Source: Candidatus Magasanikbacteria bacterium RIFOXYD1_FULL_40_23 (GTDB taxonomy: Bacteria > Patescibacteriota > Patescibacteriia > Magasanikbacterales > GWA2-37-8). From it: a stretch of DNA of 64,000 nt. Shown piece after piece: positions 1-64,000 of the stretch. Position 1 is the first letter of the stretch. Each line of letters starts with the position of its first letter. Both the position numbers and the translations under genes were made by a program. Below the pieces are notes generated by a model, which saw nothing but the letters and a program-made list of their open reading frames with translations, did not search any database and was not told the DNA's origin. The stretch covers positions 157,449 to 221,448 of the forward strand of contig MFRA01000001.1 of the NCBI GenBank assembly GCA_001783215.1. Reading direction: 5' to 3'.

Positions 1-308
1 AAGAAAGTATTACTACTCAACATTTTGACTGGGGGTATTTAGAAATTATTGCCGAAATGGGAGTTATCGGTTTGATTGCTTGGTTATCTTTGATTGGCTA
101 CACCATATACCATATAAGAAAATATAAAAACTTCTTTGCACCCTTAATCGCACTCTTATTTATAAATCTTACTTCCCCCGCCCTGTTTCATGTTATGGGA
201 ATAATATTTATTATTACATTTTTGGCAAATACAAAACCGGCCATCGAGACCGGTACAAATAACTTTCCTCCCCTTTTCTCCTTAAACAATCGCCCTCGCC
301 ACTGGTAA
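1..308 (+). CDS. membrane protein, C-terminal fragment (5' end lies outside the window)
   Basis: The frame is open back to the window start with no upstream stop. The sequence is hydrophobic with TM-like segments. The ORF track lists 57..308. Confidence 0.3.
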   Translation, partial: ESITTQHFDWGYLEIIAEMGVIGLIAWLSLIGYTIYHIRKYKNFFAPLIALLFINLTSPALFHVMGIIFIITFLANTKPAIETGTNNFPPLFSLNNRPRHW

Positions 309-959
309 TTCTTGGCGCGTTTTCTGCCGCATATATCGACGATAAGAAATCGCACGTACCACATTAACTGCCAGTGCAATTGCGCAAACCGTGACAGGGT
401 ATGCCAACTGCTCGAAGGTAAATTCCGAAACCGTGAATATCACGGCTGTATTGGCTACTTGGAAAAGAATCCATTCAAACAAATCCTCTGTCGTATAGTC
501 ACCCCACACCGCATAAAGCGTAGGGATGACCGCCGTAAAATCAATCATGAGATAGCAAACCAGAGCAACAAGCGCTGAGGACGTCTGCCACCAAACCGTT
601 GTAGCTACGGCGATTGCGGCCAAACAGCCTAGTTCGACAGCGTTCTTCTGGCACCACTCTTTTTTTGTTTGACTCTGGTTCTCCCTCAGCTTAGAAAAGT
701 TCCTTATCGTTTGGATAGACAAGGCCAAAGCCGTAAAGGAGATGCATCCCAAATCATTGAACAGCAAGGATAGTGCCCAAGTAGCACCGATCGCTTCGTA
801 CTCACTCTTGAGAAGAGCGATGGCCAGAATCGCCCACACAAACCAGGTAAACAGGTTTGGGCGAACCGTACCGCGTCGCATGCATTGCCACATGCGTATA
901 AAGGCTGCCAAGGCAGCCACTACAGTAATCGCTGCGGCCACGATGTTGATTGTTTGCAT
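282..959 (-). CDS. hypothetical multi-pass membrane protein
   Basis: 225-aa ORF with several hydrophobic helices. No recognisable motif. Confidence 0.45.
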   Translation of the reverse strand: MQTINIVAAAITVVAALAAFIRMWQCMRRGTVRPNLFTWFVWAILAIALLKSEYEAIGATWALSLLFNDLGCISFTALALSIQTIRNFSKLRENQSQTKKEWCQKNAVELGCLAAIAVATTVWWQTSSALVALVCYLMIDFTAVIPTLYAVWGDYTTEDLFEWILFQVANTAVIFTVSEFTFEQLAYPVTVCAIALAVNVVRAISYRRYMRQKTRQELPVARAIV

Positions 960-1029
960 GACTACCTCCCTTGGACATCAGCATAGCAAAAATGGTTTAT
1001 AAAAGCAACGAAAATTCCCCCATAACCTC

Positions 1030-1058
1030 TTGACAAAATTACAAATTATGATTAATAT
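1030..1058 (+). promoter_or_regulatory. sigma70-like promoter (TTGACA-17nt-TAATAT) upstream of the secreted-protein gene
   Basis: TTGACA at 1030-1035, a 17-nt spacer, then TAATAT at 1053-1058. The AGGAGGGG RBS and ATG at 1145 follow. Confidence 0.45.
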
Positions 1059-1144
1059 AGTCTGTCTTGCTGGTTGAGCGTGTTTAACCGTCAATCCGAC
1101 GGAAAACTACCTAAAAACAAGATCCCACCCAGGAGGGGCTGATC

Positions 1145-1786
1145 ATGAAAAAACTCATTCGTGCGTTCACACTTTTTGCACTACTGATGGCAACTACTGC
1201 CATTCTGACTACCACCCGCCAAGCTGAGGCCCAAACCTCTGGATTCTTGGGTGTGGAGTCCTCGACCAACCTCACTCCATGTGACTATCTCACCATCAAC
1301 ACTGGTCTCAACCGACAATTCAATAGTTGGTTGAGTGGAAGCGCTTTCTTCCAAGAGACGGGAGAGTGGGCTCAAGCCTATGCTGGCCCAACATGGACTC
1401 CAAACAAAGGGTTGGGCAGAGAATTAAGGGTAAACTTTTCGTTTGGAGTGGAACAAGGTCCAAACGGATTTAGACCACGCTACGCCACGTCCACATACGC
1501 CAAGTCTGGTAGACTAGTAATTTCATGGAGTGTTGAATTCAATCACAAAATATCCCGTATCAGTGATGTGTGGTATGACGCGAACCTGATGCTCGAGATC
1601 AGCCCATGGCTCTCCGTTGGTTTGAAGGATAGACTGCCAATAGGCGCCGGTCCATTCATGCAACTGCGAGTCGGCAAGGTCGAGATAGGTGCTCAGTGGG
1701 CAGTCACCCACTGGATTGAACAAGACCACCACAAAGGCTGGTTCCATCCTAAGAGCACGCTCATCTGGGCCAAGTACCACCTCTAA
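1145..1786 (+). CDS. secreted hypothetical protein
   Basis: AGGAGGGG RBS 6 nt before the ATG. N-terminal signal peptide (MKKLIRAFTLFALLMATTAILTT...AEAQ). Confidence 0.55.
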   Translation: MKKLIRAFTLFALLMATTAILTTTRQAEAQTSGFLGVESSTNLTPCDYLTINTGLNRQFNSWLSGSAFFQETGEWAQAYAGPTWTPNKGLGRELRVNFSFGVEQGPNGFRPRYATSTYAKSGRLVISWSVEFNHKISRISDVWYDANLMLEISPWLSVGLKDRLPIGAGPFMQLRVGKVEIGAQWAVTHWIEQDHHKGWFHPKSTLIWAKYHL

Positions 1787-1894
1787 TCAACTATCAGTAG
1801 ATATATACGAATGGTTACACGCGCCTTCGTACGAACTCTCAGCGTGCATAAATTTATGAACTGAATAAATAAAAATATTCAATTCCTGAACTAA

Positions 1895-1930
1895 ACAAAA
1901 AATCCTGATTTAATCAGGATTTTTTGTTTT
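1895..1930. terminator. bidirectional intrinsic terminator
   Basis: aaaaaATCCTGATTtaAATCAGGATtttttgtttt. A perfect hairpin flanked by A and T runs, sitting between convergent genes. Confidence 0.6.
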
Positions 1931-1935
1931 CTAAA

Positions 1936-2445
1936 TTATTTTCCAAGTTTTTTTCGTATCCAAGCCATTAACCTGTTCTCTTCCTTTGGGCTTGATTCTA
2001 GATGTTCAGAAATCCAAAGTTTTAATTTTAAAAAAAGTTCTTCTCTGCTAAAAGCTGGGGTATCTTTAAATTCGGCCACGTCTATCGCCCATTTGGCCAA
2101 TTCTTCATCGGATACTTTGAGCCAAAAATCATTTATCCAAAGAAATACAAGTAAGGATGTAGTAGCAACTCTCTTATTACCGTTTTGAAATGGATGATTT
2201 TTAATTAAAGAAAAGTAAAGAATAACCGCTTTATCCACTGCGGTTTCATATAAATCTTTGCCTCCATAGGTTTGTTTAGGCATTCCCAGCGAAGATTCTA
2301 ATAATTGGGTGGCATGCATCTGAAAAGAAGGAATCGGATCGTTACTATCATTAAAAATGGCCACCGCTAGAGGATGGCACATTTTTTCCATTAATTTAAT
2401 GTCGAGATAAAAAAACTTCTTGGCCATACACTCAAGCCTTATCAT
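1936..2445 (-). CDS. doc: Doc/Fic family toxin (death-on-curing-like)
   Basis: Contains HPFQNGNKRVA, matching the Doc/Fic motif HxFx(D/N)GNKR. Size is typical of Doc at about 170 aa. Confidence 0.7.
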   Translation of the reverse strand: MIRLECMAKKFFYLDIKLMEKMCHPLAVAIFNDSNDPIPSFQMHATQLLESSLGMPKQTYGGKDLYETAVDKAVILYFSLIKNHPFQNGNKRVATTSLLVFLWINDFWLKVSDEELAKWAIDVAEFKDTPAFSREELFLKLKLWISEHLESSPKEENRLMAWIRKKLGK

Positions 2446-2611
2446 GTTCTTCCAAAATCTTTAACGCACCTTTGTAATCTTTTACAGCTTTATTGGCGCC
2501 TTCCAAAACTTTTTTTTCCAGAATCTCTCTATTTTTATCTACTTTTTCTTCCGGAACAGTTTTGTTATTTGATTTTTTAAATAAATTGTAAGCCTTCTTT
2601 ATTATCGTCAT
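2433..2611 (-). CDS. small Lys-rich helical protein, putative antitoxin partner of Doc (not in ORF track, 59 aa)
   Basis: ATG at 2611 on the minus strand. Read by hand as MTIIKKAYNLFKKSNNKTVPEEKVDKNREILEKKVLEGANKAVKDYKGALKILEEHDKA*. Its stop overlaps the doc start by 13 nt, the classic type II TA arrangement. Confidence 0.4.
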
Positions 2612-2734
2612 ATATTAAAAATATATCATGAATTTACCAAGTTGTAAATATAGAGGCTTCGCCACATATATTATCATTCGTTCGAAAATTAAAAAACCCC
2701 GGCCTTAACCGAGGATTTTTAATATAAAGATTAT

Positions 2735-4279
2735 TTATACTTCGGGCTTGTTTAGTCTAGGAAACAACTGCTCTGGTTTGGCAATTTTGTTTCCTACAAT
2801 TAACTGTACCCAATTTTGTAATTCAGATAGTGGTTTGGCCAGTTCCGTGCCCACATTTAAACCTAACTGGGAGAGTAATTTTTCTGATGTTTCTGGCATT
2901 ATTGGCCAGATCATTACAGCCACATGTCGCAAACCCTCGGCCAAATGATGCAACATATTTTTTACTTCCACCTCTTTACCAGCTTTCATCATAGCCCAAG
3001 GTTGGCGATCGGAGATCATTTGGTCCGAATAAGAAATAAACTTCCAAACTGATTCTAGGGCGCGATCAAAACGCCATGCGTCCATATAATTTTTATAGTC
3101 TTTGTAAATTGTATTATTTAAAAAATCTACCATTTCTTGATTTACTTCGGTAGTTTCTGGAATTACGCTATCGCAATACTTTTCTACCATTACTAACACT
3201 CTATTGGTAAGATTTCCCAAACCATTGGCCAAATCAGCTTCATAACGTTCATCAAATTTTTTATAAGAAAAATCCCCGTCGTTATCAAATTGAATTTCTC
3301 TCATCAAGAAGTATCGTACAGCTTCTAATGGGTATTTTTCTACTAGTTCCAGAGGGTCAATTACATTGCCTACGCTTTTACTCATTTTTTGACCATCCAC
3401 GGTAATCCAACCATGCACAGCAATCTGTTTTGGTAAATCCACTCCGGCAGACATAAGCATGGCTGGCCATAAAAGAGAATGAAATCTGTTTATTTCTTTA
3501 CCGATTACGTGTGCGTTGGCAGGCCAATATGTTTTAAATAATTTATCATCGGCACTTCCCCATCCTAGGGCTGTAATATAATTGGTAAGAGCATCAAACC
3601 AAACATACATAACTTGAGTTTCGTCATCTGGAACGGCCACGCCCCAAGGTAATTTTTCTTTTACTCTAGAGATACTTACATCTTCCAAACCATTTTTTAA
3701 GATATTTTTCATTTCTTTGAAACGGTGTTCCGGATAAACAAATTCCGGATTTTTTTCAAACAAAAATTGAAGCGGCTCTTGATATTTGGATAATTTAAAA
3801 AAGTAATTTTCTTCTGATAAAGTTTCCGGCACTTTGTTGTGATCCGGGCATTTACCGTCTACTAAATCTGTTTCTAGCTTGAACGATTCACAACCAACAC
3901 AGTACAAACCTGTATAGCTTTTTTTATAAATATCACCCGTGGCCAAAGATTGTTTCCAAAACTCTTGAGCAGACTTCATATGCCTATCTTCGGTGGTACG
4001 AATAAAATCATTATTGGAAATATTCCATTCATCTGCCAACTTCAAGAATCTAGCGGACTTTTCGGCCGAAAAATCCTCTACCGTTCTATTTAGTTCCTTA
4101 GCTGTTTTAAGCATTTTTTGACCGTGCTCATCTGTACCAGTAAGAAAATATACATCCTTACCTAGCAGACGTTGATACCTAGCCATTACATCGGTATAAA
4201 GAATTTCCAAAGCAAAGCCAATGTGCGGATCTGCATTAGCGTACGGAATAGCGGTGGTGAGATAATATTTGTCCTGCAT
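2735..4279 (-). CDS. metG: methionine--tRNA ligase
   Basis: HIGH-type motif PYANADPHIGF and KMSKS motif both present. 514 aa. Confidence 0.9.
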   Translation of the reverse strand: MQDKYYLTTAIPYANADPHIGFALEILYTDVMARYQRLLGKDVYFLTGTDEHGQKMLKTAKELNRTVEDFSAEKSARFLKLADEWNISNNDFIRTTEDRHMKSAQEFWKQSLATGDIYKKSYTGLYCVGCESFKLETDLVDGKCPDHNKVPETLSEENYFFKLSKYQEPLQFLFEKNPEFVYPEHRFKEMKNILKNGLEDVSISRVKEKLPWGVAVPDDETQVMYVWFDALTNYITALGWGSADDKLFKTYWPANAHVIGKEINRFHSLLWPAMLMSAGVDLPKQIAVHGWITVDGQKMSKSVGNVIDPLELVEKYPLEAVRYFLMREIQFDNDGDFSYKKFDERYEADLANGLGNLTNRVLVMVEKYCDSVIPETTEVNQEMVDFLNNTIYKDYKNYMDAWRFDRALESVWKFISYSDQMISDRQPWAMMKAGKEVEVKNMLHHLAEGLRHVAVMIWPIMPETSEKLLSQLGLNVGTELAKPLSELQNWVQLIVGNKIAKPEQLFPRLNKPEV

Positions 4280-4287
4280 AGATTAGA

Positions 4288-4722
4288 TTAATTGCTACTA
4301 AGAGCGTTTTTTATTATATCAGAAAGTGGAACCGAATTTTTGAGTATATTATATGTGTAACTATCAACTTCGTCTAAACTAACCCAACGATATTCATCGT
4401 GTTCGTGGCTTAATTTAATTTCAGCGTTGTCATTTTTTATAATATAAATTAAACGAGACGTTGGAGTGTGATGCCCCATTGTATAACCAATCATACAACC
4501 AACCAAACGACCCATTTCAAACTCTGAGATTCCTAGTTCTTCTTGAATTTCTCGACGAAACGCCATTTCGGCAGTAGAGCTATCCAATTCTTCTACCTCA
4601 ATTCTCCCACCTGGCAATTCCCAATAATCAAAGCCGGCCGCACACATAATAAGGCACTTTCCATCGCGGATTAAAGCACCCCATTGGCTAATTGTAAATT
4701 TTTCATGCTCTTTATTCGCCAT
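4288..4722 (-). CDS. NUDIX hydrolase
   Basis: Nudix box GGRIEVEE...REIQEELGI. Confidence 0.75.
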   Translation of the reverse strand: MANKEHEKFTISQWGALIRDGKCLIMCAAGFDYWELPGGRIEVEELDSSTAEMAFRREIQEELGISEFEMGRLVGCMIGYTMGHHTPTSRLIYIIKNDNAEIKLSHEHDEYRWVSLDEVDSYTYNILKNSVPLSDIIKNALSSN

Positions 4723-4725
4723 ATT

Positions 4726-5418
4726 CTATCTTGAATTTATCACAACCACAAACTCACCTCTTTCGTCCTGCATAACTTCAGAAACTTCTCCAATAGTCCC
4801 TCGATAGATAGTTTCAAATTTTTTTGTTACCTCCCTGCAAATCATTACTTGTCTTTTTGCATCCAACACTTCTTTTAATTCTTGCAAACATTTTTTTATT
4901 CTATGACCAGATTCGTAAAACACCACCATAAATTCGCAAGCCGATACTTCCTTAAAATATTTTTGGCGTTTATTTTTGTGTGGCGGGAATCCCATGAAAA
5001 CAAACTTATCTGTCGGAAAACCAGATATAGACAGAGCTGCCACAATAGCCGAAGCGCCTGGTATCGGTACAACTTCTACTAGTTTAGAAAAACTTACAAT
5101 TTGTTTAATAAGCAATCCACCCGGATCACTAATTCCTGGTGTGCCCGCATCGGTTACCAGAGCCAAATTTTTGCCATCTTCCAACATTCCTATGATTTCC
5201 TTTATCTTTTTACCTTCGGTATGCTGATGATAACTGATAAGTGGCTTGGATATCTCATAATGCTCTAGCAAATTTTTGGTTACCCTAGTATCTTCGCACA
5301 AAATAAGATCAGCATTTTTCAATGTTTCTATGGCTCTAAGCGTTATGTCACCCAAATTACCAATGGGAGTAGCTACAATATATAGTTTTCCTGAGGTCAT
5401 ATAGCCATATATTAGCAA
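4726..5418 (-). CDS. rsmI: 16S rRNA (cytidine1402-2'-O)-methyltransferase RsmI (tetrapyrrole methylase family)
   Basis: N-terminal LYIVATPIGNLGDITLRAIETLKNADLILCEDTR is characteristic of RsmI. Confidence 0.8.
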   Translation of the reverse strand: MLIYGYMTSGKLYIVATPIGNLGDITLRAIETLKNADLILCEDTRVTKNLLEHYEISKPLISYHQHTEGKKIKEIIGMLEDGKNLALVTDAGTPGISDPGGLLIKQIVSFSKLVEVVPIPGASAIVAALSISGFPTDKFVFMGFPPHKNKRQKYFKEVSACEFMVVFYESGHRIKKCLQELKEVLDAKRQVMICREVTKKFETIYRGTIGEVSEVMQDERGEFVVVINSR

Positions 5419-5441
5419 TAATGCCTGGAAAAATCAATTAT

Positions 5442-5873
5442 CTAGGGCTTTTTATCTGCTCTGAAGAATAGGCATACTGCCCAGCTAACCCCAAAGATTG
5501 TGGCGCCAAGCATACCCATAAACATATCTTTCATTGTATCTGCCACGCTAGGCTGGGCATTTGTAAGAAGGTATAAATCCGAAAGATACTCATAAAACTC
5601 CCAAACTACCGTAATAGACATAACAAAAATCAGGATTATAAAAAAATCTACTACTTTGTTTAAGGTGTTAAGCAATTTAAACTTCTTAACTAAATCCAAA
5701 AGATAATATGCAAATATAGCTGTGCTTACTCCGCCCAAAAAATGCACCAACCTGTTTGGCCACCAGATAGTATGGTAACCATCCCAACCAATATCCCAAG
5801 CATACCCAAGTAGATAAACAAAAAGCATGGGTAATAGCATTTTGGCAAATAATTTTATACTCAGGTGTTGCAT
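5442..5873 (-). CDS. hypothetical membrane protein
   Basis: Four hydrophobic helices. No recognisable motif. Confidence 0.45.
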   Translation of the reverse strand: MQHLSIKLFAKMLLPMLFVYLLGYAWDIGWDGYHTIWWPNRLVHFLGGVSTAIFAYYLLDLVKKFKLLNTLNKVVDFFIILIFVMSITVVWEFYEYLSDLYLLTNAQPSVADTMKDMFMGMLGATIFGVSWAVCLFFRADKKP

Positions 5874-5874
5874 A

Positions 5875-6186
5875 TTAATCTTCTAGCAGTTTATCTAAAT
5901 TAGCTTCCTTTTCTTTTTGAGTTAGTGGTTTTGTTTCTGCAGCTTTTTCTATTTTATCCATTACATTGTCCGGAGTTGCTCCCATAACAAAATTGCTATT
6001 TACCAACATGTTTGGACCAAAATCACAACCCCCTAAACAGGCGCTATAATCTAGATCAAAATTTTTGTTCTTTTCTCCAAGAGCAAGACCGGTTTCGTCT
6101 TCTATTTTTTTCAACACTGCCTCGGCTCCGTTCTCCATACAAGAACAATCTTGGCATACTCTTACCACTGTAGGTTTTTTAGCCAT
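5875..6186 (-). CDS. thioredoxin-like [2Fe-2S] ferredoxin family protein
   Basis: Cys pattern CxxCxC ... CxxxC. Located immediately downstream of the cysteine desulfurase. Confidence 0.5.
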   Translation of the reverse strand: MAKKPTVVRVCQDCSCMENGAEAVLKKIEDETGLALGEKNKNFDLDYSACLGGCDFGPNMLVNSNFVMGATPDNVMDKIEKAAETKPLTQKEKEANLDKLLED

Positions 6187-6187
6187 A

Positions 6188-7414
6188 CTAATTCATTCTC
6201 GATATTTCTCGTAATTTTTTTACAGTCGCTGGCAAATATTTCATTAAATAATCTATATCTTTTTTGGTATTGCGCATGCCAAGCGAAAATCTGGCTGCAC
6301 CTCTGGCTTCAACTGCTGGAATACCTAAAGCTTTTAGCACATGAGATGGTTCTAATGTTCTGGCAGCACAAGCAGACCCCGTAGAACACATAATGCCGTA
6401 TTCATCTAAGTATAGAAGCAATGCCTCGCCCTCTGTGTCTAAAAAAGAAATATTTAAATTGTTTGGCAATCTTTGTGGGCCTATTTCCGGACCATTTAGC
6501 CTAATATCTGGAATTAATTTGTGGATTTTTTCCCAAAGATATTTGAGTAGAACTTCCAAACGAGCTGATTCTTTTTCTCTATTTTTTTGCGCTAATTCTA
6601 AAGCTTTTACCAAACCTGCAATACCAGGGGTATTTTCTGTACCAGAACGTGCACCTCTCTCTTGATCTCCACCCATAATTTGAGGCTTAATTGTTACGCC
6701 CCTGCGAACGTAGAGCATGCCGACCCCCTTTGGTCCGTAAATTTTACTGCCGCTTATCGCCATTAGGTCTACATGTAATTTTTCTACATCCAAATCTAAA
6801 TACCCAGCCGCCTGGCAAGCATCTGTGTGAAAAAATGGATAGATAGTATTGTTTGTTTTTCTGTATTGCAAAATCTGTTTGCCTATTTCGGGGATCGGAT
6901 AAATAGTACCAATTTCGTTGTTGGCATAAGCCAAGGAAATAAGTACTGTATCTGGGCGGATAGCCTTTACGATATCTCCGATTTTAATAAATCCTTTGCT
7001 ATCTGGCTGAACGTATGTGATTTCCCAGCCTTGTTTTTTTAAGTCTTCCAGAGAATTGATAACTGCATGGTGTTCTATCGGTGAAGAGATAATATGCTTG
7101 CCATGCTTTTCGTGAGCTTTGGCTATGCCATAAATTGCCAAGTTGTCGGATTCTGTACCACCGCTGGTAAAGACAATATTTTCTGGTAAAGCACCAATTA
7201 AATCTGCTGCCATACGACGGCTGTCCTTTAGCCCCATCTCCGCTTTTTTGCCTTCACTATGCAAAGAAGATGGATTACCAAAATCTTTATTAAAAAAAGG
7301 CATCATGGCAGCGAGCGCCTGATTACTCAAATAAGTCCCAGCCGCATGATCGAAGTATGCGCTTTTTTTGTCTTTGCTTTTTGAGTTAGGTTTTTTCTTT
7401 GGTGCCGTAAGCAT
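6188..7414 (-). CDS. cysteine desulfurase (NifS/IscS family, class V aminotransferase)
   Basis: PLP-lysine region SGSKIYGPKG, and the active-site loop MCSTGSACAAR. Confidence 0.85.
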   Translation of the reverse strand: MLTAPKKKPNSKSKDKKSAYFDHAAGTYLSNQALAAMMPFFNKDFGNPSSLHSEGKKAEMGLKDSRRMAADLIGALPENIVFTSGGTESDNLAIYGIAKAHEKHGKHIISSPIEHHAVINSLEDLKKQGWEITYVQPDSKGFIKIGDIVKAIRPDTVLISLAYANNEIGTIYPIPEIGKQILQYRKTNNTIYPFFHTDACQAAGYLDLDVEKLHVDLMAISGSKIYGPKGVGMLYVRRGVTIKPQIMGGDQERGARSGTENTPGIAGLVKALELAQKNREKESARLEVLLKYLWEKIHKLIPDIRLNGPEIGPQRLPNNLNISFLDTEGEALLLYLDEYGIMCSTGSACAARTLEPSHVLKALGIPAVEARGAARFSLGMRNTKKDIDYLMKYLPATVKKLREISRMN

Positions 7415-7418
7415 ACAT

Positions 7419-8000
7419 TTAGAAAGGCAAGGTTAAGTTTATGTTTTTAGCTGCACTTGATTTTGATTTATCCGAAGATATTGTTTCAAAATTAACGCCA
7501 AATGGTAAAACTTCTCCGGTTAGGTTTTTATAAAATAACTGTTTGTTATTTTTTCCAAACTCATATACTTCTTTAGTTACTTTTACATCTTGTTCACAAT
7601 ACTTTTTTATTTCGTCTATTTTACCTTCTTTCCACCACTTCATAGCTTGCAAACCGTCTGCGCTTTTGGTTATGTCTAGAGTTGCTTCGGCTACATCATT
7701 TAATCTTAGTCTTCGACCGATTGATTCTTTAATCACTTTGAGCAAATCTAAATGAGGAAAAACGGTAAGATCTCCTGGGTAATAACGATTAAGAATTGGA
7801 ATATCAAAATGTTCGCTATTATATCCAATAAGTCTGGTAGTTTTTTCTAAAATTGGCCATAGTTTGCCAAGCTCGCTACGTTCAAAAGAACTGTATTTGT
7901 CGTGTTCGTATTCATAAATAGAGACAACCGTAACCTCCATAGTTGTAAGGTCGGTAATATCGCCTATTGTTTCTATATCGAAAACTATTTCACTTGGCAT
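7419..8000 (-). CDS. DnaQ-like (DEDD) 3'-5' exonuclease domain protein
   Basis: Exo I motif FDIETIGD and Exo II-like GYNSEHFDIPIL. Confidence 0.45.
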   Translation of the reverse strand: MPSEIVFDIETIGDITDLTTMEVTVVSIYEYEHDKYSSFERSELGKLWPILEKTTRLIGYNSEHFDIPILNRYYPGDLTVFPHLDLLKVIKESIGRRLRLNDVAEATLDITKSADGLQAMKWWKEGKIDEIKKYCEQDVKVTKEVYEFGKNNKQLFYKNLTGEVLPFGVNFETISSDKSKSSAAKNINLTLPF

Positions 8001-8001
8001 A

Positions 8002-9135
8002 TTAATTTGTGCTAATAGGATATAAAATTACTTCAACGTTATCTATTATTTTTTGATCTATACTTTCTTCTATTTTTAAAATTCGGTCCAGCTTGGCTTT
8101 GGTTTCCGGATGTTTGGCTACAAACAAACTACAACAATCTTCGTATGGACGAATAGAGGTAGCCAGAGTGCCAATGGTTCGGGCGGTGTCTATTATATCT
8201 TTTTTATTTGTTCCTATCAACGGGGACATTTTGAGAAGCGAAGATGCGGCATAGATAACGGACATATTTTCCAAAGTCTGCGAAGCTACCTGGCCCAAAC
8301 TATCTCCAGTCACTAGTGCCAAACATTTATTTTCACGCGCTACTCTGTCGGCAATTTTGTTAAAAATTCTGCGAGTCACAATCATTCTATATTGAGCCGG
8401 AATCTTCATGATAATTTGTTTTTGGATCTCAGCAAACGGCACCATAAACAACTGTACTCCCGGCTGGTATCGCGACAAAATTTTGGCCAAATCAAATATT
8501 TTGGCGCTTACCTCTTCGGTAACAGTTGTTTGATTTTGAAAATGGATCAAATCTACATTGGCGCCTCTAGTCATCATTTTGTATACAGCCACAGGGCTAT
8601 CTATACCACCCGAAAGTAGAGCCATTACTTTGCCACAACTGCCAGTTGGCAGACCACCAGCAGCATTGTGAGTATTACCAAAAATATATGTATCGTCTTT
8701 ACCAACAGAGATATGTACATTTAAATCAGAATTGTTCAAAGCTACTTTCCAACCATATTTTACTCGCACATACTCGCCTATTTCTTTTTCTATCTCCAAA
8801 GACGAAGAAGGAAATTTCTTGTAAGATCTTTCGGCAGAAATACGAAATGTTTTTGTATTACCCTCGCTTTTTACCAGCTCATCTACAGCCTGCTTAATAC
8901 TTTCTATGGAACTGTCTGCTTTAAAGGCTATAGCGTAATTGGCAAACCCTGGCACAAGAGCCAACTGTTCCAACTGTTCGGGTAATACATTTTCCACCCA
9001 CAAAGACCCCTCTGTGCGTTTTATGTTTATTTTCGGAAAAAGCACTCTTAAATTATCCATTAGGCGTTTATAAAAAATAGGTTGGTTAGAGCCTTTTAGG
9101 AAGATTTCATCTATATGGATAATCAGGTTTAACAT
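8002..9135 (-). CDS. thiI: tRNA 4-thiouridine synthase ThiI (THUMP + PP-loop)
   Basis: PP-loop SGGIDSPVA. Length and domain order are typical. Adjacent to the cysteine desulfurase. Confidence 0.85.
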   Translation of the reverse strand: MLNLIIHIDEIFLKGSNQPIFYKRLMDNLRVLFPKINIKRTEGSLWVENVLPEQLEQLALVPGFANYAIAFKADSSIESIKQAVDELVKSEGNTKTFRISAERSYKKFPSSSLEIEKEIGEYVRVKYGWKVALNNSDLNVHISVGKDDTYIFGNTHNAAGGLPTGSCGKVMALLSGGIDSPVAVYKMMTRGANVDLIHFQNQTTVTEEVSAKIFDLAKILSRYQPGVQLFMVPFAEIQKQIIMKIPAQYRMIVTRRIFNKIADRVARENKCLALVTGDSLGQVASQTLENMSVIYAASSLLKMSPLIGTNKKDIIDTARTIGTLATSIRPYEDCCSLFVAKHPETKAKLDRILKIEESIDQKIIDNVEVILYPISTN

Positions 9136-9270
9136 AAATCTTGATTTGCCTCTATTCTACAGTCTTTTTTTAAATTGTAAACCCCCACAAGTTGACTTTT
9201 TAAATAATTTTAACTATCTTTATCATTAAAGGAGCTGTGCTAATGCCACCAAAAAACTTCACTATCCCAG

Positions 9271-9498
9271 ATGATAGCTTGCTTGAACAAATGCCGTGTA
9301 GATACCGGGCGAGAAAGTCAGGCTAAAGTCATAGGTGATGCAATTTACGTCTACAATCTGTTGGTGGAAGCGGCCAAAAACGGCGACAGAATCTTCATCG
9401 GCAAGTTTATGGACGTTAAAAATAGAGAAGTCGTGATGAAGGCACTTAACGAAGCCCGAGAAAAAGCACGCAAAGCTAATCTCCACCTAGTTCCTTAG
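9271..9498 (+). CDS. hypothetical protein
   Basis: 75-aa ORF in a GC-elevated segment. A competing minus-strand ORF (9262..9486) looks less protein-like. An AAGGAG RBS at 9229 precedes an out-of-frame ATG at 9243, so a frameshift is possible. Confidence 0.25.
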   Translation: MIACLNKCRVDTGRESQAKVIGDAIYVYNLLVEAAKNGDRIFIGKFMDVKNREVVMKALNEAREKARKANLHLVP

Positions 9499-9509
9499 CG
9501 TTCCATTTT

Positions 9510-9818
9510 ATGAACCAGAAGTCACACTTTCATAATCTGGCCAAACGATGCATGCTCTTTATAAAACGCAACGGAACAATCATAAGTATTGAAGCTATGT
9601 CGGATTTTTGTTTTTCGTCCATAAGGCTGGAATACCAGCACGAAAATCTTGCAACAGAATTTGAACATACCTACTCGAAGAATAGCCAAGATTGCTGGAT
9701 ACGCATAAAGAAAGGCGTTGGGTTGGTTTTCGAAACTAGCGGGCTATTCACAAAATCATGGCACTTCATTACTTTGAGATACGTTGCCGGTGATTGGGAA
9801 AAGGAAATTATCATATGA
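9510..9818 (+). CDS. hypothetical protein
   Basis: 102-aa ORF with no recognisable motif. Confidence 0.35.
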   Translation: MNQKSHFHNLAKRCMLFIKRNGTIISIEAMSDFCFSSIRLEYQHENLATEFEHTYSKNSQDCWIRIKKGVGLVFETSGLFTKSWHFITLRYVAGDWEKEIII

Positions 9819-9955
9819 TAAGCTCTTTGGCTCCAAAGGTGCCTGGCCATTTACAATACGTAAGTGGCCAATTTTTTAAATTATAAAGCAGAGGCTGTTG
9901 ACCTTTTTTCCAATTTATTGCATGCTACCTAAACATACTGATAAGAGCAACCAGC

Positions 9956-10423
9956 TTGCTCAAAAATAATCTAGTTCAAAACCTGCATAAACCACCTAAA
10001 GTGGTTAAGCAAAAACATGGAACGGAGGGGCACGTGACAAAAAAACCTCCAGAGTCACTGGTCGCGACTCTTCTAGTCTGCGCTGTTTGCGGAGGAAATG
10101 CGCACACTTTCTGCGCTACTTGCAAAAGCAAGCGAGGAAAACAGATCTTTATCTGTAGCACTGCTTGCGCTAAGACGCACCTAAAGAGCCATCCGAAGCT
10201 TACCGAAACAGGTTGTATTACCTGTCAGAAACCACCCGATGGCACATGCGCCTACTGCCCTGCTCCAGTATGCAATGGCCTGGCTTGCGAAGATAGTTGT
10301 CGAAACGAATCAGACGGTTCTTGCCACGAATATTGTGGAAAAACTTGCCGAGAAGTTCACGAGGCGAAACACTTCGACGCACGAAGCGACGAAGACAAGA
10401 AGAATAAGAAAAGGAAACCGTGA
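9956..10423 (+). CDS. Cys-rich zinc-finger protein (MYND/HIT-like CxxC spacing) with a Lys-rich tail
   Basis: CAVCGGNAHTFCATCKSKRGKQIFICSTACAKTHLKSH gives Cx2Cx7Cx2Cx9Cx3Cx3Hx3H. A second Cys cluster lies downstream. The annotated start is TTG, and a GTG with a GGAGGGG RBS is an alternative start. Confidence 0.45.
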   Translation: MLKNNLVQNLHKPPKVVKQKHGTEGHVTKKPPESLVATLLVCAVCGGNAHTFCATCKSKRGKQIFICSTACAKTHLKSHPKLTETGCITCQKPPDGTCAYCPAPVCNGLACEDSCRNESDGSCHEYCGKTCREVHEAKHFDARSDEDKKNKKRKP

Positions 10424-10436
10424 AACGGCTCATACT

Positions 10437-10478
10437 GGGATATCTACAAGTGTAGCTCTATCCCATCTATTTTTTTAA
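10437..10478 (+). terminator. intrinsic terminator
   Basis: GGGATA...TATCCC stem followed by atctatttttttaaaa. Confidence 0.4.
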
Positions 10479-10507
10479 AACTAAATTTAATTTCTCTAAT
10501 TTTACTT

Positions 10508-10912
10508 ATGTCCAAAAATATCGCCGTAATCTGTGGGGAATTTCACAAAAAAGAAGCAACAGAAATGCTAAATGAAGTTCGCAAAGTGGCCGCTGAAAAT
10601 AATTTAACTATTGCCGAAGAAATTTGGGTAAACGGAAGTTACGAAAAACCGTTGGCTCTAAAACGAGTACTAATGAAAGAAAATATAGATGGAGCGATTG
10701 CTCTTGGAATAATTGAACGCGGAGAAACAAAACATGGACTGGTAATGGGTCACACAGTAATGCAAACGATTCTAAACTTAGAATTAGAATTTATGAAGCC
10801 AGTTGGTGTTGGAATTTTGGGTCCAGAAATTTTACCAAGCCAAATTCCTTCTCGTTTACTTCCTACTGCACAAAAAGCAACCTTGGCTGTGGTACGAATG
10901 TTAGAAAAATAA
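10508..10912 (+). CDS. 6,7-dimethyl-8-ribityllumazine synthase family protein
   Basis: Collinear with RibH. IAVICGEFHKKEATEMLNEV matches the N-terminal region and GAIALGIIERGETKHGLVMGHTV matches the core. Confidence 0.5.
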   Translation: MSKNIAVICGEFHKKEATEMLNEVRKVAAENNLTIAEEIWVNGSYEKPLALKRVLMKENIDGAIALGIIERGETKHGLVMGHTVMQTILNLELEFMKPVGVGILGPEILPSQIPSRLLPTAQKATLAVVRMLEK

Positions 10913-10920
10913 ATAACACA

Positions 10921-11526
10921 CTACACACTCATCAGTTGAACTAACTTATCTAAATCATTCTTCCTTTCAAAATCGATATTGCTTCGCTCTAAAACAATCA
11001 ACTTTGTAGTTGATGGAACAAGAGCAAATATTTTTTCATATTTTTGCTGCAGCAACGCAATAGTGTCTTGATAGGAATCATCCATATCAAAATTCCTGCT
11101 CCCAAGTTCTGTAAATTTTTTTGTTCCTTCTTTATTATTTTTTAGATAAATAATAATATCAGGCCATTGTAAAGTTTTTAAATCTATTTCTATCAGTTCA
11201 TTTACCACGTCTTTGTCGTGCCCGCTCAATAAAACATCAACGTACATTTGGTTATCAACCCAAAAAGTATCCAGCACCACTCCCTTCTGTATTTTTTTCA
11301 ATTTTACAGCCTCTAACAAATGAGAAATTTGCCGATTGCGAAACCACAAAATCCTACGAAGATTATTTTCGCTATTTTTTATATCGTCTTCTATAAACTT
11401 TGGAAACTTGTCACCATAACCTTCTAAAAATGCCTGTGCCCCCAACACGGAAGCAAGCTTATTTACCAAAAATGTTTTTCCACTTCTGGGAGCGCCTATT
11501 ACCGCAATAATTTTTTCCTCGGGCAT
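10921..11526 (-). CDS. deoxynucleoside kinase family P-loop NTPase
   Basis: Walker A VIGAPRSGKTF. About 200 aa with dNK-like architecture. Confidence 0.55.
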   Translation of the reverse strand: MPEEKIIAVIGAPRSGKTFLVNKLASVLGAQAFLEGYGDKFPKFIEDDIKNSENNLRRILWFRNRQISHLLEAVKLKKIQKGVVLDTFWVDNQMYVDVLLSGHDKDVVNELIEIDLKTLQWPDIIIYLKNNKEGTKKFTELGSRNFDMDDSYQDTIALLQQKYEKIFALVPSTTKLIVLERSNIDFERKNDLDKLVQLMSV

Positions 11527-11527
11527 A

Positions 11528-13807
11528 CTACTTTATAGCCTTCAAAATCTTTTCTTTAATATCGTTTGGATTCATATCGGCCAAATCGTATAATTCTTCT
11601 ACATTGCCAGATTTTAAATATTGGGTTATGCCAATTGCTTTTTTGTCGTAATCGACTGGAAGCATAAATGGATACAAGAAACCTGGCCAACCGTTATGCA
11701 GAGTAACAACTAATCCCCTTTCTTCGTCTGCTAAAATACTTTGCGCTTTCTCTGGATTATTTTTTCGCAAATCTTCAAATAATTCCGGTGAAGTAACTGC
11801 GATAATTTTTACATCAAACCCTTGCGCTTCTAGCTCTGGCAAAATTTCCAGTGTATTTTTTAGTACTTGCATACCAGAAATTGCAAGGACGATTTTTTTA
11901 TTTTTAGGAATAGATCCCTCGTCGGCTACGGCCTCGCTCGGGATGACAACATTGGAGAATTGTTTATAAACATAAGCACCATTGTTTGCTTCTATCGCCT
12001 CTGGTACTTCGCTACGATCTATTACTGGTTGCTCTGGTCTGTAAGCAGAAAGCACAATCGGTTCGCCTTTTTCTAATGCACCAAACAACATCTCTACAGT
12101 TTCGTTGGCATCCAGTGGCTTGTACACCTTTATTCCTGGCAAAGCGTTATAAAGTGACATCCAATACATTCCTTGGTGTGTAGGGCCATCCTCGCCAGTT
12201 TCTGGGCCATCGTGGGCTGCCAGACAGATAAAAAATCCTTTTGTTTCTGGATTAAGATGATTACCTATTACTGCCAAACGGATAGAATTGGCCATCATAT
12301 TTGTAAACACAGCGAATGTACCAAATACCGAAACCGGTTTATATCCGCCAGGCAAAATATCTTGGGTTATAGCTGCACCCATCATAGCCATATTTTGTTC
12401 GGCAATTCCATAACGGATTCCACGCCCAAACGGATTTTCTTTACTAATCAATCCATAAACTTCTTCGGCAGAATTTGTAAAAACAGATTTCGCCAAATCC
12501 CCTGCTCCGGCATAAAAAAATGCAGTCTGTTTCATATACCAAGCAAACCAAGCTTGCACTGCTTTGCGTGTAGAAATTTTTTCTCCAGCTTTAAAAACTA
12601 ATTCTGGAGGCAAAACTTTTGGACGTTTGATACTTAACGGCTGAACAAACGGTCTGCCATCCAAAGCTTTCTTCATTTGGTTTACTAAGGAGTGTTCGGG
12701 CACAATTTTCTGCGCGCCGATTTCTAATCTTTCCAAAATATATTTTTCATCTTCTGGAGTAATATTCACTAGCACTTCTTGAATATCTTCTAAAACTCTC
12801 CCCTGCTCGCCCGGAATATTAAATCCTAACTTTTTCATTATACTTACATACTCGTCGTGCTTTACCGGAGATCCATGTGACGCAGCTGTGTTTTCTTTAC
12901 TTCCATAACCTTTGCCTTTGAGTGTATGACAAATAATTACAGTTGGCTGGCCGTTTTCAAATCCCTGCGCAGCCAAACGATACGCATATACCATTTCCAA
13001 AACATTGTGACCGTTTGTTTCAATTACATTCCAACCCAAACCTAGCCAGTGATTTATATATGGCGAAGAAATTACCTGTTCTATTTCGGCATCAATTCCA
13101 AAATGATTATAATCCAAACTTACAATCATGTTTTTTAATCCATTGGTGGCGATAATATTTCGCGCTTCATAGGTCATACCCTCTTCACTTTCGGCATCAC
13201 CCATAAACACCCAAGTTTTGGTATCTAGCCCGCAAGAAGAATGCGCCAACGCCATACCGCCAGCAGCAGCAAATCCGTGGCCAGATGGGCCAGTAGTAAA
13301 ATCAGAATAAGGATACTGCGCTTCGGCGTGGCCTTGTGGGCCGTCTGCATGACGAAAGCGTAATAAATCTTGTGGTAAAACTGCTTTGATTACAGCTTCG
13401 GAAAATTGTCTGCCCGTGCGTTTTAAAATTTCATAATATAGTGCTTGTCCAGCAAAAAGTAATGGCGTGCAATGCCCGGCACTCCAAATTAATCTATCTC
13501 TGCCAGGATTTTTGGGATTGATTGGATCAAATGCCATTACTCCACTTAGCGTCATTGCCAAGAATTGCTCTACTTTGCCGCTACTGCCAGGATGTCCGGA
13601 TTGACCAGCTTCTACAGCTGCAAAAATAAGGCCGCGAATAACTTTGGCTAATTTATCTAATCTAACGACATCTATACCGTCTAGGTTTTCTAGTTTTAAA
13701 TCTTTTATATTTAAGTATTCGGCTCCAGCAAATTCAAACTTCACCCTATCTTTTTCTTTTTTCTTAAATTTTTCTAAATCTTTTTTGTCTAAGAGATTGT
13801 AGGACAT
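11528..13807 (-). CDS. tkt: transketolase
   Basis: TPP-binding SGHPGSSG and GDAESEEGMTYEA (GDG-x-E type). Carries an N-terminal extension of about 50 aa. Confidence 0.85.
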   Translation of the reverse strand: MSYNLLDKKDLEKFKKKEKDRVKFEFAGAEYLNIKDLKLENLDGIDVVRLDKLAKVIRGLIFAAVEAGQSGHPGSSGKVEQFLAMTLSGVMAFDPINPKNPGRDRLIWSAGHCTPLLFAGQALYYEILKRTGRQFSEAVIKAVLPQDLLRFRHADGPQGHAEAQYPYSDFTTGPSGHGFAAAGGMALAHSSCGLDTKTWVFMGDAESEEGMTYEARNIIATNGLKNMIVSLDYNHFGIDAEIEQVISSPYINHWLGLGWNVIETNGHNVLEMVYAYRLAAQGFENGQPTVIICHTLKGKGYGSKENTAASHGSPVKHDEYVSIMKKLGFNIPGEQGRVLEDIQEVLVNITPEDEKYILERLEIGAQKIVPEHSLVNQMKKALDGRPFVQPLSIKRPKVLPPELVFKAGEKISTRKAVQAWFAWYMKQTAFFYAGAGDLAKSVFTNSAEEVYGLISKENPFGRGIRYGIAEQNMAMMGAAITQDILPGGYKPVSVFGTFAVFTNMMANSIRLAVIGNHLNPETKGFFICLAAHDGPETGEDGPTHQGMYWMSLYNALPGIKVYKPLDANETVEMLFGALEKGEPIVLSAYRPEQPVIDRSEVPEAIEANNGAYVYKQFSNVVIPSEAVADEGSIPKNKKIVLAISGMQVLKNTLEILPELEAQGFDVKIIAVTSPELFEDLRKNNPEKAQSILADEERGLVVTLHNGWPGFLYPFMLPVDYDKKAIGITQYLKSGNVEELYDLADMNPNDIKEKILKAIK

Positions 13808-13950
13808 ATTTAAATAATGGCATTATTACTTACATTGTACCGATTTTATCGGTTTAAAACAAGGTTTGTATATTTCAACATAATTTATCATTGACATTTT
13901 CCACAAAATATAATACGGTTTGGATCCCCCCCTCCAATAAGGAGCTCCCG

Positions 13951-14256
13951 ATGAGAGAATTGGTCATGCAGGCCATCCAACAAGCGATGAATGGCTCCCG
14001 TAAACTCAGAATTACGTTCAGTCAAGAGTTTTCCCAAGAGAGCGCTCGCAACCTTTTGACGATGATGTCAGTCCATCTCATTTGGATGCTGCCACAAGCT
14101 TGGCAGGCACTAGGCTTCCTGTCTAAAAATGGTCACTGGGGAAAAAATAGCAATCCAGTCGTGGAGATTACCCTGAACCAAGGTGATGGTGGCTTAGGGG
14201 CAATAATCAACGAGGTCTTCTTGTCTGGCATCGAAAAAGTTGAAGTCGTCAGCTAG
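13951..14256 (+). CDS. hypothetical small protein, paralog of 16043..16390
   Basis: AAGGAG RBS 6 nt before the ATG at 13951. The ORF track began it at 13891. Shares GS(R/H)KL(R/K)(I/V)xF and the C-terminal xVEVV(S/E) with the 16043 gene. GC is above surroundings. Confidence 0.5.
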   Translation: MRELVMQAIQQAMNGSRKLRITFSQEFSQESARNLLTMMSVHLIWMLPQAWQALGFLSKNGHWGKNSNPVVEITLNQGDGGLGAIINEVFLSGIEKVEVVS

Positions 14257-14357
14257 AAAGCACTTTATAGCAGAGGCCTACGAACAAGATGTTCGAGGCC
14301 TCGTATTTTTTTTAAAGCTATGCTACAGTAATTTAAGTTTATTATTAATAATAAAAT

Positions 14358-14768
14358 ATGGACGAACAAAACCCAAGCACTTCACCAGAAAGCGCACCCG
14401 TAGTGCCACCAGCAAACCCACAACCAACCCCTCAAGCTGAACAACCACATACTCCACCTCCAGCTGCCGAGCCAAAACACAACACTCTTATGGCAGTAGT
14501 GGCCTATATCCTATTCTTCGTTCCCCTACTTACCGATGCAAAGAATGATCCTTTTGTTAAATTTCATGTAAAACAAGGTCTAATACTATTTATCGCCTGC
14601 GTTGCTTCGGCAATATTTATCCGATTACCTGTAATTGGTTGGATACTTATGGTTCCTCTAAATATTTTCCTCTTTGTAGCTTGGATAATGGGCATACTTA
14701 ATGCTCTAAGCGGCAAACAAAAACATTTACCTTTTATTGGTGAATACGCAGACAGTTTCAAATTCTAA
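14358..14768 (+). CDS. DUF4870-family membrane protein with Pro-rich N-terminus
   Basis: Signature TDAKNDPFVKFHVKQGL followed by two TM helices. Confidence 0.6.
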   Translation: MDEQNPSTSPESAPVVPPANPQPTPQAEQPHTPPPAAEPKHNTLMAVVAYILFFVPLLTDAKNDPFVKFHVKQGLILFIACVASAIFIRLPVIGWILMVPLNIFLFVAWIMGILNALSGKQKHLPFIGEYADSFKF

Positions 14769-14780
14769 ATACTGATACCA

Positions 14781-14812
14781 AAAAAAGACCCCTGATAGGG
14801 TCTTTTTTGTTT
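14781..14812 (+). terminator. intrinsic terminator
   Basis: aaaaaAGACCCctgataGGGTCTtttttgtttg. Confidence 0.65.
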
Positions 14813-14860
14813 GACACTCTGCAATACCTAGACGATAATACAACTCAAGGAGAGACCAGC

Positions 14861-15055
14861 ATGGCAATCGATCTGGCAACGAAAATTAAACTAGTAAGCA
14901 TAGACGGCTTTGCCGCTTGCGCAGACGACACCGACAGGTCGGGTCTGTTGCGTGTGTACTTACTAACAGACACACCCGAAATGCGAGAAGCTGTTCTGGC
15001 TATCATCGGAAATCAGCTAACCGCGGACAAAGTGCTCTTCGAAAGGAAGTCGTAA
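14861..15055 (+). CDS. hypothetical small protein
   Basis: AAGGAGAG RBS before the ATG at 14861. The track began it at 14807. Confidence 0.35.
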   Translation: MAIDLATKIKLVSIDGFAACADDTDRSGLLRVYLLTDTPEMREAVLAIIGNQLTADKVLFERKS

Positions 15056-15325
15056 ATGAACTTGAACAATTTGGATTTTCCACCTAACCGACACAACCTT
15101 GTAAATGGTAGTATGCTAAAAGCTACCAGAGAAGGGTCGGGGTTCATTACTGATTTGATGATTGTGATTGGTTGGAATGGCAGCCAAGCTTGCTTCAAAT
15201 CTCTTCGCTGGAGCGTCGAACAGATCTGCCAAGATATTGACACTGGTATTTGGGTAATAATGGACAAGGCCTTGGATCTCTCGGACCCGAAGCAACTCCA
15301 GGCTTTCTCTATGTTCTGCAGATAA
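15056..15325 (+). CDS. hypothetical small protein
   Basis: TAAATG stop/start overlap with the previous ORF suggests translational coupling. Confidence 0.35.
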   Translation: MNLNNLDFPPNRHNLVNGSMLKATREGSGFITDLMIVIGWNGSQACFKSLRWSVEQICQDIDTGIWVIMDKALDLSDPKQLQAFSMFCR

Positions 15326-15387
15326 GCTGCGCCACACCTTTATCGGCGAGTAACTATCGCTGGTTGGTGTGGCTTTTTTTGCTTTAC

Positions 15388-15891
15388 TTATTTTACAATT
15401 CTTACCCCAACAGACAATCCTTCTTGAATTTTTTTCAAATCCGCTTCGGAATAATTATTGCCGGAAATATTTAATGTTATGAGGTTTTTTAGATTGGCCA
15501 GTTCGTATGGTAAACCGGTAAGTTTATTGTAAGAAACATCTAGAACTTCTAAATATTGTAGTTGCCCTATTTCGGCAGGAAGACCAGTCATTTCGTTATT
15601 ACTCAAATTTAATACTTTTAAGTTTTTTAGTTTTCTAATTTCGGCTGGAATTGCGCCGGTTAATTTATTATTGGATAAATCAAGCTCTACCAAGTTTGTT
15701 TGATTAAAAAGATCTTCGGGTACTTTTGCTAGTTCTCGCCCACTAAGATTTAAGCTATTTTCTGTGGTAGATTTTACTTCTGGAGTAGCGTCTGTTCCAG
15801 CTGGTTCGCTATTGGATTGATTTGAAGCAGGTAAACAGCCGGCGCCTAGTAACAAGACAGAAACAACAAGCAGAAAAAGGTTGTATCTCAT
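15388..15891 (-). CDS. leucine-rich repeat (LRR) protein with signal peptide, possible lipoprotein
   Basis: Repeated LxxLxLxxNxLTGxIP units. N-terminal MRYNLFLLVVSVLLLGAGC. Confidence 0.65.
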   Translation of the reverse strand: MRYNLFLLVVSVLLLGAGCLPASNQSNSEPAGTDATPEVKSTTENSLNLSGRELAKVPEDLFNQTNLVELDLSNNKLTGAIPAEIRKLKNLKVLNLSNNEMTGLPAEIGQLQYLEVLDVSYNKLTGLPYELANLKNLITLNISGNNYSEADLKKIQEGLSVGVRIVK

Positions 15892-15965
15892 ATGTTTTAA
15901 TTAGCTTGAATAAATATAGTATTTATCTAGGGTACCTTACTTAATCACCTAATACAATGAATAGA

Positions 15966-15994
15966 TTGACAAAAACGCTAAATTATAGTAATCT
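15966..15994 (+). promoter_or_regulatory. sigma70-like promoter (TTGACA-17-TAATCT)
   Basis: TTGACA at 15966-15971, a 17-nt spacer, then TAATCT at 15989-15994. A 5'UTR hairpin CGGGTT..AACCCG and an AGAGGAAAA RBS follow. Confidence 0.5.
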
Positions 15995-16042
15995 ATTTAA
16001 TCGGGTTGCTACAACTTAACCCGTAGAATAGAGGAAAACGTC

Positions 16043-16390
16043 ATGCAGACAATGCGAGATAGTCTGTCCAAGGTCTTCGACGAAGCGCTTGCTGGCAGCC
16101 ACAAGCTCAAGGTGATCTTCAAGCACGGCCGAGAAGGCTTTGATGTGATTTACTACCTGGCAGGTATGGTGGAGAGCAAGCTGGTGAAGCTGCCACCTGA
16201 CCAGGAAATTGCCTATATTGGCATCCGCACCGCCACCATCGAGGGGTGGCGGGACTACTGGAACGATATCAGCAATCGCACCACCACAATCGAGCTCACA
16301 GAGCTATTTCTGAACAACTACAAAAATTACAAGTTCTGGTTCTGTGACAGGTTGCATGAAGGCATGGCAAGTGTCGAAGTCGTCGAGTAG
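16043..16390 (+). CDS. hypothetical small protein, paralog of 13951..14256
   Basis: Carries GSHKLKVIF and the ASVEVVE C-terminus. Has its own promoter and RBS. Confidence 0.55.
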   Translation: MQTMRDSLSKVFDEALAGSHKLKVIFKHGREGFDVIYYLAGMVESKLVKLPPDQEIAYIGIRTATIEGWRDYWNDISNRTTTIELTELFLNNYKNYKFWFCDRLHEGMASVEVVE

Positions 16391-16410
16391 ATTGATATCG
16401 ACCAATAGCC

Positions 16411-16450
16411 AAGAGCCCCGAGGACGCTGTCCCGGGGCTCAAATTATTTT
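16411..16450. terminator. bidirectional intrinsic terminator between convergent genes
   Basis: GAGCCCCGaggacgctgtcCCGGGGCTC followed by aaattatttt. Confidence 0.6.
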
Positions 16451-17279
16451 ATAAAAGATAAGTTTTGTTTTTAAAAACATCCATTAACCATTTCGTATTT
16501 TCACCCACTTTGGCATTGCCAATTTTATTACTATCAATTTTTACTACCGGCAAAACTTCTCTAGTGGTAGATGTAAGAAATGCTTCTGTAATACTTTTTA
16601 TCTCGTTTACTTTTACATCTCTTTCTTCTACTTTAAACTTCTTTTTGGCTAATCCCAATACAAATTTTCTAATGGTGCCGGCAAGAATATTATTTTTTGG
16701 CGTAATTAACGTGTTTTTCTTAAAAAAGAATATGTTGCTGGTTGCGCCTTCTAGAACAAGTCCTCTGTTTACATAAAGTATTTCAAACGCTTTTTGTTTT
16801 TCTTTTTTATTTTGTAATTTAAGCATCGTAATATAATCTGTAGTTTTCGCCCCAGAATTATTTCTTTGAAAATCGTAAGTAATCATTTTTACTCCTTTTT
16901 TATAAAGCTCAACTTGGAGCTGATGGATTTCTTTGGCAATGATAATGACTGTAGGCGAATTTATATCAAAAGTTAACCCATCTTTGCTTGCGCCTCCAGT
17001 AACAATAATTTTTATCGTCGTTTCTTTTAATTTATTTTTCTTTAATAATTCATCTATAATCTTGCTTATCCTAACTTTTGATAAAGGAACTTTTAGCCCA
17101 ACCAACTTGGCAGAGTTTTCTAAACGATTCAAATGTTCTTGCAAAAGAAAAGGTCTGCCATTGTACGTTCGTAAAAAATCAAAAACCGCGTACCCTCTAA
17201 GCAACCCTAGATCATTTATGCTTACTGAAGCATCTTCTTCAAGAAGAATTTTTCCATTTATATGGCAAAACTTTTTCAT
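16449..17279 (-). CDS. class IV aminotransferase (branched-chain/D-amino-acid aminotransferase family)
   Basis: Fold-type IV length and architecture. Conserved blocks are ...RGLVLEGATSNIFFF... and ...AGTIRKFVL... Confidence 0.7.
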   Translation of the reverse strand: MKKFCHINGKILLEEDASVSINDLGLLRGYAVFDFLRTYNGRPFLLQEHLNRLENSAKLVGLKVPLSKVRISKIIDELLKKNKLKETTIKIIVTGGASKDGLTFDINSPTVIIIAKEIHQLQVELYKKGVKMITYDFQRNNSGAKTTDYITMLKLQNKKEKQKAFEILYVNRGLVLEGATSNIFFFKKNTLITPKNNILAGTIRKFVLGLAKKKFKVEERDVKVNEIKSITEAFLTSTTREVLPVVKIDSNKIGNAKVGENTKWLMDVFKNKTYLL

Positions 17280-17311
17280 ATTTTGTGAGCGCCGTTTAGA
17301 TCATGTGGATT

Positions 17312-19582
17312 TTACTTCCCCCAAAATCGCCCCTGTTCAAACATCTGGCGTTTCCATTTATAGAACTCTAAATATTCGCAGAGGGTAAGCGGTGTACTGG
17401 TAGAAGCGCTAGCAATTTCATCTTCACACTTTAATTCGCTTGGAATTTCGTAGCTTATATCTCGCCTATCTTCATTCAATCTTTGGTTGATATACAATCC
17501 GTACTCATGCATACCCAAAACATTCTGGTATTTGTTTCTGTCATCAAAAATTGAATGCCCTTCAAAGCTGTTTGGTGTATTTATATTTAAAACTTGCAAA
17601 AGTGTTGGGGCCATATCTATGCTGGACGAATACATATCTACTTCTTTTGGCAATTTATTCTGCGGCACATACATCATAAACATAGTCTCGTCATAAAAAC
17701 TAAGCTTATCCGCATCTGGCGGAAATAGTTTTTTGATTTCTGCGCCCGGGAAAACAGCATGGTCGGCTACAGCCACTACGATAGTGTTGTTGTAATATTT
17801 ACTTTGCTTAAACTCTTTCCAAAATTTGGCAAAGGCGTCATCGGCAGTGCGATAAGAGTTTAAAACATTACTTTCTCCATCTCTATACATCACCATATCT
17901 TGAGCCAAATCGTACGGCGCATGAGTATCTACGGTAGAAAGCATCATTAGGAAAGGTTCTTGCTTTTTCTTTTCTATAAGTTGCCACATCGCTGGGTAAA
18001 GCTGATGGTCCGAATAGCCCCAGGATAACGGCGCCCCTTTTATAATATTTTTTAATTCATCTTGGCCGTAGATGCCGTCGGTATCCATGCTGGTAAAAAT
18101 AGAATTTTTGTTTTCAAATTCTTTGTCTACAGCTGTAATATAAGTGGCAGATTTGTAGCCATTATTTTTTAAAATAGTAGGCAAGCAAAGCAAGCGCAAT
18201 CTTTGTAAGTTTTTATTATCCTCTACTTCGGTATAGCCAGTAGGAGGCAAGAATGAACAGAGTTGAGAAATAATTCCATTTATAGTTGGTGTAGATGCGT
18301 TGTAGAACTTTTTAAATACAGTAGTGTCACGATCATTGGCCATGCGCTCTAAACCAGGAGTAAGGCCTACCACATTTTGGTTATAGACACTGGTAAGCCG
18401 GCTAGAAAATGATTCAAAGAAAACAATGATTACATTTGGTTTGTTTATTGCGAATTGTTCGGGCAAAAGAACCTGGCTTGGAGCAAAGGCCTGCTCTTTA
18501 TGAGCCAAGTGAAAATCATCGGTATTATAAAATAAACCAAACTTCTCCATTTTTTCTTTTAATACCGGACTTAATTTCGCTTCGGTTTTTACACCCAAGA
18601 AAAAATTATAAAAATTTCTGGCAACTGTAAATTCCGGTGTGTTTTTAAAAGAACTTAAACCAAACAAGGAAAACAAAGAAACTGCCACCAAGGCCAAACT
18701 GTAGTAAGCCCATTGGCGAAACGAGCTGCTGTGGTAGGTATGAATAATTTTACGAAATACAAAACCAAAGATTATTAAAATAACAAGAATACCCGCCCCA
18801 AGCAGAGCGGTAAGAGTGCCAGAAGCCACACCGGTGGCACCATCAGCCACTTCTAGCATAAGAGGGCTTAGGTATAGCCCGGTAAAATACATAATACCGA
18901 TATTGATTCCCCAGATACAAACAAGCAACACAAACGAAATACCCCACAAAGCAACAGCAAAATAGCGCCAAGGTGAGCGAAGTTTCCAAAATATAAGGGT
19001 AGATACTACAAACCCTAAAATCCAAAACATGGTCATAGCCCAAGAACGGAAAAGAACTATATTGTAAAATTTTAGGTACGCATCAAAATTGGCAAAACGA
19101 TAAGCCAAATATTGGAACGAGGAAAACATTATAAATAAAAAGAAAATGATAGTAAAAACATTTTTGTTTACAATTTTCCATTCGTGCGCGCTTGGGTGAT
19201 GCGACAAATACGCTTGAGTTTTGTAATAAAACAACCCCATTAAGCCAAGAAATACAAACACACTAAATAGTTGGTTGCGACAAAAAAATACTAAGAAGAA
19301 AAGCGACGACAGAAAAAATAAACTGTCTAAAAACCTACCGAATTCCTTTTGCCAAAACATATGGCGATTGAATTTGGCGGTAAGAAAATGATAGAGCCAT
19401 CTAAACACTCTGTAACCAACAAAAACAACCAACCAGGTGGCTAAAACATAAATAAAAAATCGGTCGTATGGCTTATGCTTGGTATGATACCAATTCCATC
19501 CGGCCGAAATTACAAACGCGCCTGCCAAACTTTGCATTATCCCCCACAATGACTTGAGTTTATCTAAAATAATTTTAAGCAC
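17312..19582 (-). CDS. LTA synthase / sulfatase-family membrane protein (LtaS/MdoB-like)
   Basis: A multi-TM N-terminal half plus a C-terminal alkaline-phosphatase-like domain (VIIVFFESFSS...DTHAPY). Confidence 0.7.
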   Translation of the reverse strand: MLKIILDKLKSLWGIMQSLAGAFVISAGWNWYHTKHKPYDRFFIYVLATWLVVFVGYRVFRWLYHFLTAKFNRHMFWQKEFGRFLDSLFFLSSLFFLVFFCRNQLFSVFVFLGLMGLFYYKTQAYLSHHPSAHEWKIVNKNVFTIIFFLFIMFSSFQYLAYRFANFDAYLKFYNIVLFRSWAMTMFWILGFVVSTLIFWKLRSPWRYFAVALWGISFVLLVCIWGINIGIMYFTGLYLSPLMLEVADGATGVASGTLTALLGAGILVILIIFGFVFRKIIHTYHSSSFRQWAYYSLALVAVSLFSLFGLSSFKNTPEFTVARNFYNFFLGVKTEAKLSPVLKEKMEKFGLFYNTDDFHLAHKEQAFAPSQVLLPEQFAINKPNVIIVFFESFSSRLTSVYNQNVVGLTPGLERMANDRDTTVFKKFYNASTPTINGIISQLCSFLPPTGYTEVEDNKNLQRLRLLCLPTILKNNGYKSATYITAVDKEFENKNSIFTSMDTDGIYGQDELKNIIKGAPLSWGYSDHQLYPAMWQLIEKKKQEPFLMMLSTVDTHAPYDLAQDMVMYRDGESNVLNSYRTADDAFAKFWKEFKQSKYYNNTIVVAVADHAVFPGAEIKKLFPPDADKLSFYDETMFMMYVPQNKLPKEVDMYSSSIDMAPTLLQVLNINTPNSFEGHSIFDDRNKYQNVLGMHEYGLYINQRLNEDRRDISYEIPSELKCEDEIASASTSTPLTLCEYLEFYKWKRQMFEQGRFWGK

Positions 19583-19602
19583 GGAAATAATAAATTAAAA
19601 TA

Positions 19603-19815
19603 TTAAAATTTATAAAACGGAATACAGACTTTGCCACTCTTCTTAACTTTGGTTTTGCAGTATCCACCCTCTTCGGCTTGATTATTTATCAGACAACCTC
19701 TAAAAGAGTTTAGAACAGCACACTTTTTGGATAAATGGGAGTTTACAAAATAAAAAATTATCGCTACAGAAAAAATTAGCGCGAGCAATAAATGATATTT
19801 AAGCTCTTTGGACAC
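19603..19815 (-). CDS. small hypothetical membrane protein
   Basis: 70-aa ORF with one TM helix. Confidence 0.3.
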   Translation of the reverse strand: MSKELKYHLLLALIFSVAIIFYFVNSHLSKKCAVLNSFRGCLINNQAEEGGYCKTKVKKSGKVCIPFYKF

Positions 19816-19826
19816 AAAAAAGTCGA

Positions 19827-20186
19827 TTAAAGCTCCACTTGGTATTCTTTATTCTTTCGGGAGATTTTTTTATCTTTTTCACTTATGCGCTGCTTGAGCT
19901 TGTATTTTTTTAATTCACCCTGCAAATAATCCTTTACTTGATCTATAGCAAAATAGAGGTTTTCTGCCTGTTTGGCGGAAAAAAGGCTCTTTCCAGGCAC
20001 GTCTAGCTTAAATTCGGCTATGAACATGTCGCCTTTGCGGTGGTGACGATTGTTTATGCCTACTACTATTTCGGCCATGGTAATACGATTGTTATAAAAT
20101 TTATTTAAAGATTCTACTTTTTGACTAGCATAGTCTTTTATAGCTGGTGTTAATTCTATACCCTTGCCGGTTATTTGGATTATCAT
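19827..20186 (-). CDS. hpf: ribosome hibernation promoting factor (RaiA/HPF family)
   Basis: MIIQITGKGIELTPAIKDYASQKVESLNKFY... is a typical HPF N-terminus. Confidence 0.8.
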   Translation of the reverse strand: MIIQITGKGIELTPAIKDYASQKVESLNKFYNNRITMAEIVVGINNRHHRKGDMFIAEFKLDVPGKSLFSAKQAENLYFAIDQVKDYLQGELKKYKLKQRISEKDKKISRKNKEYQVEL

Positions 20187-20223
20187 ATGTATTACAAAAT
20201 TAAACTAATAAACCGCACTGTTT

Positions 20224-20295
20224 TGTCATCCTGAACGGAGTGAAGGATCCCTTTCGTTCGGACAAGAGGGATTCTTCGCTTTACTCAGAATGACA
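20224..20295. repeat. 72-bp imperfect palindrome (29-nt arms) between murB stop and hpf start
   Basis: One arm is tgtcatcctgaacggagtgaaggatccct and the other is agggattcttcgctttactcagaatgaca. The arms pair with T.G wobbles and a 6-nt internal bubble. Confidence 0.5.
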
Positions 20296-20309
20296 GGTGA
20301 GTGAAAAAT

Positions 20310-21257
20310 CTACTTAACAATTTGAACTTCGGGCTCCAACTCTACCTTGTATTTATCATACACTTTTTGTTTGATTTCTTCAACCAAAGATAGCACATCC
20401 GCTTGGGTGGCATTATCAAAATTTATCAAATAGTTTCCGTGCTCATCAGATATTTTGGCACCGCCGACTGCCAAACCGCGCAAACCCATCTGTTCGGTAA
20501 TCCAGCCGATTGGCACCGTACCGCGTTGCAAAAATAATTCTGGCAATTCTTTTGTATCACCAACCCATTGCGCGAGTTTGAGATTTTTGAAAAAACTACC
20601 GGCAGATGGATACGGCGTATGTTTGCGTTGGGCCAAATATTTCTGCATTCTTTCCATGATTTCCTGTTTGTTTCCTGGTTCCAAATATATACCCCCTCGC
20701 AAAACTATGCTTTTATCATGTTTAAAATCACTATTGCGATAACTAAAACCGCATTCTTCTGGCTTGAGCCTAACTACTTCGCCATTGCGCCATATTTCTA
20801 CCCAAGTGAGGACTTTGGATATTTCTTTGCCCATAGCACCAGCATTGCCACGTACAGCCCCGCCAAAGGTACCTGGAATGCCTATTGCCCAATCCATACC
20901 CGCTAAACTGTTCTTGGATGCCAAATTTACCACAGCGCTTAACATTACCCCTGCTTCTACCTCTATATCAAACCCGGCGCCTTTTGGAGTGACTTTTGGG
21001 GGCTGGTTGGTAGCAATTTTTATTACTATACCGTCAAAGCCCTGATCGTTCATGAGCAGATTAGATCCGCCAGCCAATATAAAATAATCTACGCCTTCGC
21101 CGCTTAAATAATTTAATAAACCGATTAGCTTTTCTGTATCATTTACAGTCACAAAAAGACCCGCTGGACCCCCTATTTTGAAGGTAACGTGTTTGGCAAG
21201 AGATTCGTTGATTTTGGCGTCTCCAAATTCTTTTAATTTTTCGTAAAGTTCATGCAT
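20310..21257 (-). CDS. murB: UDP-N-acetylenolpyruvoylglucosamine reductase
   Basis: FAD-binding domain FKIGGPAGLFVTV...GGSNLL. Start set at MHELYEKL (21257). The track extended it to 21431 with an implausible leader. Confidence 0.8.
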   Translation of the reverse strand: MHELYEKLKEFGDAKINESLAKHVTFKIGGPAGLFVTVNDTEKLIGLLNYLSGEGVDYFILAGGSNLLMNDQGFDGIVIKIATNQPPKVTPKGAGFDIEVEAGVMLSAVVNLASKNSLAGMDWAIGIPGTFGGAVRGNAGAMGKEISKVLTWVEIWRNGEVVRLKPEECGFSYRNSDFKHDKSIVLRGGIYLEPGNKQEIMERMQKYLAQRKHTPYPSAGSFFKNLKLAQWVGDTKELPELFLQRGTVPIGWITEQMGLRGLAVGGAKISDEHGNYLINFDNATQADVLSLVEEIKQKVYDKYKVELEPEVQIVK

Positions 21258-21306
21258 ATATCTAACTTGCTTTATAGTACTTTTTAGGCTATAATACAGG
21301 AAATTT

Positions 21307-22611
21307 ATGGTAAATTCAACTGTGGTAAATAAGGCCATTTCTAAGCGGCTAATTAAGCACCGCTTATTTTTTGGTCGAATGAGAGAAAAGAAAATAAATT
21401 TTCTTTTCCGAATGAGGGTAAAAAATACCAAAGTATTTTATGTTTGTCGAGATATAGAAAGAGCTGTTGGGGCTGGATTGGATTTAAATAATTACTTTAT
21501 TATTACCAACAAAAGCGACCTATCCCAAAAGCTAGCTAAACAGACTTCTAATATTATTATAATTAACAACAAAAATCAACTAAATACGGCCGAACTACTA
21601 AACCATACCGAAACAAAAAAACAGATAAAACCAAAAGATTATGTTTTGGTTTTTAAAAACAACTCTATTGTAGAAAAAATCTGCAAAGAAAATAAATGGG
21701 TACTGCTAAACCCAAAAGCAGAGCTGGGAGAACAAATAGAAAGCAAAGTATCGCAAGTTGCTTGGCTAGGAAAATTGGCAAAATATTTACCGCCGCACAA
21801 AGTAGACATCTGCCAAAATATAAAATGGAACAATGCGCCTTTTGTTCTGCAATTTAATCATTCCCATACCGGTAGCGGTATATTTTTTATAAAATCCAAA
21901 AAAGAATTAGAAAAATTACAAAATAAATTTGCTCGCCGACCGGTACGCACAATGGAATACATAAATGGTCCGGTTTTTACAAACAACAACGTGGTTTGGG
22001 GGAACAAAACTTCTATGGGCAATATTAGCTACCAAATTACCGGCCTATCCCCTTTTACCGAAAATAAATTTACTACTATTGGCAACGACTGGGCATTACC
22101 AAACAAAATTTTGGATAAAAAACAGATTAAACAGTACAAAAAAATAGTAACTGACATTGGCAAAAAATTAAATAACGATGGTTGGAAAGGATTGTTTGGA
22201 GTAGACATAATTGTAAACGAAAAAACCGGGCAGCTTTATTTACTAGAAATCAATGCTCGCCAACCGGCTTCTACTACCTTTGAATCGCAATTGCAGATTT
22301 TACAAGACGAAACAGAAGAATCCAAGACAACCACTTTTGAGGCGCATTTGGCCGCCGTTCTGGGGATTAAACCGACTAATACTGAATTAATCACTATAAA
22401 TAATGGGGCGCAGATAGTGCAAAGAGTTACAAGTAAAATTACTAAACTAAACAAATTAACAATCAAAAATCCCGCTATAATAAATATACTAAACTACAAC
22501 AATACTGCCTTGGGGGCCGATTTAGCTCGCATCCAATGCACCCAGTCTATTATGGAAAAACATAATACTCTTAACGCTTTAGGAAAAACAATTTCTATAT
22601 CTATATGTTAA
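21307..22611 (+). CDS. ATP-grasp domain protein (D-Ala-D-Ala-ligase-like C-terminal motif)
   Basis: GVDIIVNEKTGQLYLLEINARQPAS resembles the ATP-grasp / Ddl block RxDFF..dG..YLLEINTxPG. The start is uncertain; internal ATGs exist. Confidence 0.5.
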   Translation: MVNSTVVNKAISKRLIKHRLFFGRMREKKINFLFRMRVKNTKVFYVCRDIERAVGAGLDLNNYFIITNKSDLSQKLAKQTSNIIIINNKNQLNTAELLNHTETKKQIKPKDYVLVFKNNSIVEKICKENKWVLLNPKAELGEQIESKVSQVAWLGKLAKYLPPHKVDICQNIKWNNAPFVLQFNHSHTGSGIFFIKSKKELEKLQNKFARRPVRTMEYINGPVFTNNNVVWGNKTSMGNISYQITGLSPFTENKFTTIGNDWALPNKILDKKQIKQYKKIVTDIGKKLNNDGWKGLFGVDIIVNEKTGQLYLLEINARQPASTTFESQLQILQDETEESKTTTFEAHLAAVLGIKPTNTELITINNGAQIVQRVTSKITKLNKLTIKNPAIINILNYNNTALGADLARIQCTQSIMEKHNTLNALGKTISISIC

Positions 22612-23375
22612 ACCAAACAAGATTATCTACCCAGGCTGAAAAAGTAATTGAAGGTTACTTAAATTTGCCTTTCTCACAAATAACTGGCGTGCGTTGCCCT
22701 TATTTTAATAATGCCAGATTAGGACAGCGTGGCCAACTAAAAGTACTAATTGGCAAAGGCACACCCCAAGAAATATTGGAAGAAGCCAAAATAATAGCTA
22801 TCCAATATAAACAAGATATTTTTTCTGTAAACGACCCAGAACAAATTCGTAAATTTTTAATAGAACATAACTTGGGCATAGATTGTTCCGGATTTATTAC
22901 CAATGTTTTAAAAGCGCAATTTGCCGCCAAAGGAAAGAACCTAACCAAACAAATTTTCATTACACCAAAAAGAAATATTTTGCGCTGGATGATTAGCCAA
23001 CTACGACCGGTGGAACAAATGAATGTAAAGGTTTTTGCAAACGATAAAAACACAAAAACAATAACAGATTTAAAAGAAGTAGAGGCTGGCGACTTGATAG
23101 CTATGATTGATACTGGTCCAAACAAAAACCACGACCATATTTTGCTTGTTACCGAAACAGATGGAAATGTAATCAAATATGCGCACGCTCGCGCTTGGTC
23201 TAGCGAAGGCAGATACAAACACGGCGTATCTACCGGAACAATTACAATAAATAATCCAGACAAAGGTTTACTTGATCAAACTTGGGAAGAAAAAGACATG
23301 TTTAATCATGATAATGAAACATTCTGGGAAGCCAAAGACGCTACTATTTTACAAATTAGAAGATTGAAGTTTTAA
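22605..23375 (+). CDS. putative NlpC/P60-like cysteine peptidase domain protein
   Basis: GIDCSGFITNVL resembles the NlpC/P60 catalytic Cys block, with a downstream His (DHILLVTE). Overlaps the ATP-grasp gene by 7 nt. Confidence 0.35.
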   Translation: MLNQTRLSTQAEKVIEGYLNLPFSQITGVRCPYFNNARLGQRGQLKVLIGKGTPQEILEEAKIIAIQYKQDIFSVNDPEQIRKFLIEHNLGIDCSGFITNVLKAQFAAKGKNLTKQIFITPKRNILRWMISQLRPVEQMNVKVFANDKNTKTITDLKEVEAGDLIAMIDTGPNKNHDHILLVTETDGNVIKYAHARAWSSEGRYKHGVSTGTITINNPDKGLLDQTWEEKDMFNHDNETFWEAKDATILQIRRLKF

Positions 23376-23404
23376 TCTACACGGTCTAAAACCATATACA
23401 CTGT

Positions 23405-24520
23405 ATGAGTATCCAAATTATCCAAACTGCACTCGCCTATTTACTCTTCTCCGCCATTGGCGCTTTTGTTTGGGCTCCCCTGCTTACCAAATTTTTGTAT
23501 AAATACAAAATTACCAGACGCGACGAATTTGACTTCACTCTAAGAGGAGAAAGAAATCAAAAAGTTGGCACACCCATTATGGGCGGATTGTTGGTGGTAG
23601 TAACAGTCACAATAATTACAGTGCTTTTTAACTGGAATCGCGAAAATACCTATGTGCCTATGGGTGTAATGGGAATAGCGGCGCTACTTGGCGGAGCAGA
23701 TGACTTGTTGAATATCTTTGGTAAAAAAAGACGTGAACGAAAAATTGCTCATATTGCCAACCTAATTATCGTGCACAAAGTTTGGTATATGAAATTATGG
23801 TACATCTTTATTTTGCCTTGGGAATTATTTAGAAAAACTGTTTCTATTTTTGGTTCTCACCCAGGCCGCGGAATACAGGTGCACGAAAAGTTAATTTTTC
23901 AATTCTTGGCCGGAGCCATTACTGCTTGGTGGATATATTTCAAATTAGGCATACAGTGGCACAGTTTGTGGATACCGTTTGATGGTAGCCCATACGTTGG
24001 CTGGTGGATTATCCCAATTGTTATATTTTTCGTAATGTTTACTGCCAACGCTGTAAACTTTGCCGACGGTTTAGACGGACTGGTTGGCGGCTCGCTTATC
24101 CTTACCTTCTTGGGGCTAATGATAATCAGCTGGACCGAAGGACGCATATCTTTTACCTACTTAAATGCCACGGTAGTGGGTGCACTGATTGCTTATACAT
24201 ATTTCAATGTTAAACCGGCCAGGTTCCAAATGGGAGATGTCGGGTCGCTTGGGCTGGGGGCGCTTCTAGCCATAAACGCCATAGCTATAAACCGCACCCT
24301 GCTCATACCTTTCTTAGGCTTTGTATTCTATGTAGAAATTGTTTCGGTAATAATCCAAGTTTTCTTCCGCAGATTACTCGGACGCAGATTTTTCAAAATG
24401 GCACCACTACACCACCACTTCGAAATGCAGGGTTGGAGCGAAGAAAAAATTGTTATGCGATTTTGGTTAATTCACGGATTCTTTGTAATTTTGGCAGTTT
24501 GGATGAGTCTATACAAGTAA
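23405..24520 (+). CDS. mraY: phospho-N-acetylmuramoyl-pentapeptide transferase
   Basis: ANAVNFADGLDGLVGG and HHHFEMQGWSE, with multiple TM helices. Confidence 0.85.
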   Translation: MSIQIIQTALAYLLFSAIGAFVWAPLLTKFLYKYKITRRDEFDFTLRGERNQKVGTPIMGGLLVVVTVTIITVLFNWNRENTYVPMGVMGIAALLGGADDLLNIFGKKRRERKIAHIANLIIVHKVWYMKLWYIFILPWELFRKTVSIFGSHPGRGIQVHEKLIFQFLAGAITAWWIYFKLGIQWHSLWIPFDGSPYVGWWIIPIVIFFVMFTANAVNFADGLDGLVGGSLILTFLGLMIISWTEGRISFTYLNATVVGALIAYTYFNVKPARFQMGDVGSLGLGALLAINAIAINRTLLIPFLGFVFYVEIVSVIIQVFFRRLLGRRFFKMAPLHHHFEMQGWSEEKIVMRFWLIHGFFVILAVWMSLYK

Positions 24521-24530
24521 TTAAAACAAT

Positions 24531-25181
24531 ATGTACTTAGCCTGGAACGAAAAAACTATAGCCGATTTTTCTAATAAAAGTATAGAGTCCGCATACAATG
24601 ACGGTTATGTTTTTACGCGCGTGGGCCGAGGCAACATGAACCAAACTAGAATTCTACGTATAGATTTAAGCAAATTTAAACTATCTTCGGAAAACAAACG
24701 TATATTAAAAAAAACAGAAGATCTAAATTTGTTTGTCTCACCTATCCCCTATGGCCACTACGATTGGGCTATACACAAAATGGGTAAAGATTTTTATGAA
24801 CAAAAATTCGGACCAAAAACTTTTAGCGCTCAAAAAATAAAAGAGCTAATCACCGACAAAACAAAAAGTAATTTTAATACACTATTTGTGTATTTTACCA
24901 AGGGGCAAAATGTTGGCTATTGTATCGTACTAGAAACACCGCAAATTCTGCACTATTGCTATCCGTTTTATAATCTAGGCCTTAACTACCCAAACCTTGG
25001 CATGGGCATGATGCTGCGAGCCATTGTCTGGGCACAAGAAAATAACAAAAAATATATTTATCTTGGCTCTGCCCAACGCCCAACCGACACCTACAAAATG
25101 CAGTTTTCTGGATTAGAGTGGTTTGATGGAAAAGAATGGAGTGAAGATTTAACAAAATTAAAAAATATATTACAAAAGTAA
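24531..25181 (+). CDS. hypothetical protein (possibly acyl/aminoacyl-transferase fold)
   Basis: 216-aa ORF sitting in the cell-wall cluster. No firm motif. Confidence 0.4.
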   Translation: MYLAWNEKTIADFSNKSIESAYNDGYVFTRVGRGNMNQTRILRIDLSKFKLSSENKRILKKTEDLNLFVSPIPYGHYDWAIHKMGKDFYEQKFGPKTFSAQKIKELITDKTKSNFNTLFVYFTKGQNVGYCIVLETPQILHYCYPFYNLGLNYPNLGMGMMLRAIVWAQENNKKYIYLGSAQRPTDTYKMQFSGLEWFDGKEWSEDLTKLKNILQK

Positions 25182-25182
25182 T

Positions 25183-25716
25183 ATGCCTGAAGAAGCAGAT
25201 ATTAATCTCTCTAAAATAGACGTATCTAGACGTCAACTAGATCACGCTCTTAAGTTATTCTTTTTTAACGGGGACCCTATAGTAATTCATGTTTTAACAA
25301 GCAATGCACATGAAGTTTTGCACTCATTGGGTAAAAAGACTGGAATTAAATCATTTATAAAGGACGATATTTATGAAATGGTAAAACCTGAAAAAAAGGA
25401 CCACTTTTTAAAAGTAATTAATGCCCCTAGGAATTTTTTTAAGCACTCTAATAACGACGGAGAAAAAACAATACTTTTTAGTGAAGATAAAAATCATCAT
25501 TTACTCTGGGATGCCTGCCAACTTTATATTAAATTAACAAAAGAAACGACAGACATAATACAGACATATATAAATTGGTTCTGGGCTGATAATCCAGAAT
25601 TACTTCTTAGAAAAGAAGATATAGAAAAATATAAAAATTTCCCTTATAATCCAAAAAATAGGCCAGAATTTTACCAACAGGTGATGGAGGTTCTGAGCCA
25701 GAAATATACATTATGA
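25183..25716 (+). CDS. hypothetical protein
   Basis: 177-aa ORF tightly packed against neighbours, 2 nt after the previous stop. Confidence 0.4.
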   Translation: MPEEADINLSKIDVSRRQLDHALKLFFFNGDPIVIHVLTSNAHEVLHSLGKKTGIKSFIKDDIYEMVKPEKKDHFLKVINAPRNFFKHSNNDGEKTILFSEDKNHHLLWDACQLYIKLTKETTDIIQTYINWFWADNPELLLRKEDIEKYKNFPYNPKNRPEFYQQVMEVLSQKYTL

Positions 25717-27128
25717 GAATTCACTTCATCGGCATTTGCGGCGTAGCCATGAGCGCGCTGGCAACTGCTTTTCACAATGATAGCTGGGACGTAACTGGCA
25801 GTGATGTAGGATTTTTCCCGCCTATTTCTGATTACCTAAAAAATAATAAAATAAAATTTTATCCGGGTTGGCATGTAGACAAAATGATGGCTGGCGGCAC
25901 ACCGAATATAATAGTGGTGGGCAATGTGGCCGGATCTACCAACCCGGAATTTGCTTTTGCGCAAGAAAATAATTTGCACTATTTGTCTTATCCGGAATTA
26001 ATTGCCGAATATATTGTCCAAAAAAATTCTATTGTTTGCGCCGGTACTTATGGCAAAACTTCTAGCACGGCTCTGCTTACCCAAATACTACAAAAAGCCA
26101 ACATGGATCCAAGTTATATGTTTGGCGGCTTAAGCATAAACCTAAAGCACAGTGCCAAATTAAAAACCGACAAAAATACCTGGAGCGTCCTAGAAGGAGA
26201 CGAATACAAAACTGCTCGTTGGGACAACAGGCCAAAATTTGCGCTGTATTCCCCTACTCATTTACTACTTACTTCCGCATCTTGGGATCATGCCGATATT
26301 TACCCGACAGAAGAATCATACTTCCAAGCCTTTAGAGATTTAATTACAGCCATTCCAGACGACGGCTTAATTGTTGCTTGTACAGATGCCAAACAAATAA
26401 AAGAACTGATAAACACCAAGGAAAATAAAACCCGAACTATAACTTATAGCAAAAACGAATCTGCAGATTACCGATATTACGACTTAAAACAAGCACAAGA
26501 CGGTATTAGTTTTAAAATAAGAAATAACGACAAAGAATACGCTGTGCAAGCGCCTGTACTGGGCGAACATATGGCCGAAAATATTTGCGGATCATTTGCT
26601 TTGGCCAAAGAAATTGGCGTAGATCCAAATATTATTTTAAGCGCCATAGCCGAATTTAAAGGTGTAAAAAGACGTTTGGAAAAAAGATATACAAACGATA
26701 TAACTATTTACGACGACTTGGCTCACTCTCCAACCAAAGCCACAGCTACACTCTCTACACTACGAACTATTTATCCAAATAGCAAAATAGTGGCAGTTTT
26801 TGAACCAAATACCGGTAACCGCAAATCACAATCTGCTCCGGGATATGCAAATGCCTTTAAAAACGCAGACGAAGTAATAATTCCTACACTTACCAAAGTA
26901 AAAGTAAATAAAGACGACATAGACCCTCCTTTTGACGCAGATGCTTTGCAAAATATAATTTCTCAAACTCACCCAAACGCTTTGTTTATCCCAGAAGACA
27001 AAGATTTAATTGAGCACATTAAAAAAACTACCAGCAAAGGAGACGTGGTAGTTTTTTTGGGGTCGCATGGATTTAGAGGTATGATAGACAGCCTGATTAC
27101 TTCCCTTCATCCACCACTTCCGCGCTAA
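25713..27128 (+). CDS. Mur ligase family protein (MurC / Mpl-like)
   Basis: N-terminal MRIHFIGICGVAMSALA and GSDxxxxPPxS are MurC/Mpl-like. ATP site VCAGTYGKTSSTALL. Confidence 0.7.
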   Translation: MRIHFIGICGVAMSALATAFHNDSWDVTGSDVGFFPPISDYLKNNKIKFYPGWHVDKMMAGGTPNIIVVGNVAGSTNPEFAFAQENNLHYLSYPELIAEYIVQKNSIVCAGTYGKTSSTALLTQILQKANMDPSYMFGGLSINLKHSAKLKTDKNTWSVLEGDEYKTARWDNRPKFALYSPTHLLLTSASWDHADIYPTEESYFQAFRDLITAIPDDGLIVACTDAKQIKELINTKENKTRTITYSKNESADYRYYDLKQAQDGISFKIRNNDKEYAVQAPVLGEHMAENICGSFALAKEIGVDPNIILSAIAEFKGVKRRLEKRYTNDITIYDDLAHSPTKATATLSTLRTIYPNSKIVAVFEPNTGNRKSQSAPGYANAFKNADEVIIPTLTKVKVNKDDIDPPFDADALQNIISQTHPNALFIPEDKDLIEHIKKTTSKGDVVVFLGSHGFRGMIDSLITSLHPPLPR

Positions 27129-27261
27129 CAGTTTCGCCTTTAATGTCATTAACAAGTAAAGTAATTCCGCAAACATCGCATTCAATAACATTGCCTACAG
27201 CCAAATTTACATAAGCAGAAAGATTTACTTCGTTTTGACATTCTGGACAATTTAAATGCAT
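27097..27261 (-). CDS. LysW-like zinc-ribbon small protein (54 aa, not in ORF track)
   Basis: Read by hand as MHLNCPECQNEVNLSAYVNLAVGNVIECDVCGITLLVNDIKGETVSAEVVDEGK*. The CPEC..x20..CxxCG spacing and length match the LysW/ArgW carrier proteins. Convergently overlaps the Mur ligase 3' end by 32 nt. Confidence 0.35.
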   Translation of the reverse strand: MHLNCPECQNEVNLSAYVNLAVGNVIECDVCGITLLVNDIKGETVSAEVVDEGK

Positions 27262-27331
27262 ATATATAAAATTTAAAATTATTCAAACAGTAAATAGATT
27301 ATATAGCAAACTTTATTTTACTGCAACTACT

Positions 27332-28243
27332 ATGCAAACCCCACAGACACAAGCCAAAAATCTAGCAACTGCACTGGGCTTAAATGTAGACCTTTATTTG
27401 AAGCGTGAAGATCTGCACCCATACGGTTCACACAAAGGGCGCTCTATACCAATAATGATAGAAAAACACCAAAAAGAAGGTTGGGAAAGTTTTTGTCTTT
27501 CTTCTTCTGGCAACGCCGCTCTGGCAGCTATCTACACCATAAAAGAACTAAACAACCACCGCCACAGCGGGGCCCCGCTTCATAGCGGTGGAAAAACACC
27601 TACATTGCCAATTAAACTATATATATTTGTTGGTAAACATATTGACCAACACAAACTAGAACGTTTGCGCCAAACTACAGGCAACGATGTAAATATCAAA
27701 ATAGAAATGGTAGATGCTCCAAAGCGCGCAGCTTTTCAAATGGACAAAGATTTTAAAGCAAAAAATTTACGCCAATCAAACGACGATACAGCCTTGCTTG
27801 GTTACGAAACATTGGCAGACGAACTAGGAGAAATAAAAAATCTCTCTGCCATATTTATTCCAACTTCTAGCGGCACTACAGCCCAAGCGCTTTACCAAGA
27901 ATTTCTTACCCTAGATTCAATTCCTCAAATTCATATTGTGCAAACTCCCGCTTGTCATCCAATTGTAAAAAACACCGAACCAACTGGACCTTCTACAGCC
28001 ACTGCCATCGTAGACAAAACTGCTTTCCGCAAAAAAGCTGTGCGCGAAGCAATACAAAAAACAAAAGGAGCTGGTTGGATAGCCACCGACCAGGATATCG
28101 CCGAAATAAAAAAATTAGTAAAAGAAACCGAAGGTATAGACATTTCTTCCAACAGCGCTTTGTCTGTAGCGGGTCTAAAGCTTGCCCTACAAAAAAACTG
28201 GCAATTTAATGGGCCAGTCGCTTGCCTAATTACCGGCGAATAA
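27332..28243 (+). CDS. PLP-dependent enzyme, fold type II (Trp-synthase-beta/Thr-synthase superfamily)
   Basis: LHPYGSHKGRS resembles the PLP-lysine block xPTGSFKDRG. Confidence 0.5.
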   Translation: MQTPQTQAKNLATALGLNVDLYLKREDLHPYGSHKGRSIPIMIEKHQKEGWESFCLSSSGNAALAAIYTIKELNNHRHSGAPLHSGGKTPTLPIKLYIFVGKHIDQHKLERLRQTTGNDVNIKIEMVDAPKRAAFQMDKDFKAKNLRQSNDDTALLGYETLADELGEIKNLSAIFIPTSSGTTAQALYQEFLTLDSIPQIHIVQTPACHPIVKNTEPTGPSTATAIVDKTAFRKKAVREAIQKTKGAGWIATDQDIAEIKKLVKETEGIDISSNSALSVAGLKLALQKNWQFNGPVACLITGE

Positions 28244-28261
28244 AGACTTAACTCTCCCACC

Positions 28262-28360
28262 TAAAATAAAAATACAATAATTTTAGCAGCGACCATCGCA
28301 CCCTCGAGAGGGCGACCAGAGGGAGTTTGGGCGCAAAAAAATTATTGTATTTTTATTTTT
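28262..28360. terminator. long palindrome (22-nt AT-rich arms around a GC-rich 50-nt loop) acting as bidirectional terminator
   Basis: taaaataaaaatacaataatttt ... aaaattattgtatttttatttttt. The loop contains ccctcgagaggg. Lies between convergent genes. Confidence 0.55.
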
Positions 28361-30408
28361 TACTGCCTATTCATCAAAACTACTTCGTCTTTTCCATCAA
28401 AATCAACATCCACCGCACCCACATTTACCGGGCCAGTAGCAAAACTGGTAGAAACTTTAAATTGAGATAATAATTTACCAGCTAAATTATATATTTTTAC
28501 TTGTTTATTTGCGCCCGCATCAAAGGCTATAATAATTTCTTTTAATTTGTCGCCATTTAAATCGCCCACAGCCACACTCAACTCCCCTTTTAATCTGTAA
28601 GCATCGACAAAAAATCTTTTATTTATTTTGGAAAGATTGTTGTTATAAATAATAACTTCGGGACGATTGCCATTTCCTACCCCCATTACAATTTGGCCGT
28701 TCTTTTCTGCGCCCACAGCCGCATCTTCGGCAACAGCCACAGATAATCCGGATTTAAAGCTCTTTCCTAAAGGAAAAATATTTTCTCGCACCACTCCCCC
28801 ATGATAATTATAGATTACAGCTTGTCCGCCCTTATTTTGAGAAATAATTATAGATTTTGTTTTCTGACCAGCTAATTTACCAATCGCAATATTTAATTCA
28901 CCTTTATAACTTCCAGCGAAAGGAAAACCTTCAAACCAAACTTGGCCCAGACTATTAAATATCTGCACCTTCTGGCCATTTATTATTATTTTTTCTTGAG
29001 TTTCATCTCCGTCCAAATCACCCCTATATATTGTAGCTCCACCTAAACTACCTTCTTCATAGATAAACAACCCATTGCGAGAACGGTTCCCTTTTATATC
29101 AAAAAATCTAACAAAATTACCATTGCCAAAAACAATATTTTTTAAAGTTTGAAAAGTGCGCAACATTACCACACCGTCTTTGGCAGATAAGTTTAATTGA
29201 CTAACTATGGCGCCACTATTTATATTCTTGTCCTGTAAGCCGGTTATTTTTTCGTATTCTCCTCCCAAATCTATATCCTGAGAAATACCGGTGGCGTTTA
29301 CCACCGCAATTCCATTTTCGTATTCTCTGCGCCAAACATCTTCTTCAAATTTCGGTTTATTATTCAAAGATAAAGGTCCGCCAAGCGGTTGGCCTAGCTC
29401 TACATCATATTCGTCATACCACCAAGTTTCATTGTGGCTAGTATCGCCAAAATCAAAGGAATAATGGCCGTCTAACAACAAAGTGCTAGCCAAACCAAAT
29501 CTAAACTTTTGAAAACTTTGTGAATTGCCTTTATTACCCGTATTTGCATTTATTACCATAAAACGCGGCAAAACTGCGCCTTGCTGGTTGGCAGCATAGA
29601 CTCGCATAGTTTCTTTCCACCCCATAGATGGAAAGCTTTCTAACATAATACCGTTTAGATCATTTTTATAAACATCGCTGGTAGCGTTTCCCATAATAAT
29701 AAACTTGGCTCCGGCCAACCTTCTGGTTTCCAAATAAATAGAGCGCATACCCTCTCGCCAATGCAGATCTATATCCGTATCTGGCAATCCATCTTTGTTC
29801 AAATCGGCATTATCGCCGGCCACCCATCTTACATCTGCCCAAGCATTATCATAAAAAACACCGTCCCAAACTCCGGTAGATAAAATTTCTTTATTAACAA
29901 ATTGAGCTAAATACTGATTAAACCTAATCCCATTTACTTGTGGAGCATTGTCGGCCACATTAAGCATCCAAGTACCTGGCCAAAAAGTTTTTTTATTATT
30001 TGAAGTATCTGTAAGGTACCAGTTTTGACTTATACCAGATACCAATTTACGGCGCATAATACTATAACCAGTAGCAGCATCTGCTTTTATTTCTTGCGGA
30101 GTAATATAGGCAAGCATCACTATCTCCGGATTTATTTCCTTAATTTTGCGTAAATTTCCAAGACTGTTTATTTGCGTTTCCATATCCAGAATAAGCAAAT
30201 CCCATTTAGCCAGCTCTTGCACTTTGGAAGCTGGGATTTCCCACCCCAAAAAATAATTTGCTCTACGCGGAGAAATGCGCAAAGCTGAAGAACTACGTGG
30301 AAATAACACACCCACATAAGCGACTAAAACCAAAACCAAAGCAGCGGATACCAAATGGTACCGCTTTATTTTTCTATGCCTTATGCCCTTTTTTACACGT
30401 ACACGCAT
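28360..30408 (-). CDS. membrane-anchored secreted protein with FG-GAP/VCBS-like repeats and a putative glycosyl-hydrolase-like N-domain
   Basis: N-terminal TM anchor. C-terminal repeats GDLDGDETQEKII, GDLNGDKLKEIII and DVDFDGKDEVVLM. Confidence 0.45.
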   Translation of the reverse strand: MRVRVKKGIRHRKIKRYHLVSAALVLVLVAYVGVLFPRSSSALRISPRRANYFLGWEIPASKVQELAKWDLLILDMETQINSLGNLRKIKEINPEIVMLAYITPQEIKADAATGYSIMRRKLVSGISQNWYLTDTSNNKKTFWPGTWMLNVADNAPQVNGIRFNQYLAQFVNKEILSTGVWDGVFYDNAWADVRWVAGDNADLNKDGLPDTDIDLHWREGMRSIYLETRRLAGAKFIIMGNATSDVYKNDLNGIMLESFPSMGWKETMRVYAANQQGAVLPRFMVINANTGNKGNSQSFQKFRFGLASTLLLDGHYSFDFGDTSHNETWWYDEYDVELGQPLGGPLSLNNKPKFEEDVWRREYENGIAVVNATGISQDIDLGGEYEKITGLQDKNINSGAIVSQLNLSAKDGVVMLRTFQTLKNIVFGNGNFVRFFDIKGNRSRNGLFIYEEGSLGGATIYRGDLDGDETQEKIIINGQKVQIFNSLGQVWFEGFPFAGSYKGELNIAIGKLAGQKTKSIIISQNKGGQAVIYNYHGGVVRENIFPLGKSFKSGLSVAVAEDAAVGAEKNGQIVMGVGNGNRPEVIIYNNNLSKINKRFFVDAYRLKGELSVAVGDLNGDKLKEIIIAFDAGANKQVKIYNLAGKLLSQFKVSTSFATGPVNVGAVDVDFDGKDEVVLMNRQ

Positions 30409-30421
30409 AGGTTAACTCCAG

Positions 30422-31855
30422 TTGAATTTTAGCATAAAATCATGCTATACTCAAACTATTATGACCAACCACCTAAATAAATTTTCTTTTAGCGCCTTGA
30501 TGGTGATTTTTTTGTCATTTTTTATAATAATCAACCCAAACATTGGCTTCGATATCCTGGCTTTTTTGCTAATTCTATTTATAATTTTACAAAAACTATT
30601 TGGCGAATATTTTATTCTAATCCTACTGGCCATGCGCCCCACACTTGATTATTGGCGCGATTTTAATCTTTTTTCCGTTGGCTTAATTGATTTCAACATC
30701 AATGCTAGCTTATCAGTATTTTTGCTTGGCTGGTCTATCATTTTCTTTATAAAAAACTACGAATATTTTAGACGTGTCCCTCTCAAAATTTCGTGGCTAC
30801 TTTTTATTCTCTGGTGCACCATCTCGCTTACTTATACCTATCACGCATCCTCCACTATTATAGAAACCATGAAGTTAGCCAACCTGTTTGCCTTGTTTGG
30901 TATTACCTATATATTGGCAGAAAAAGATCGGCTTGGATTTAAAGCTAAATTTTTAAAGGCTGGGGTTGCCGCCGCAATAGCGCCCTTACTTCTTGGACTC
31001 TACCAATTCATATCAAAAACTGGCATGGATATAGATGAAGTTTCCAATAGAATTTACGGAACTTTGGCTCATCCAAATGTGCTCGCTACTTTTGCTCTTT
31101 TGCTTCTTATGGTTCTGGCCAACGAAATTATCGCCAAACAAAAAAATAAAGGCTCTTTGCTTAACCTAAAAACCGACACATTACCAAAACTGCTAGGATT
31201 ATTTCTACTGATAATTATTGCGCTTACATACACTCGTATAGCTTGGATTGGCGCAGCTATTTTATTTATCATTATAGGTATAATTTATTACAAAAAAACA
31301 CTTATCTACTCAATAGCTGGACTGATTTTATTTTTTATTCTCTTCTACCCTATCAATAATTTTTTAATTAGTTCCTACAATATAAATCTGCAGGCTTCTG
31401 GTTTGATTTCTAGACTAACAACCCGCAACCAAGACTCCGACTCCGTACGCTGGCGCACCAACCTAGTTACAAAAGTTTTGCCTTTATTTAAGAAAGAATA
31501 TATTAAAGGATACGGTTACGGCACTTTTGCCCGCGTTTGGGATGACAACAAAGACCTGACTAATCTTTGGGACAATACTTCCGAAGCTCACAATGATTAT
31601 ATAAAAGTTGCTTTTGAGTCTGGAGTGGTTGGATTGTTTTTATTTCTTGTTATTTTTGCCACTCTCCTTTATAGACAAATTACTTTTGCTATAAAAAACA
31701 ACTGGAAAAACATCGTCTTTATTGCCAGTATTTTTGTTTATCTAATCTTAAGCTTCTCGGACAATATGCTTCATCACACACCTACAATTTGGTGGTTCTG
31801 GGCAGTTTGGGGTTGGTGGGCAAACGAGTATCGGATTGAAAAAAATAAAGAATAA
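30422..31855 (+). CDS. O-antigen ligase/polymerase family membrane protein (Wzy_C-like)
   Basis: More than 10 TM helices, plus the ...YTRIAWIGAAILFII... block typical of O-antigen ligases. Confidence 0.6.
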   Translation: MNFSIKSCYTQTIMTNHLNKFSFSALMVIFLSFFIIINPNIGFDILAFLLILFIILQKLFGEYFILILLAMRPTLDYWRDFNLFSVGLIDFNINASLSVFLLGWSIIFFIKNYEYFRRVPLKISWLLFILWCTISLTYTYHASSTIIETMKLANLFALFGITYILAEKDRLGFKAKFLKAGVAAAIAPLLLGLYQFISKTGMDIDEVSNRIYGTLAHPNVLATFALLLLMVLANEIIAKQKNKGSLLNLKTDTLPKLLGLFLLIIIALTYTRIAWIGAAILFIIIGIIYYKKTLIYSIAGLILFFILFYPINNFLISSYNINLQASGLISRLTTRNQDSDSVRWRTNLVTKVLPLFKKEYIKGYGYGTFARVWDDNKDLTNLWDNTSEAHNDYIKVAFESGVVGLFLFLVIFATLLYRQITFAIKNNWKNIVFIASIFVYLILSFSDNMLHHTPTIWWFWAVWGWWANEYRIEKNKE

Positions 31856-32043
31856 AGATTAAATCATCACTCATTTTATCCGCCTCTCTGCCCGCCGCAC
31901 ACCCATTCGGCTCTTTAGCAGAAAATTCGGCGGATTTTCAACTGACACAAAATTATTTCTCTCGGACTTATAATTTTGGTCGTTGAAAACAAAAAACCAC
32001 CCGGAGAGAGTTACCTAAATAAGTACTAAGGTATTTACTCATT

Positions 32044-32118
32044 CGCTCGAAAAAGTAAATAAATTTACTCTTTCTCACTCATTTCGCAAATAAAAAATTA
32101 TTTATTCGGGTAATCGGG
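32044..32118 (+). repeat. orphan copy of the ACTCATTYCG leader-element family
   Basis: actaaggtattTACTCATTCGCTCGaaaaagtaaataaatttactctttctCACTCATTTCGcaaataaaaaa. It matches the elements abutting the start codons at 44045 and 53731. Confidence 0.4.
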
Positions 32119-32235
32119 TGGATGTTTTGCGAGGCAGATAAATCTGCCCATTTTTTTTCACTAATTTTTTAGTGAAGACAAACGGACAGACAATGCCAGA
32201 AAGAATTCGTTAGAACTCTTAAATTTTTTTTACCA

Positions 32236-32345
32236 TTTTCTACTCGCCTTCGTCTTTTACTTCGGCGTAGCGAAGAGTGATACAAAAGATTTAAGAGAGG
32301 AAGAGTGCTGTTGGTATTTATCCAACAAAGCTTTTTCTTCCTACC
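32236..32345 (-). terminator. island 3' module A (duplicate of 37002..37110): two-hairpin terminator-like element
   Basis: About 75% identical to module B over about 110 nt. Contains the hairpins CTTCGgcgtagCGAAG and GAGGAAGagtgctgttggtatttatccaacaaagctttttCTTCCT. Confidence 0.5.
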
Positions 32346-32374
32346 TCAGCGTTTGCCAAGGATTTGGGGTGGTG

Positions 32375-33166
32375 TTAGGGCGGGGGCGGAATCACCTCAA
32401 TGTAGATGGATGCTTGATGGGTGGTGTTACCCATTCCATCGAAGCAGGTGAAGGTGTGCATGGCACTAGAGAGCGGCGCGAACTGCGGTCTGGAACCCGC
32501 CACTTCGTACGCCCCGCTTGAGAGCCCGCCTTGAACCGACGGTTGGCTCATGCCACCACAGCTAGTGGAGACGGTGTTGTCACCATCCCAGACGAGCGGC
32601 ACTTGCTGCCCTCTGGGGATTGAGTAATTACCGTCGGAGACAACTGTCGCATTGGTTACCGACATGCGCATCGCTCGGACTGCCACCGACTTCGGCTCTG
32701 ACACTGCTCCGGACTGGTCGAAACAAATCAGGGTATAGGTAGTCGTCCTGAAGAGCGGAACAACGTCCACCAAACCATTCGCAGCTTGAGAGCCGGAAAA
32801 GTCTGTGGCGCCGTTGTTCGCGGTAGCAGCGCAAACAACAACGGAGGCGTTGGTCGTCCAGGTCAACGAGACGGTTTCGCCTACGCGAACTTTGTCGTCA
32901 CTGACCGTGAACTCGACAATGTTCGGCGGTTCTGCCGCAGCGTCGATGATAGTCATACCACCATCGGTGCCAGCGTCATCATCCATAGGCATTGCATCCA
33001 TCTCAGCATCATCGTCAGCAGCTTCGCCACTCGGGTCGAATGCACAGGCAACGATAATGAGTGCTGACGCGACAATACCAGAAATAAACACTGCAGTGCG
33101 ATGCATGACATGCTCCCCCGACCAAAAAGGCCGTAAAATGGTTTTAACTACGTGGCAACTTGCCAC
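32375..33166 (-). CDS. lipoprotein with Ig-like domain (same domain family as 33415..35664); probable true start at 33106
   Basis: GGGGGAG RBS before the ATG at 33106 (MHRTAVFISGIVASALIIVAC, lipobox IVAC). The domain block is ...VSLTWTTNASVVVC...TYTLIC.... High GC. Confidence 0.6.
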   Translation of the reverse strand: MASCHVVKTILRPFWSGEHVMHRTAVFISGIVASALIIVACAFDPSGEAADDDAEMDAMPMDDDAGTDGGMTIIDAAAEPPNIVEFTVSDDKVRVGETVSLTWTTNASVVVCAATANNGATDFSGSQAANGLVDVVPLFRTTTYTLICFDQSGAVSEPKSVAVRAMRMSVTNATVVSDGNYSIPRGQQVPLVWDGDNTVSTSCGGMSQPSVQGGLSSGAYEVAGSRPQFAPLSSAMHTFTCFDGMGNTTHQASIYIEVIPPPP

Positions 33167-33287
33167 CCTAAATTTAACAAAGAATTTCTCTATTAAATTT
33201 TAGGTGGCAAATATATTTTTCAAAGAAATTTTTTTATAATTCGATCTGTATCATCTTCCTAAAAATTATTTAAGAAGATAATTAGAT

Positions 33288-33317
33288 CGTGTGAGCTTGT
33301 TGGTACAAGCTCACACG
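33288..33317 (-). terminator. hairpin H1 downstream of island gene 2 (covaries with H2)
   Basis: CGTGTGAGCTTGttggtaCAAGCTCACACG, preceded by the shared motif tcttcctaaaaattatttaagaagata. Confidence 0.45.
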
Positions 33318-33414
33318 TGGCTGACTGTCGCTTGTCCGATTTGCTTGCGCATTTCAGGCTTGCGAACTTCCGACTGTTGTCATGAGTGTCGGAGAACTCT
33401 CCTGATTCCTGCCG

Positions 33415-35664
33415 CTACAGGTTCGTGTTGGGCGGACCCGTCAACACCGTGACCGGCGTTGCGCACTGCAGATCCCAGGTGATCCCACTCGGCGGATTCG
33501 CATCCGTCGCGTGGCCTGGCAGCAGCGAACACCCAGTGGTGTATCGACGCGCACTGTCCTGAACTGCCCCTGGCGTCCAGATGCTCGATCCGCCCACAGG
33601 CATGACCGTGAGGAACGACGCGTAGTGGCAGGTGATGGCACAGACGCCATCGGGACCTGAGACCTTGTTGCCGACGAGGGTCAGAACCTGCGGAACTCCC
33701 GTTGCCGACCAGCCCTTGCAAACATCTATGCTTGGCAGATCGGAGTTCTTGTAGAACGCCTCCATTCCGTGACACATCGTGTTGGCGGGCGGAGCGGTCA
33801 CGCTGATGTTGACGAACTTGGTGATGGTGCCACCAGCGACACGGGTGCAGGTAAGCGTGTAGGTGTGCGTCGCGATCATCGTGGGGTTCACGATGATGTT
33901 GCCGTCCACCGGACGATCACCAGTCCAGGCGTTGCTTGCGGTACAAGCGTCGGCGTGGGTGCTATCCCACTCGAGCTTGTAACCACCACCCAATTGCACG
34001 GCCACAGGCGTGGCAGTGAGAGTCAGCGCCAGATCGGGCAGTTGCGGAGCCGTTACGGTCACGTCGGCCGTCGCGTTCACGCTACCACCAGGGCCGGTGC
34101 AGGAAAGCTGGTACTTGGCATCGCTGGTGGGGCTAACCACCAAGGTGCCATTTACCGGCTTCGATCCACTCCAGCTACCCGTGGCCGTACAACTCGTCGC
34201 GTTGGCCGTGCTCCAGCTCAGCGTGCTGCTCTGCCCCATGGTGATGGTGGCAGGCGTTGCGCTGAACGAGAGCGTTGGAAGCGGATGTTGAACCACGGTC
34301 ACAGTCGCCGTGCGAGTGATCTGCTGTCCACCTGGACCGTTGCAGGTCGCGGTGTAGGTCTTCGTTGCGTTCGGGCTGACCGTCATCGTTCCGCTGGTCG
34401 GCTTTGACACCGACTCGATCGTACAGCTAGTCGTGTTCGTACTCGCCCAGCTCAGGCAGCTGCTATCACCGGCGTCGATCGTCGATGGGGAAGCAGAGAA
34501 ATTGAGCGTGAGCAAGGGGTTGACGGTCACAAGCGCGCCGCGAGTGATCGACCCTCCAGGACCTTCGCAGGTCAAGGAGTAGGTCGTCGTCGAGGTCGGC
34601 ATGAGATTCGTCCACGAACCGCTCAAGGGTTGTGTCACCCAGTTGCCGCTGCTGTTGAGGCTACGGCAACTCGTCGCGTTCGCGCTCGTCCAGGTCACGG
34701 TCGTCGTCCCGCCCACATTGATAGTGGCTGGGCTGGCCGTGACGGTCAGAGTCGGAAGCGGCGGAGGCGGTGCGGCGTTGACGACCACAGTAACCGAATC
34801 GGTGACCACATCGTATGAACTGTTGTAGCAGGTCAAGGAGTAGGTCGTCGTCGTGGTCGGCATGAGTCCCGGCCACGATCCATCGATCGGCTGGGGTACC
34901 CAGTAGCCGCTAGCGTTCAGGCTCAAACAGTTCGTAGCGTTCTCGCTGTTCCAGCTCACTGTGGTGCTCTGCCCCACAGTGATGCTGGTCGACGTCGCGG
35001 TGACGTCGAGGGTCGGCAGTGGCGGTTGGATCACGGTCACGGTGACCGATCCATTGTAGCCATGGCCATCCAGACCAGTGCAAACCACCGTGTAGGCGGT
35101 CGTCTGGATCGGAGAGACCACGAAGGTGCCGTTGGGCATCTGCGACCACGTCTCGCTGTTGGTACAGCTCGACATGTTCGTGCTCGTCCAAACCACTGTG
35201 GCGCTCTGCCCCCTGCTGATTGTCATCGGAGTCGCCGTGACTTCGAGAGTCGGATCCGGCGGCGGAGGCGGCTGGATCACCGTCACATCGACGTGATCCA
35301 TGATGCCGACGCCGTTAAGACCGGTACACACCACCGTGTAGGTGGTGTCCACGGTCGGCGAGACCGTGTAGGTACCGTTGACCGGCTGGGACATGCCCAT
35401 GCTGGTGCAGTTGGCCGTGTTGGTAGACAGCCAGTTGATCGTTGCGCTCCCACCGAGGTTGATCTCCATCGGCGTGGCAGTCACGACCAAGGTCGGAGCA
35501 CCGGGCGGTGCATCCGGCGGCGGTGCGTCGGGCGGGGGCGTCGAAGCATCCTCTCCCATCGCATCCACCTCCGGCACGCTGCCGTCGGCTCCCAGGCCTT
35601 GTCCATCCACGACACATGCGGTGACCGAAGCCACCAGGAACAGCAAACTGATTGCCTTACGCAT
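33415..35664 (-). CDS. lipoprotein with about 7 tandem Ig-like domains (about 85 aa each, conserved Cys pair)
   Basis: GGAAGGAG RBS and lipobox VTAC. Repeats follow the pattern PTLxVTATPxxIxxGQSxTVxWxSxNATSC....TYTLTC. High GC. Confidence 0.65.
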   Translation of the reverse strand: MRKAISLLFLVASVTACVVDGQGLGADGSVPEVDAMGEDASTPPPDAPPPDAPPGAPTLVVTATPMEINLGGSATINWLSTNTANCTSMGMSQPVNGTYTVSPTVDTTYTVVCTGLNGVGIMDHVDVTVIQPPPPPDPTLEVTATPMTISRGQSATVVWTSTNMSSCTNSETWSQMPNGTFVVSPIQTTAYTVVCTGLDGHGYNGSVTVTVIQPPLPTLDVTATSTSITVGQSTTVSWNSENATNCLSLNASGYWVPQPIDGSWPGLMPTTTTTYSLTCYNSSYDVVTDSVTVVVNAAPPPPLPTLTVTASPATINVGGTTTVTWTSANATSCRSLNSSGNWVTQPLSGSWTNLMPTSTTTYSLTCEGPGGSITRGALVTVNPLLTLNFSASPSTIDAGDSSCLSWASTNTTSCTIESVSKPTSGTMTVSPNATKTYTATCNGPGGQQITRTATVTVVQHPLPTLSFSATPATITMGQSSTLSWSTANATSCTATGSWSGSKPVNGTLVVSPTSDAKYQLSCTGPGGSVNATADVTVTAPQLPDLALTLTATPVAVQLGGGYKLEWDSTHADACTASNAWTGDRPVDGNIIVNPTMIATHTYTLTCTRVAGGTITKFVNISVTAPPANTMCHGMEAFYKNSDLPSIDVCKGWSATGVPQVLTLVGNKVSGPDGVCAITCHYASFLTVMPVGGSSIWTPGAVQDSARRYTTGCSLLPGHATDANPPSGITWDLQCATPVTVLTGPPNTNL

Positions 35665-35687
35665 GAGAATCTCCTTCCGTAACGGTT

Positions 35688-35796
35688 GAGTGAGGCCGAA
35701 ATGGCCACTTGATGGCCACCATGGCCGAGAAACTACTCGGAGCTTACTACTTGTTGCCTCCGAATTAAATAAATATATTTTTTATATTTACTAAAT
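35688..35796 (-). promoter_or_regulatory. island 5' leader module L1 (near-identical to L2 at 36846..36963)
   Basis: About 110 nt and about 92% identical to L2. Contains two TGGCCAT direct repeats about one helical turn apart, a CTCGGAG/CTCCGA hairpin and an AT-rich promoter-like tract. Runs into the GGAAGGAG RBS and ATG of gene 2. Confidence 0.6.
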
Positions 35797-35903
35797 TCGA
35801 AGGCAACTTTTTGATTTTAATTTACTTTGGTTTTTTGAAAAGAACGCTTTTGTTTTTTAAGCTTCTCATCCTCCTAAATTTAATTAAGAAGATAAGATAC
35901 TAT

Positions 35904-35940
35904 CGCGACGTGTTCTCTGTATGAGAGAGAACACGTCGCG
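35904..35940 (-). terminator. hairpin H2 downstream of island gene 3 (covaries with H1)
   Basis: CGCGACGTGTTCTCTgtatgagAGAGAACACGTCGCG. It sits in the same position and after the same aagaagata motif as H1 but has a different stem sequence. Confidence 0.45.
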
Positions 35941-35987
35941 AACGCCTGCCTACACTTCCGATCGCTCGGTTGCGTAGATTGCGCTTG

Positions 35988-36812
35988 TCAGAACCAGCCG
36001 GTCCTGATGCCCAAACGGACACCCAGACCGAATCCGGTCCACCTGCCGACGTACATCGGCTCGGTGCTTACGGCTCCGACCACATCGGCGAACATGCCGA
36101 AGTGTTCCCAGTTGCCGGCCAACCGCAAGCCTGCATCCACGGCACGGAGCTGAACCAGCTCCTCTCCGGGATCGTCGACGTTGGAACAGAAGCTGAGGTT
36201 GACGGTGGGGCCGAGACCGAAGTGATCGCTGCGCTTGTTCAAGAGCGCCGCACCGGCCGTGGCCGCCACCTCGCTCTTGCCACAACCACCAACGCCAACG
36301 TTGGCGCTCCACTCCCAGGAACGGGTGTTGAGCGTCCCGACGAAGCCGGCGGTGAGCATCTCTTCGACGCTCTCGTCGTACCCGTCGCGATCATCGCGAG
36401 GTTGGAGCAGGACGAACCCACTGCCGAACAGGCCACCGCCAAAGCGGTACCTGCTCGTCTCCACCACCGTCACCGGGAACGGATCGAGCGTGACCGCCGG
36501 CGAAACCGCCGGTGCCTCCTCGTCCTTGCCGTTGTAGGTGTGGTTGATCACCTCGACGCACGCCGTGTCGATGTTCTTGACCGTGTGGATGACACCGGTG
36601 ACGGCGTCGACTTGGATCTCGGTGCGCGGCTTGCCCTCGGCACAGTCATCGTCGACCGGGACGACGCTGGTCTCCACCACCACATCGGCGGGAGGATCTT
36701 CGTTGCTCTGGGCTGCGACTTCCTGCGCCATCATGCCGATGAGGCAGATGCTGGCAAGGGTCAACAGACCATTCTTCTTCCACTGCATGTGCGAAACCTT
36801 CTTGACGAACAT
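35988..36812 (-). CDS. secreted protein with beta-barrel OMP-like C-terminus (ends ...GIRTGWF)
   Basis: GAAGGAG RBS before the ATG at 36812 (MFVKKVSHMQWKKNGLLTLASICLIGMMAQEVAAQ signal peptide). C-terminal alternating hydrophobics ending in Phe. High GC. The track began it at 36833. Confidence 0.55.
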   Translation of the reverse strand: MFVKKVSHMQWKKNGLLTLASICLIGMMAQEVAAQSNEDPPADVVVETSVVPVDDDCAEGKPRTEIQVDAVTGVIHTVKNIDTACVEVINHTYNGKDEEAPAVSPAVTLDPFPVTVVETSRYRFGGGLFGSGFVLLQPRDDRDGYDESVEEMLTAGFVGTLNTRSWEWSANVGVGGCGKSEVAATAGAALLNKRSDHFGLGPTVNLSFCSNVDDPGEELVQLRAVDAGLRLAGNWEHFGMFADVVGAVSTEPMYVGRWTGFGLGVRLGIRTGWF

Positions 36813-36845
36813 GGCGAGTTCTCCTTCTTCCAAAAACTGGTTGCG

Positions 36846-36963
36846 TGAGGCCGAAGTGGCCAGTAACGATGGCCACCATGGCCGAGAAACTTCTCGGAGC
36901 TTACTACTTGTTGCCTCCGAATTAAATAAATATATTTTTTATACTTACTAAATTCGAAGGCAA
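36846..36963 (-). promoter_or_regulatory. island 5' leader module L2 (duplicate of L1)
   Basis: See L1. Differs mainly by a 2-nt indel in the spacer between the TGGCCA hexamers. Confidence 0.6.
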
Positions 36964-37001
36964 TGTTTTTTGTTTTGTAAAGAACTTTTCCAATTTTTTC
37001 T

Positions 37002-37110
37002 TTTCACCACTCGCCTTTGCTTTTTGCTTCGGCGTAGCGAAGTGATGAGCAGAAAATTTGGGAGGAAGGGAGTGGTTGGTATTTCTCCAACAAGACTTCC
37101 CTTCCTCTTT
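37002..37110 (-). terminator. island 3' module B (duplicate of module A)
   Basis: ttttcaccactcgcctttgctttttgCTTCGgcgtagCGAAGtg...GAGGAAGGGAGtggttggtatttctccaacaagaCTTCCCTTCCTC, downstream of 37138..38025. Confidence 0.5.
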
Positions 37111-37137
37111 GACGACTGCCTCGAACTACTCGAGGCG

Positions 37138-38025
37138 CTACTTGCGCGTCACCTTGGCCGGCCGCGGGGTCTTCGGCGGCGGACCAGGGTGATTGACGGT
37201 CTTAATCCTGACCGTCACGGGCTTGACCGTTTCTTCTGCGGGCATCCCGGGCAGATCGCTTACCTTGATCCGATCCATCTTCTTGATCTGCTCAACATCG
37301 AGCTTGATGGAGTCGATGTCCTTCCGGACGTCGACCATCTGCTTGTTCAGCTTGCCGATGGCGGTCCACTGACCGCGCTGTCCCTTCTCGAATTTCTCGA
37401 GCTTCTCCACCCGCTCCTCGATCGTGGGCGGATCCACTTCCTCTTCCTGCGCAGCAGCACGCTCCGCACAGGGATCGTCGGCGGGAGCAGCTTCCTCCTC
37501 GGTCTCCTCCTCTTCGGTAGGCGTCACCACAGCCTGAGGCTGAGGCACTTCCTCCACCGCCGCGGGCGCGGGAGCCGGGGCGGCGACCGGCGGCGGAGCG
37601 TTCTCCGTCGGGGCAGCAGCACCGGAACCCTTGCCCACGTTGGTGACCTTGGTGCTGGCGGACTTGGACGAGTCCGAGCCACCGGACTTGAGCAGCATGA
37701 CGACGACGCCGAGAGCGACCAGGATCGCGATGGTGATCGCGAAGACGGTCCACGACTTCTTGTCGTCGGGCGGCGACGGGTCCGGCTGCTGGTACTGCAT
37801 GGTCTGCGGCGGCAGATTGATCTGCGCCGTGGGCGCCGCCGACTGCTGATACTGCGGCGGGAGCGTCGGGGGCGGGAGCGTCGGCTGGGGCGGGCTGCTG
37901 GGCAGCGGACGCTGCGGGGCCGGCGGCATGCCGGGGAGCGGGCGCTGCGGACTGATGGTCCCAGCAACAGGGGCTTGTGACCGAACAGTGGGCGAACCAT
38001 ACGGGGGCGTGGTCTTCTGCGGCAT
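37138..38025 (-). CDS. Pro-rich, single-pass membrane-anchored coiled-coil protein
   Basis: AAGGAG RBS. N-terminal PxxP-rich region, TM helix WTVFAITIAILVALGVVVMLL, Ala/Pro/Glu-rich linker, then C-terminal coiled-coil (EERVEKLEKFEK...). Two alternative high-GC frames were rejected. Confidence 0.6.
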   Translation of the reverse strand: MPQKTTPPYGSPTVRSQAPVAGTISPQRPLPGMPPAPQRPLPSSPPQPTLPPPTLPPQYQQSAAPTAQINLPPQTMQYQQPDPSPPDDKKSWTVFAITIAILVALGVVVMLLKSGGSDSSKSASTKVTNVGKGSGAAAPTENAPPPVAAPAPAPAAVEEVPQPQAVVTPTEEEETEEEAAPADDPCAERAAAQEEEVDPPTIEERVEKLEKFEKGQRGQWTAIGKLNKQMVDVRKDIDSIKLDVEQIKKMDRIKVSDLPGMPAEETVKPVTVRIKTVNHPGPPPKTPRPAKVTRK

Positions 38026-38191
38026 GGCGGTCTCCTTCTGTGTCTACCGAATCGTTGACTCGTGAGTTTCTTTCCCGCCTGATCAAATTGATCTTGCGAG
38101 AATCCACGAGTTGAAATACGTTGCTGCTAACTAATTCAAGGTACTACTTTTTTCTTTTGAACGACCACCTTTTTATCAGTGATAGTTCCAA

Positions 38192-38228
38192 TTAAAAACA
38201 GTAAAACCTCTTCTTTGCGAGAGAGGTT
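38192..38228 (-). terminator. putative intrinsic terminator downstream of the giant gene
   Basis: Minus strand: AACCTCTctcgcaaagaAGAGGTT then tttactgtttttaat. Confidence 0.35.
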
Positions 38229-38450
38229 GCAAGCTTAAATGCCCTTTATTGATCTGTTTAAATGGCTAAAACAACACCTCTCAATATTGCTCTAACCTCT
38301 AAATTTTCAACGATAGGCCACTATACCATAAAACCTAGTTTTTGTCAATAGGATGACAGGGGGAAATTATCTTTTTGGCTAACTACAAACAAAAAGTACC
38401 CCTTTTTAGAGATACTCTTTGTTTAAAATTTATAAAACTAAGTCATTTAG

Positions 38451-41400
38451 CTATTCAATAGGCGCGCCCGGCTCATTTTTTAGCATATCATTTGCCAGAT
38501 TTACTGCCTCTTCATAAGAATATTTTTGTACAATTTTTCCATCATCCATCTTTAATAAAACACCATCTTTAACGACAAAGGTATTATCCAAATCAGAAAT
38601 AAGAAATTCTTTACCTTCTCTGTCTGTAATTCTAGCAATATGACTATCGTTGGCCAGCATTTTAACACCGTCTTTATTAGGATCTAAAAATAATTTAAGC
38701 TCTTCACCTTCAAGATTTTTGTACCAATCCGGATTCTTATCTATATGATTAAACGCATCCAGTGTATCCTTCATTGTTCTGACGCTTTCAACTACTTTTT
38801 CATCTAAATTAGAAACATCGCCGGCAAAAACTTTTTTGGCATACTCTTTAAAGCTTGCCATTGACGGCTCATTTTCTATTTGTTTTTTAAGTATATCTTG
38901 GCCATCACCTACCATAATAAATTCCGTTTTTTGCAGCGCAATATTAGCTTTCATTGATTCAAAATTCTGATACATAACTTTAAAGCTTTCCACACTTTTC
39001 TCTGTCAATTCTGCAGGTTCTCCTGCAATCGCTTCGCTCTTTTCTGCCTGCTGCTTAGCGGACTCTTCTACTGTAGGTGATACTGGTTTTATTTCAGATG
39101 TTGACTTCGCAGTGTTTTCTAAACTAGTTTTAATTTCTACCTGCTTCGCTCCAGGAGCTGCTTGCACCACTTCCCCGCTAGCCTTAAAAGTTTTGATTGT
39201 TTTACCAACTAAAGTTTTTTCTGTCGTAGTTTCTTCACCTACTACCTCTGGTCCTTGAATATCATTTATAATATTGGCATTTGCCCAAAGCTTATCATCA
39301 ACAGACATTCCGTCATTGATACTTGTTCCGTTTAAGTTACCGGCTTTTTCTTTGGCTGCATTTATCACATATGTTCCTACGGGCTCTCCAGCACGTGCTC
39401 TATCAGAAATATTTATTGCTTCTTCTCCCATTTTGGCAAACTTAGCTTTGTCTGCTTCAATTTCTGCAAGTACAGCGCGATCACCCTCTGGCAACTCGAC
39501 AGCAGGAGCGTTTTTAAAATCACCTTCGTATGGAGCCTCTTCAATTGTTGTAGGAGAAGTTGTAATTTTAACCATTACCGTTTCTTTCAAAACCACTCTG
39601 CCCTGACCGCTCAAAATAGGTTCACCTTTTTCATCTAAACCAAAATATTTAAGCTCACCACCCTGCAAACTTACAGTTCTGCCAGTTCTATCTTCGGTAG
39701 CAGCCCTAAAGAAACCGGCATTGGCCAAATCTGTATTACCCTTGCCTTGCATGGCTCTAAATAAACCATAGACCATCTTTTTATCTGGTTTTTCGTCGTA
39801 TTGCTCTACAAATTTTAAGTAATCTTCGTGCGTGCCTTTGCCAATATATTCGGCCAAATAAGATTTATGCCTACTACTAAAATCTTGACTCTCCAAATAT
39901 TTAGCCGCACCTTCATAATCTTTTGCTTTTACAAGTTCTTCAAAAATTACAGATCTGCGTTCGCCTTCAGCCTCTATAAGAGTGTCTACATCGCCACGAA
40001 CAAGATCGGCATGATGGAATTTAACCCCATCACCCACTTTACTTGCTTCCAAAATCCTACTCAAGGATTCTTCTTTTAAGCTTGGATACTGTTCAACTAA
40101 TTTTTGTAACGGAACCAAGGACTCTTCACTTAATTTATGTTCGGCAGCAAAATCTTGCACAGAAAATAGTGCTGTTTCTGGTGCTATTGCTTCCGGAACT
40201 GGTTCTACACTAACCGTATTCACTGGCGCCACAATATCTTCTTTTGGTAATTCGGCAACTGAACTTGGCAATGCTATTTCTGGTGCAATACTTTCATGTC
40301 CAGTTACCTTGTCCCAAGCGCTCTCAGCTAGATGTCCAATATTTCCTGGGGTCTCCCAAACACGCTTTGCGTTTTGTACAAAACTATCAGATATAATAGA
40401 TGCATCTTTTTCTTTTATCGCTTGGATTAAATTATCTATACTTTCTTTTGGAGAACCTCCATGCAAAACTGTGATATTAAATATACCCACGCCGCGAGCA
40501 ATGGTGCCCAATGCTTTTACAAAATCCATAGCTCTAGCGACACCAGAAGAACCTTCCTTGGCGCCACGGAAAGTAAGCGCACGAGCAGTTTCTTTAGCAG
40601 TACTTGATATTATATCTTTCGTAAATGTTTTTGCATCTTTTTTGTCTTTTAAAGAGCCGGCGATATCTTTTATTTCTTCTTTTTTAACTTGCTTTATTTT
40701 TTCAAAAGCAGAAGCAGCAAGATACACTGCACCTCGCAACAAAGAAATGCCGGTAACTGTAAGTCCTAAATTTAAAGCGTCTTTGGCAATTTTAACTCCC
40801 GAAACTTTTCCATGTATATATGATTCTAAAAGCTCTCTCACTTCACTATCCCTATCATTTCTAGACTTAGTTGTTTCTGTTTTATGTTTTATGGAAATAG
40901 CCCATAATCTTTCTAAAATTTGTTTTTTGGCTTCTTCTTTAATATTTGCAGATCCAATTTTTTCTTTCAAATACTCTATACGTTTTTCAATTCGTTCATT
41001 TTCTGACAAAGCCTCCCCTTTTTTATTTTTTTCGGAAGCCACTAATAAATCTTGGTGGGCTGCAAAAATACTTTCTACGGCTGTTTTGGATTCTTTTGAT
41101 CCCTTTCTCCATTCTGCAAAATCTCCTCTTCCAGTTAAACCACCATATACAATATCTGTAATAATTTTTACACCAAAAAGAGTGGTTACAGTATCATAGC
41201 TTGCTTTTCCAATCGCAAGCCCAAATTCTTTACTAATGACAGCTTTTTTTAAACCGCTCGCTTTTTCTTTTACCCAACCCCACACACCTTTTTTCTCAGG
41301 AGCAGGCGCTGCCGGTACTTGAGGAGATATCTTTTGTATGAATTCCGCATGCAATTTTGGATAGTGTTTTTGCAAATCCTCTGCAAAAGCTTGCATATTA

Positions 41401-44045
41401 TAAAGAACCGTTTCATCCAATTTATTGTGCTGAGACATTTCTTTCTTAGCTTTATCAATATTCGTACGGATAACTTCCATTCTCCATTTAAAACTTTCCA
41501 TAACTTCCGGATTACCACTATTTTGTATAATTTTTTCTAAGGTACCAAAATCACGCTCATACATTTGTAAAAGCATTTTCTGTTCTGGAGATGGAAGGTT
41601 TTCTTCCCCAGATATTCGAGCTGTCGTAGGCGTCTCTAATGTATTTTTATCTGTTTCTGGAAAAGGTAAATCTACAGATGTCGGTTGAGATTTTTTATTG
41701 ATTTCAGCCAACCTACCATAAAATTTATTTTTTACTTCTTTTAACTCTTCTGGTAAGGTCAACTTACCAAAGGCTCTCATCAGTTTATCCAATTTTTCTT
41801 CGTATACATCTTCATTGTCCAAATTATTTTTTGCCTCTGCTATAGCATCCTTTACAGCTTGCAAGTCAGCAGTAAACTTAACACGTAAATTTTTATCCTG
41901 CTCATCCATTACCATCTCAAACAAAGACAAATCATCTTCTGTCTTCTTTATTCTATTTTCATATTCCTCTCTTTCCTGCTTTGTTCCAGAAGTTTCTTTT
42001 CCATTTAATCTAAGCTGATGCTCTTTTTTTACATTATTAGGAAGGGAATTCCACAACTCATTAATTAATACTTTTGCTTCCTTTAAATGAAGCTCGTGCG
42101 CCACACTGTCTTTTTCTACCAAACTTGCCTTCGCCTTATTTAAAAGCTGTATTGCAGCATCTACTAATAAAGATGTACGAGTTTCATAAAAATTATAACT
42201 TTTGTCTTTGCTATGAAAACGCTGTCGCATTATACGTTCAACCATCTTTATTCTCCTTATCTCTTCAAGGATAAGATCTACCCCTGAATCTTTGTCTTCT
42301 ACCTTGTCTTTAATTTCTTTTATAGAAGTCGTATCTTTTTTAACCATCTCTTCTCTTCTCAAAGAAGGTGTCTTGTCGGCAAGCTGGCTTTCGTACTCTA
42401 ATTTTACTTCTGATGGGACTTTGGTCAAAAGTTCAGTAAAGGCACTTTCGGCTCTATCTATTTCTCTGCTATGTACTCGAGGATTTCTGGCATGGTAAGT
42501 AAGGTCCAAGCTTTCCTCAATTTCTTCAACTAAAGACCTAATATTATCTGCTTGATCATCGGTCAAAATTTCTTCGGCAATATTTTTAAACAAAGCAAAC
42601 TTATCGTTCATTTCTTGATATCTTTTTTGTCTATATTCTGGAGCATCTTTATCAACAACCGCATCACCCACTACGACACTTGATTCTTTTTCGTCTTTTT
42701 CAACAACTGGTACCACTTTTTTCTTTTCACCTTTACCCAAAGAAGCTTTCTGGAGATTAAATTCTTTTCTTACCGCTTCTGAAACATTCAAAAAAACTTT
42801 GGTAAAATTGTGTTCAAATACTCTAAGCTGCTCTCTATATTCATCCCAATCATCGGTAGCTTCTATTTTTTCCAAAGCACTTTCAATTTTCTCTTCGTTT
42901 TCTTTGGTTTCTGCTCTTTCTTCTTTGGTCATTTTTTCCATAGCAAGAGACCTAAGCAACTCCCATCGCTCATCCGCATATTGCAATGTTTTATCCCTAT
43001 CTTCTTGCCAGTCTTTTTCCACAACTGGTTCTGCTTCTTTTTCTTTAGTCTTAACCTCTTCCTTTTCCCAGAATGGAGGGTTACCATTTAACTGACTAAA
43101 ATATTCCAACCTTGCTTTTGTTGGAATAGTGCGAATGATTAAATCAAAATTACGTTCAAACGCCGACATGGCGTTTTCGTATTCTTCTGCGTCATTAGAT
43201 TCAAGCGCTGTTTTTAAACCACCATTAATCGCATCCGTGGTTTCTTCGCTAACCGAACCTTCTCTCAACATTTTACCTATTATTTCCTGGAGAATATCCC
43301 ATCTTTTAACAGCATCCTGGTGTCTTTCTACTCTCTGCTCTTGCCCATTCTCAACAGCACCAGCTTTTCTTTTAGAGGCCTTCTTGGTTTTGTGCTCTGG
43401 CTTTTCTTTTTCGTCTTCTTCAGGCTCCGGCTGTAATTGTTCTGGAACCGCAATTTCTTTAGAATCAGTCTCAGCCTTATTTTCTCCTTTTTTTATATCC
43501 AAGAGAGCCAAGGTCTCTGTTTCTATTTCTAATTTTTTAGCCTCATAGCCTGCTGGGTCTTTAATCTCTAACAGTTCGGTAATTTCTCCCTTTATTTTTT
43601 TATATTTTCCAAAATTTTTAAACAAAACATTATCGCTCGCACTAGACTGTCCAACCAAATGCAACCTAGCTTCTTCGAGGTCTGCAAACAATTTAGCCTG
43701 CTCTATTTCTCTATCTTTTTTACCTTTATACTCTTTGAAGCTAAACGGCTTAGCTTCTGCCGATTTTCTTTTGGAATTTTTTGCTCCTTGAAACTCCAGC
43801 CCCAGGCTAGCAATTTCTAAATGAATTTTATTTTTAAATTCTTTTTTATTATCTGCACCATCATAAGAATCTAATTTTTCAGAAATCTTTCTTAAAGCCA
43901 AAATAAGATGGTCTTTTTTATCTTGAGGTATATCGGCCGAATTAATTTCGGCCTCTAACGAAGCCAGCCTAGTAGCTGTATCTTTTTGAAATGTGCTTTC
44001 ATTTTTATCTGGGGACGATCCCCTCTCCGGACCTCTTTTTGCCAT
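38451..44045 (-). CDS. giant K/E-rich surface/membrane protein (1864 aa), hypothetical
   Basis: The first about 900 aa are highly charged coiled-coil. A central region has hydrophobic helices (GLAIGKASYDTVTTLFGVKIITDIVYGGLTG, LNLGLTVTGISLLRGAVYLAASAF). The C-terminal region is globular. Start set at ATG 44045 (MAKRGPERG), which directly abuts the conserved leader. The track TTG at 44066 is less likely. Confidence 0.7.
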   Translation of the reverse strand: MAKRGPERGSSPDKNESTFQKDTATRLASLEAEINSADIPQDKKDHLILALRKISEKLDSYDGADNKKEFKNKIHLEIASLGLEFQGAKNSKRKSAEAKPFSFKEYKGKKDREIEQAKLFADLEEARLHLVGQSSASDNVLFKNFGKYKKIKGEITELLEIKDPAGYEAKKLEIETETLALLDIKKGENKAETDSKEIAVPEQLQPEPEEDEKEKPEHKTKKASKRKAGAVENGQEQRVERHQDAVKRWDILQEIIGKMLREGSVSEETTDAINGGLKTALESNDAEEYENAMSAFERNFDLIIRTIPTKARLEYFSQLNGNPPFWEKEEVKTKEKEAEPVVEKDWQEDRDKTLQYADERWELLRSLAMEKMTKEERAETKENEEKIESALEKIEATDDWDEYREQLRVFEHNFTKVFLNVSEAVRKEFNLQKASLGKGEKKKVVPVVEKDEKESSVVVGDAVVDKDAPEYRQKRYQEMNDKFALFKNIAEEILTDDQADNIRSLVEEIEESLDLTYHARNPRVHSREIDRAESAFTELLTKVPSEVKLEYESQLADKTPSLRREEMVKKDTTSIKEIKDKVEDKDSGVDLILEEIRRIKMVERIMRQRFHSKDKSYNFYETRTSLLVDAAIQLLNKAKASLVEKDSVAHELHLKEAKVLINELWNSLPNNVKKEHQLRLNGKETSGTKQEREEYENRIKKTEDDLSLFEMVMDEQDKNLRVKFTADLQAVKDAIAEAKNNLDNEDVYEEKLDKLMRAFGKLTLPEELKEVKNKFYGRLAEINKKSQPTSVDLPFPETDKNTLETPTTARISGEENLPSPEQKMLLQMYERDFGTLEKIIQNSGNPEVMESFKWRMEVIRTNIDKAKKEMSQHNKLDETVLYNMQAFAEDLQKHYPKLHAEFIQKISPQVPAAPAPEKKGVWGWVKEKASGLKKAVISKEFGLAIGKASYDTVTTLFGVKIITDIVYGGLTGRGDFAEWRKGSKESKTAVESIFAAHQDLLVASEKNKKGEALSENERIEKRIEYLKEKIGSANIKEEAKKQILERLWAISIKHKTETTKSRNDRDSEVRELLESYIHGKVSGVKIAKDALNLGLTVTGISLLRGAVYLAASAFEKIKQVKKEEIKDIAGSLKDKKDAKTFTKDIISSTAKETARALTFRGAKEGSSGVARAMDFVKALGTIARGVGIFNITVLHGGSPKESIDNLIQAIKEKDASIISDSFVQNAKRVWETPGNIGHLAESAWDKVTGHESIAPEIALPSSVAELPKEDIVAPVNTVSVEPVPEAIAPETALFSVQDFAAEHKLSEESLVPLQKLVEQYPSLKEESLSRILEASKVGDGVKFHHADLVRGDVDTLIEAEGERRSVIFEELVKAKDYEGAAKYLESQDFSSRHKSYLAEYIGKGTHEDYLKFVEQYDEKPDKKMVYGLFRAMQGKGNTDLANAGFFRAATEDRTGRTVSLQGGELKYFGLDEKGEPILSGQGRVVLKETVMVKITTSPTTIEEAPYEGDFKNAPAVELPEGDRAVLAEIEADKAKFAKMGEEAINISDRARAGEPVGTYVINAAKEKAGNLNGTSINDGMSVDDKLWANANIINDIQGPEVVGEETTTEKTLVGKTIKTFKASGEVVQAAPGAKQVEIKTSLENTAKSTSEIKPVSPTVEESAKQQAEKSEAIAGEPAELTEKSVESFKVMYQNFESMKANIALQKTEFIMVGDGQDILKKQIENEPSMASFKEYAKKVFAGDVSNLDEKVVESVRTMKDTLDAFNHIDKNPDWYKNLEGEELKLFLDPNKDGVKMLANDSHIARITDREGKEFLISDLDNTFVVKDGVLLKMDDGKIVQKYSYEEAVNLANDMLKNEPGAPIE

Positions 44046-44066
44046 ATACGATATGAGTGAGTGCAA

Positions 44067-44125
44067 AAGTTAAATGTATTTAACTTTACACGAGCGAATG
44101 AGTATATATGCGGCTTTAGCCCATA
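44067..44125 (-). promoter_or_regulatory. ACTCATTYCG leader element abutting the giant-gene start
   Basis: Minus strand: atatatGGGCTaaAGCCgcatataTACTCATTCGCTCGtgtaaagttaaatacatttaacttttgcaCTCACTCATATCGTAT-ATG. Confidence 0.45.
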
Positions 44126-44146
44126 TATTTTTTAAATGAATGGCCA

Positions 44147-44437
44147 TTAAACAATGGAATCAAGTGCTTTTATAGTATCAGCATTTACCTTTCCCAATTC
44201 TTCTTGAAACTTATCATCTACGGCCTGTAAATCGTCAGCTAGCTTTTTATCTGTATCTTTGGTAGCGGCTTGTAAATATTTGACCTCCAAAACATTTGTA
44301 AATTCTTCTAGTTGAGCCTCCGTCATTTGCGGCAACAGAGACAACAAAGCCTCCCTTTCTTCTTCTGAAATATTTAAGGAAGCAATAAGTACTCCTAATT
44401 TTCTACCTTTTTCTTCGGCTGTTTGTAAATCTGACAT
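44147..44437 (-). CDS. hypothetical small acidic helical protein
   Basis: 96-aa ORF between the Wzz-like gene and the giant gene. Confidence 0.45.
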   Translation of the reverse strand: MSDLQTAEEKGRKLGVLIASLNISEEEREALLSLLPQMTEAQLEEFTNVLEVKYLQAATKDTDKKLADDLQAVDDKFQEELGKVNADTIKALDSIV

Positions 44438-44451
44438 AAATTTATTATTTA

Positions 44452-45078
44452 TTACCCTCCAAACAAATTATGTTTTTTGTATCGGATTACCCACAAAGAG
44501 AAAATTAAAAAGCCTACCAAAAATCCTACCGCACCATTTAGTGGCACGCTAGGGCGTACTGGCCATTTGGAAACAAGTGGTTCGCTTACTATTTTGATAG
44601 CAACATCTCCACCCAAATATTCCCAACCTTGAGTAACCAGTGTTTGAGAAACTGCTTTGGACAGCGCAGCTGCTTCGGCCTGGCTATAGCTAAAAACTTT
44701 TACATTCATTAGACTAACACCATAAAGCATGTTGGCAGAAATATCTTTATTCCATTTTTTTCTTTGTCCACGGTCTGTTAATTTGGACCAGGGAGTTTTA
44801 TCAAAAGAAGCTGGAGAGCTCATTACTTTGTTATAAAAATCAGTAGTCTTCATGATTTGAGCCAAATTCGCGCCGATTTTTTCGGCAGATCTTGCTTGAG
44901 TGTATGGGTCTGTGCCTTCTTTGTCTCTAGATATAATTAGAACCTGACTGGTAGCACTATACTGCTTTGGAAAAAACAGACTACTAACCATGGATAAAAT
45001 CGCAAAAACAAAACTCCAGACTAATATTAGTTTTATGTTTTTAACTAGCAAGTGCCACATAACGGTTGAAATTAACAA
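44452..45078 (-). CDS. polysaccharide co-polymerase (Wzz-like chain-length determinant) family protein
   Basis: N- and C-terminal TM helices around a periplasmic-type domain (...PKQYSATSQVLI...). Confidence 0.5.
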   Translation of the reverse strand: MLISTVMWHLLVKNIKLILVWSFVFAILSMVSSLFFPKQYSATSQVLIISRDKEGTDPYTQARSAEKIGANLAQIMKTTDFYNKVMSSPASFDKTPWSKLTDRGQRKKWNKDISANMLYGVSLMNVKVFSYSQAEAAALSKAVSQTLVTQGWEYLGGDVAIKIVSEPLVSKWPVRPSVPLNGAVGFLVGFLIFSLWVIRYKKHNLFGG

Positions 45079-45164
45079 TGAATTAAGAATTGTGAATTAG
45101 GAATAACGCAAACAATTTTTCCACTAATCATTATTCATACTTCCTTATTCGTAATTCAACAGGT

Positions 45165-46229
45165 TTACTTTGTTGCTACAACTTTAACTTCTACTTCCAA
45201 AGTTTTACCAGATCTTAATATTTTTACTTTTACGCTTTCGTTGTTATTTATAATATACCATAAATTATCGGGCGCTACAATTCTACCATTAACTTCTAAA
45301 AGCAAATCGCCTTTACGCAACACACTGCCAACCGACCATACACCTGAAACCAAAAAACCACGGGCCTTTTCTCCCGCCTTTAGCTTGGTTTCCGAAACAG
45401 TAAATATTGTCTGCTCTTCACCAAACCATCCCTCTACTCCCAGAGACGGATAAGACAAAGCTTGCTGGCTTAAAACTTGAGATAAAACTCTGGTAATATA
45501 AAACCCAGGCAATAATAAATTATTATCTGCAACAAAACCAACTACTCTACCTTGATTATTTATAGCAATCTGCCCGGCATTAAAGGATCCGTTTAGGGAG
45601 TAGGATTTTATCGGAGCAGTGTCTAAATGAGGAATTTTGTAATTAAAAATTGGATAAAGTACTGTGCCATGATACCAATTATCATTTTGCCAAACAAAGA
45701 TATCGTCCAAATCAGACCCTTCGTCTGCAAATCCAACCACTTTAAACTGTTCGTTTTGAATTTTCAAATAAAGAACGCCGGAATATTTATCCCAAACAGC
45801 TTTTTCTGGTTGAAAAATATTTCCACCGTCGACTGCTATATAGATATTTTTATAATTTCCATCATAACGAGGCTGATACATGGCAAGCCAACCGTCTGAG
45901 CTTAACATAATGCCATCCCCTATTTTTTTATTAAAATAATTTACACCACCTACGCTGGTTGTTCCTCTATGCACAGACACAACCCGAGTAGAAATTTCTT
46001 CTCGTATACGAGTCTCTAGCTGTGCTCGCGACATTCCAGAGTTGGTATAAGAAGTTATCCATACATCACCATCAGCAAATCTTGGCCAAATCCATCCGAT
46101 CATCATGCTTGCGCCGCTGGCACCAGCAATAACGCTAAAAACAACTATGGCCAACAGTAATTTAAGCCTTTGTAAGTGGCGATGGGTTTCTATACTGCTA
46201 GTTTTAGGCGGAAGGTGTGGAGGAACCAT
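45165..46229 (-). CDS. membrane-anchored PDZ domain protein
   Basis: N-terminal TM segment. C-terminal PDZ-like GDLLLEVNGRIV...VKVKILR. Confidence 0.5.
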   Translation of the reverse strand: MVPPHLPPKTSSIETHRHLQRLKLLLAIVVFSVIAGASGASMMIGWIWPRFADGDVWITSYTNSGMSRAQLETRIREEISTRVVSVHRGTTSVGGVNYFNKKIGDGIMLSSDGWLAMYQPRYDGNYKNIYIAVDGGNIFQPEKAVWDKYSGVLYLKIQNEQFKVVGFADEGSDLDDIFVWQNDNWYHGTVLYPIFNYKIPHLDTAPIKSYSLNGSFNAGQIAINNQGRVVGFVADNNLLLPGFYITRVLSQVLSQQALSYPSLGVEGWFGEEQTIFTVSETKLKAGEKARGFLVSGVWSVGSVLRKGDLLLEVNGRIVAPDNLWYIINNNESVKVKILRSGKTLEVEVKVVATK

Positions 46230-46345
46230 ACATTTTGATTTCTAATTACTAATTTCTAAATTCTATTTTCGGACAAAGTGAGGGAAATGAAAATTTATTA
46301 TCATTTCCGAACGTGTCCAGAAAATACCTTAGTATTTTCTAATTT

Positions 46346-47143
46346 TTATTTCCAACGAACTACAAAAATTAAAAAGCTAATAAATAAAACTGTGTTTATT
46401 CCCAAAAACCATATTTGTTTTTTCCAAACTATACCTTCGGGAGTAAGATTAAATCTCGCCATAAGCCAAGCCATATACCAACACCAAATTAAAATTAGAC
46501 TGCTAATCAAATAACCCAGCGGCAAAAGATTTACCACCCAAAGCAATTCTAACATGAGCACAAACCATAAACCAACCCATACCCAAAAACGTTTGTTTAC
46601 GCTAGCACCATACTCTAACCACCACCAACCAGCAAAAAGTGCAGCACATATGGCTGTGATCACAAACCAAACCATAGCACTTACTCCTGGCACAATCTGA
46701 AAAGAAACAATAGCTTGAGCGCCTTCAAATATGCCGGCCAAACCAATTATTGACATAACAAAACGCCAACGCAGGTGGGGTTTTAAAAATACAGACAAAC
46801 TGACGTTGGAAGATGGCAATAACCAAAAACTGAAAAAAGAGAAAAAGGAAAAAAATGCTCCAAATAAATACCAAGCAAAGTTCCATTCTATAAACAATAG
46901 AAACGCCATTGAGCCTATGGTCATTACCACTAGCGACAGCAAATGTTTAAGGCGACTCATTTCTTTTGGATAATAAACCACCAACATAAATGCTAACCAG
47001 ACAAGCGTACGGATAATTAACCACATACCCACCATCCACCAAGCATTGAGCTGTTTTACCCACCCCAGCATTATGAGGTTTATAAACAAATCCAGCACGG
47101 CTGCCAGTTTTGGATGGAAAGATATTGGCTTAAAATTAAGCAT
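46346..47143 (-). CDS. hypothetical multi-pass membrane protein
   Basis: 265-aa ORF with about 8 TM helices. Confidence 0.5.
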   Translation of the reverse strand: MLNFKPISFHPKLAAVLDLFINLIMLGWVKQLNAWWMVGMWLIIRTLVWLAFMLVVYYPKEMSRLKHLLSLVVMTIGSMAFLLFIEWNFAWYLFGAFFSFFSFFSFWLLPSSNVSLSVFLKPHLRWRFVMSIIGLAGIFEGAQAIVSFQIVPGVSAMVWFVITAICAALFAGWWWLEYGASVNKRFWVWVGLWFVLMLELLWVVNLLPLGYLISSLILIWCWYMAWLMARFNLTPEGIVWKKQIWFLGINTVLFISFLIFVVRWK

Positions 47144-47308
47144 AATATAACTATGATTTTACCCTAAAAAAGGAGAAAGGGCAAGGTTGTATAAAAAAAC
47201 AACCCTTGGAATTTCTCCCAAGGGTGGACATTGTTCCAATCCACGTTTGAAAGTGTTGAAACAATACATTATTTTAAAGGTCATTACATGGCCGTTTTTC
47301 TACTGACT

Positions 47309-47542
47309 CTAGATTTGGCAAACAGCCTGGTTCAGCTTGCAGAACGAACTGACCATCTTGTATGCAAAGTACTGAAACTCTGCAACCGAACCAGCACACA
47401 ACACACCCAGCCAAAACACTGCTACCGAGATGATAACACACCTGGCGATGTTATTGGAAATGCGCGTAAGGCTTGATTCTTGCCGAAGGTACGGGTACAT
47501 GGAGAACCCCCTGTTTGACTTTAGGGATTTTGAAGCTGCCAC
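47309..47542 (-). CDS. possible small membrane protein (GTG start); competes with + ORF 47231..47476
   Basis: Contains a TM-like segment CVIISVAVFWLGVLCAGSV. The strand assignment is uncertain. Confidence 0.2.
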   Translation of the reverse strand: MAASKSLKSNRGFSMYPYLRQESSLTRISNNIARCVIISVAVFWLGVLCAGSVAEFQYFAYKMVSSFCKLNQAVCQI

Positions 47543-48267
47543 GAATCGGCTGCTCTGTACTTACAAACAACTGGTGACCAGAGCGGCTTTCTCACGGAGC
47601 TGAGAGTGTGAAGCATAGTACCTCGACCATCGCATTCATCTGGAAAGCGCTCGCCACTCATCTCCGCTTTTAGCTTGGCAACCTCTTCTGCGCCCAGCTG
47701 CTTCTCCAGCTCTGGCGAAAACCGAACTTCTTGCTCGGTCTCAACAGCAGATGACATCTGCGCTTCCATAATCACACGTCTTTCCTCGAGCTCTTTGGCC
47801 TGACCATCGGAATGGCTGAGCCTAACCGGACCGCAATATGATTCATAAGCCAGATTACTACAGGCTCTTTCCTTCATATCTCGACGGACAATGAACTCCA
47901 CCTCTTCGGTATAACGTGGAACACGACCACTGAACGAGCCGTCTTGGTGCCTTACCGGCAGCATCGTTACGGTGTATGAACGCCCATCATATTGGTAGCG
48001 CATTTCCACCAAAAACGGAATTTCCTTACCTGAGAACCTGTTCTGGTAAGGTTTCTCCAACACCTGAAGAGTATAAGTTTCAACATCATACCCATCAAGA
48101 TTGCCAGGATCCAAACGTTGATCCAAGCGTACTGTCTGCCTACAAGAATCGCTCTTGCAAACATTCTGTCCGTTAGGACCAGCACAGCCACAGCTATACA
48201 ACATGATAGCTAGGCCAATAAGGATAGAAACCAAAGTAATCAGCAGTCTGCGCATCGACATGGCCAT
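47521..48267 (-). CDS. hypothetical secreted/anchored protein
   Basis: GGAGG RBS before ATGGCCATG (MAMSMRRLLITLVSILIGLAIMLYSCGCAG). GC is above background. The track began it at 48345. Confidence 0.5.
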   Translation of the reverse strand: MAMSMRRLLITLVSILIGLAIMLYSCGCAGPNGQNVCKSDSCRQTVRLDQRLDPGNLDGYDVETYTLQVLEKPYQNRFSGKEIPFLVEMRYQYDGRSYTVTMLPVRHQDGSFSGRVPRYTEEVEFIVRRDMKERACSNLAYESYCGPVRLSHSDGQAKELEERRVIMEAQMSSAVETEQEVRFSPELEKQLGAEEVAKLKAEMSGERFPDECDGRGTMLHTLSSVRKPLWSPVVCKYRAADSWQLQNP

Positions 48268-48486
48268 TGCCTCCGTACTCCCCTTTTGCTGGGAAGATTT
48301 GTTTGGTACTACATGCGTAGAGCACTTACTCCAACGCACATACAAACAATCAATTTAAATTACTTGTATGTGCGTTAGAATTTTAAATTTTTAAATAACA
48401 AATACTTTCTCAACCATCTCTATTTTTAATAAAGATGATAATTGAAAGTGCGAAATATCTCGCACCGTATTTAAAGAGCAAATCGA

Positions 48487-48978
48487 TCACTTGAGCAACC
48501 TCACTTTTGGCAATTCCGGACGCTCTCCAGGATACCAAGCTGATGGGTCACAGAACATATCGATATATTCTACTCCGTCATAGTAGAATCGCTTTGCCAA
48601 CGATTCAAGAAAACACTGCGCAATTTCACGTAAATGCGGATTGTCCGAAAACAACTCACACTTCAATGGCCCTTTGGAATCATAGCGGCGGTCTCCTCCA
48701 AACACATCCTCCTGTGGCTTTGGTATCACAGCACCCGTGATGCGTAAAACATTTCGGCGCACAGTCTTTTCCCACAAGAATGGCCACCGACCACACCGCC
48801 TTGTTTTTCCAACCTGGAATGTGTAAATAACACTATCATCCAAGGTTTTTCTCGTTATTTCACCAACCCCTTCATAGTCTTTGAGATACAAACTAAACGA
48901 GTAGCAAATAAGTTCCGTGGCCAATTTAATTTCATCTATCCTCGAAAGCGCTTCTTTATCCGAAAGAAGATTTGACAT
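48487..48978 (-). CDS. hypothetical protein
   Basis: AAGGGTGG RBS before the ATG at 48978 (MSNLLSDKE...). The track used a GTG at 48987. Confidence 0.45.
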   Translation of the reverse strand: MSNLLSDKEALSRIDEIKLATELICYSFSLYLKDYEGVGEITRKTLDDSVIYTFQVGKTRRCGRWPFLWEKTVRRNVLRITGAVIPKPQEDVFGGDRRYDSKGPLKCELFSDNPHLREIAQCFLESLAKRFYYDGVEYIDMFCDPSAWYPGERPELPKVRLLK

Positions 48979-49133
48979 TATTACCACCCTTCCGAAATGT
49001 GATTAACCCAAATTGCTCGGGTAAATGTTCCGCTTATTTAGCGGATGGATTAAATTAACATAAAAAATATAAGCTGTCAAAGCTGGACACTTAATATGTT
49101 TTTTTGATACTATTAGGCCCAAAGGAGAACGAC

Positions 49134-49298
49134 ATGGAAACTGCAGAGGTAAGTTTCTGGGTGCTGATGCTTGTCGCGGCTTTATTTGCAATTTCTGGCA
49201 TGAACGGCAACAGAAGTTCTGCGGTAGTGGCTGCTGTAGCAACTACTGCTGCGATCGCTCTTGTAATCGCAATCCACATTACTGTAGCTCTACGATAA
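49134..49298 (+). CDS. small membrane protein (54 aa)
   Basis: AAAGGAGAA RBS before the ATG at 49134. METAEVSFWVLMLVAALFAISGMNG... has two hydrophobic helices. Confidence 0.4.
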   Translation: METAEVSFWVLMLVAALFAISGMNGNRSSAVVAAVATTAAIALVIAIHITVALR

Positions 49299-49319
49299 AA
49301 CAATTGTTCTTTGCGCTAA

Positions 49320-49352
49320 AGTACGGCCCGCTGACGGTCGTACTATTTTTTG
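49320..49352 (+). terminator. intrinsic terminator
   Basis: AGTACGgcccgctgacggtCGTACT followed by attttttgcc. Confidence 0.5.
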
Positions 49353-49366
49353 CCTAACAATAAAAT

Positions 49367-49825
49367 TTGTGCTATTGTTTGCCTATGTCCCTTGCCGAAA
49401 ATAAAAAAGCTTTTTTTGACTATGAAATCCTAGAGAAAATCGAGGCTGGTTTAAAGTTGACAGGGCAAGAAGTAAAATCCGCTAAAGCTGGCCAAATAAA
49501 CCTAAAAGGCACTTTCGTCACCTTTCATAACGGCGAAGCCTACGTAACAAACATGCATATAAACAAATACAAAGCCGCAGGCCCTATGCCAGACTATGAC
49601 CCTACTCATTCTCGCCAATTACTCCTACGCAAGAAACAAATCGCTTATTTACAGGCAAAATCCCATGAAAAGGGCTTGACAATTATGCCTTTATCCGTGT
49701 ATACTAAGGGACGATTGATAAAGATTGAAATCGCTGTAGCTAGAGGAAAAAAGTTATACGACAAAAGAGAATCAATCAAAAATCGAGAACTCAAAAGAGA
49801 GCTTGATCGAGCGAGAAAAAACTAA
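49367..49825 (+). CDS. smpB: SsrA-binding protein SmpB
   Basis: ...KKAFFDYEILEKIEAGLKLTGQEVKS...GKKLYDKRESIKNRELKRELDRA is typical of SmpB. The likely start is an internal Met (MSLAENKK). Confidence 0.85.
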   Translation: MCYCLPMSLAENKKAFFDYEILEKIEAGLKLTGQEVKSAKAGQINLKGTFVTFHNGEAYVTNMHINKYKAAGPMPDYDPTHSRQLLLRKKQIAYLQAKSHEKGLTIMPLSVYTKGRLIKIEIAVARGKKLYDKRESIKNRELKRELDRARKN

Positions 49826-49826
49826 A

Positions 49827-50220
49827 GGGGGTGCCGGGCTTCGATAGAGGCTGCTGGCTACGCTGGCATACCGAGGAAGCTCTGATCCTCGTAAATCACA
49901 AAGAGCAACATAATAAGTGCAAACTTGTTATCAAAAGCTAAAGTTGCTGTAGCAAATTTATTTGCTGTCAGAGCTTTCGCTCCGGTAATGGCTTAATAGC
50001 CTGTTACCCATCGCGCCGATAATACTCAGTAATCGAACCGCGGTGTCATTAACTGAGAGTAGCTAATATGGAGCGCCGACTGTATATTAGTGAAGTTACC
50101 CGGCTCGTCAATCCAATTTTCGTCCTCTTTTATCGGGTTGATTAAATAACAAGAGACACTAAGTATGTAGAAGGTTTAGTCAAAGTTATCTACACGCGAG
50201 TTCAACTCTCGCCACCTCCA
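49827..50220 (+). ncRNA. ssrA: tmRNA (ssrA), 394 nt
   Basis: Begins GGGGGUGCCGGGCUUCGA 1 nt after the smpB stop. GCAUACCGAGG...CCUCGUAAA and the tag ORF with GCAAAC resume codon and UAAUAG double stop parallel E. coli tmRNA. T-arm GCGAGuucaacuCUCGC. Acceptor GGGGGUG/CACCUCC with discriminator A. Confidence 0.75.
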
Positions 50221-50303
50221 CTGTGTCGCGCCGAAGCTTTAGCGGAGGCGGACAACAAAATTAAACAGTCGCCTTCGCCTTTTAGGGCTTCGGCGTACCA
50301 AGT

Positions 50304-50849
50304 ATGCGTATATCCCACAAAAAACATAAACCAGAACCAAAACGAACGTACTTTTTTAATTTAGGTATTACCGTACCCGAAGTAATGGTCTTGGATAATG
50401 ATGGAACAAATTTAGGAGTAATGGCACCAGCCGAAGGATTAAAGCTTGCCAAAGAGCAAGAGCTAGATCTGGTTCTTATCAACCCTAAATCTACTCCACC
50501 AGTAGCCAAAATTATTGACTTTGGACAATTCAAATACCAACAAGAAAAAGAAGAACGATTGAAACTGGCTCATGCGCACGTCACCGAGGTAAAGACTGTC
50601 CGACTTTCATTGCGCATCAGTCCACACGATATGGAAATTCGCCAAAATCAAACTATTCAATTTTTAAACGAAGGCGACAAAGTAAAAGCGGAAATAATCC
50701 TAAAGGGAAGAGAAATGCAGCAAAAACCGATGGCTGCCGCTGTAGTAGAAAAATTTATAAACAACGTTAACGCAGCTTTACCAATCAGAAAAGACCAAGA
50801 GATAGAACACCAGTTCAATAAGGTAACTGCCATAATTGCCAAAAAGTAA
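50304..50849 (+). CDS. infC: translation initiation factor IF-3
   Basis: EVMVLDNDGTNLGVMAPAEGLKLAKEQELDLVLINPKSTPPVAKIIDFGQFKYQ... matches IF-3. The infC-rpmI-rplT order is conserved. Confidence 0.85.
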   Translation: MRISHKKHKPEPKRTYFFNLGITVPEVMVLDNDGTNLGVMAPAEGLKLAKEQELDLVLINPKSTPPVAKIIDFGQFKYQQEKEERLKLAHAHVTEVKTVRLSLRISPHDMEIRQNQTIQFLNEGDKVKAEIILKGREMQQKPMAAAVVEKFINNVNAALPIRKDQEIEHQFNKVTAIIAKK

Positions 50850-50906
50850 AAGATTGTCTTCCTTAGCAGAAGCTGTCTCTAAAAAAATAATTTTTATTAG
50901 AATACT

Positions 50907-51101
50907 ATGCCAAAAATGAAAACACACAAGGCTACAGCCAAAAGATACAAACTTACCAAAAAAGGTAAAATCATAAAGCGTACCGCTGGACAAAACCATT
51001 TTAACGCTCGTGAAAACGGCAATACTGGCCGCAACAAAAAATCAGATGTAATTGCCAGCACAACCCTAAACCGAGTAATGAAAACTAATCTACCTAATTA
51101 A
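50907..51101 (+). CDS. rpmI: 50S ribosomal protein L35
   Basis: MPKMKTHKATAKRYKLTKKGKI... Confidence 0.9.
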   Translation: MPKMKTHKATAKRYKLTKKGKIIKRTAGQNHFNARENGNTGRNKKSDVIASTTLNRVMKTNLPN

Positions 51102-51171
51102 CATAACTCAAGATACACGCATCACTATTCACTATGAATCATGCTGTGTGCATCATGTATCATGAAATGAT

Positions 51172-51519
51172 ATGACAAGAATTAAAGGTGGTTTACTCCA
51201 CGCAAAACGCAGACGAGGAATTTTAAAACATACCAAAGGTTTCCGCTGGGGCAGAAAATCCAAAATCAAGTTGGCAAAACCTGCCAAAATGAAAGCTGGC
51301 CAATATGCCTTCAATGATCGCAAGATTAAAAAGCGCACAAACCGCGGAGTATGGAATATCAAAATCAATGCTGCTGTACGAGAATTCGGTTTAAGCTACA
51401 GTCGCTTGATAGACGCAATGAAAAAAAGCAATGTTGCTATCGATAGAAAAATCTTGGCAACACTTGCCGAACACCACAAAGCTGTTTTTGCCAAAGTAGT
51501 TGAAGCTGTAAAGAAGTAG
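51172..51519 (+). CDS. rplT: 50S ribosomal protein L20
   Basis: MTRIKGGLLHAKRRRGILKHTKGFRWGRKSK... Confidence 0.9.
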   Translation: MTRIKGGLLHAKRRRGILKHTKGFRWGRKSKIKLAKPAKMKAGQYAFNDRKIKKRTNRGVWNIKINAAVREFGLSYSRLIDAMKKSNVAIDRKILATLAEHHKAVFAKVVEAVKK

Positions 51520-51598
51520 TCCACAAGCACAATCTTGACAAAAACTGCAAAATTAGTAATATATACTCAAAATTAAAACTCCTTAAGGCCCCGACAAT

Positions 51599-51670
51599 GC
51601 GTGGTATAAGGAGGAAACGTACCCTCCTTCGTTTCCTCTCCTCTTACCACGCACTGTCTGGGTCTTTTTG
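51599..51670 (+). terminator. long stem-loop terminator after rplT
   Basis: GCGTGGTAtaAGGAGGAAACGtaccctcctt CGTTTCCTCtCCTctTACCACGC, then ...ggtctttttg. Confidence 0.5.
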
Positions 51671-51746
51671 ATTTAATGATGGCGGATATACAAATAAACA
51701 ACCGCCCAACACATAGTGCTAAGCGGCCAATAATCTTCCCCTTTAA

Positions 51747-53099
51747 TTATTCCTGTTCGGAATGCCAGCGGTGTACCGCCCTTGCCCAAGCTTTTTCAAA
51801 CTGAGGCGTAATATTTTGCGGATTTTCTACCCAGTACAACTGGAACCGATGGTAGTTTACTCTTTTCTTAAACGATTCTTCAAGCACCGCGCTTTGCACA
51901 GGGAATCCCAGACTATACGGCACAGCCTTGCCATATCTATCCAATACATTGTATTTGTCTGTTTTGGATTTACTGATCTGAAAATCTCCTGGGTCGACTA
52001 CCAAAGTAAAACAACCTTTGGCACGCAGTTCGTTTTCACACTCCAAGAGATCTTTCTTGAAATCAAACTCTCTTCGCATAGGCCAGCCACCCAACAAATC
52101 TAGGTTAAACACAGCGTCGCTTGGCCAACCAAAAACATCTTCAACTATGTTCCAAAGCCAAGCATCATCCTGCTTTAGCAAACCTTTCAGATCTACCATT
52201 CCCTCCTCTACCAAATACGGGTAAACTACTTTGTGCATCAATAGCTCCAAGAATTTCGTGGCTGGGGTGTTATACACTCCACCCCACAACAAAGCTCTCA
52301 GCCAAAGAAAGTTTTCCAGGACTTCCGGCTTAAGAACAACAACTTTGTCATCCACTAAATGAGTATAATGCCAAATATCCCATGGATTATCATTGGCAAA
52401 ACTCAAGATTTTACCAAAATTTTCAACTCCATGCCGATTGGCAATCCTGGAGATTTCTGCCAAATCACCCAACATATAACTGGCTGTATCGGCTATCTCT
52501 TGGATTTGCCCACGCAAACCATTGCCCCACACAATTGATTGCACTTCTTTTAGTGTGACGTGAGCATTTAGGCCATGACGCTTACAGAGTTTTCTCCATT
52601 CCTTCCCATTTAGCTGTAACATTTTCTGCATAAACCCATCGTCTTCATCACACATGCTCAACTGTCCAGCCATAGCTTTTTGCTGATTGGCAGACTTCCA
52701 CGAATCTCCACCCGAAAGTAACCACATATCGTGCAAAAGAGCAGCAAGTTGCCCAACAACCAACTCTCGCTCACCCACCCTAACTTTGGCGCCAATCAGC
52801 TGAAATATAGCTGCCGCTAGAAGTGAGTGATTCCAACGAGTATGGCAAAAAGTATGCGGCCCCACAAAAGGATTTGCCGTTTCTCCAATCAAAGCCCAGC
52901 TAATAAGTTGGAGCTGGTTTCTTCCTTTCAAGCTTCTATCCAAGCCTAGCAAATGAATAGCATCTGATAGCAGGCCCGAACTAAAGGAGAAAGATACGCT
53001 CCTATCGAGAGGCAAGACACCCTTTTGAGATACAGACTCACCTGAGAGCAGCGCAATGCCGCTCTCAAGGCCTTTTTTGTCCCTGGTCTTGATTGACAT
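51747..53099 (-). CDS. HD-domain phosphohydrolase (dNTP triphosphohydrolase-like)
   Basis: HD motif pair ...CHTRWNHSLLAAAI... and ...LAALLHDMW.... Confidence 0.55.
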   Translation of the reverse strand: MSIKTRDKKGLESGIALLSGESVSQKGVLPLDRSVSFSFSSGLLSDAIHLLGLDRSLKGRNQLQLISWALIGETANPFVGPHTFCHTRWNHSLLAAAIFQLIGAKVRVGERELVVGQLAALLHDMWLLSGGDSWKSANQQKAMAGQLSMCDEDDGFMQKMLQLNGKEWRKLCKRHGLNAHVTLKEVQSIVWGNGLRGQIQEIADTASYMLGDLAEISRIANRHGVENFGKILSFANDNPWDIWHYTHLVDDKVVVLKPEVLENFLWLRALLWGGVYNTPATKFLELLMHKVVYPYLVEEGMVDLKGLLKQDDAWLWNIVEDVFGWPSDAVFNLDLLGGWPMRREFDFKKDLLECENELRAKGCFTLVVDPGDFQISKSKTDKYNVLDRYGKAVPYSLGFPVQSAVLEESFKKRVNYHRFQLYWVENPQNITPQFEKAWARAVHRWHSEQE

Positions 53100-53171
53100 T
53101 TCGCATTACTCCTCTGGTTGTGAGTTGTAAAACAACAAAAATTGACTAACTATATTATAGCCAATTACAAA

Positions 53172-53201
53172 ACAAAAATCCCACCCTTTGTAAAGGTGGG
53201 A
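53172..53201 (-). terminator. intrinsic terminator of 53222..53731
   Basis: Minus strand: CCCACCtttacaaagGGTGGGattttt. Confidence 0.55.
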
Positions 53202-53221
53202 CCATTGTATTGAAGTTTTTA

Positions 53222-53731
53222 TTACGGAGTTGTGCTAGCAGAAGGGGTGGTGGTAGGGGTAGGAGTAGAAGTTGGACTTGGGGTGGTAGTTGGGGCTGGT
53301 GGAACTACCAATAATTTCCTAGCTTCTTTTAGAGCTGCTTGGTAAGCTCTGTTGGCTGCCAATATAGCGGCTCTATGTTCGGCTTGAGCTTTTTTAACAG
53401 CTGCCTGATAGGCTGCGTTTCTGGCTCTGCGTTCCGCGTCTTTTCTTTTTAATTCTGCTTTTCGCGCTTCAACTTTTGCTTTTCGTTCTGCAAGCAATTT
53501 TTCCTGTTGTTCTTTTTTTGCTTCTCTAGTATTTTTTACTTCTTCCTGCTTTTTTTCCATTTCTATCTTTTGAGCTGTGCGTAAGTTTTTCATCTCTTCT
53601 ACTTTTTTTTCATAAGCCTCTCTGGCATTGATGCTGGTTGTCATAGCATCAGTTTCTTCTGCGCTGACCAAAGAAGGAACAACGGAGAACATGACTGCCG
53701 CCATCAAAAAAATTGATAGAAACTTCTTCAT
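53222..53731 (-). CDS. secreted K/E/A-rich coiled-coil protein with Thr/Pro-rich C-terminal tail
   Basis: Signal peptide MKKFLSIFLMAAVMFSVVPSLVSA. C-terminal tail PPAPTTTPSPTSTPTPTTTPSASTTP. The start codon abuts a leader element. Confidence 0.55.
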   Translation of the reverse strand: MKKFLSIFLMAAVMFSVVPSLVSAEETDAMTTSINAREAYEKKVEEMKNLRTAQKIEMEKKQEEVKNTREAKKEQQEKLLAERKAKVEARKAELKRKDAERRARNAAYQAAVKKAQAEHRAAILAANRAYQAALKEARKLLVVPPAPTTTPSPTSTPTPTTTPSASTTP

Positions 53732-53805
53732 ATACGAAATGAGTGAGAGAAATAATCAAATGTTGTTGATTATTTCCGAGCGAATGAGTATATATGGGCT
53801 TTAGC
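53732..53805 (-). promoter_or_regulatory. ACTCATTYCG leader element abutting the start of 53222..53731
   Basis: Minus strand: cCACTCATTTCattaTATGGGCTaaAGCCCATATAtACTCATTCGCTCGgaaataatcaacaacatttgattatttctCTCACTCATTTCGTAT-ATG. The palindrome is perfect. Confidence 0.45.
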
Positions 53806-54020
53806 CCATATAATGAAATGAGTGGGCGTAGTAATTAAATACGCTTATCATTATATTAAATAAATAAATTTATATTTAAATTTTAACATACCAGCTAGCA
53901 TTTCGCAACTACCTAAATTTTGTAGTAGCTACGAAATACAGACGAAGCTTACGATAGCGGGTGGAGATCTTTTTTTCACCACCTTCTGACTGGCTTCGTC
54001 AATGTTTATCTCCTTTTCAT

Positions 54021-54239
54021 TCATCGGCGCGGGCCACGCATACGCCCAAGCACTGTTACCCTTAGAATCTTATACCACTCACCTACCGGTGGACCGTCTC
54101 GCAAAGCGATATCGCACAAACACTCCCGCTCGAGCTCTTCTAGAAGTTCGGAACTTTCCAATGTCGCTGCAAAAGCCTTAAGGTTGGTTGGATTATTTCT
54201 GTTAGAATCCACAAAGTGACGCTGACCTGTTGAAAGCAT
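54021..54239 (-). CDS. hypothetical small protein
   Basis: AGGAGGA RBS 5 nt before the ATG. 72-aa ORF. Confidence 0.45.
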   Translation of the reverse strand: MLSTGQRHFVDSNRNNPTNLKAFAATLESSELLEELERECLCDIALRDGPPVGEWYKILRVTVLGRMRGPRR

Positions 54240-54435
54240 GGCTGTCCTCCTAATAAAAGTATAGCACTTAAATAAAAAAATTGACAGTGCTTAGGTTATA
54301 TAATAGACTAAAAATATAATTCGATGCGAATATAAGCAATTATTTAATTATAATTATTTACATACGCGTTGAATTCTAAAAAACAAAACGTGTAGGCTTG
54401 ACCCTGCCAAAATGGGTACAGAAGGGTGTCGCGCC

Positions 54436-54756
54436 ATGAATCCCCTAACCCGAGAAGTTAACCCTCCAAGGTGGAGACTTAACCTTGCTAGCGCCTCGCT
54501 CTTCCATAGAGCCAAACCCTTTGCAAATGTTGCTCTGTACGTACTGCTGGTCTCTGGACTGGCCTGCAGCTTCCTCGCCCTTTTTCACCATATGACTACC
54601 AGGCCCGTGCCGACTTTTTTTCACGGCATGAACCATGCATTCATCATCTACCCACAGAACCAGTACGCACTTCTTCCATCCACGATACGCCTACAAGCAG
54701 GCTACGCATCGCACAACAAACGACTGAGAACTACAATCTTCTCAGACAATCATTAA
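54436..54756 (+). CDS. possible small membrane protein (alternatively a structured non-coding transcript)
   Basis: GAAGGGTG RBS-like tract before the ATG at 54436 (MNPLTREV...) and one TM segment. A strong terminator immediately follows. Coding status is uncertain. Confidence 0.25.
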   Translation: MNPLTREVNPPRWRLNLASASLFHRAKPFANVALYVLLVSGLACSFLALFHHMTTRPVPTFFHGMNHAFIIYPQNQYALLPSTIRLQAGYASHNKRLRTTIFSDNH

Positions 54757-54781
54757 AGGCCATTCAATGGCCGTTTTTTTT
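54755..54781 (+). terminator. intrinsic terminator
   Basis: aaaGGCCATTcAATGGCCgtttttttt. Confidence 0.6.
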
Positions 54782-54943
54782 ACTCACGCTCTCGGTATCA
54801 CCGAGGGCAATTTTTTTAATATATGGGCTTTGCATAAAAAATATTAGCTACACTATATTTTCTCATTCATTCAGAAATAGCCAGGCTCAATATTTATATC
54901 TTGCAAGCAGTCTATAAACATCTCACTGTCTATTTCACTCACT

Positions 54944-55030
54944 CATTTCGAAAATACTAAGGTATTTTTCATACACGCTCGTAAATGAAAATAAATTTTC
55001 ACTTATCTCACTTTGCATAAAAAATAAAAA
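54944..55030 (+). repeat. degenerate copy of the leader-element family
   Basis: CACTCACTCATTTCGaaaatACTAAGGTATTTttcatacacgctcgtaaatgaaaataaattttcacttatctcactttgcataaaaaa. Confidence 0.4.
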
Positions 55031-55137
55031 AGCCACCAACCAATCATACTTCCATCTAGTGAAAATATGGTTGGTATGGTGGTGGCTTTTTTGCAAACAC
55101 CCCATCATACACAGATCGTAAACAGATGTTGCGACGG

Positions 55138-55518
55138 CTACTTAACCGGCGCAGACCAAGTATGCACCCACTTGAATCGTTCCAGCAATTGCTTGCGGTC
55201 CATCTCCCAAATGTCCTTCGGGATAGAGACGCCCATCATCCGAACCAGGTCCGTGATCAACAGAATCAAACCGTACTCGATCTTAGACCAATCATCCCTG
55301 GGTTGCGGCTTCTCAAGGTGAGTAATGAGCTCTGCCAAGGCTTCCACAGGCTTACGTCGCAACTTTTCAGCAGCAATGGAAGCCGTCACACTGTCTGCGA
55401 TAGATGGCCCCTGACACAACCGAAGCTCGCGAATGAACATATTTGCATGCGTCTTCACAAGCACAGCAATCGGAACTTTCATTCTCGTAAACAGGCTAGC
55501 ACTGTCTGTTGTGTACAT
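55138..55518 (-). CDS. putative all-alpha NTP pyrophosphohydrolase (MazG-like) protein
   Basis: ...EALAELITHLEK...EYGLILLITDLVRMMG resembles the EExxE...D...L(I/V)YLLRLA blocks of MazG-like enzymes. GGAGAA RBS before the ATG at 55518. The track TTG is at 55545. Confidence 0.3.
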   Translation of the reverse strand: MYTTDSASLFTRMKVPIAVLVKTHANMFIRELRLCQGPSIADSVTASIAAEKLRRKPVEALAELITHLEKPQPRDDWSKIEYGLILLITDLVRMMGVSIPKDIWEMDRKQLLERFKWVHTWSAPVK

Positions 55519-55668
55519 GATGTTCTCCAATTCTATAACCTGCAATGACCATACTATAAAAATACAAAAAAGTCAATGCTGGACAAAAAAACACCGTTAT
55601 TTATGCGGTATTTTTATTGGCGGAGAGTAAGGGGCGAAGTGGAAACTTGAGCTAATATTAATTATTAA

Positions 55669-55745
55669 AAATACCAAGGTATTTTCTTCACACGTTCAGA
55701 AATTAAAATAAATTTTATTTCATTCACTTTGCTTGAAAATAAAAG
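55669..55745 (+). repeat. degenerate copy of the leader-element family
   Basis: ACCAAGGTATTTtcttcacacgttcagaaattaaaataaattttatttcattcactttgcttgaaaataaaagcc. Confidence 0.4.
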
Positions 55746-55787
55746 CCGCACCAGTGTATTGGCGCAGCCGTAACGAAAAACGAATGA

Positions 55788-56252
55788 TCAATCATCGGGG
55801 TTGAGCCAGTAACGAAATTGGCCCAATCCTTCATGGTCGTGTGTGATGAGAACAAAATTTCCACGGTTTGTTCCCCACAGCCACCATTCTCTTTTTTTCG
55901 CGGTAGAACGAATATTATTTTCCATGTCTCCCACAATGCAGAGTGCTAGCGCTAAGGGCCAGCGTCCCTTGTTGTGGTCGGTGCCTACAGCAAGCCCGTT
56001 CATATCCAAAACTTTATACACAACATCACTCCCGGGATTCCGTTCAATCTGATAAATAATGATGTTACCCTGACCATCTTTCCACTCATGATAATCGTCC
56101 GTACCCAATCTTATCAAAGATTCCATGGTCAGCTTAAGCAGTCTTTCGGGGATTACTCCGTTGGGCTTGTTTCTTTCCAGTAGGAAATCAACCCGTTCCT
56201 TACCGCCTCTGATTTCGTTTATGACTTCATCACCATGCAGAAGTTTGGACAT
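55788..56252 (-). CDS. hypothetical protein
   Basis: AGGAGGA RBS 4 nt before the ATG. 154-aa ORF. Confidence 0.45.
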   Translation of the reverse strand: MSKLLHGDEVINEIRGGKERVDFLLERNKPNGVIPERLLKLTMESLIRLGTDDYHEWKDGQGNIIIYQIERNPGSDVVYKVLDMNGLAVGTDHNKGRWPLALALCIVGDMENNIRSTAKKREWWLWGTNRGNFVLITHDHEGLGQFRYWLNPDD

Positions 56253-56499
56253 GTTTCCTCCTGGCTGGATTTAACAACATTAAACGTGTTTTGTCAATGT
56301 ATAATCCGTTATTTCCCTCCACGCAAAAAGAAGGCTGCATACGGAACCTGCTTTTTCGCGGGGTGTATGGGACGACGTGGGAACTTGTTTAAACAAAAAC
56401 AACCCAGTTATATGAGTTGCTTTTGATAATACCGCGAATGTTTTTATCGACATCTTATTAGGCGTTTCGCGGTGGTACGCCAGTAATCGTTGTGGAACT

Positions 56500-56781
56500 C
56501 TAGTCGTTAATGATAATCTCGAAGTCACCCCAGTCAATCGGCTTACCATTATTAAGGTGATGGGGATTGTCGACGAGTTCCCCGTTTTTCCATTGCCGCC
56601 AAGCACCTTCAGCCATGCCGACCATGGTTCCTTTTATGACTAGCCAGTTACCATTGTGACCGAGCGGATTGGGAATGCGCTCCAGCTCAAAGTCACCTGG
56701 CCCCCTTTCCACCTTGCTTCTGTTGGGAGAAGAAGCGTCAATAAGTTCCCAGACTCGCTTGAGTGTTGCCTTCATGACCAT
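56500..56781 (-). CDS. hypothetical protein
   Basis: AAGGGG RBS before the ATG at 56781 (MVMKATLKRVWELI...). The track began it at 56844. Confidence 0.4.
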   Translation of the reverse strand: MVMKATLKRVWELIDASSPNRSKVERGPGDFELERIPNPLGHNGNWLVIKGTMVGMAEGAWRQWKNGELVDNPHHLNNGKPIDWGDFEIIIND

Positions 56782-56893
56782 GGCCCCTTGTGTATTTGTT
56801 GGTAACCGATGAATAAAGATAACATAAAAAAATATTAAAGTCAATGATACTAAAACAAAAAACAGCCTTTTATGAAAGCTGCTTTTTGTTTAG

Positions 56894-56914
56894 AGCGGGT
56901 CGGACGGGACTCGG
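56894..56914 (-). repeat. duplicate of the tRNA-Asp 3' end (GCGGGTCGGACGGGACTCG) 166 bp downstream of the tRNA
   Basis: 19 to 21 nt are identical to 57079..57099. A candidate att-site remnant. Confidence 0.4.
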
Positions 56915-57079
56915 CTTCACCTCTCACTCGCTTCCACTCGTTCGGGTTAGCCACCACCTCGCGGTCGCACTCGCCTGCCTGCGTCGTGCGACATCGCTCC
57001 GGCGTTCTCGTCCCGACGTAATGCAAACTATTGCATTACTTCCGCCCACGCAAAAAGAAGGCTTTCGCCTTCTTCTTTT

Positions 57080-57153
57080 GCGGGTCGGACGGGACTCGAA
57101 CCCGCAACTTCTGCCGTGACAGGGCAGTGCTCTAACCAGTTGAACTACCGACC
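57080..57153 (-). tRNA. tRNA-Asp (GTC)
   Basis: Minus strand: GGGTCGGtaGTTCAACTGGTtAGAGCACTGCCCTGTCACGGCAGaagtTGCGGGTTCGAGTCCCGTCCGACCCg. 7-bp acceptor stem, anticodon loop CUGUCAC, T-loop GGTTCGAGTCC. CCA is not encoded. Confidence 0.8.
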
Positions 57154-57339
57154 CAAATTGTTTGATTTATCCTGTTAAATGCTGCTTTGCAGACCCCGCC
57201 TTGCGGGGATTTAACAGGATGAACAAGAAAATTATACAAAAAAACCAAGAATATGTCAACTTTACTGTTCTGGCTTGAATATTATGAAGGGATAGGCTAG
57301 GATAGATTTTACATACTCTCATCCAAGGAAAAACATCCA

Positions 57340-57639
57340 ATGGACAAAATCGTCAGAACAAAACTTGCTCCTTCAGCTCATTCCGAAGAAAAATGGTCCG
57401 CCGAAATGCGACCTACATTGCTAGGGCTACTGGTCCACGCAACCCTTAGAAACCACCCGGATAACAACGGTGGAACCATTTACTTCTACTTCATCCCCCG
57501 TTCAGAAATCTTGGATGCCCTGCGCCTAAACAACCCTACGGCTCACGCCTACTGGGAAAAAGAGATGGCCACACACTTTGGCCTCATGTTCTACACAGAG
57601 GAAGCTACTCTCTGCGAAGACTTGAGAGCGCAATACTAA
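57340..57639 (+). CDS. hypothetical small protein, paralog family member A (YWE motif)
   Basis: AAGGAAAAA RBS. Shares ...SEILDALRLNNPTAHAYWEKE with paralogs B and C. Confidence 0.5.
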   Translation: MDKIVRTKLAPSAHSEEKWSAEMRPTLLGLLVHATLRNHPDNNGGTIYFYFIPRSEILDALRLNNPTAHAYWEKEMATHFGLMFYTEEATLCEDLRAQY

Positions 57640-57658
57640 GCACCGTGCCAACTTTAAC

Positions 57659-57747
57659 CAAAGGTGCTCTGCGCAACAAATCCCGTTCGCATCACCTGAT
57701 TTATTTCTAAATAATTGGAAACAAATCAGGGCGAACGGGATTTTTGG
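57659..57747 (+). terminator. structured 3' element R1 (extended hairpin + U-run), family of three
   Basis: aaaggtgctctgcgcaacAAATCCCGTTCGCatCACCTGATTTatttctaaataattggaaacAAATCAGGGCGAACGGGATTTttggttt. Confidence 0.55.
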
Positions 57748-57877
57748 TTTAACGAAACCATATCGCGTAACGTCATTTGAAACGCGACGCTTTTATAAAT
57801 TTTAAGAACAGATAAGGTCTTGAAAAATAATTATATATGGTATATAGTGGCGTCAAATCAAATCGGAGATTCGCACC

Positions 57878-58150
57878 ATGAAAATCACGCTAAAGAACCC
57901 TCGTTTCAGCTGTCGTAAACCCGACGGCCATAGAGATTGCAAACATGCAGATCAAGGCATGACTCAAGAACTTGCCGGACTAAGCCTAGAAGCATCCTTG
58001 CAAAGCTGCGGGCACTATCGATGTGACAGAGATACTTTGCTTAAGGCAATAGAGCTGAGAAACGGTCTCAACTCACCCTTGTACAAGTATTGGGAAGACT
58101 TCTTGCCCACCGACCAACCTATCCACTTTCCACAAGAAGAAATTGAATAG
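57878..58150 (+). CDS. hypothetical small protein, paralog family member B
   Basis: Shares ...RDTLLKAIELRNGLNSPLYKYWEDF with A and C. Confidence 0.5.
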   Translation: MKITLKNPRFSCRKPDGHRDCKHADQGMTQELAGLSLEASLQSCGHYRCDRDTLLKAIELRNGLNSPLYKYWEDFLPTDQPIHFPQEEIE

Positions 58151-58180
58151 GAGCTAGTCAGTTAGCATAAAATAACGCTC

Positions 58181-58278
58181 ACAAAGGGTGCTCTCCGAAC
58201 AAATCCCGTTCGCAACACCTGAAATATTTCTAAATTTTTGGAAGTATCTCAGGGAGGATAGCGAGCGGGTTTTTGTTT
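58181..58278 (+). terminator. structured 3' element R2
   Basis: acaaagggtgctctccgaacAAATCCCGTTCGCaaCACCTGAaatatttctaaatttttggaagtatCTCAGGgaggataGCGAGCGGGTTTttgttt. The outer stem is kept with a wobble. Confidence 0.55.
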
Positions 58279-58351
58279 ATACCCACTCTTGTAAAAAATA
58301 GATAAAATCTTTATACTAGCAACCAAGACAACAACCTTTGAGGTACAAACC

Positions 58352-58885
58352 ATGGAACCTGCCACAAAAGTTTTGGTAAGGTTTATCAAGGCTCCAAACG
58401 GTCATTCGCGCCTAAGAGAAGACATGCGCAACGCTCTAGTGGGCGTTATGGTAAAAGCAGTCCCAGATCCCAACTGCTTTATTATTGAAAACAGCAATGT
58501 CTTACTAGAAGCGATCGCAGCGCAGCGCCCTCCGAGCGTACACTTCTACTGGGAAGAAGTTCTTGCCCATGACTCAAAGCCTATTTTTCTAGGACGAAGC
58601 GAGTGCGAACCTGTCTACGGCTTCCAACTAGAGCTTATCACACCTCTGCCCAGCACGAGCCTTCATAAAGAAATTTGCAGAGCCTGTGTCGGTTTAAAAA
58701 TCAGGCTAGAGCCTGGAGCTTTTGAACCACAGAAAAATGGCTTCTACGCCAACCTACTGATGGTAACTGACCAACTACAACAACACAATCACGTGGTCTT
58801 CTCGCGTTACGTGGCTAACTTGCCTACCACAGAGACTGTTCGCACATTGTTCTTGCCAGCCCATACATACAAAATCTTGCCATAG
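58352..58885 (+). CDS. hypothetical protein, paralog family member C (N-terminal paralog domain + about 90-aa extension)
   Basis: GAGGT RBS. Shares VRFIKAPNGHSR...LLEAIAAQRPPSVHFYWEEV with A and B. Confidence 0.55.
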   Translation: MEPATKVLVRFIKAPNGHSRLREDMRNALVGVMVKAVPDPNCFIIENSNVLLEAIAAQRPPSVHFYWEEVLAHDSKPIFLGRSECEPVYGFQLELITPLPSTSLHKEICRACVGLKIRLEPGAFEPQKNGFYANLLMVTDQLQQHNHVVFSRYVANLPTTETVRTLFLPAHTYKILP

Positions 58886-58899
58886 ATATGGCTACGCAT

Positions 58900-58995
58900 C
58901 AAAAGGTGTTGCGTTACAACCCCGTTCGCACCACCTGATTTACTCCCAACACATTGGAGGTAGATCAGGAGGATGACCGCGAACGGGGTTTTGTT
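58900..58995 (+). terminator. structured 3' element R3
   Basis: caaaaggtgttgcgttacAACCCCGTTCGCacCACCTGATTTACTCCcaacacattGGAGGTAGATCAGGaggatgaccGCGAACGGGGTTttgttt. The compensatory t-to-c / a-to-g change relative to R1 preserves the outer stem. Confidence 0.55.
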
Positions 58996-59036
58996 TACAG
59001 GAGATATTTTTTATTATATGCTTATATAGTATTAAA

Positions 59037-59624
59037 ATGCTAAATAGACCTATGTCCGAAACAAAATTTACACCGCCAGAAGCGCAGGCTAAACCAAAAA
59101 CCGAAAAAGAAGACCTTCTCAAGAGACTGCTCTCTCCAGAAATAAAAAAATTAATACTTAGCATAGCTTACAAATACAGCGTCAAACCAAGCGATGCGGA
59201 AGATGTTGTGCAAACTGTTCTATTTAATGCCTACAGAGCTATTTCTGAAGGAAGATTTGATGAAAAAGATGCAAAATTAACAAGTTGGTTACACACAATA
59301 ACAAAAAATGAATGCATAAATTTATTTAGAAAAGAAAATCGACTATCAAAAAACGACTTAACTGCCGTAGAATTTGACGACAATAGAGTAGAAGGCCACC
59401 TTCCTACAAGCGTAGATCATATAGAAAACAAAGAAAAAGATGAGGCACTGCAAGGTTTATTAAGGAAATTAAAACCAAAACAACAAGCAGTTATGGAGTT
59501 GTACTTACAGGGATACAGCCAAAAAGAAATTGGAGAAAAACTAGACATGCCGACTAATACAGTAGGCGTCCAAACACACTATGCAAAAAAGCGAATGCTA
59601 GAATTGCTAGAAGAAGAGAAATAA
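59037..59624 (+). CDS. RNA polymerase sigma-70 family (ECF-type) sigma factor
   Basis: Region 2-like DAEDVVQTVLFNAYRAISEGRFD...SWLHTITKNECINLFRKE. Region 4 HTH LKPKQQAVMELYLQGYSQKEIGEKLDMPTNTVGVQTHYAKKRM. Confidence 0.75.
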   Translation: MLNRPMSETKFTPPEAQAKPKTEKEDLLKRLLSPEIKKLILSIAYKYSVKPSDAEDVVQTVLFNAYRAISEGRFDEKDAKLTSWLHTITKNECINLFRKENRLSKNDLTAVEFDDNRVEGHLPTSVDHIENKEKDEALQGLLRKLKPKQQAVMELYLQGYSQKEIGEKLDMPTNTVGVQTHYAKKRMLELLEEEK

Positions 59625-59658
59625 AAAAACCTCGATAAACTCGAGGCTTTTTTATTTT
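59623..59658. terminator. bidirectional intrinsic terminator
   Basis: aaaaaaaCCTCGAtaaaCTCGAGGcttttttatttt. Confidence 0.65.
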
Positions 59659-59663
59659 AAAAA

Positions 59664-59978
59664 TTATTTCTTTTCGGTAGTAGAAACAACAGTATTTTCT
59701 ACAGGGGCACCCACATTGCGCCATCCGCTCATCATACCCGGACCGAAGTTACCGTTGCGGTACATCATGTTATATCCGCCATAATTGTCGTATCCCCAAC
59801 CGCCAAAATAACCGCGTAACACACCCAATTTATATCCAAAGCAAAAAACTATAATAAGCACTACTGCGCCTATTACCCAATGCAACAAAGACTTGTGGCC
59901 CCAACCACAACCCGTTTTGCCTCCCCCACAACAACTTCCACCTTCTTTGTTACCACAACCCATTTTGTCGTCACACAT
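59664..59978 (-). CDS. Gly/Cys-rich small membrane protein
   Basis: N-terminal CxxC/GG-rich region, one TM helix (HWVIGAVVLIIVFCFGY), and a Gly/Tyr/Asn-rich tail. Confidence 0.45.
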   Translation of the reverse strand: MCDDKMGCGNKEGGSCCGGGKTGCGWGHKSLLHWVIGAVVLIIVFCFGYKLGVLRGYFGGWGYDNYGGYNMMYRNGNFGPGMMSGWRNVGAPVENTVVSTTEKK

Positions 59979-59996
59979 ATGGTTTATATTAAAAAA

Positions 59997-62993
59997 TTAA
60001 TTAACTTTAAAATCAGTCATTGAACTAAAAATAAACTCATTAAACTTACTTGTATTGCCCATTATTTTTATTACTGTTTTGGATTTATTATATCCATCAG
60101 GGTAAATTTCTAATAATCTTACAGCGTATTCGGATTTAAACGGTAGGGTAAAAAAGAATTTTGCCGGATAGCCACGCCACGTATTTGTCGGATAACCCTC
60201 GTTTTCAGCTGTAGAAGTAGTTTGGCTAAATTCCTTAAAATCTCTGCTCTGGGCTGGTTTCCCTTCTGATATACTAAACCACTCTTGCGAACCGTTGACT
60301 GAAGAAAACTTGACCATACCATCTTCATGGCTTATAACCCAGCCTAATGGATACGCTAAAGTAAACTTTGCAAAACTATCTTCTACATAATTAGACCTTC
60401 CCTCTGATTGTTTTCTTTCAAATTCCTGCTCCATTTCTCTTTTCAACTCCGATTTAGCCAAAGCCACCTGGTTTGCTACCTCTATCTGCACATCGGCCGC
60501 CGACATTTTATTATCATTTACAGTCTGGCAAGTATACCCACCCAAACTAGTGGCCAAACCCAAAACACCAAAAATCAAAAGCATTTTGGAAGCCACACCC
60601 ATTTTAAAACTTGAGGGTGGTTTGGCAGCTACTTTTTTCTCCATTGCAAAGATGCGTTCACGAGTTTTTAAAACGGTATCGGGGTTAAGAGAAATACTGT
60701 CTATCCCCTCTTGTACCAAAAATTCAGCAAATTCCGGATAGTCACTTGGCGCTTGGCCACAAATACCTACTTTTCTTTTATTTTCATGAGCTACTTTTAT
60801 CACTTGTCTGATAAGTGTTTTTACAGCTTCGTTTTTTTCATCATACACATGACTTACCAATGCCGAATCTCTATCTACCCCAAGAGTTAACTGAGTTAGA
60901 TCGTTGGAGCCAATACTAAACCCATCAAAGATTTCCGAAAATTCTTTGGCCAAAATAACATTGGCAGGGATTTCACACATTACATACACTTGCAGACCAT
61001 CTTTACCCCGCTCTAACCCAAATTCCTTCATGGTAGCCAAAACTTTTTTACCTTCTTCTACCGTACGGCAAAATGGCACCATTACAATTAAATTCTTCAT
61101 CCCCCACTGGTTGCGAACTTTTTTTATCGCTTCGCATTCTAATTTAAATCCGGCTTTATATTTTTCGTCATAATAACGAGAAGCTCCACGCCAACCAATC
61201 ATTGGGTTTTCTTCTTTTGGTTCGTAGGCTCCACCACCAACAAGAGTGGCGTATTCATTTGTTTTAAAATCAGACAATCGAACAATCACATCGTTTGGAT
61301 GAAAAGCGGCTGTAATAAAGGCGATGCCTTCTGCCAGTTTGTCTACACAATATTTGGCTTTATCTTTATAGCCAACAGTTAGCTCGTCTATTTTTTGTTT
61401 TATTTCTTTTGGCTGATCTTTGTAATTTACAAGCGCAAGCGGATGAATCTTAACAAAATTTGTAAAAATAAATTCTTCTCTGGCCAAACCTACACCATCG
61501 TTTGGCAATGCAGATAGCGTAAACGCGCTACTTGGATCGCCGACATTCATCATTATTTTTGTTCTGGTATCTGGTACAGATTTTATTTCGGTTTTTAATA
61601 CTTCAAATGGTAATAACCCTTTGTAAACATAGCCGGCTTCTCCTTCGGCGCAAGATACGGTAATTTCTTGTCCGTTTTTTATTACCTGGCGCGCCTTGGC
61701 TGCACCCACAATAGCCGGTGTACCCAACTCTCGACTTACAATAGCCGCATGAGAGGTCTTGCCACCTTGTTCGGTAACGATTGCGCTTGCCATACGCATA
61801 ATAGGCTCCCAATCTGGATCAGTGATACGAGTAATCAAAACTTCACCAGGCTTGAACTGTTTCATCTGTTTTGGTGAATTGATTACTCTAGCTCTACCCT
61901 GGCCAATCTTTTGACCAACACTAGTACCAGTAAGTAAAATTTTGCCTTTTTCTTTTTGTTTAAGTTGGTATTGCTCAATAACATTTACTATCTTGGAACG
62001 TACAGTTTCGGATCTAGCTTGCACTATATATAACTGGCCGTTTTGACCATCTTTGGCCCATTCTATATCCATAGGGTGGCCGTAGTGCTCTTCAATCATT
62101 ACTCCCCACTTAGACAATTGCAAAACTTCGTCGTCGGCAAGAGAATATACTTTCTGATCAGATAATTTTACTTTTTCTTGTTTGGTACCAACTTTACCAT
62201 ACACAAGTTTTACTTCTTTGGTACCAAGCTGTTTGCTAATTATAGATTTGAAGCCGTTTTTCAAGCCGTCTTTAAAAACATAAAACTGATCCGGTGTTAC
62301 CCGGCCTTTTACTACATATTCTCCCAAGCCGTAGGCAGCATTTATAAGTACCACGCCTTTGAATCCAGATTCGGTATCCAGTGTAAACATTACACCACTT
62401 GCACCCATATCGGAGCGCACCATTTCTTGCACACCCACAGACAACGCAATAGCTGTATGGTCGTAGCCTTTATCTTCTCGATAAGAAATTGCACGATCGG
62501 TAAAGAGTGATGCGATGCATTTTTTGCTAGCAAGCAATAATTCTTTGTCTCCGCGAACATTTAGGTATGTTTCTTGCTGACCGGCAAAACTAGCGTCTGG
62601 CAAATCTTCGGCAGTCGCACTACTACGCACAGCAACGTCTATATTTGTTTTTTTAGAAGATTTACAAAGTTCTTTATAGGCAGCGACAATTGCTTTTTCG
62701 GCATCTTTGGAGAAGCGCGACTCTAAAATCATTTTTCTTATCTTGGCACCCACCACTGCCAAATCATGTACGTTTTTTTTATCTAAACCTTTTAATGTAT
62801 CTTTGATTCGTTTATCTAATTTATTTTCTTTTATAAAATCCCAATAAACATCGGCGGTCAACGCAAAACCATTTGGCACCTTCATGCCTTTGGAAGTTAG
62901 TTTGGCGTACATTTCACCCAGAGAGGCGTTTTTACCGCCTACAGACGGAATATCTTTGATGGTTAAGTCTTTGAACCAACTGATATACATCAT
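59997..62993 (-). CDS. ppsA: phosphoenolpyruvate synthase (pyruvate, water dikinase) with C-terminal TM + about 200-aa extension
   Basis: N-terminal PEP/pyruvate-binding domain, phospho-His domain GGKTSHAAIVSRELGTPAIVG, and C-terminal PEP-utilising TIM barrel. Extra MLLIFGVLGLATSLGGY TM helix plus tail, in frame with no intervening stop. Confidence 0.85.
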   Translation of the reverse strand: MMYISWFKDLTIKDIPSVGGKNASLGEMYAKLTSKGMKVPNGFALTADVYWDFIKENKLDKRIKDTLKGLDKKNVHDLAVVGAKIRKMILESRFSKDAEKAIVAAYKELCKSSKKTNIDVAVRSSATAEDLPDASFAGQQETYLNVRGDKELLLASKKCIASLFTDRAISYREDKGYDHTAIALSVGVQEMVRSDMGASGVMFTLDTESGFKGVVLINAAYGLGEYVVKGRVTPDQFYVFKDGLKNGFKSIISKQLGTKEVKLVYGKVGTKQEKVKLSDQKVYSLADDEVLQLSKWGVMIEEHYGHPMDIEWAKDGQNGQLYIVQARSETVRSKIVNVIEQYQLKQKEKGKILLTGTSVGQKIGQGRARVINSPKQMKQFKPGEVLITRITDPDWEPIMRMASAIVTEQGGKTSHAAIVSRELGTPAIVGAAKARQVIKNGQEITVSCAEGEAGYVYKGLLPFEVLKTEIKSVPDTRTKIMMNVGDPSSAFTLSALPNDGVGLAREEFIFTNFVKIHPLALVNYKDQPKEIKQKIDELTVGYKDKAKYCVDKLAEGIAFITAAFHPNDVIVRLSDFKTNEYATLVGGGAYEPKEENPMIGWRGASRYYDEKYKAGFKLECEAIKKVRNQWGMKNLIVMVPFCRTVEEGKKVLATMKEFGLERGKDGLQVYVMCEIPANVILAKEFSEIFDGFSIGSNDLTQLTLGVDRDSALVSHVYDEKNEAVKTLIRQVIKVAHENKRKVGICGQAPSDYPEFAEFLVQEGIDSISLNPDTVLKTRERIFAMEKKVAAKPPSSFKMGVASKMLLIFGVLGLATSLGGYTCQTVNDNKMSAADVQIEVANQVALAKSELKREMEQEFERKQSEGRSNYVEDSFAKFTLAYPLGWVISHEDGMVKFSSVNGSQEWFSISEGKPAQSRDFKEFSQTTSTAENEGYPTNTWRGYPAKFFFTLPFKSEYAVRLLEIYPDGYNKSKTVIKIMGNTSKFNEFIFSSMTDFKVN

Positions 62994-63055
62994 AGTACAG
63001 ATATGATAACACTTTTTTAGCGAAAGTTCAATTATACAACCATCTCAAAAGAACG

Positions 63056-64000
<945 letters not shown>

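Follow-up and report, generated by a model that had tools for sequence, protein, structure and literature searches.

A putative stalk-and-head surface lipoprotein encoded in a conserved, GC-rich module of Magasanikbacteria-type CPR

Introduction

The 64-kb window, by which the whole stretch of analysed DNA is meant, contains a block of four genes (here called the island, with its genes numbered G1 to G4) of 56-67% GC in a host of ~38% GC. The GC3 values of the island lie between 0.60 and 0.82, compared with ~0.3 in its flanks. One of the genes, G2, encodes a large lipoprotein. The locus thus raises two questions: what the lipoprotein does at the cell envelope, and why its gene and the neighboring genes differ so strongly in composition from the genome in which they reside. 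Literature searches did not find a prior description of G2 or of the gene module to which it belongs.

The lipoprotein and its anchor

An earlier note on this DNA described a 749-aa lipoprotein with tandem Ig-like domains. This description is confirmed by an intact ORF, a lipobox and seven units, each with a Cys pair. An identical protein is deposited at NCBI as OGH93373.1, originating from a MAG of Candidatus Magasanikbacteria, and the GC values at the three codon positions of its gene are 0.50/0.60/0.77. Its N-terminal part is arranged as follows.

33415..35664, minus strand: G2 coding sequence, an intact ORF for a 749-aa lipoprotein with anchor, linker, seven Ig-like units and C-terminal head domain
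35614..35664, minus strand: signal peptide and lipobox of G2, MRKAISLLFLVASVTAC, with Cys17, as read from the sequence
35500..35613, minus strand: acidic, proline-rich linker, aa 18-55, ...PPPDAPPPDAPPGA, also a sequence reading; similar 'PDA'-rich linkers occur in relatives

The N-terminus, MRKAISLLFLVASV, consists of a basic n-region followed by a hydrophobic h-region, a layout shared with the relatives. The lipoboxes, VTAC in G2 and IVAC in G1, both fit the pattern [LVI][ASTVI][GAS]C, and in the family alignment (A2) the lipobox Cys is nearly invariant, in agreement with the lipoprotein signals previously claimed for both N-termini. Neither Lgt nor LspA is encoded within the 64-kb window.

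An assembly chimera was ruled out by the recurrence of the genes in at least two NCBI MAGs and in several ENA, JGI and Logan assemblies. Contigs carrying identical or near-identical proteins are up to 394 kb long, and the sequence of the window does not contain any N. Searches with G2 of Pfam, NCBIfam and PDB sequences yielded nothing useful.

The Ig-like units

The linker is followed by seven units.

35266..35499, minus strand: Ig-like unit 1, aa 56-133, 60.7 bits; sister of unit 2
35023..35256, minus strand: Ig-like unit 2, aa 137-214, 60.3 bits
34771..35022, minus strand: Ig-like unit 3, aa 215-298, 54.6 bits; sister of unit 4
34516..34758, minus strand: Ig-like unit 4, aa 303-383, 71.9 bits
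34288..34515, minus strand: Ig-like unit 5, aa 384-459, 76.2 bits
34039..34287, minus strand: Ig-like unit 6, aa 460-542, 101.2 bits; unit chosen for the AlphaFold2 model
33790..34035, minus strand: Ig-like unit 7, aa 544-625, 70.0 bits; adjoins the head domain

The bit scores were obtained with an HMM built from external homologues only, which recognized in G2 exactly seven full-length domains (54.6-101.2 bits, E 5e-19 to 1e-33), whereas none of 400 shuffled control sequences exceeded 8.7 bits. The units share a Trp in strand B and the signature NATSC...TYTLTC, whose Cys pair is conserved in every one of the seven and could form a disulfide. No Pfam family matched G2 even at E <= 1, including Big_1-5, PKD, fn3, I-set, DUF5979 and K319L-like_PKD, and NCBIfam contributed nothing relevant. 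Assignment by HMM therefore holds for the seven domains found with the external-only profile but does not extend to a named Pfam Ig-like family, none of which reaches its gathering score. The repeat homologues gave only partial matches to the Pfam Ig-like families, mostly below the respective cut-off; where a whole-protein score passes a family cut-off, as in a few cases, it is the sum of weak partial matches to numerous repeats. The WDFGDG-type PKD motif is absent from all seven aligned units, such that the likeness to PKD domains is structural only (1l0q).

Structure prediction of one repeat had been set as the test by which the Ig-like assignment could fail, and the assignment survives. The AlphaFold2 model of unit 6 (pLDDT 95.4) is an Ig-like beta-sandwich of 8 strands, and its best Foldseek matches in the PDB are of the Ig-like/PKD type, with TMq values of 0.60-0.71. 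Among them are S-layer proteins (8cka, 1l0q), Dscam, titin and SoxY.

Pairwise identities among the seven units range from 32 to 59% at the protein level and from 45 to 65% at the DNA level, with units 3 and 4 sharing 58% of their residues and 65% of their nucleotides. TRF did not detect a DNA-level array in G2; the units are thus old. The conclusion of the earlier note that the repeats have diverged and do not form a recent slippage array is consistent with these values, except that one assembly carries an allele shorter by one unit. The missing segment is the following.

34591..34851, minus strand: 261-nt segment, aa 272-358, of one unit length across units 3 and 4, missing from the 662-aa allele in assembly L002

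This allele, which comes from an independent assembly, has exactly one unit fewer than the 749-aa protein, and its junction falls in a stretch of 26 nt at which units 3 and 4 match exactly. The allele is either a genuine variant or the product of a collapse during assembly.

In a tree of the units, 1 and 2 as well as 3 and 4 form sister pairs, and unit 7 falls together with those units of the closest relatives that lie next to the head. The relatives contain 0-2 units compared with 7 in G2, which indicates that the array was enlarged in the lineage of G2. The best full-length matches to the Ig array include proteins labelled Pseudomonadota.

The C-terminal head domain

The statement that the protein is made of Ig-like repeats is correct for the seven units, but these cover only aa 56-625. 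The remaining residues constitute a separate domain.

33418..33789, minus strand: C-terminal six-Cys 'head' domain, aa 626-749 (124 aa), with the motifs CHG, CAITC, LPxH and WD..C and the tail TLTGPPNTNL

The head domain is missing from the first account of the protein and yet is the conserved, family-defining part. An exhaustive HMMER search retrieved 24 representatives among 1.84 billion (1.84e9) proteins. In all but one of them, P0162, which has two copies, the domain is C-terminal, and in the relatives it is always present regardless of the number of Ig units. The Cys and His residues of CHG, CAITC and LPxH are invariant in the family alignment. The six Cys residues, invariant and even in number, match the expectation for three disulfides; metal binding or catalysis could equally be indicated by the conserved Cys and His.

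The predicted structure is confident (pLDDT 90.7), but neither the solved structures of the PDB nor the viral models of BFVD contain a significant match, and a profile search of PDB sequences returned nothing useful. Outside this CPR context the head domain was not encountered among the 1.84e9 representatives, in 185,579 species genomes or in the JGI metagenomes, nor did those scans reveal a uniformly high-GC genome that carries it. This undescribed domain defines a small family, restricted in these searches to the present lineage.

Partner genes and genomic context

The genes on either side of G2 are transcribed in the same direction.

32375..33106, minus strand: G1, accessory 243-aa lipoprotein with true start ATG 33106 and two distant Ig-like units (nt 32675-32920 and 32399-32629)
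35988..36812, minus strand: G3, 274-aa signal-peptide protein rich in Gly and beta-strand-like segments, ending in ...GWF, with coding signature 0.63/0.44/0.81; a conserved partner
37138..38025, minus strand: G4, 295-aa bitopic membrane protein with Pro-rich N-terminus, one TM helix and coiled-coil C-terminus; a conserved partner

G1 (NCBI OGH93372.1) had been proposed to carry the same domain as G2, and two distant copies were indeed identified by the external-only HMM, with 48.5 and 17.1 bits. The sole Pfam family found in G1 was Big_4, whose 14.1 bits fall short of its cut-off, 22.1. In UniRef the protein is named 'Blue (type 1) copper domain-containing protein'. A weak G1 homologue, tandemly duplicated, is present in loci L009 and L010.

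G3 (NCBI A2563_02070; family alignment A5) is preceded by a Shine-Dalgarno sequence and combines a signal peptide with Gly-rich alternating segments and a C-terminal Phe. Pfam did not contain a match, the profile aligned in the PDB only with barrel strands of FhuA, and weakly (E = 0.4), and a large-database search with G3 returned only the protein itself. G4 has equivalents at the same position in L006, L008, L010 and L014. Plus-strand ORFs of 292 and 336 aa that a gene caller placed over G3 and G4 were rejected, as their codon-position GC is the mirror image of the coding signature; for the one over G3, NCBI moreover annotates the minus-strand gene.

Synteny was compared in loci L006, L008, L009-L012, L014 and L016-L019. 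In 10 of the 10 related Magasanikbacteria-like CPR loci with visible flanks the module adjoins Wzy. G2 is the last of three genes in a conserved module, preceded by those for the coiled-coil membrane protein (G4) and the beta-rich secreted protein (G3). The adjacent Wzy gene is polymerase/ligase-like and lies among cell-envelope genes; the neighborhood includes MurB, MraY, a Mur ligase, Wzy, Wzz and GT4, that is, polysaccharide and peptidoglycan functions. Three loci labelled 'Gammaproteobacteria' were treated as mislabelled, given the 50-92% identity between their flank proteins and the Magasanikbacteria proteins of the window.

Several putative regulatory elements occupy the spaces between the genes.

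38320..38348, minus strand: strong sigma-70-like promoter TTGACA-17-TATAGT with upstream TG, ahead of G4
36981..37093, minus strand: hairpin-containing 'T' module downstream of G4, 75% identical to 32212-32328
36839..36976, minus strand: further 'P' module, ahead of G3, 91-96% identical to the one before G2
35903..35941, minus strand: candidate terminator behind the G3 stop codon, formed by inverted repeat I11, whose 16-nt arms are perfect
35684..35817, minus strand: 'P' module upstream of G2, a promoter-like element and structured leader, from sequence and predicted fold
33289..33316, minus strand: candidate terminator behind the G2 stop codon, a perfect hairpin read from the sequence
32212..32328, minus strand: further 'T' module, behind G1, from sequence comparison

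Rfam recognized in the window only tmRNA and one tRNA; the nearest tRNA is 19 kb away. Direct repeats bordering the island were not found, nor was an integrase, a transposase or a reverse transcriptase in the window, the last being sought among its ORFs of at least 150 aa. A repeat scan of positions 31500-39000 did not reveal a near-identical repeat pair within coding sequences. A diversity-generating retroelement or another mobile element was therefore rejected, since neither the enzymes nor a template/variable repeat pair were found.

Evolution and GC content of the module

Between L009 and L010, dS is 0.18-0.60 for the island and 0.43-0.88 for the flanks, whereas dN/dS is 0.09-0.54 for the island and 0.05-0.15 for the flanks; for the G2 orthologues of this pair dN/dS is 0.29. 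Island proteins of different loci are 34-61% identical where the flank proteins are 58-90% identical, and L006 and L008 are the closest pair for island and flanks alike. The module genes are thus under purifying selection, yet they change faster than their neighbors. Within each of L009 and L010, paralogous copies share 98% identity, compared with ~86% between the two genomes, and the duplicated spacer modules share 91-99% identity, which indicates that gene conversion is active in the module. The divergence between L009 and L010 is mosaic.

The compositional contrast is not confined to the window. In every locus the GC3 of the module (0.6-0.9) exceeds that of the flanks (0.3-0.47), and the module has a coding GC of 56-67% inside genomes of 38-44% GC. 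Amino-acid composition was rejected as the cause, as the same proteins written in the codon usage of the host would reach 46-49% GC with a GC3 of ~0.35. Nor is high GC a property of the domain type, since the same Ig-like repeat elsewhere in CPR genomes has a GC3 of 0.31-0.40. The flanks of the different lineages are saturated at synonymous sites (pS 0.61-0.83), and scans of 1.84e9 representatives, genomes and metagenomes did not identify a donor genome for the module. Without a donor genome, a mobility gene or a reverse transcriptase, the data do not fit a simple recent transfer; instead, a GC content held high across lineages with saturated synonymous sites points to a locus-specific force.

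The alternative that survives best, although we consider it unlikely, is horizontal acquisition of the four genes from a high-GC diderm such as Myxococcota or Proteobacteria, either by a single ancient import or by repeated replacement at a hotspot beside Wzy. The high GC3 of the island, its codon usage, radically different from that of the host, and the Pseudomonadota labels among the full-length matches to the Ig array speak for an import, and the dS of G2, lower than that of its neighbors in L009/L010, suggests some lateral exchange. We also count on this side the texture of the module proteins (lipobox and 'PDA' linkers, a beta-rich protein with a terminal aromatic residue, distant members with MopE-like and Cys-rich repeats), which we take to resemble that of high-GC diderms. 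However, a single ancient import should have ameliorated already, and in all loci with visible flanks the module lies beside Wzy although these flanks are synonymously saturated. Island proteins are more, not less, diverged than flank proteins and have the same closest pair; the dS of the island in L009/L010 roughly equals that of the flanks; an integrase, transposase, flanking tRNA or flanking direct repeats were not found; and the head domain occurs only in this CPR context, with no uniformly high-GC carrier in the scans. Although the term 'island' in the earlier note hints at foreign DNA, the module is kept, GC-rich, at the same site in all related genomes examined.

The leading guess for what maintains the locus-specific composition is either a recombination-linked GC bias, which would have to be very strong, or selection on codons or mRNA, the latter perhaps because expression is tuned to, or occurs in, a host partner rich in GC. 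GC-biased gene conversion should enrich the spacers too; against it counts the GC content of the promoter spacers, 19-37%, also at those sites that undergo homogenization. An unsampled high-GC donor pool may also be a source of the GC. We tentatively entertain the more specific proposal that the module is a vertically inherited surface module of Magasanikbacteria-type CPR, actively kept at ~60-67% GC in a compositional equilibrium of one locus, whose six-Cys head may mediate attachment to a host. We know of no locus-specific GC equilibrium of such magnitude in bacteria.

Function of the lipoprotein

Taken together, G2 is probably a cell-surface 'stalk-and-head' lipoprotein of Magasanikbacteria-type CPR, encoded in a conserved module whose GC content would be set by a locus-specific force. 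It is most likely a stalk of variable length that would present a binding head at the cell surface. According to this model, the protein would be anchored by a lipid at Cys17, from which an acidic, proline-rich tether of ~40 aa would lead to the Ig array. The array would act passively, as a spacer roughly 25 nm in length by which the head is brought through the wall layers or past them. The head would bind a ligand outside the cell, plausibly one on the host bacterium of what is probably an episymbiont. G3 and G4 may anchor or assemble G2. Surface exposure, disulfide formation and ligand binding are presumed, as is the role of an adhesin or binding scaffold that the earlier note favored.

Somewhat less probable than an import of the genes is a second alternative, in which G2 is not an adhesin but a structural component of the wall or S-layer, or a scaffold of envelope enzymes. 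Its Ig-like units would form tiles of the envelope or reach across it, and its C-terminal domain would dock on wall polymers made by Wzy, Wzz and the glycosyltransferase. The best structural matches of the unit, S-layer Ig-like/PKD domains (8cka, 1l0q), and the neighborhood of envelope polysaccharide and peptidoglycan genes agree with such a role. Arguing against it is the variation from 0 to 7 Ig units among orthologues, which is unusual for a lattice-forming protein, and also the combination of lipid anchor and tether, which suits a projecting molecule. The rapid evolution of G2 (dN/dS 0.29; 34-61% identity of island proteins against 58-90% of flank proteins) would be less expected of a housekeeping component of the wall than of a surface engaged in interaction or evasion.

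That the C-terminal domain or the Ig-like units form a cupredoxin-like redox or metal-binding module, as could be read from the UniRef name of G1, the partial Cupredoxin_1 matches on one repeat homologue and the invariant Cys and His of the head (CHG, CAITC, LPxH), is very improbable, because Pfam at E <= 1 finds no cupredoxin family in G1 or G2, the match on the homologue is partial and concerns the shared beta-sandwich, the six head Cys residues are even and invariant as for three disulfides, and cupredoxins are not among the best structural matches of the unit, while the head has no significant structural match.

Comparison with known systems and significance

Tandem Ig-like surface proteins form rod-like stalks that bear a distal functional domain. 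G2 resembles the bacterial proteins with tandem Ig-like or PKD domains (1l0q, the Deinococcus HPI S-layer protein 8cka, and the invasin, intimin and Lig-type Big-domain adhesins) in that an array of ~80-aa beta-sandwiches is predicted to be exported and anchored to the cell. It differs from these surface proteins in having its own unit signature and no match to Pfam Big, PKD, fn3 or I-set at E <= 1, in its anchor, which is a lipobox rather than a beta-barrel or LPXTG, and in its distal domain, an undescribed six-Cys fold.

A second parallel is provided by the periscope proteins (SasG, Rib), stalk proteins of Gram-positive bacteria with near-identical DNA repeats that recombine readily. As in these, the number of stalk units in the G2 family differs between relatives (0-7) and possibly between strains (749/662 aa), which would change the distance to which the head projects. 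Unlike the periscope repeats, the units of G2 are only 45-65% identical in DNA, and the sole candidate for a length variant rests on a 26-nt match that possibly misled the assembler.

With regard to composition, GC-biased gene conversion (gBGC) in recombining bacterial genes is the subject of Lassalle et al. 2015 (PMC4450053). With gBGC the module shares the association of higher GC3 with recombination, as seen in the concerted evolution of its paralogues and spacers and in the mosaic divergence of L009 and L010. Unlike what plain gBGC would produce, the homogenized promoter spacers of the module stay AT-rich. In bacteria the effect has been reported as a modest genome-wide shift of GC3; to our knowledge, a localized jump from ~0.35 to 0.6-0.9 has not been described. 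A further parallel is offered by the lgr 'large G+C-rich genes' of the low-GC symbiont Protochlamydia amoebophila, which encode repeat proteins, have 41-43% GC in a genome of 35%, resemble the rest of the genome in codon usage and were attributed a foreign origin (PMC2216083). The module likewise includes repeat-protein genes that are richer in GC than the genome of a host-associated bacterium, but it differs from lgr (PMC2216083) in the size of the gap, ~25 points, in its radically different codon usage and in its single syntenic site across synonymously saturated lineages.

The module provides a clean natural case against reading GC-deviant blocks as recent foreign DNA, because synteny, co-divergence with its flanks and purifying selection are combined in it with a composition that does not drift toward that of the genome. 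This implies caution in the composition-based detection of gene transfer in small genomes, and an explanation of the anomaly could reveal a locus-specific mutational or repair bias, or a new form of selection on synonymous sites, in bacteria. A large share of bacterial diversity belongs to the CPR/Patescibacteria. Attachment to other microbes is considered the lifestyle of most of them, and the contact molecules involved are largely unknown. For the Magasanikbacteria-type CPR, G2 offers a concrete, lineage-conserved candidate for such a molecule, with a putatively lipid-anchored, adjustable stalk, a fast-evolving tip and two conserved partners.

Repeat units and fold of the lipoprotein

The genes considered here are arranged as follows:

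32375..33106, minus strand: G1, neighbouring lipoprotein gene
33415..35664, minus strand: G2, ORF encoding the lipoprotein of 749 aa
35988..36812, minus strand: G3, signal-peptide protein of 274 aa rich in Gly and beta-type segments
37138..38025, minus strand: G4, bitopic membrane protein of 295 aa with a coiled coil

The G2 protein is identical to NCBI OGH93373.1 (Candidatus Magasanikbacteria MAG, Rifle aquifer), and copies in ENA assemblies differ by 1-2 residues. An earlier note had read G2 as about seven diverged tandem Ig-like domains with a conserved Cys pair. A repeat HMM built from the domains of other organisms only, to avoid circularity, recovered exactly seven full-length domains (54.6-101.2 bits), against at most 8.7 bits in 400 shuffles of the G1 and G2 proteins. 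The units, whose borders were set by Cys spacing and alignment, span residues 56-133, 137-214, 215-298, 303-383, 384-459, 460-542 and 544-625, and all seven have the Cys pair. Their identity is 32-59% at the protein level and 45-65% in codon-threaded DNA, and TRF found no tandem array at the DNA level. G1, which starts at the ATG at 33106 preceded by a Shine-Dalgarno sequence and encodes 243 aa, was rightly said to carry the same domain, with two copies scoring 48.5 and 17.1 bits in the external HMM. At its N-terminus each of the two proteins has a signal peptide and the lipobox first read there (VTAC, IVAC), and among relatives the lipobox Cys hardly varies.

Pfam and NCBIfam returned nothing for G2 even at E <= 1, and a PDB sequence search was empty. 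An AlphaFold2 model of unit 6, obtained with a 99-sequence single-domain alignment, has eight strands and a mean pLDDT of 95.4. In Foldseek searches of the PDB it matched Dscam, titin, SoxY, the HPI S-layer of Deinococcus in its Ig-like domains, and an archaeal S-layer protein in its PKD domain (TMq 0.71). A fold of Ig/PKD type is the opposite of what would have refuted the note, so the Ig-like reading holds. The unit is a sandwich of Ig-like type for which no dedicated family model exists. Even so, the domain is widespread. The search retrieved over 1,200 proteins, from Acidobacteria and Patescibacteria and under Proteobacteria labels, in which its fusion partners are glycoside hydrolases, fn3, He_PIG, propellers and other modules, with 4-13 copies per protein among the 120 best matches. 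Pfam gave only partial matches to these homologues, mostly under the family cut-off (DUF5979, DUF4249, K319L-like_PKD, I-set, Ig_ADGRF3, Cupredoxin_1). In L021, a locus of another CPR genome, a VKOR-family gene (5398-5865) lies directly upstream of a gene with this same Cys-pair Ig-like repeat. VKOR-family proteins are disulfide-forming enzymes, and the arrangement suggests an ability of these bacteria to oxidise exported Cys pairs.

The C-terminal head and the variable stalk

Residues 626-749 of G2, overlooked in the note, do not belong to the repeats: this stretch has six Cys and no counterpart in the 120 best full-length matches. HMMER, run exhaustively over 1.84 billion representatives, retrieved only 24 proteins with this head domain, at the extreme C-terminus in all but P0162, which has two copies. 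Six Cys positions are invariant or nearly so, together with the motifs CHG, CAITC, LPxH and WD..C, and a subset that includes G2 shares a TL(T/S)GPP tail. Of the 18 relatives read, the majority start with a lipobox or a signal peptide; an acidic 'PDA' linker is frequent. The head is preceded by 0-2 Ig units of the same Cys-pair type in the 22 relatives counted, the seven of G2 being the family maximum; some relatives add Calx-beta or Cys-rich repeats. What is conserved in G2 and defines it is thus an undescribed domain; what varies is the Ig array.

In a neighbour-joining tree drawn without support values, unit 7 clusters with the unit next to the head in the closest relatives, while 1/2 and 3/4 pair as sister units. 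This suggests, with some reservation because the domain is short, that the array grew by stepwise local duplication. L002, an independent assembly of 394 kb, encodes at 7764-9752 a 662-aa allele lacking exactly one unit length (aa 272-358, window 34591-34851), with the junction inside a stretch of 26 nt that units 3 and 4 share exactly. Either a true length polymorphism or a k-mer collapse by the assembler on this stretch could account for it. Three other assemblies are broken in or beside the G2 gene.

A three-gene module at a fixed site

G4, G3 and G2 form a conserved module. On the long contigs L006 and L008 the G2 relative occupies the same chromosomal position as in the window, in the order MraY, Mur ligase, PALP enzyme, GHL15/FG-GAP protein, Wzy, then the module. 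Further loci came from scans of species-representative genomes (L009-L012, n=4) and JGI metagenomes (L016-L019, n=4) and from a family member (L014); the synteny is the same in every sampled locus with visible flanks, and the gene order G4-type, G3-type, lipoprotein is identical wherever the upstream region is visible. L009, L010 and L011, species-representative MAGs titled 'uncultured Gammaproteobacteria bacterium', have the synteny of the window. Their labels look wrong and were treated as such because their flank proteins are 50-92% identical to those of the window's Magasanikbacteria. G1 is an accessory gene of the module, with a weak homologue, tandemly duplicated, in L009 and L010.

G3-type proteins usually end in an aromatic residue and usually have their own conserved Cys pair; G3, with no relative in Pfam or PDB, resembles an outer-membrane-barrel protein solely by the texture of its sequence. 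In the public contig collection, the gene caller had placed plus-strand ORFs at 35970-36848 (289 aa) and 36970-37980 (336 aa), antisense to G3 and G4. These calls were rejected: the minus strand is the coding strand, on the basis of its codon-position GC (G3 0.63/0.44/0.81, G4 0.68/0.51/0.82) and NCBI's own annotation of G3. Long antisense ORF calls are a typical artefact in GC-rich DNA; following them, the protein collection lacks G4 and contains G3 solely thanks to the NCBI minus-strand call.

Every gene of the module region is under a control region of its own. G4 is preceded by a near-consensus sigma-70 promoter, and hairpins follow the module stop codons. A promoter-plus-leader element of about 130 nt occurs twice, with 91-96% identity:

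35684-35817: upstream of G2
36839-36976: upstream of G3

It includes GGCCATGGTGGCC, contains hairpins and a strong Shine-Dalgarno sequence, and precedes two unrelated genes; a shared cis-regulatory RNA is a possible reading. It was not found in the modules of other genomes, and Rfam gave no match to any of the control elements, hairpins included.

Outside the module, the window is an ordinary CPR chromosome. Directly upstream of the module lies the gene of a giant 1,871-aa protein (38451-44066, minus strand) of ordinary low GC and without a Pfam match, with a 36-41% identical counterpart at the same place in L010 and L012. A 213-aa, beta-rich signal-peptide protein without a Pfam match (1145-1786, plus strand; GC 50%, GC3 a mildly raised 0.54) is adjoined by a multi-pass membrane protein (282-959) with an equally mild GC rise. 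The SmpB gene is directly followed by the tmRNA gene (49827-50223; together 49367-50223), with the predicted tag peptide ANLLSKAKVAVANLFAVRAFAPVMA, and a tRNA-Asp gene lies at 57080-57154. Also encoded are a small leucine-rich-repeat protein (15388-15891, minus strand) and a Fic/DOC-family protein (1936-2445, minus strand), types often linked to host interaction.

Persistent GC richness and its possible causes

G1-G4 have 56-67% GC and a GC3 of 0.60-0.82, against about 0.3 in the other window genes. The GC-rich region extends over 32300-38100, and the host genomes of module loci have 38-44% GC. Non-transcribed promoter spacers between the module genes fall to 19-37%, with leaders and 3' UTRs intermediate. 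Amino-acid composition accounts for only part of the enrichment, since host codon usage on the same proteins would yield 46-49% GC and a GC3 of about 0.35. Codon preferences are inverted from host to module (Leu TTA 0.30 to 0.00, Val GTC 0.05 to 0.40). An assembly artefact was ruled out, and so was an effect of the domain itself, because in two other CPR genomes the genes for this repeat that lie elsewhere have GC3 values of 0.40 and 0.31. Nor is the anomaly peculiar to this genome; every related locus has a block of 2.4-6 kb with 55-67% GC between flanks of 34-47%, and module GC3 ranges from 0.6 to 0.9:

L006: 8300-11300
L008: 2400-5300
L010: 6400-12400
L011/L012: 8000-10400
L014: 1150-4260

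In the L009/L010 pair (87% nucleotide identity), dS is 0.18-0.60 in module genes and 0.43-0.88 in flank genes; module and flanks have therefore largely co-diverged. The dN/dS values (module 0.09-0.54, flanks 0.05-0.15) identify real genes under purifying selection, three of them faster-evolving, and module GC3 is equal in both genomes. Among four deeper lineages, flank pS is saturated (0.61-0.83), lipoprotein identity is 34-61% where that of the flanks is 58-90%, and L006-L008 is the closest pair for lipoprotein and flanks alike. The GC-rich pattern is conserved at one syntenic site in lineages that have diverged to synonymous saturation; the composition has outlasted that divergence.

There is active recombination in the module, and GC-biased gene conversion (PMC4450053) is therefore a candidate cause. 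The tandem G1-like copies of 644 nt (L009 3554-4197 and 4428-5071; L010 10782-11425 and 11652-12295) are 98% identical within each genome and about 86% between them, which shows clearly that they evolve in concert through gene conversion; spacer modules occur in duplicate with 91-99% identity, and divergence in the L009/L010 alignment is mosaic. Two points weaken this candidate: the homogenised spacers remain AT-rich, and the effect is, to our knowledge, far larger than any on record. The alternative, selection on codons or mRNA, agrees with an enrichment concentrated in third codon positions, though no reason for such selection is apparent. Simple transfer does not fit. Repeated import would need a donor pool that has not been seen; a single ancient import should have ameliorated in composition. 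The head domain occurred nowhere outside the module context in the HMMER search of 1.84 billion representatives and the species-representative and JGI metagenome scans. No mobility genes, reverse transcriptase or border repeats were found in the window, where the closest tRNA gene lies at a distance of 19 kb. L013, a 6.3-kb contig, has only GC-rich genes with AT-richer spacers between them and is, without visible flanks, uninformative on a donor. The nearest precedent found in the literature is that of the Protochlamydia lgr genes (PMC2216083), which show a much milder GC anomaly and were explained there by foreign origin.

The earlier description of G2 and its Ig-like assignment are both correct. 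Its putative role as a surface adhesin, proposed in the same note, is a reasonable idea. The head domain, the three-gene module and the persistent GC richness weigh more than the adhesin question.

Follow-up and report, generated by a model that had tools for sequence, protein, structure and literature searches.

Organization of the locus

The analysed DNA of Candidatus Magasanikbacteria, a stretch of 64,000 nt (the window), carries a complete gene coding for a giant protein (GenBank OGH93376.1; UniRef100_A0A1F6PB35) that is annotated as a hypothetical protein (Table 1). As the sequence-only reading had stated, no other ORF in the window is longer. An alternative TTG codon upstream, at position 44066, would extend the product to 1871 aa, but the orthologues start with MA(K/R)K..., which favours the ATG.

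Table 1. Coordinates of the giant gene, its encoded domains and the neighbouring features within the window
Feature	Position	Strand	Basis or remarks
Giant-protein CDS, complete	38451..44045	-	ATG start; 1864 aa; stop codon 38451-38453
C-terminal domain, aa 1679-1859	38469..39011	-	AF2 pLDDT 83-97
Variable acidic linker, aa 1495-1678 (~185 aa)	39012..39563	-	AF2 mostly low-confidence
Module B, aa 1290-1494	39564..40178	-	AF2 pLDDT 93-98
Core A, aa 906-1250, family signature domain	40296..41330	-	Coverage of relatives, invariant columns
Helix H3, mildly hydrophobic, aa 1173-1197	40455..40529	-	G1180, R1184, G1187 conserved
Helix H2, mildly hydrophobic, aa 1089-1115	40701..40781	-	Invariant N1092 and R1104
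Helix H1, mildly hydrophobic, aa 950-972	41130..41198	-	Motif xYxTxTSxxGxKxxxD
Acidic N-terminal arm, aa 14-906	41328..44006	-	AF2 model, self-BLAST, repeat HMM
Conserved leader element between partner gene and giant gene	44046..44125	-	Fold z-score -3.8
Partner gene g96, 96-aa acidic helical protein (OGH93377.1)	44147..44437	-	Alignment and locus contexts
Wzz/polysaccharide co-polymerase-like protein, two TM helices, 202-208 aa	44452..45060	-	Pfam PF02706, E 4e-8
354-aa protein: N-terminal TM anchor, extracytoplasmic domain, weak PDZ/DegP-like C-terminus	45165..46229	-	
265-aa polytopic membrane protein, 7-8 TM, W/F-rich	46346..47143	-	First gene of five-gene cluster

The giant gene closes a cluster of five genes, in which it is preceded by those coding for (i) the polytopic protein, for which no family match was obtained, (ii) the PDZ-like protein, (iii) the Wzz-like protein and (iv) g96. 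The cluster is kept in 10 genome loci, each from a different genome, as well as in a relative at 34% identity; the Wzz-like gene is syntenic in all orthologous loci, and the position of the giant gene beside SmpB/IF3 is kept across species. A g96 homologue (96-110 aa, acidic, helical) was found 0-40 nt upstream of the giant gene in all family loci examined, including those of four distant members, and a profile search of the PDB with g96 retrieved only ferritin-helix noise. In distant relatives the pair formed by the giant gene and g96 occurs without any Wzz-like gene. Such distant members lie amid housekeeping genes, and mobile, phage or secretion genes are not present there. We infer that the five genes are co-transcribed and that the giant protein contacts the products of its partner genes.

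Wzy_C and GHL15 genes are located near the cluster, and no secretion-system gene was found in the operon. Immediately downstream lies a hypervariable island, syntenic and GC3-rich, which codes for secreted, Cys-rich proteins.

The start codon of the giant gene directly follows a conserved leader element of approximately 75 nt, in accordance with the earlier description. This element consists of a hairpin (TATATGGGC-TAAA-GCCGCATATA), TACTCATTCGCTCG, a second hairpin and CACTCACTCATATCGTAT, followed by the ATG. Three copies are present in the window (0.23 expected by chance), two of which end exactly at an ATG. An Rfam search with the element gave no match. The orthologous loci lack it at this position, where the two genes are separated by 3-11 nt.

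The giant gene is real and intact. An identical 1864-aa product is encoded on 13 contigs from at least six independent assemblies made with different assemblers (DNA identity of the gene 99.7-100%), and full-length orthologues are present in other species. An interrupted ORF and a collapsed repeat had both been named in the sequence-only reading as possible flaws; the ORF proved intact and identical in the other assemblies, and no DNA tandem repeats were detected in the gene. The internal repeats of the protein and the anomalous GC content of the flanking region might be taken as signs of an assembly or annotation artefact, in the form of a repeat collapsed during assembly or of a chimeric ORF. 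However, these repeats are just 25-33% identical at the protein level (self-BLAST), which, together with the agreement between assemblies and the orthologues in other species, leaves the artefact explanation with a practically negligible likelihood.

A family of related proteins

Exhaustive HMMER searches identified 184 relatives of the giant protein at E<=1e-3; under the stricter limit of E<=1e-30 the number is 31. The family thus defined comprises at least 184 sequence clusters. This search mode was essential to the result: a word-indexed search returned nothing with the full-length query, only its own fragment with aa 900-1500, and 10 sequences with a 26-sequence profile. The taxonomically informative labels of the relatives' genomes are Parcubacteria, Magasanikiibacteriota and Patescibacteria, and the others are MAGs with generic or doubtful labels. 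Judging from these comparisons, the giant protein is a member of a previously undescribed Patescibacteria/CPR family, which is defined by the invariant residues of core A together with a homologous small gene directly upstream, in every locus examined. Closer relatives carry two conserved alpha/beta domains behind core A, and in the present lineage a long, strongly acidic arm stands in front of it.

No match above threshold was obtained when the giant protein, five of its relatives and the separated domains were compared with Pfam, NCBIfam and PHROGs. Sub-threshold Pfam matches to DUF3347 and FliS, both within the helical arm, were rejected as helix noise. A PDB sequence search with the giant protein (single sequence and profile) gave only coiled-coil or apolipoprotein noise, and a literature search revealed no mention of the family or its accessions. 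It had been proposed that this is one of the giant surface or tether proteins typical of small-genome symbionts and largely uncharacterised. The host does belong to the small-genome Patescibacteria/CPR, and the protein is uncharacterised with respect to all of these resources, but nothing shows a surface or tether role.

The giant protein diverges much faster than its operon partners. Between orthologues, the identity amounts to 40-46% for core A plus module B and to approximately 15-20% for the arm; the partners reach 51-73%, and IF3 83-91%. The protein contains no cysteines (approximately 13 expected) and is rich in E (12.4%) and K (11.6%).

Domain architecture of the giant protein

The N-terminal half was originally described as an extremely charged, low-complexity coiled coil of about 900 aa. 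The high charge was borne out (charged fraction 0.29-0.46 per 100 aa in the first 900 aa), but the other two attributes were not. SEG masks nine short segments, i.e. approximately 7% of the protein, and the mean 40-aa entropy of the N half (3.6 bits) equals that of the rest (3.55-3.77 bits). The AF2 model shows, instead of a coiled coil, short helices arranged in approximately eight discrete helical-bundle modules (aa 14-95, 103-192, 228-338, 342-436, 469-555, 586-680, 686-785 and 820-906), with pLDDT values of 75-90 for the modules and low confidence for the linkers between them. The helices (15-34 aa) are joined by tight turns of 2-5 aa (model of aa 1-1200), and Pro or Gly occurs each 20-50 aa across most of the arm. 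The last 5-6 modules are diverged sequence repeats of 112-125 aa, as revealed by self-BLAST and a repeat HMM; an HMM built from repeats R1-R3 alone recovers R4 and R5 (E 2.5e-4 and 8.5e-4, respectively). The arm has a net charge of -31, and its length before core A varies from 4 to 1311 aa between relatives. Two general classes were considered for this region and rejected, namely (i) long coiled-coil fibrous proteins, such as SMC arms, M protein or HMW2, which have helices of at least 100 residues and a continuous heptad, in view of the short arm helices, and (ii) low-complexity or disordered K/E-rich proteins, in view of the SEG and entropy values.

Core A is a basic helical domain of approximately 340 aa, which is covered in about 124 of the 150 relatives listed. 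Its invariant residues are Y950, G958, K960, D964, G974, D975, K1080, N1092, R1104, G1180 and G1187. The charge of this domain (+4.4 net charges per 100 aa) is opposite to that of the rest of the protein (-4.4), and this pattern is general: among 95 relatives, core A is net positive in 92% and the rest is acidic in 99%.

The last 300 aa or so had been regarded as globular. The confidently modelled C-terminal domain is shorter (approximately 180 aa) and follows a disordered acidic linker, in front of which lies a second globular domain, module B. The latter has an alpha/beta fold (eight helices and a four-strand sheet in the AF2 model), with invariant polar residues including H1344, E1358, E1362, R1363, E1369, E1370, Q1433 and N1442, and is kept in 25 of the 150 relatives listed (three-round jackhmmer). 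A fold search with module B gave no informative match. A relationship to lytic transglycosylases, suggested by 'AMQG...ANAG' motifs, was considered and dropped, as the spacing of these motifs does not agree with that family and neither a profile nor a fold match backs it. The C-terminal domain is composed of helices, a six-strand beta meander and a final helix, contains the motif ...(P)ILANGSHAxRIWD..., and is kept in 13 (phmmer) or 24 (jackhmmer) relatives.

Hydrophobic helices of core A

The central helices H1-H3 had been put forward as probable TM helices, but they are too polar for classical ones. Their Kyte-Doolittle 19-aa peaks reach only 1.25-1.48 (1.48 being the maximum for the whole protein), and each contains a conserved charged residue: K960 and D964 in H1, R1104 in H2, and R1184 in H3. 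Within the protein, hydrophobicity is highest in H2, and the best stretch for insertion (aa 1093-1111) has a predicted energy of +3.7 kcal/mol on a Hessa-type scale. Ten TM helices in the products of the three adjacent membrane-protein genes score -1.8 to +0.4 kcal/mol on the same scale. With such an unfavourable energy, the giant protein was not assigned to the integral (Sec/YidC-inserted) membrane proteins. A segment exceeding a Kyte-Doolittle value of 1.6 is present in 17 of the 150 relatives listed and absent from 133. All flanks of H1-H3 are net positive (H1-H2 loop, +5; H2-H3 loop, +6), which argues against an alternating in/out topology. The polar motif of H1, together with the hydrophilic, mostly acidic N-terminus that precedes H1 in the short-arm members shown, indicates that this helix is not a signal anchor. 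The AF2 pLDDT over H1-H3 is just 47-62, and their packing is not modelled reliably.

No signal peptide is present, in agreement with the initial description: the N-terminal sequence is hydrophilic, and hydrophobic windows are absent up to aa 625. A Sec/Tat-secreted or lipoprotein precursor was rejected on the basis of the N-terminus (MAKRGPERGSSPDKNESTFQKD...) and the lack of a hydrophobic window in the first 600 aa, which holds also for the relatives listed. Inspection of the translation likewise led to the rejection of a Gram-positive wall-anchored adhesin, the C-terminus (...MLKNEPGAPIE) being devoid of LPXTG and of a hydrophobic tail.

Predicted location and role

We infer for the giant protein a cytoplasmic location, docking to the membrane and a role at the envelope. 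Our tentatively favoured model, which we regard as possible, is that of a scaffold which is tethered to the membrane from the cytoplasm and forms part of a complex for envelope assembly. The entire protein would remain on the cytoplasmic side. Core A would act as a peripheral or monotopic anchor that docks to the anionic inner leaflet, to the membrane partners or to both. The acidic arm, whose length depends on the lineage, would stand off the membrane and serve as a spacer or as a platform for assembly. The complex as a whole may work in the assembly of the cell envelope or of surface polymers. Consistent with the scaffold model are the charge pattern (basic core A, acidic rest), the lack of both a signal peptide and a classical TM helix, the conservation of g96 and of the five-gene cluster, and the housekeeping context of distant members. 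Several observations point the other way. The lack of cysteines and the fast divergence would fit an exposed protein, and the acidic linker behind H3, rich in Pro and Glu, is similar to linkers that span cell walls. Moreover, the domains of the three operon partners are mainly extracytoplasmic, and so the working side of the complex may be outside. For the basic core, nucleic acid or an anionic wall polymer would be equally plausible ligands.

The main alternatives differ in where they place the protein. It could be an integral membrane protein with three TM helices (N-in/C-out), with the 900-aa arm in the cytoplasm and module B and the C-terminal domain outside, possibly meeting the external domains that the Wzz-like and PDZ-like membrane partners carry. 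The three conserved helices (20-27 aa) are indeed the sole hydrophobic segments of the giant protein, with a K-rich amphipathic stretch before H1 and acidic, Pro-rich sequence after H3. However, the insertion energy, the invariant or conserved charges inside the helices, the equally positive loops, which conflict with the positive-inside rule, and the 133 listed relatives lacking a sufficiently hydrophobic segment make this topology unlikely. We consider similarly doubtful that the protein is a surface fibre or tether exported by a non-Sec route, with g96 as a dedicated export chaperone, the arm as a stalk, and core A and the C-terminal domains contacting or entering the host envelope in episymbiosis. 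Such an arrangement would be in keeping with the CPR host, the absence of cysteines, the fast divergence and variable arm length, the small acidic helical protein encoded directly upstream (a feature shared with the chaperones of some secreted substrates), and the surface-biogenesis locus (Wzz-like, Wzy_C, GHL15) beside the hypervariable island. On the other hand, no signal peptide, LPXTG or S-layer-type anchor was seen in the translation, no gene of a secretion ATPase or channel lies in or beside the cluster at any locus examined, Pfam revealed no adhesin-type beta-rich repeat, and distant members have housekeeping neighbourhoods. In addition, the Cys-rich proteins of the adjacent island show that the organism does not exclude Cys from its exports.

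The conserved small gene would be accounted for if the giant protein were a tape-measure-like protein of phage origin or the translocator of a secretion system, with its small chaperone encoded directly upstream, a layout similar to that in phage lambda (G/GT-H) or to that of type III translocators and their chaperones. This origin is very improbable, as PHROGs (0 families) and Pfam gave no match for the giant protein, genes for tail, baseplate, capsid or secretion are absent from all loci examined, the adjacency to SmpB/IF3 is kept across species, and the 10 genome loci come from 10 different genomes. As regards type III translocators and type VII LXG substrates, Pfam detected no LXG or translocator domain, and neither the 64-kb window nor the related loci contain apparatus genes. 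Finally, the giant protein, g96 and the three membrane proteins could together form an envelope-spanning, Patescibacteria-specific machine that builds or deploys host-contact structures, with the acidic arm on one side, the two novel-fold domains on the other, core A coupling them, and the downstream island supplying cargo or variable parts. We consider this elaborate scheme rather improbable.

Patescibacteria/CPR account for much of bacterial diversity, and little is known of how they build their envelopes and attach to hosts. Starting from a single hypothetical protein, the present analysis defines a family that comprises at least 184 sequence clusters and is marked by a signature domain and a constant partner gene; the Magasanikbacteria-like clade has, in addition, a conserved five-gene membrane cluster. 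Among these components the Wzz-like protein alone resembles a characterised protein. Module B and the C-terminal domain, which fold confidently in AF2, and the invariant residues of core A offer targets for experiments. If the giant protein is an ordinary cytoplasmic scaffold, the gain in annotation would be modest; if it belongs to a surface or host-contact apparatus, it would bear on the main question of the CPR lifestyle.

Comparison with known systems

The best, albeit non-significant, Foldseek matches of the arm (TM-score 0.08, probability 0.33) are vinculin, alpha-catenin and talin, which, like the arm, are built of tandem helical bundles and act as linkers at the membrane and the cytoskeleton. 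However, these proteins are eukaryotic, share no sequence similarity with the giant protein, and have no counterparts of core A, module B or the C-terminal domain.

Phage tape-measure proteins are also long and helical, contain Gly-rich hydrophobic segments in their middle part and have a small acidic gene immediately in front of their own. In contrast to them, the giant protein matches nothing in PHROGs or Pfam, and its gene lies in a conserved chromosomal housekeeping context free of phage genes. Its assignment to this class was rejected, since no TMP profile matched and no related locus contained phage genes.

In the case of Wzz/PCP systems (PF02706), it is the adjacent gene that fits (44452-45060; E 4e-8, two TM), whereas the giant protein shows no resemblance to Wzz (Pfam gave no match), and BY-kinase, Wzx and Wza partners are not encoded in the five-gene cluster.

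HMW2 of the Mycoplasma terminal organelle is likewise a giant (approximately 1800 aa), charged, helical and cysteine-poor protein without a signal peptide, encoded by a genome-reduced host. HMW2 is, however, mostly a continuous coiled coil, whereas the arm helices fold back into bundles, and no homology between the two was detected.

EzrA is a membrane-associated bacterial protein composed of repeated helical bundles of approximately 100-120 aa, which serves as a cytoplasmic scaffold for the envelope and division machinery. The repeats of the arm match those of the EzrA type in size, and the spectrin-repeat class consists of three-helix bundles of approximately 106 aa.

Identity and family of the giant protein

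Analysis of the minus strand revealed a single, uninterrupted ORF (38451-44066), the largest of the window, as the sequence-only reading had stated. Since orthologues have matching N-termini (MARKTPENG, MARSKEEG and MAKSKEKS), the ATG at 44045 was assigned as the start codon, which gives a protein of 1864 aa (MAKRGPERG...), deposited as GenBank OGH93376.1 / UniRef100_A0A1F6PB35 ('hypothetical protein A2563_02080 [Candidatus Magasanikbacteria bacterium]'). E and K account for 12.4% and 11.6% of its residues, and cysteine is absent, whereas 13 cysteines would be expected from the Cys content (0.70%) of the window's other ORFs. The window is bacterial (tmRNA, SmpB, IF3 and tRNA-Asp are present; GC ~37-42%). 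Thirteen contigs, drawn from six or more independent metagenome assemblies, encode exactly the same 1864 aa at loci sharing 99.7-100% identity with the window, and Tandem Repeats Finder detected no tandem repeats in the gene. The ORF is thus neither interrupted elsewhere nor a collapsed repeat, and it is hardly conceivable that it is an artefact.

When 1.84 billion representatives were searched exhaustively by phmmer, with aa 900-1864 as the query, 184 relatives reached E<=1e-3, of which 90 reached E<=1e-10 and 31 reached E<=1e-30. A word-indexed protein search, in contrast, missed nearly all of the family (0, 1 and 10 matches). We think that this was caused by K/E-rich words filling the list of 8000 candidates; other charged giant proteins may likewise seem to be orphans in such searches. 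Median length among the relatives is 1131 aa, 53% of them are cysteine-free, all of the N-termini inspected are hydrophilic, and only 17 of the 150 listed contain any segment above 1.6 on the Kyte-Doolittle scale. Their genomes are labelled Parcubacteria group, Candidatus Magasanikiibacteriota or Patescibacteria group; several third-party assemblies carry the label 'uncultured Gammaproteobacteria', which we take to be generic, and one is labelled Udaeobacter.

No Pfam domain or informative name was attached to any relative that the annotated search returned, and profile, sequence and fold searches found no characterised counterpart of the conserved domains (core A, module B and the C-terminal domain; see the table) or of g96, the small protein encoded upstream. 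No test of membership in known families was positive for the giant protein, and no mention of it was found in the literature. Because none of these linked either protein to anything characterised, we rate the family as lying outside every known kind, 'unknown' owing as much to missing data as to demonstrated strangeness. Orphan families of this sort abound in CPR genomes. The giant gene is real, and its family, which is conserved, has clear boundaries and lends itself to testing.

Domain organization

The N-terminal half (charged fraction 0.29-0.46 per 100 aa) had been described as low-complexity coiled coil. SEG masks only ~7% of the protein, and the entropy of this half equals that of the remainder. 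Self-comparison revealed diverged repeats that recur every 112-125 aa, and an HMM built from three copies found two more independently (E 2.5e-4 and 8.5e-4) as well as a marginal sixth. In an AlphaFold2 model (aa 1-1200, 16-sequence alignment) the arm is predicted to form a chain of eight small, discrete bundles (module pLDDT 75-90), with helices of 15-34 aa, instead of a long coiled coil. The length preceding core A varies among relatives from 4 to 1311 aa and that following it is steadier (interquartile range 486-695 aa); the long arm is thus a lineage-specific elaboration.

The absence of a signal peptide was confirmed, but the central 'TM helices' did not hold. The three hydrophobic segments, each with a conserved charged residue, reach maxima of only 1.25-1.48 (Kyte-Doolittle, 19-aa window). 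In a simple Hessa-type calculation the lowest insertion energy in the protein was +3.7 kcal/mol, compared with -1.8 to +0.4 for ten true TM helices of three neighbouring membrane proteins; by both measures the protein has no classical TM helix. The flanks and loops of the three helices are all net positive (+5, +5 and +6) in a protein that is net negative throughout elsewhere. In a set of 95 relatives, net charge per 100 aa is +4.4 for the core, which is positive in 92% of them, and -4.4 for the remainder of the protein, which is negative in 99%. Low hydrophobicity, unfavourable insertion energy and this charge pattern place the segments within a basic, conserved domain of helices, core A, which is present in ~124 of the 150 relatives listed.

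The last ~300 aa had been considered globular. An AlphaFold2 model (aa 900-1864, 26-sequence alignment) retains a confident C-terminal domain, restricts it to part of this region and adds a second domain, module B; the linkers between confident globular domains are disordered, acidic and Pro-rich. Among the 150 listed relatives, module B is kept in ~25-50 (phmmer coverage) or 25 (jackhmmer), and the C-terminal domain in 13 (phmmer) or 24 (jackhmmer).

Features of the giant protein and its locus (nt, window unless a locus is named; aa, giant protein)
Feature	Position	Remarks
Arm bundles	aa 14-95, 103-192, 228-338, 342-436, 469-555, 586-680, 686-785, 820-906	AlphaFold2; low-confidence linkers between
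Core A	aa 906-1250	invariant Y950, G958, K960, D964, G974, D975, K1080, N1092, R1104, G1180, G1187
Hydrophobic segments	aa 950-972, 1089-1115, 1173-1197	Kyte-Doolittle
Module B	aa 1290-1494	AlphaFold2, pLDDT 93-98; eight helices, four-strand sheet
C-terminal domain	aa 1679-1859	AlphaFold2, pLDDT 83-97; helices, six-strand meander, final helix
Cluster gene 1		polytopic membrane protein, ~265 aa
Cluster gene 2 (g354)	45165-46229 (-)	354 aa; TM anchor, weak PDZ/DegP-like C-terminus
Cluster gene 3		two-TM Wzz-like protein, ~203 aa (PF02706, E 4e-8)
Cluster gene 4 (g96)	44147-44437 (-)	96-aa acidic helical protein
Cluster gene 5	38451-44045 (-)	giant protein
Cys-rich ORFs	47521-48345, 48487-48987 (-)	274 and 166 aa
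Leader copies, window	32036-32049 (+), 44091-44104 (-), 53777-53790 (-)	
Leader copies, related genomes	L007 14299 (-); L015 10661 (-), 11908 (-)	
High-GC island	32375-38100	
Island, other loci	L007 ~14000-19000; L009 ~13000-18000; L012 ~9000-12000; L013 ~9000-13700; L015 ~9000-13000; L020 ~8000-12500	
Sigma-70 promoter (predicted)	38283-38348 (-)	TTGACA, 17 nt, TG-n-TATAGT

Gene cluster and leader element

A co-directional five-gene cluster, which runs divergently from SmpB-IF3-L35-L20, ends with the giant gene both in the window and in every orthologous locus. Four distant family members (993, 682, 1005 and 2100 aa) are located in different, housekeeping neighbourhoods, and all have a g96 homologue of 107-110 aa (27-29% identity) upstream: immediately so in three, with a 63-aa ORF between in the case of the 2100-aa relative. 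The g96 homologues share the motif KLxxLL...LLPxMSxxQI...LExxYL. What is conserved is thus a two-gene module (g96 plus the giant gene). Across orthologous loci, identity is 83-91% for IF3, 51-73% for the four partners, and only 40-46% (core A and module B) or ~15-20% (arm) for the giant protein, whose length ranges from 1110 to 1974 aa.

SmpB and the cluster are separated by two Cys-rich ORFs for which no family match was obtained. They are absent from the orthologous loci L007, L009, L010 and L012, in which the 265-aa membrane gene directly follows SmpB, and are probably a lineage-specific insertion. Two contigs encoding the identical giant protein (L004 and L006) depart from the window upstream of ~46590 (46588-46629), a SIMPL-domain gene replacing the 265-aa membrane gene in L004 (1-1200), which points either to rearrangement of the cluster head at strain level or to an artefact of the contig ends.

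The conserved leader element reported at the giant-gene start is real: the window contains three copies, compared with 0.23 expected by chance. It spans ~75 nt and consists of a hairpin, TACTCATTCGCTCG, a second hairpin and CACTCACTCATxTCGTAT; the two-hairpin fold has a z-score of -3.8, and neither an Rfam match nor an internal Shine-Dalgarno sequence was detected. Two copies terminate exactly at an ATG (the giant gene and ORF 53222-53731). The copy at 32036 (+), with no ORF after it, is placed at the far edge of a high-GC island and, together with the inverted copy at 44104 (-), brackets the island and the giant gene. Partner and giant gene are separated by 3-11 nt in most orthologues examined, whereas in the window a 101-nt gap contains the element. 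In this species the element has therefore been inserted into the operon, where it may serve as an internal promoter or leader.

The downstream high-GC island

Directly downstream of the giant gene, GC content rises to 0.52-0.62 (~0.37 around), and GC3 is 0.60-0.82 in island genes but 0.27-0.30 in the giant gene and in g354. At least seven different species show this compositional jump at the equivalent syntenic position. The island is no assembly chimera; it may have arisen through a recurrent horizontal-transfer hotspot or through a local GC-biased process. The products, only 28-34% identical between species, are secreted or surface proteins: one is Pro-rich with a TM helix, others have signal peptides, and one of 749 aa (ORF 33415-35664) is lipoprotein-like and carries ~8 Cys-containing Ig-like repeats. 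At 34764-34828, within this gene, assembly L001 (ERZ4902915) is offset by a repeat unit, and its two BLAST pieces overlap by ~200 nt (L001 19021-19218), which suggests that the copy number of the ~95-aa repeats varies within the population. The AT-rich spacer between the giant-gene stop codon and the first island gene (ATG 38025, preceded by GGAGA) contains a near-consensus sigma-70 promoter, so the island genes appear to be driven by a predicted host-type promoter.

Possible role of the giant protein

We tentatively regard the giant protein as a scaffold that is tethered to the membrane on its cytoplasmic side, given (i) the lack of a signal peptide and of classical TM helices, (ii) a basic core in an acidic protein, (iii) an obligate small partner gene, (iv) co-location with three membrane proteins and (v) the housekeeping context of distant members. 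In this model the anionic leaflet or the membrane partners would serve as the docking site of core A, the acidic bundle chain would project as a spacer or platform, and the protein may work within an envelope or surface-polymer assembly complex. The zero cysteine content, fast divergence and surface-locus context would also suit an exported surface tether with g96 as its chaperone, which is nevertheless unlikely, as the protein lacks an export signal and no export machinery is encoded nearby. It is similarly doubtful that the protein spans the membrane three times with its C-terminus outside, a topology opposed by the insertion energies of the helices and the charge distribution around them. 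A tape-measure-like or translocator-like protein seems very improbable, and what expectation remains falls to other functions, e.g. a basic core that binds nucleic acid or a wall polymer.

Foldseek comparison of the arm with PDB structures gave no significant match; the top-ranking ones were vinculin (E 0.013), alpha-catenin, talin and designed helical repeats, each of them a tandem helical-bundle protein. In its predicted architecture, the arm would work like the tandem helical-bundle linkers vinculin, catenin, talin and EzrA.

Follow-up and report, generated by a model that had tools for sequence, protein, structure and literature searches.

Integrases that target tRNA genes aim at the 3' part of the tRNA and leave a direct repeat at the far end, and flexible or replacement genomic islands are hypervariable chromosomal regions between conserved anchors. 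The locus described here surrounds a tRNA-Asp gene within a stretch of 64,000 nucleotides (the window) and shares features with both. As in tRNA-targeted islands, variable DNA lies on the tRNA-Asp 3' side and differs in content between sister species, and the last 19-25 nt of the tRNA are copied around the variable cassette. However, the locus is without an integrase or mobility gene, each of its cassettes amounts to just one small gene of 0.5 kb, one copy of the tRNA end lies inside a conserved 157-nt element, the copies include the tRNA terminator, and most of the GC-raised DNA is not inserted. As in flexible islands, there are anchors (rplT and PPDK), the same site in all relatives, an atypical composition, highly divergent alleles, and genes that replace one another in close relatives. 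Unlike these islands, the locus is tiny, it holds cytosolic and membrane ORFans instead of glycosyltransferase and surface-polysaccharide genes, and its GC lies above that of the host, not below.

On balance, though with considerable reserve, we think that the tract is probably a variable chromosomal corner in which genus-specific, separately transcribed small orphan genes surround tRNA-Asp in three layers. A right arm, passed down vertically in the interval from tRNA-Asp to the ECF sigma factor gene, would have arisen when a unit of gene and terminator, encoding a domain of ~85 residues (present twice in H), was duplicated in tandem; a left arm (A, B and C) would have been inherited as highly divergent alleles; and two replaceable slots directly downstream of the tRNA 3' end are occupied by E and D in this species and, in a sister, by umuDC and an unrelated ORF. 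The features are as follows.

51747..53731, minus strand: left flank, a 450-aa HD-like protein and a 169-aa secreted coiled-coil protein
54021..54239, minus strand: gene A, 72 aa, small helical cytosolic ORFan, divergent from B
54412..54756, plus strand: gene B, 114 aa, single-pass membrane ORFan, conserved N-terminus followed by a hydrophobic helix
54931-55038, plus strand: leader-family repeat, copy 1, no gene behind it (repeat families D8/I1, blastn, alignment A1)
55138..55518, minus strand: gene C, 126 aa, all-alpha ORFan family, shared bidirectional terminator at 55026-55092
55664-55746, plus strand: leader-family repeat, copy 2, no gene behind it (repeat search, blastn, alignment), followed by the D terminator at 55744-55769
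55788..56252, minus strand: gene D (slot 2), 154 aa, species-specific ORFan with an AGGAGG site
56302..56373, minus strand: degenerate copy of the tRNA-Asp 3' end, terminator and flank, distal boundary of the E slot
56500..56781, minus strand: gene E (slot 1), 93 aa (91 aa from 56775), species-specific ORFan
56895..57051, minus strand: element X, 157 nt, GC-rich, conserved, ending in a 19-nt copy of the tRNA 3' end
57080-57154, minus strand: tRNA-Asp(GTC), promoter TTGACA-17-TATAAT at 57259-57231, terminator-like hairpin at 57045-57084
57340..57639, plus strand: gene F, 99 aa, one copy of a new ~85-aa domain
57660..57753, plus strand: candidate hairpin terminator T1, 28-bp stem and U tract, family-specific (repeat D3)
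57878..58150, plus strand: gene G, 90 aa, Cys/His-rich, same ~85-aa domain family as F and H
58184..58282, plus strand: candidate hairpin terminator T2, from the hairpin model
58352..58885, plus strand: gene H, 177 aa, domain tandemly duplicated (alignment A3)
58900..59000, plus strand: candidate hairpin terminator T3, directly upstream of the ECF sigma promoter
59052..59624, plus strand: ECF sigma factor, right boundary, start set from orthologues, Pfam Sigma70_r2 and r4_2

GC per kb is 0.42-0.46 at 54-59 kb, compared with ~0.35-0.40 over much the greater part of the window and with 0.50-0.64 between 32 and 38 kb, in agreement with the first-pass annotation, which had placed the tract above the host and below the 32-kb island. 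Its bounds of 54-59 kb do enclose raised GC, but the onset is already at 51.6 kb and takes in the 450-aa HD-like gene. The host, to whose Candidatus Magasanikbacteria RIFOXYD2_FULL_39 species the contigs belong, is an ultra-small groundwater bacterium. Genes A-H have 45-50% GC and GC3 of 0.44-0.61, against ~37% and 0.36 +/- 0.07 for the host, and the spacers between the small genes have 30-35% GC. In the orthologues of F-H, GC3 is 0.43-0.53, versus 0.23-0.33 in the adjoining sigma and PPDK genes. Since this high GC3 is kept in orthologues despite near-saturated synonymous sites, it is not a fading import signal.

All eight ORFs listed in the first-pass annotation exist, with coordinates as given except for B, which had been started at 54436 and in fact starts at 54412, as its N-terminus (MGTEGCR.MNPLTREVN) is conserved in the contig L105. 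Nine small genes had been announced; a ninth ORF called by annotators, 56844-57119(+), overlaps tRNA-Asp and is spurious. Good ribosome-binding sites had also been noted, and Shine-Dalgarno-like sites together with promoter-like hexamers were indeed read by inspection in A and C-H, the genes checked. In the scan, promoter-like sites numbered 19 (9.4 +/- 3.7 expected) and terminator-like sites 13 (4.9 +/- 2.1 expected). The tRNA-Asp gene and the two orphan copies of the dispersed leader-family repeat (~85-100 bp) are present as described. The spacer between the counterparts of C and B in L105 (C''/B'') measures 184 nt versus 382 nt here, and by blastn nothing in it aligned to window positions 54821-55019, which span part of repeat copy 1.

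Among the contigs of relatives, L097 and L103 are two of one MAG, which we joined through a palindrome into one sister genome, the only one in which the slots are visible; L105 was placed in the L095 species solely on coming from the same run. In several assemblies contigs end at or beside tRNA-Asp, so the comparison is limited and other arrangements could be hidden. tRNA-Asp lies between PPDK and rplT in the distant relatives L013 and L014 too.

In the right arm, the order tRNA-Asp, F, G, H, sigma, a 104-aa gene and PPDK is common to L095 and L097; in L093 only H, sigma, the 104-aa gene and PPDK are visible. Orthologues of F stand at the same place in L095 and L097 (79-84% identical, dN/dS 0.13), H is 70-73% identical in L095 and L093 and 30% in L097 (dN/dS 0.10-0.16), and G, with a promoter at 57820-57848, is 81% identical in L097 and 42% in L095. 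The sigma factor evolves fast, being 53/43/34% identical in L095/L097/L093, with PPDK at 84-87%. F is paralogous to H (E 4e-6) and to G (E 3e-3), and the domain family has about nine members among 5.8e9 proteins. The N-terminal domain of H was predicted with AF2 block-mean pLDDT of 66-88, and a search for fold matches to this model returned none. The F, G and H proteins are 27-32% identical and their hairpins 68-91%. The T1-T3 consensus has 28 pairs, five of them with compensatory changes, followed by a U tract TTTTTGTTT, and hits of the hairpin model are limited to the stretches behind F, G and H, save for a weak 25-bit match at the C''/B'' terminator of L105. In all three, a GC-rich stem and U tract directly follow the stop codon, as in intrinsic terminators; judged by this pattern, T1-T3 probably act as such and would make each gene monocistronic.

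The genes of the left arm are inherited as well, in strongly diverged versions. Synteny extends to three sister species for B and C and to two for A, at identities of just 30-54%: L103 carries C, B, A, the coiled-coil gene, the HD gene and rplT, L142 carries C, B, A and the coiled-coil gene, and L105 carries C and B. Orthologues of A occupy the same position in L103 (41% over 61 aa, E 4e-9) and L142, with pN of 0.42 below pS of 0.80; pN is lower than pS for all left-arm genes compared. A has an AGGAGG ribosome-binding site, read by eye, and a promoter-like site at 54287-54258, and B has a promoter (TTGACA-17-TAGACT, 54281-54309) and a terminator (54758-54772). The B orthologue in L105 is 53-54% identical and convergent with C as here, and those in L103 and L142 are weaker. 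The left-flank pair is 78-81% identical in L103, with GC of 0.446 and 0.425, and the 450-aa protein has a weak Pfam HD match (E 0.06).

The slots tell a different story from the two arms. The 3' end of the tRNA faces X, E and D, and F-H sit on its 5' side. E and D are the sole species-specific genes among A-H: E was found only on contigs of the host species, and D, for which a search for viral or phage relatives found none, matches only itself among 5.8e9 proteins. Their coding status is judged from ORF length, ribosome-binding site, promoter and terminator, and codon-position GC, as homologues are lacking. In L103 the E slot holds umuD/umuC (S24 peptidase and Y-family polymerase), located between X and a copy of the tRNA terminator (L103 2249-2289, 93% identical to 57048-57087), and the D slot holds an unrelated 86-aa ORF on the opposite strand, D being absent. 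Presence or absence in relatives, the check proposed in the first-pass annotation, therefore differs for E and D, replaced in this one sister genome, and not for A-C or F-H, which are retained. Such a swap at the tRNA-Asp 3' side is a classical footprint of insertion at a tRNA. The direct repeat at the distal boundary, 56302-56373, aligns with 57029-57095 over 73 nt at 73% identity (E 3e-6, repeat D12), and a nearer copy, 56895-56913, matches the tRNA 3' end at 19/19 positions. These copies would be footprints or substrates of recombination that exchanges slot contents, either through homologous exchange or through site-specific insertion by a recombinase that acts in trans or has been lost; as no recombinase was found, the mechanism of swapping is one that we infer.

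Element X contains the nearer copy and is followed by a terminator hairpin of its own (56853-56891). It is 79% identical to L103 1-136 over 126 nt, and every substitution compared alters the amino acid in our translation of the aligned sequences, which argues that X is not coding. The same four-arm shape is predicted in the two species (MFE -72.6 and -76.6 kcal/mol, z -4.2 and -5.8); two arms have wholly different sequence and, by inspection of the two sequences, the conserved arm has two wobble-compatible changes. Folding models of this kind suggest that X may be a structured RNA. X shares with the tRNA-like domains of tmRNA and the bacterial Y-RNA-like YrlA an end formed by the 3' strand of a tRNA acceptor and T-loop, and in its predicted fold a stem resembling an acceptor closes it. 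Unlike them, the putative X RNA has no Rfam match or complete T arm, and it is known from only two sequences. Because the tRNA-3' copy in X is conserved across species, a functional element fits better than a decaying att scar. The paralogy of F, G and H, the long hairpin that they share, the copies of the tRNA 3' end and element X had escaped the first-pass annotation.

The first-pass annotation had read the tract as a decayed integrated element or a defence/immunity islet. That the whole of 54-59 kb is one remnant of a prophage or integrative island at tRNA-Asp, its integrase lost, seems quite unlikely to us. The atypical GC, the tRNA position, the direct repeats of the tRNA 3' end and the ORFan nature of all genes fit it, as does the contig L007, which joins a 58%-identical PPDK to tRNA-Asp, X, E, D and C at 99.9%. 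If L007 is genuine, this junction would imply that transfer was recent; however, L007 can be an assembly chimera formed through the 75-nt tRNA, of which the 50-56 nt compared are 100% identical even in distant relatives. Against it, F-H lie on the tRNA 5' side and A-C outside the repeats, sister species keep the gene order of both groups and show purifying selection on them, GC3 is maintained at near-saturated synonymous sites, and no phage, viral or plasmid-type protein was found. As had been stated, there is no integrase: Pfam, NCBIfam and PHROG gave no integrase or recombinase in any ORF, an ORF scan of the tract gave no ORF above 140 aa besides A-H and their antisense shadows, and there is no space for another gene. 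Because the tract is composite, the first-pass reading is only partly right: the region as a whole is atypical in composition, sits at a tRNA and consists of ORFans, and E and D are swapped, but A-C and F-H are inherited. A defence or toxin-immunity islet, made up of novel anti-phage genes or orphan immunity genes, is also unlikely, if slightly less so. Small fast-diverging genes, allele mosaicism and a variable position beside a tRNA would suit it, and the two SNPs in E, the only ones between strains in 14 kb, and all four within-species SNPs in H are non-synonymous, as expected for conflict genes. Nevertheless, none of the eight proteins matched Pfam (including the Imm families), NCBIfam, PHROG or PADLOC at E <= 0.1, or PDB sequences, phage entries or viral contigs; the PADLOC result bears on known systems and not on novel defence genes. 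The genes are also without an enzymatic domain, an adjoining toxin gene or operon structure, and structure prediction gave a generic helical bundle and a small alpha/beta domain without a match. Pfam and NCBIfam gave no housekeeping family for any A-H protein, as the first-pass annotation had supposed. Its weakly MazG-like protein, C, failed every test made: although C is all-alpha and of ~125 residues like these NTP pyrophosphohydrolases, it matched no MazG, PRA-PH or related HMM at E <= 0.1 (nor did its four homologues at E <= 1), a PDB profile search gave no MazG match, and C did not show the MazG four-helix fold with its conserved acidic metal-binding motif.

F, G and H with their hairpins resemble an integron-like cassette array (CALIN) with non-canonical attC sites, being three small co-oriented ORFs each followed by an imperfect palindrome of ~100 nt that is far better conserved than the proteins. 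We nonetheless regard this as very improbable. No RYYYAAC...GTTRRRY pair at 50-150 nt spacing occurs on either strand of 53.7-59.1 kb, there is no integron integrase (IntI), each hairpin ends in a terminator-like U tract, and each gene has its own promoter-like site in our reading (G and H in the scan). Order and content are moreover kept in three species (H and sigma only in L093), and the ORFs are paralogous and not unrelated cassettes. On par with a defence islet in its low probability is the notion that rearrangements left D, E and possibly X behind as non-functional filler, not genes. The restricted distribution of D and E agrees with it, as does the folding z of X, which drops to only -1.6 without the closing stem. 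However, ORFs of 154 (D) and 93 (E) codons are preceded by AGGAGG and AAGGGG sites, respectively, both read by eye; E has promoters (one at 56844-56816) and terminators, GC1 exceeds GC2 as in coding DNA, and X has stayed 79% identical between species with >50% difference at synonymous sites.

For a variable chromosomal corner around tRNA-Asp, our best guess is that the small genes most likely serve strain-specific interaction with host, phage or envelope. Divergence from the L097/L103 genome is mosaic along the locus, with pN of 0.09-0.11 in PPDK, F, G and the HD gene and of 0.32-0.46 in C, B, A, H and sigma. For A, B, C, G, H and sigma, this patchwork suggests allele exchange or diversifying selection.

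The tract around tRNA-Asp at 54-59 kb of the window is a composite locus that combines inherited paralogous orphan genes by an ECF sigma gene, inherited and very divergent orphan genes, and two replaceable slots. The window sequence is found unchanged on contigs of a single groundwater species, listed at NCBI as Candidatus Magasanikbacteria bacterium RIFOXYD2_FULL_39 (GCA_001783315.1), and it is also present on a 394-kb ENA contig. GC per kb is 42-46% at 54-59 kb, compared to 35-40% in most of the window and 50-64% at 32-38 kb. At 200-bp resolution, genes have 45-53% GC and spacers 30-35%. The first-pass annotation of elevated GC, small ORFs, tRNA-Asp and no integrase at 54-59 kb was largely borne out, with eight ORFs (A-H), except that the elevated-GC tract truly starts at 51.6 kb, directly past rplT. 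The GC3 of A-H is 0.44-0.61 vs. 0.36 +/- 0.07 for 28 other window genes. Beyond A-H and antisense shadows the tract contains no ORF >140 aa, and therefore no room for an integrase. The genes are:

54021-54239, minus strand, gene A (ORF)
54412-54756, plus strand, gene B (ORF, start revised)
55138-55518, minus strand, gene C (ORF)
55788-56252, minus strand, gene D (ORF)
56500-56781, minus strand, gene E (ORF)
57080-57154, minus strand, tRNA-Asp(GTC) (ARAGORN and Rfam)
57340-57639, plus strand, gene F (ORF)
57878-58150, plus strand, gene G (ORF)
58352-58885, plus strand, gene H (ORF)

Conservation of the N-terminus in a relative placed the start of B at 54412. A Shine-Dalgarno-like and a promoter-like site could be read by eye at each gene checked (A, C-H), and consensus scans gave an excess of promoter-like (19 vs. 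9.4 +/- 3.7 expected) and terminator-like sites (13 vs. 4.9 +/- 2.1 expected). On this basis, each of A-H appears to be transcribed as its own unit.

At E <= 0.1 the eight proteins have no match in Pfam, PHROGs, PADLOC or NCBIfam, and PDB sequence and profile searches gave no useful match. Rfam at gathering score and E <= 5 found tRNA and tmRNA alone. Neither viral scans, run with the DNA cores and with D and E, nor a tblastn search of GenBank phages with D and C turned up a match. Literature searches on CPR genomic islands and on Magasanikbacteria yielded nothing specific. There is no evidence that the locus belongs to any defence, immunity, phage or integron family. The MazG-like reading of C was rejected, as C has no Pfam or NCBIfam match at E <= 0.1.

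In the left arm, a full HMMER scan (1.84e9 representatives) brought up four C homologues (39-50% identity), whose contigs reveal the neighbourhood in three more species. Contig L103, which is from the same MAG as L097, has the order S24 peptidase, Y-family polymerase, 86-aa ORF, C', B', A' (the orthologues), coiled-coil, HD-like and rplT. C'' and B'' are convergent in L105, and L142 carries C, B, A and the coiled-coil gene, with A as an apparently truncated 55-aa ORF. Since pN < pS in every orthologue pair, A, B and C are real genes. The HD-like gene (51747-53099, minus strand, 450 aa) encodes an H...HD motif, matches Pfam HD only below threshold (E 0.06) and matches nothing in NCBIfam. Its product is 78-79% identical in the sister species and has no relative in either metagenome scan; the scans with this protein and with the F alignment were both empty.

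The right arm is built from paralogues. F is related to H (BLASTP E 4e-6) and to G (E 3e-3), and alignment with orthologues gives one ~85-residue domain common to all three, in two copies in H. This domain family is rare, with about nine members among 5.8e9 proteins, all in close relatives. The sister-species contigs L095 and L097 have the order tRNA-Asp, F, G, H, ECF sigma, PPDK, with a 104-aa gene ahead of PPDK in L095 and not in L097; the short contig L093 carries H, sigma, the 104-aa gene and PPDK. The window copy of this gene (59664-59978, minus strand) is convergent with the ECF sigma gene and encodes a Cys/Gly-rich single-pass membrane protein, 90-92% identical in L095 and L093 (dN/dS 0.02-0.05). 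In L097 no such gene is called, and sigma and PPDK are directly adjacent there. F has a dN/dS of 0.13 and H of 0.10-0.16, at nearly saturated synonymous sites. GC3 in the F-H orthologues is 0.43-0.53 vs. 0.23-0.33 in their own sigma and PPDK genes; therefore the high GC is maintained rather than a waning trace of recent import.

Each of F, G and H is followed on its 3' side by a ~100-nt element with the invariant core CCGTTCGCA.CACCT. Its consensus fold is a 28-pair hairpin, with compensatory changes in 5 of the 28 pairs, and then TTTTTGTTT. Strong covariance-model matches occur solely behind F, G and H (window, L095, L093, L097), with no strong match in the remainder of the 64 kb, at other loci or among viral contigs. 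A single weak 25-bit match lies at the C''/B'' terminator of L105, and the copy after F is absent from L097. Paralogous or orthologous alike, the hairpin copies are 68-91% identical compared to just 27-32% for the proteins, and thus the sequence constraint exceeds the needs of a plain terminator. We read the hairpins as putative intrinsic terminators duplicated along with their genes, possibly with an additional binding function. An attC hypothesis for them was rejected by a box search, and 36 viral-scan matches to the hairpin core are attributed to chance because none fit the covariance model. A further short hairpin, TCGCGTAACGTCATTTGAAACGCGAC (57763-57788), lies between the terminator behind F and the G promoter. 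Similar sequences were seen by eye at the same place in L095 (about 565-600) and in the C'-B' spacer of L103 (about 3250-3290), so the two arms have small non-coding modules in common.

The divergence of these genes is a mosaic. Compared with the L097/L103 species, PPDK, HD, F and G have a pN of 0.09-0.11. In C, B, A, H and sigma pN reaches 0.32-0.46, and their pS (0.64-0.80) is also higher than that of PPDK (0.54). G is 81% identical to its L097 orthologue and 42% to that of L095, H is 30% identical to L097 and 70-73% to L095 and L093, and PPDK is 84-87% identical in all three contigs. This pattern would fit either exchange of old alleles or diversifying selection. Variation within the species points the same way, although numbers are small: the only two strain differences over 14 kb are both non-synonymous and both in E, and all four SNPs in H are non-synonymous. 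More GC-elevated ORFan genes (GC 0.44-0.50, no Pfam match) are found at 282-959, 1145-1786, 47521-48345 and 48487-48987. The last two align partially in the sister MAG at 56-60% identity, compared to 89% for the adjacent gene, and elevated GC appears linked to fast divergence at these genes, as in the studied tract.

Between the arms, the 3' flank of tRNA-Asp holds the variable part of the locus. On the minus strand, the order from tRNA-Asp is hairpin, element X, X terminator, E, degenerate tRNA-3' copy and D:

57045-57084, minus strand, terminator-like hairpin of tRNA-Asp
57051-56895, minus strand, element X, 157 nt and GC-rich, its last 19 nt identical to the tRNA-Asp 3' end
56853-56891, minus strand, X's terminator, between X and E
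56302-56373, minus strand, degenerate 73-nt copy of tRNA 3' end, terminator and flank (E 3e-6), between E and D

The sole match of D is itself, and E is confined to contigs of the window's species. L103 keeps X (79% over 126 nt) and its tRNA-3' copy, followed at exactly the place of E by an S24-peptidase (UmuD/LexA-like) and a Y-family polymerase (UmuC/DinB-like) gene (252-2131) with host-like GC (0.37-0.38). Past these umuDC genes come a 93%-identical tRNA-terminator copy and an unrelated 86-aa ORF. The two slots therefore hold different genes between species, and the first slot is flanked on both sides by matching tRNA-derived repeats in both. PPDK as a synteny anchor returned mainly unrelated phyla, with only the distant relatives L013 and L014 informative. 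In both, tRNA-Asp sits between PPDK and rplT, and no A-H gene is called at this place. L013 also has a 24-25-nt copy of the tRNA-Asp 5' half at 3775-3799, ~100 nt upstream of the intact tRNA-Asp. Together, this layout and the partial copy indicate recurrent rearrangement at tRNA-Asp. A 48-nt palindrome (57171-57218) lies within the leader, between the tRNA-Asp promoter (57259-57231, consensus) and the tRNA; it is single-copy in the window and absent from L095 and L097.

These comparisons bear on the earlier idea of a decayed integrated element. They bear it out in part, in the recurrent rearrangement at tRNA-Asp and the replacement of E and D in L103; A-C and F-H, by contrast, are inherited and syntenic in sister species. 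As no recombinase is present, the mechanism of slot exchange is inferred. A 3.8-kb scaffold, L007, joins a PPDK only 58% identical to that of the window to tRNA-Asp, X, E, D and C at 99.9%, with two private SNPs. This might represent a recent transfer between genera, but we lean towards a chimera made through the conserved tRNA-Asp, which is 100% identical over the 50-56 nt compared even in L013 and L014. Several other assemblies have contig breaks at or beside tRNA-Asp.

Element X was considered as a small ORF and rejected, since the between-species differences compared all change the amino acid (by-hand translation). Folded separately, X takes an identical four-arm shape in both species, where the L097/L103 sequence was joined over a contig break that falls in a palindrome, using a placeholder loop, at MFE -72.6 and -76.6 kcal/mol (z -4.2 and -5.8 vs. 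mononucleotide shuffles). GUGGGCGG pairs with CCGACCCGC in the closing stem; one arm is wholly different in sequence per species, one is conserved with two wobble-compatible changes, and one further arm is variable. Rfam has no match to X. It is a candidate structured RNA or conserved recombination site, and two sequences are too few to choose between these. A bolder reading, which we consider very improbable, is that CPR have a gene-cassette exchange, integrase-independent or served in trans, whose recombination sites are these conserved non-coding modules. They would comprise the ~100-nt hairpin after each of F, G and H as well as the copies of tRNA-Asp 3' end plus terminator with X, which itself would act as a tRNA-like RNA or DNA cofactor. 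Alleles of small orphan genes would be shuffled between Magasanikbacteria species, and new cassettes (E, D, umuDC) would be loaded beside tRNA-Asp.

CPR/Patescibacteria have small genomes in which a large share of genes lacks known function. The composite locus adds a new case to the tRNA-linked variable chromosomal regions and includes a few conserved but unexplained non-coding elements. It shows in a clean, bounded form how CPR genomes retain a variable corner: rplT and PPDK anchor a tRNA whose 3' flank takes single-gene cassettes, and non-synonymous divergence in a set of orphan families is three to five times that of adjacent housekeeping genes. It offers three testable objects, namely a new ~85-residue domain family with its own terminator, an all-alpha family of small proteins and a candidate tRNA-like RNA. 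Should these genes mediate interaction with a host or phage, they would mark strain-level specificity in Magasanikbacteria. At present the finding is useful annotation rather than a surprise.

The tract also carries copies of a dispersed leader-family repeat of ~85-100 bp, each with two hairpins varying in sequence and CACTCATTTCG-like boxes. Seven copies are present in the window (at 21.4, 32.05, 44.05, 46.3, 53.75, 54.95 and 55.7 kb), and two are listed from L103:

21368-21446, 32020-32106, 44040-44125 and 46262-46346, leader-family copies
53726-53830, 54931-55038 and 55664-55746, leader-family copies
7218-7302 and 11044-11127 of L103, leader-family copies

Some copies adjoin start codons of secreted or giant proteins, such as the coiled-coil gene and a 1871-aa gene (by eye). 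The two beside C have no gene behind them and lead into bidirectional terminators. Positions differ between sister species, with the L103 copies at other places. The repeat is absent from the L105 C/B spacer and from upstream of the L103 coiled-coil gene (the latter by eye), which places the spread of the copies later than the split of the species. A 143-bp difference in GenBank contig L004, where one copy seems to be deleted, was dropped as a repeat-insertion polymorphism, as it is a run of N at a scaffold gap. The consensus RNA fold is weak (-1.3 kcal/mol, with one input sequence wrongly oriented). One copy marks the left edge of a 6-kb block at 32000-38000 with 50-64% GC in a ~37% GC genome. 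Its long ORFs (e.g., 33415-35664, 749 aa) have no Pfam match and the block has no Rfam match, and it contains direct repeats at 34567-34764/34828-35025 (72%) and 35711-35812/36868-36969 (96%).
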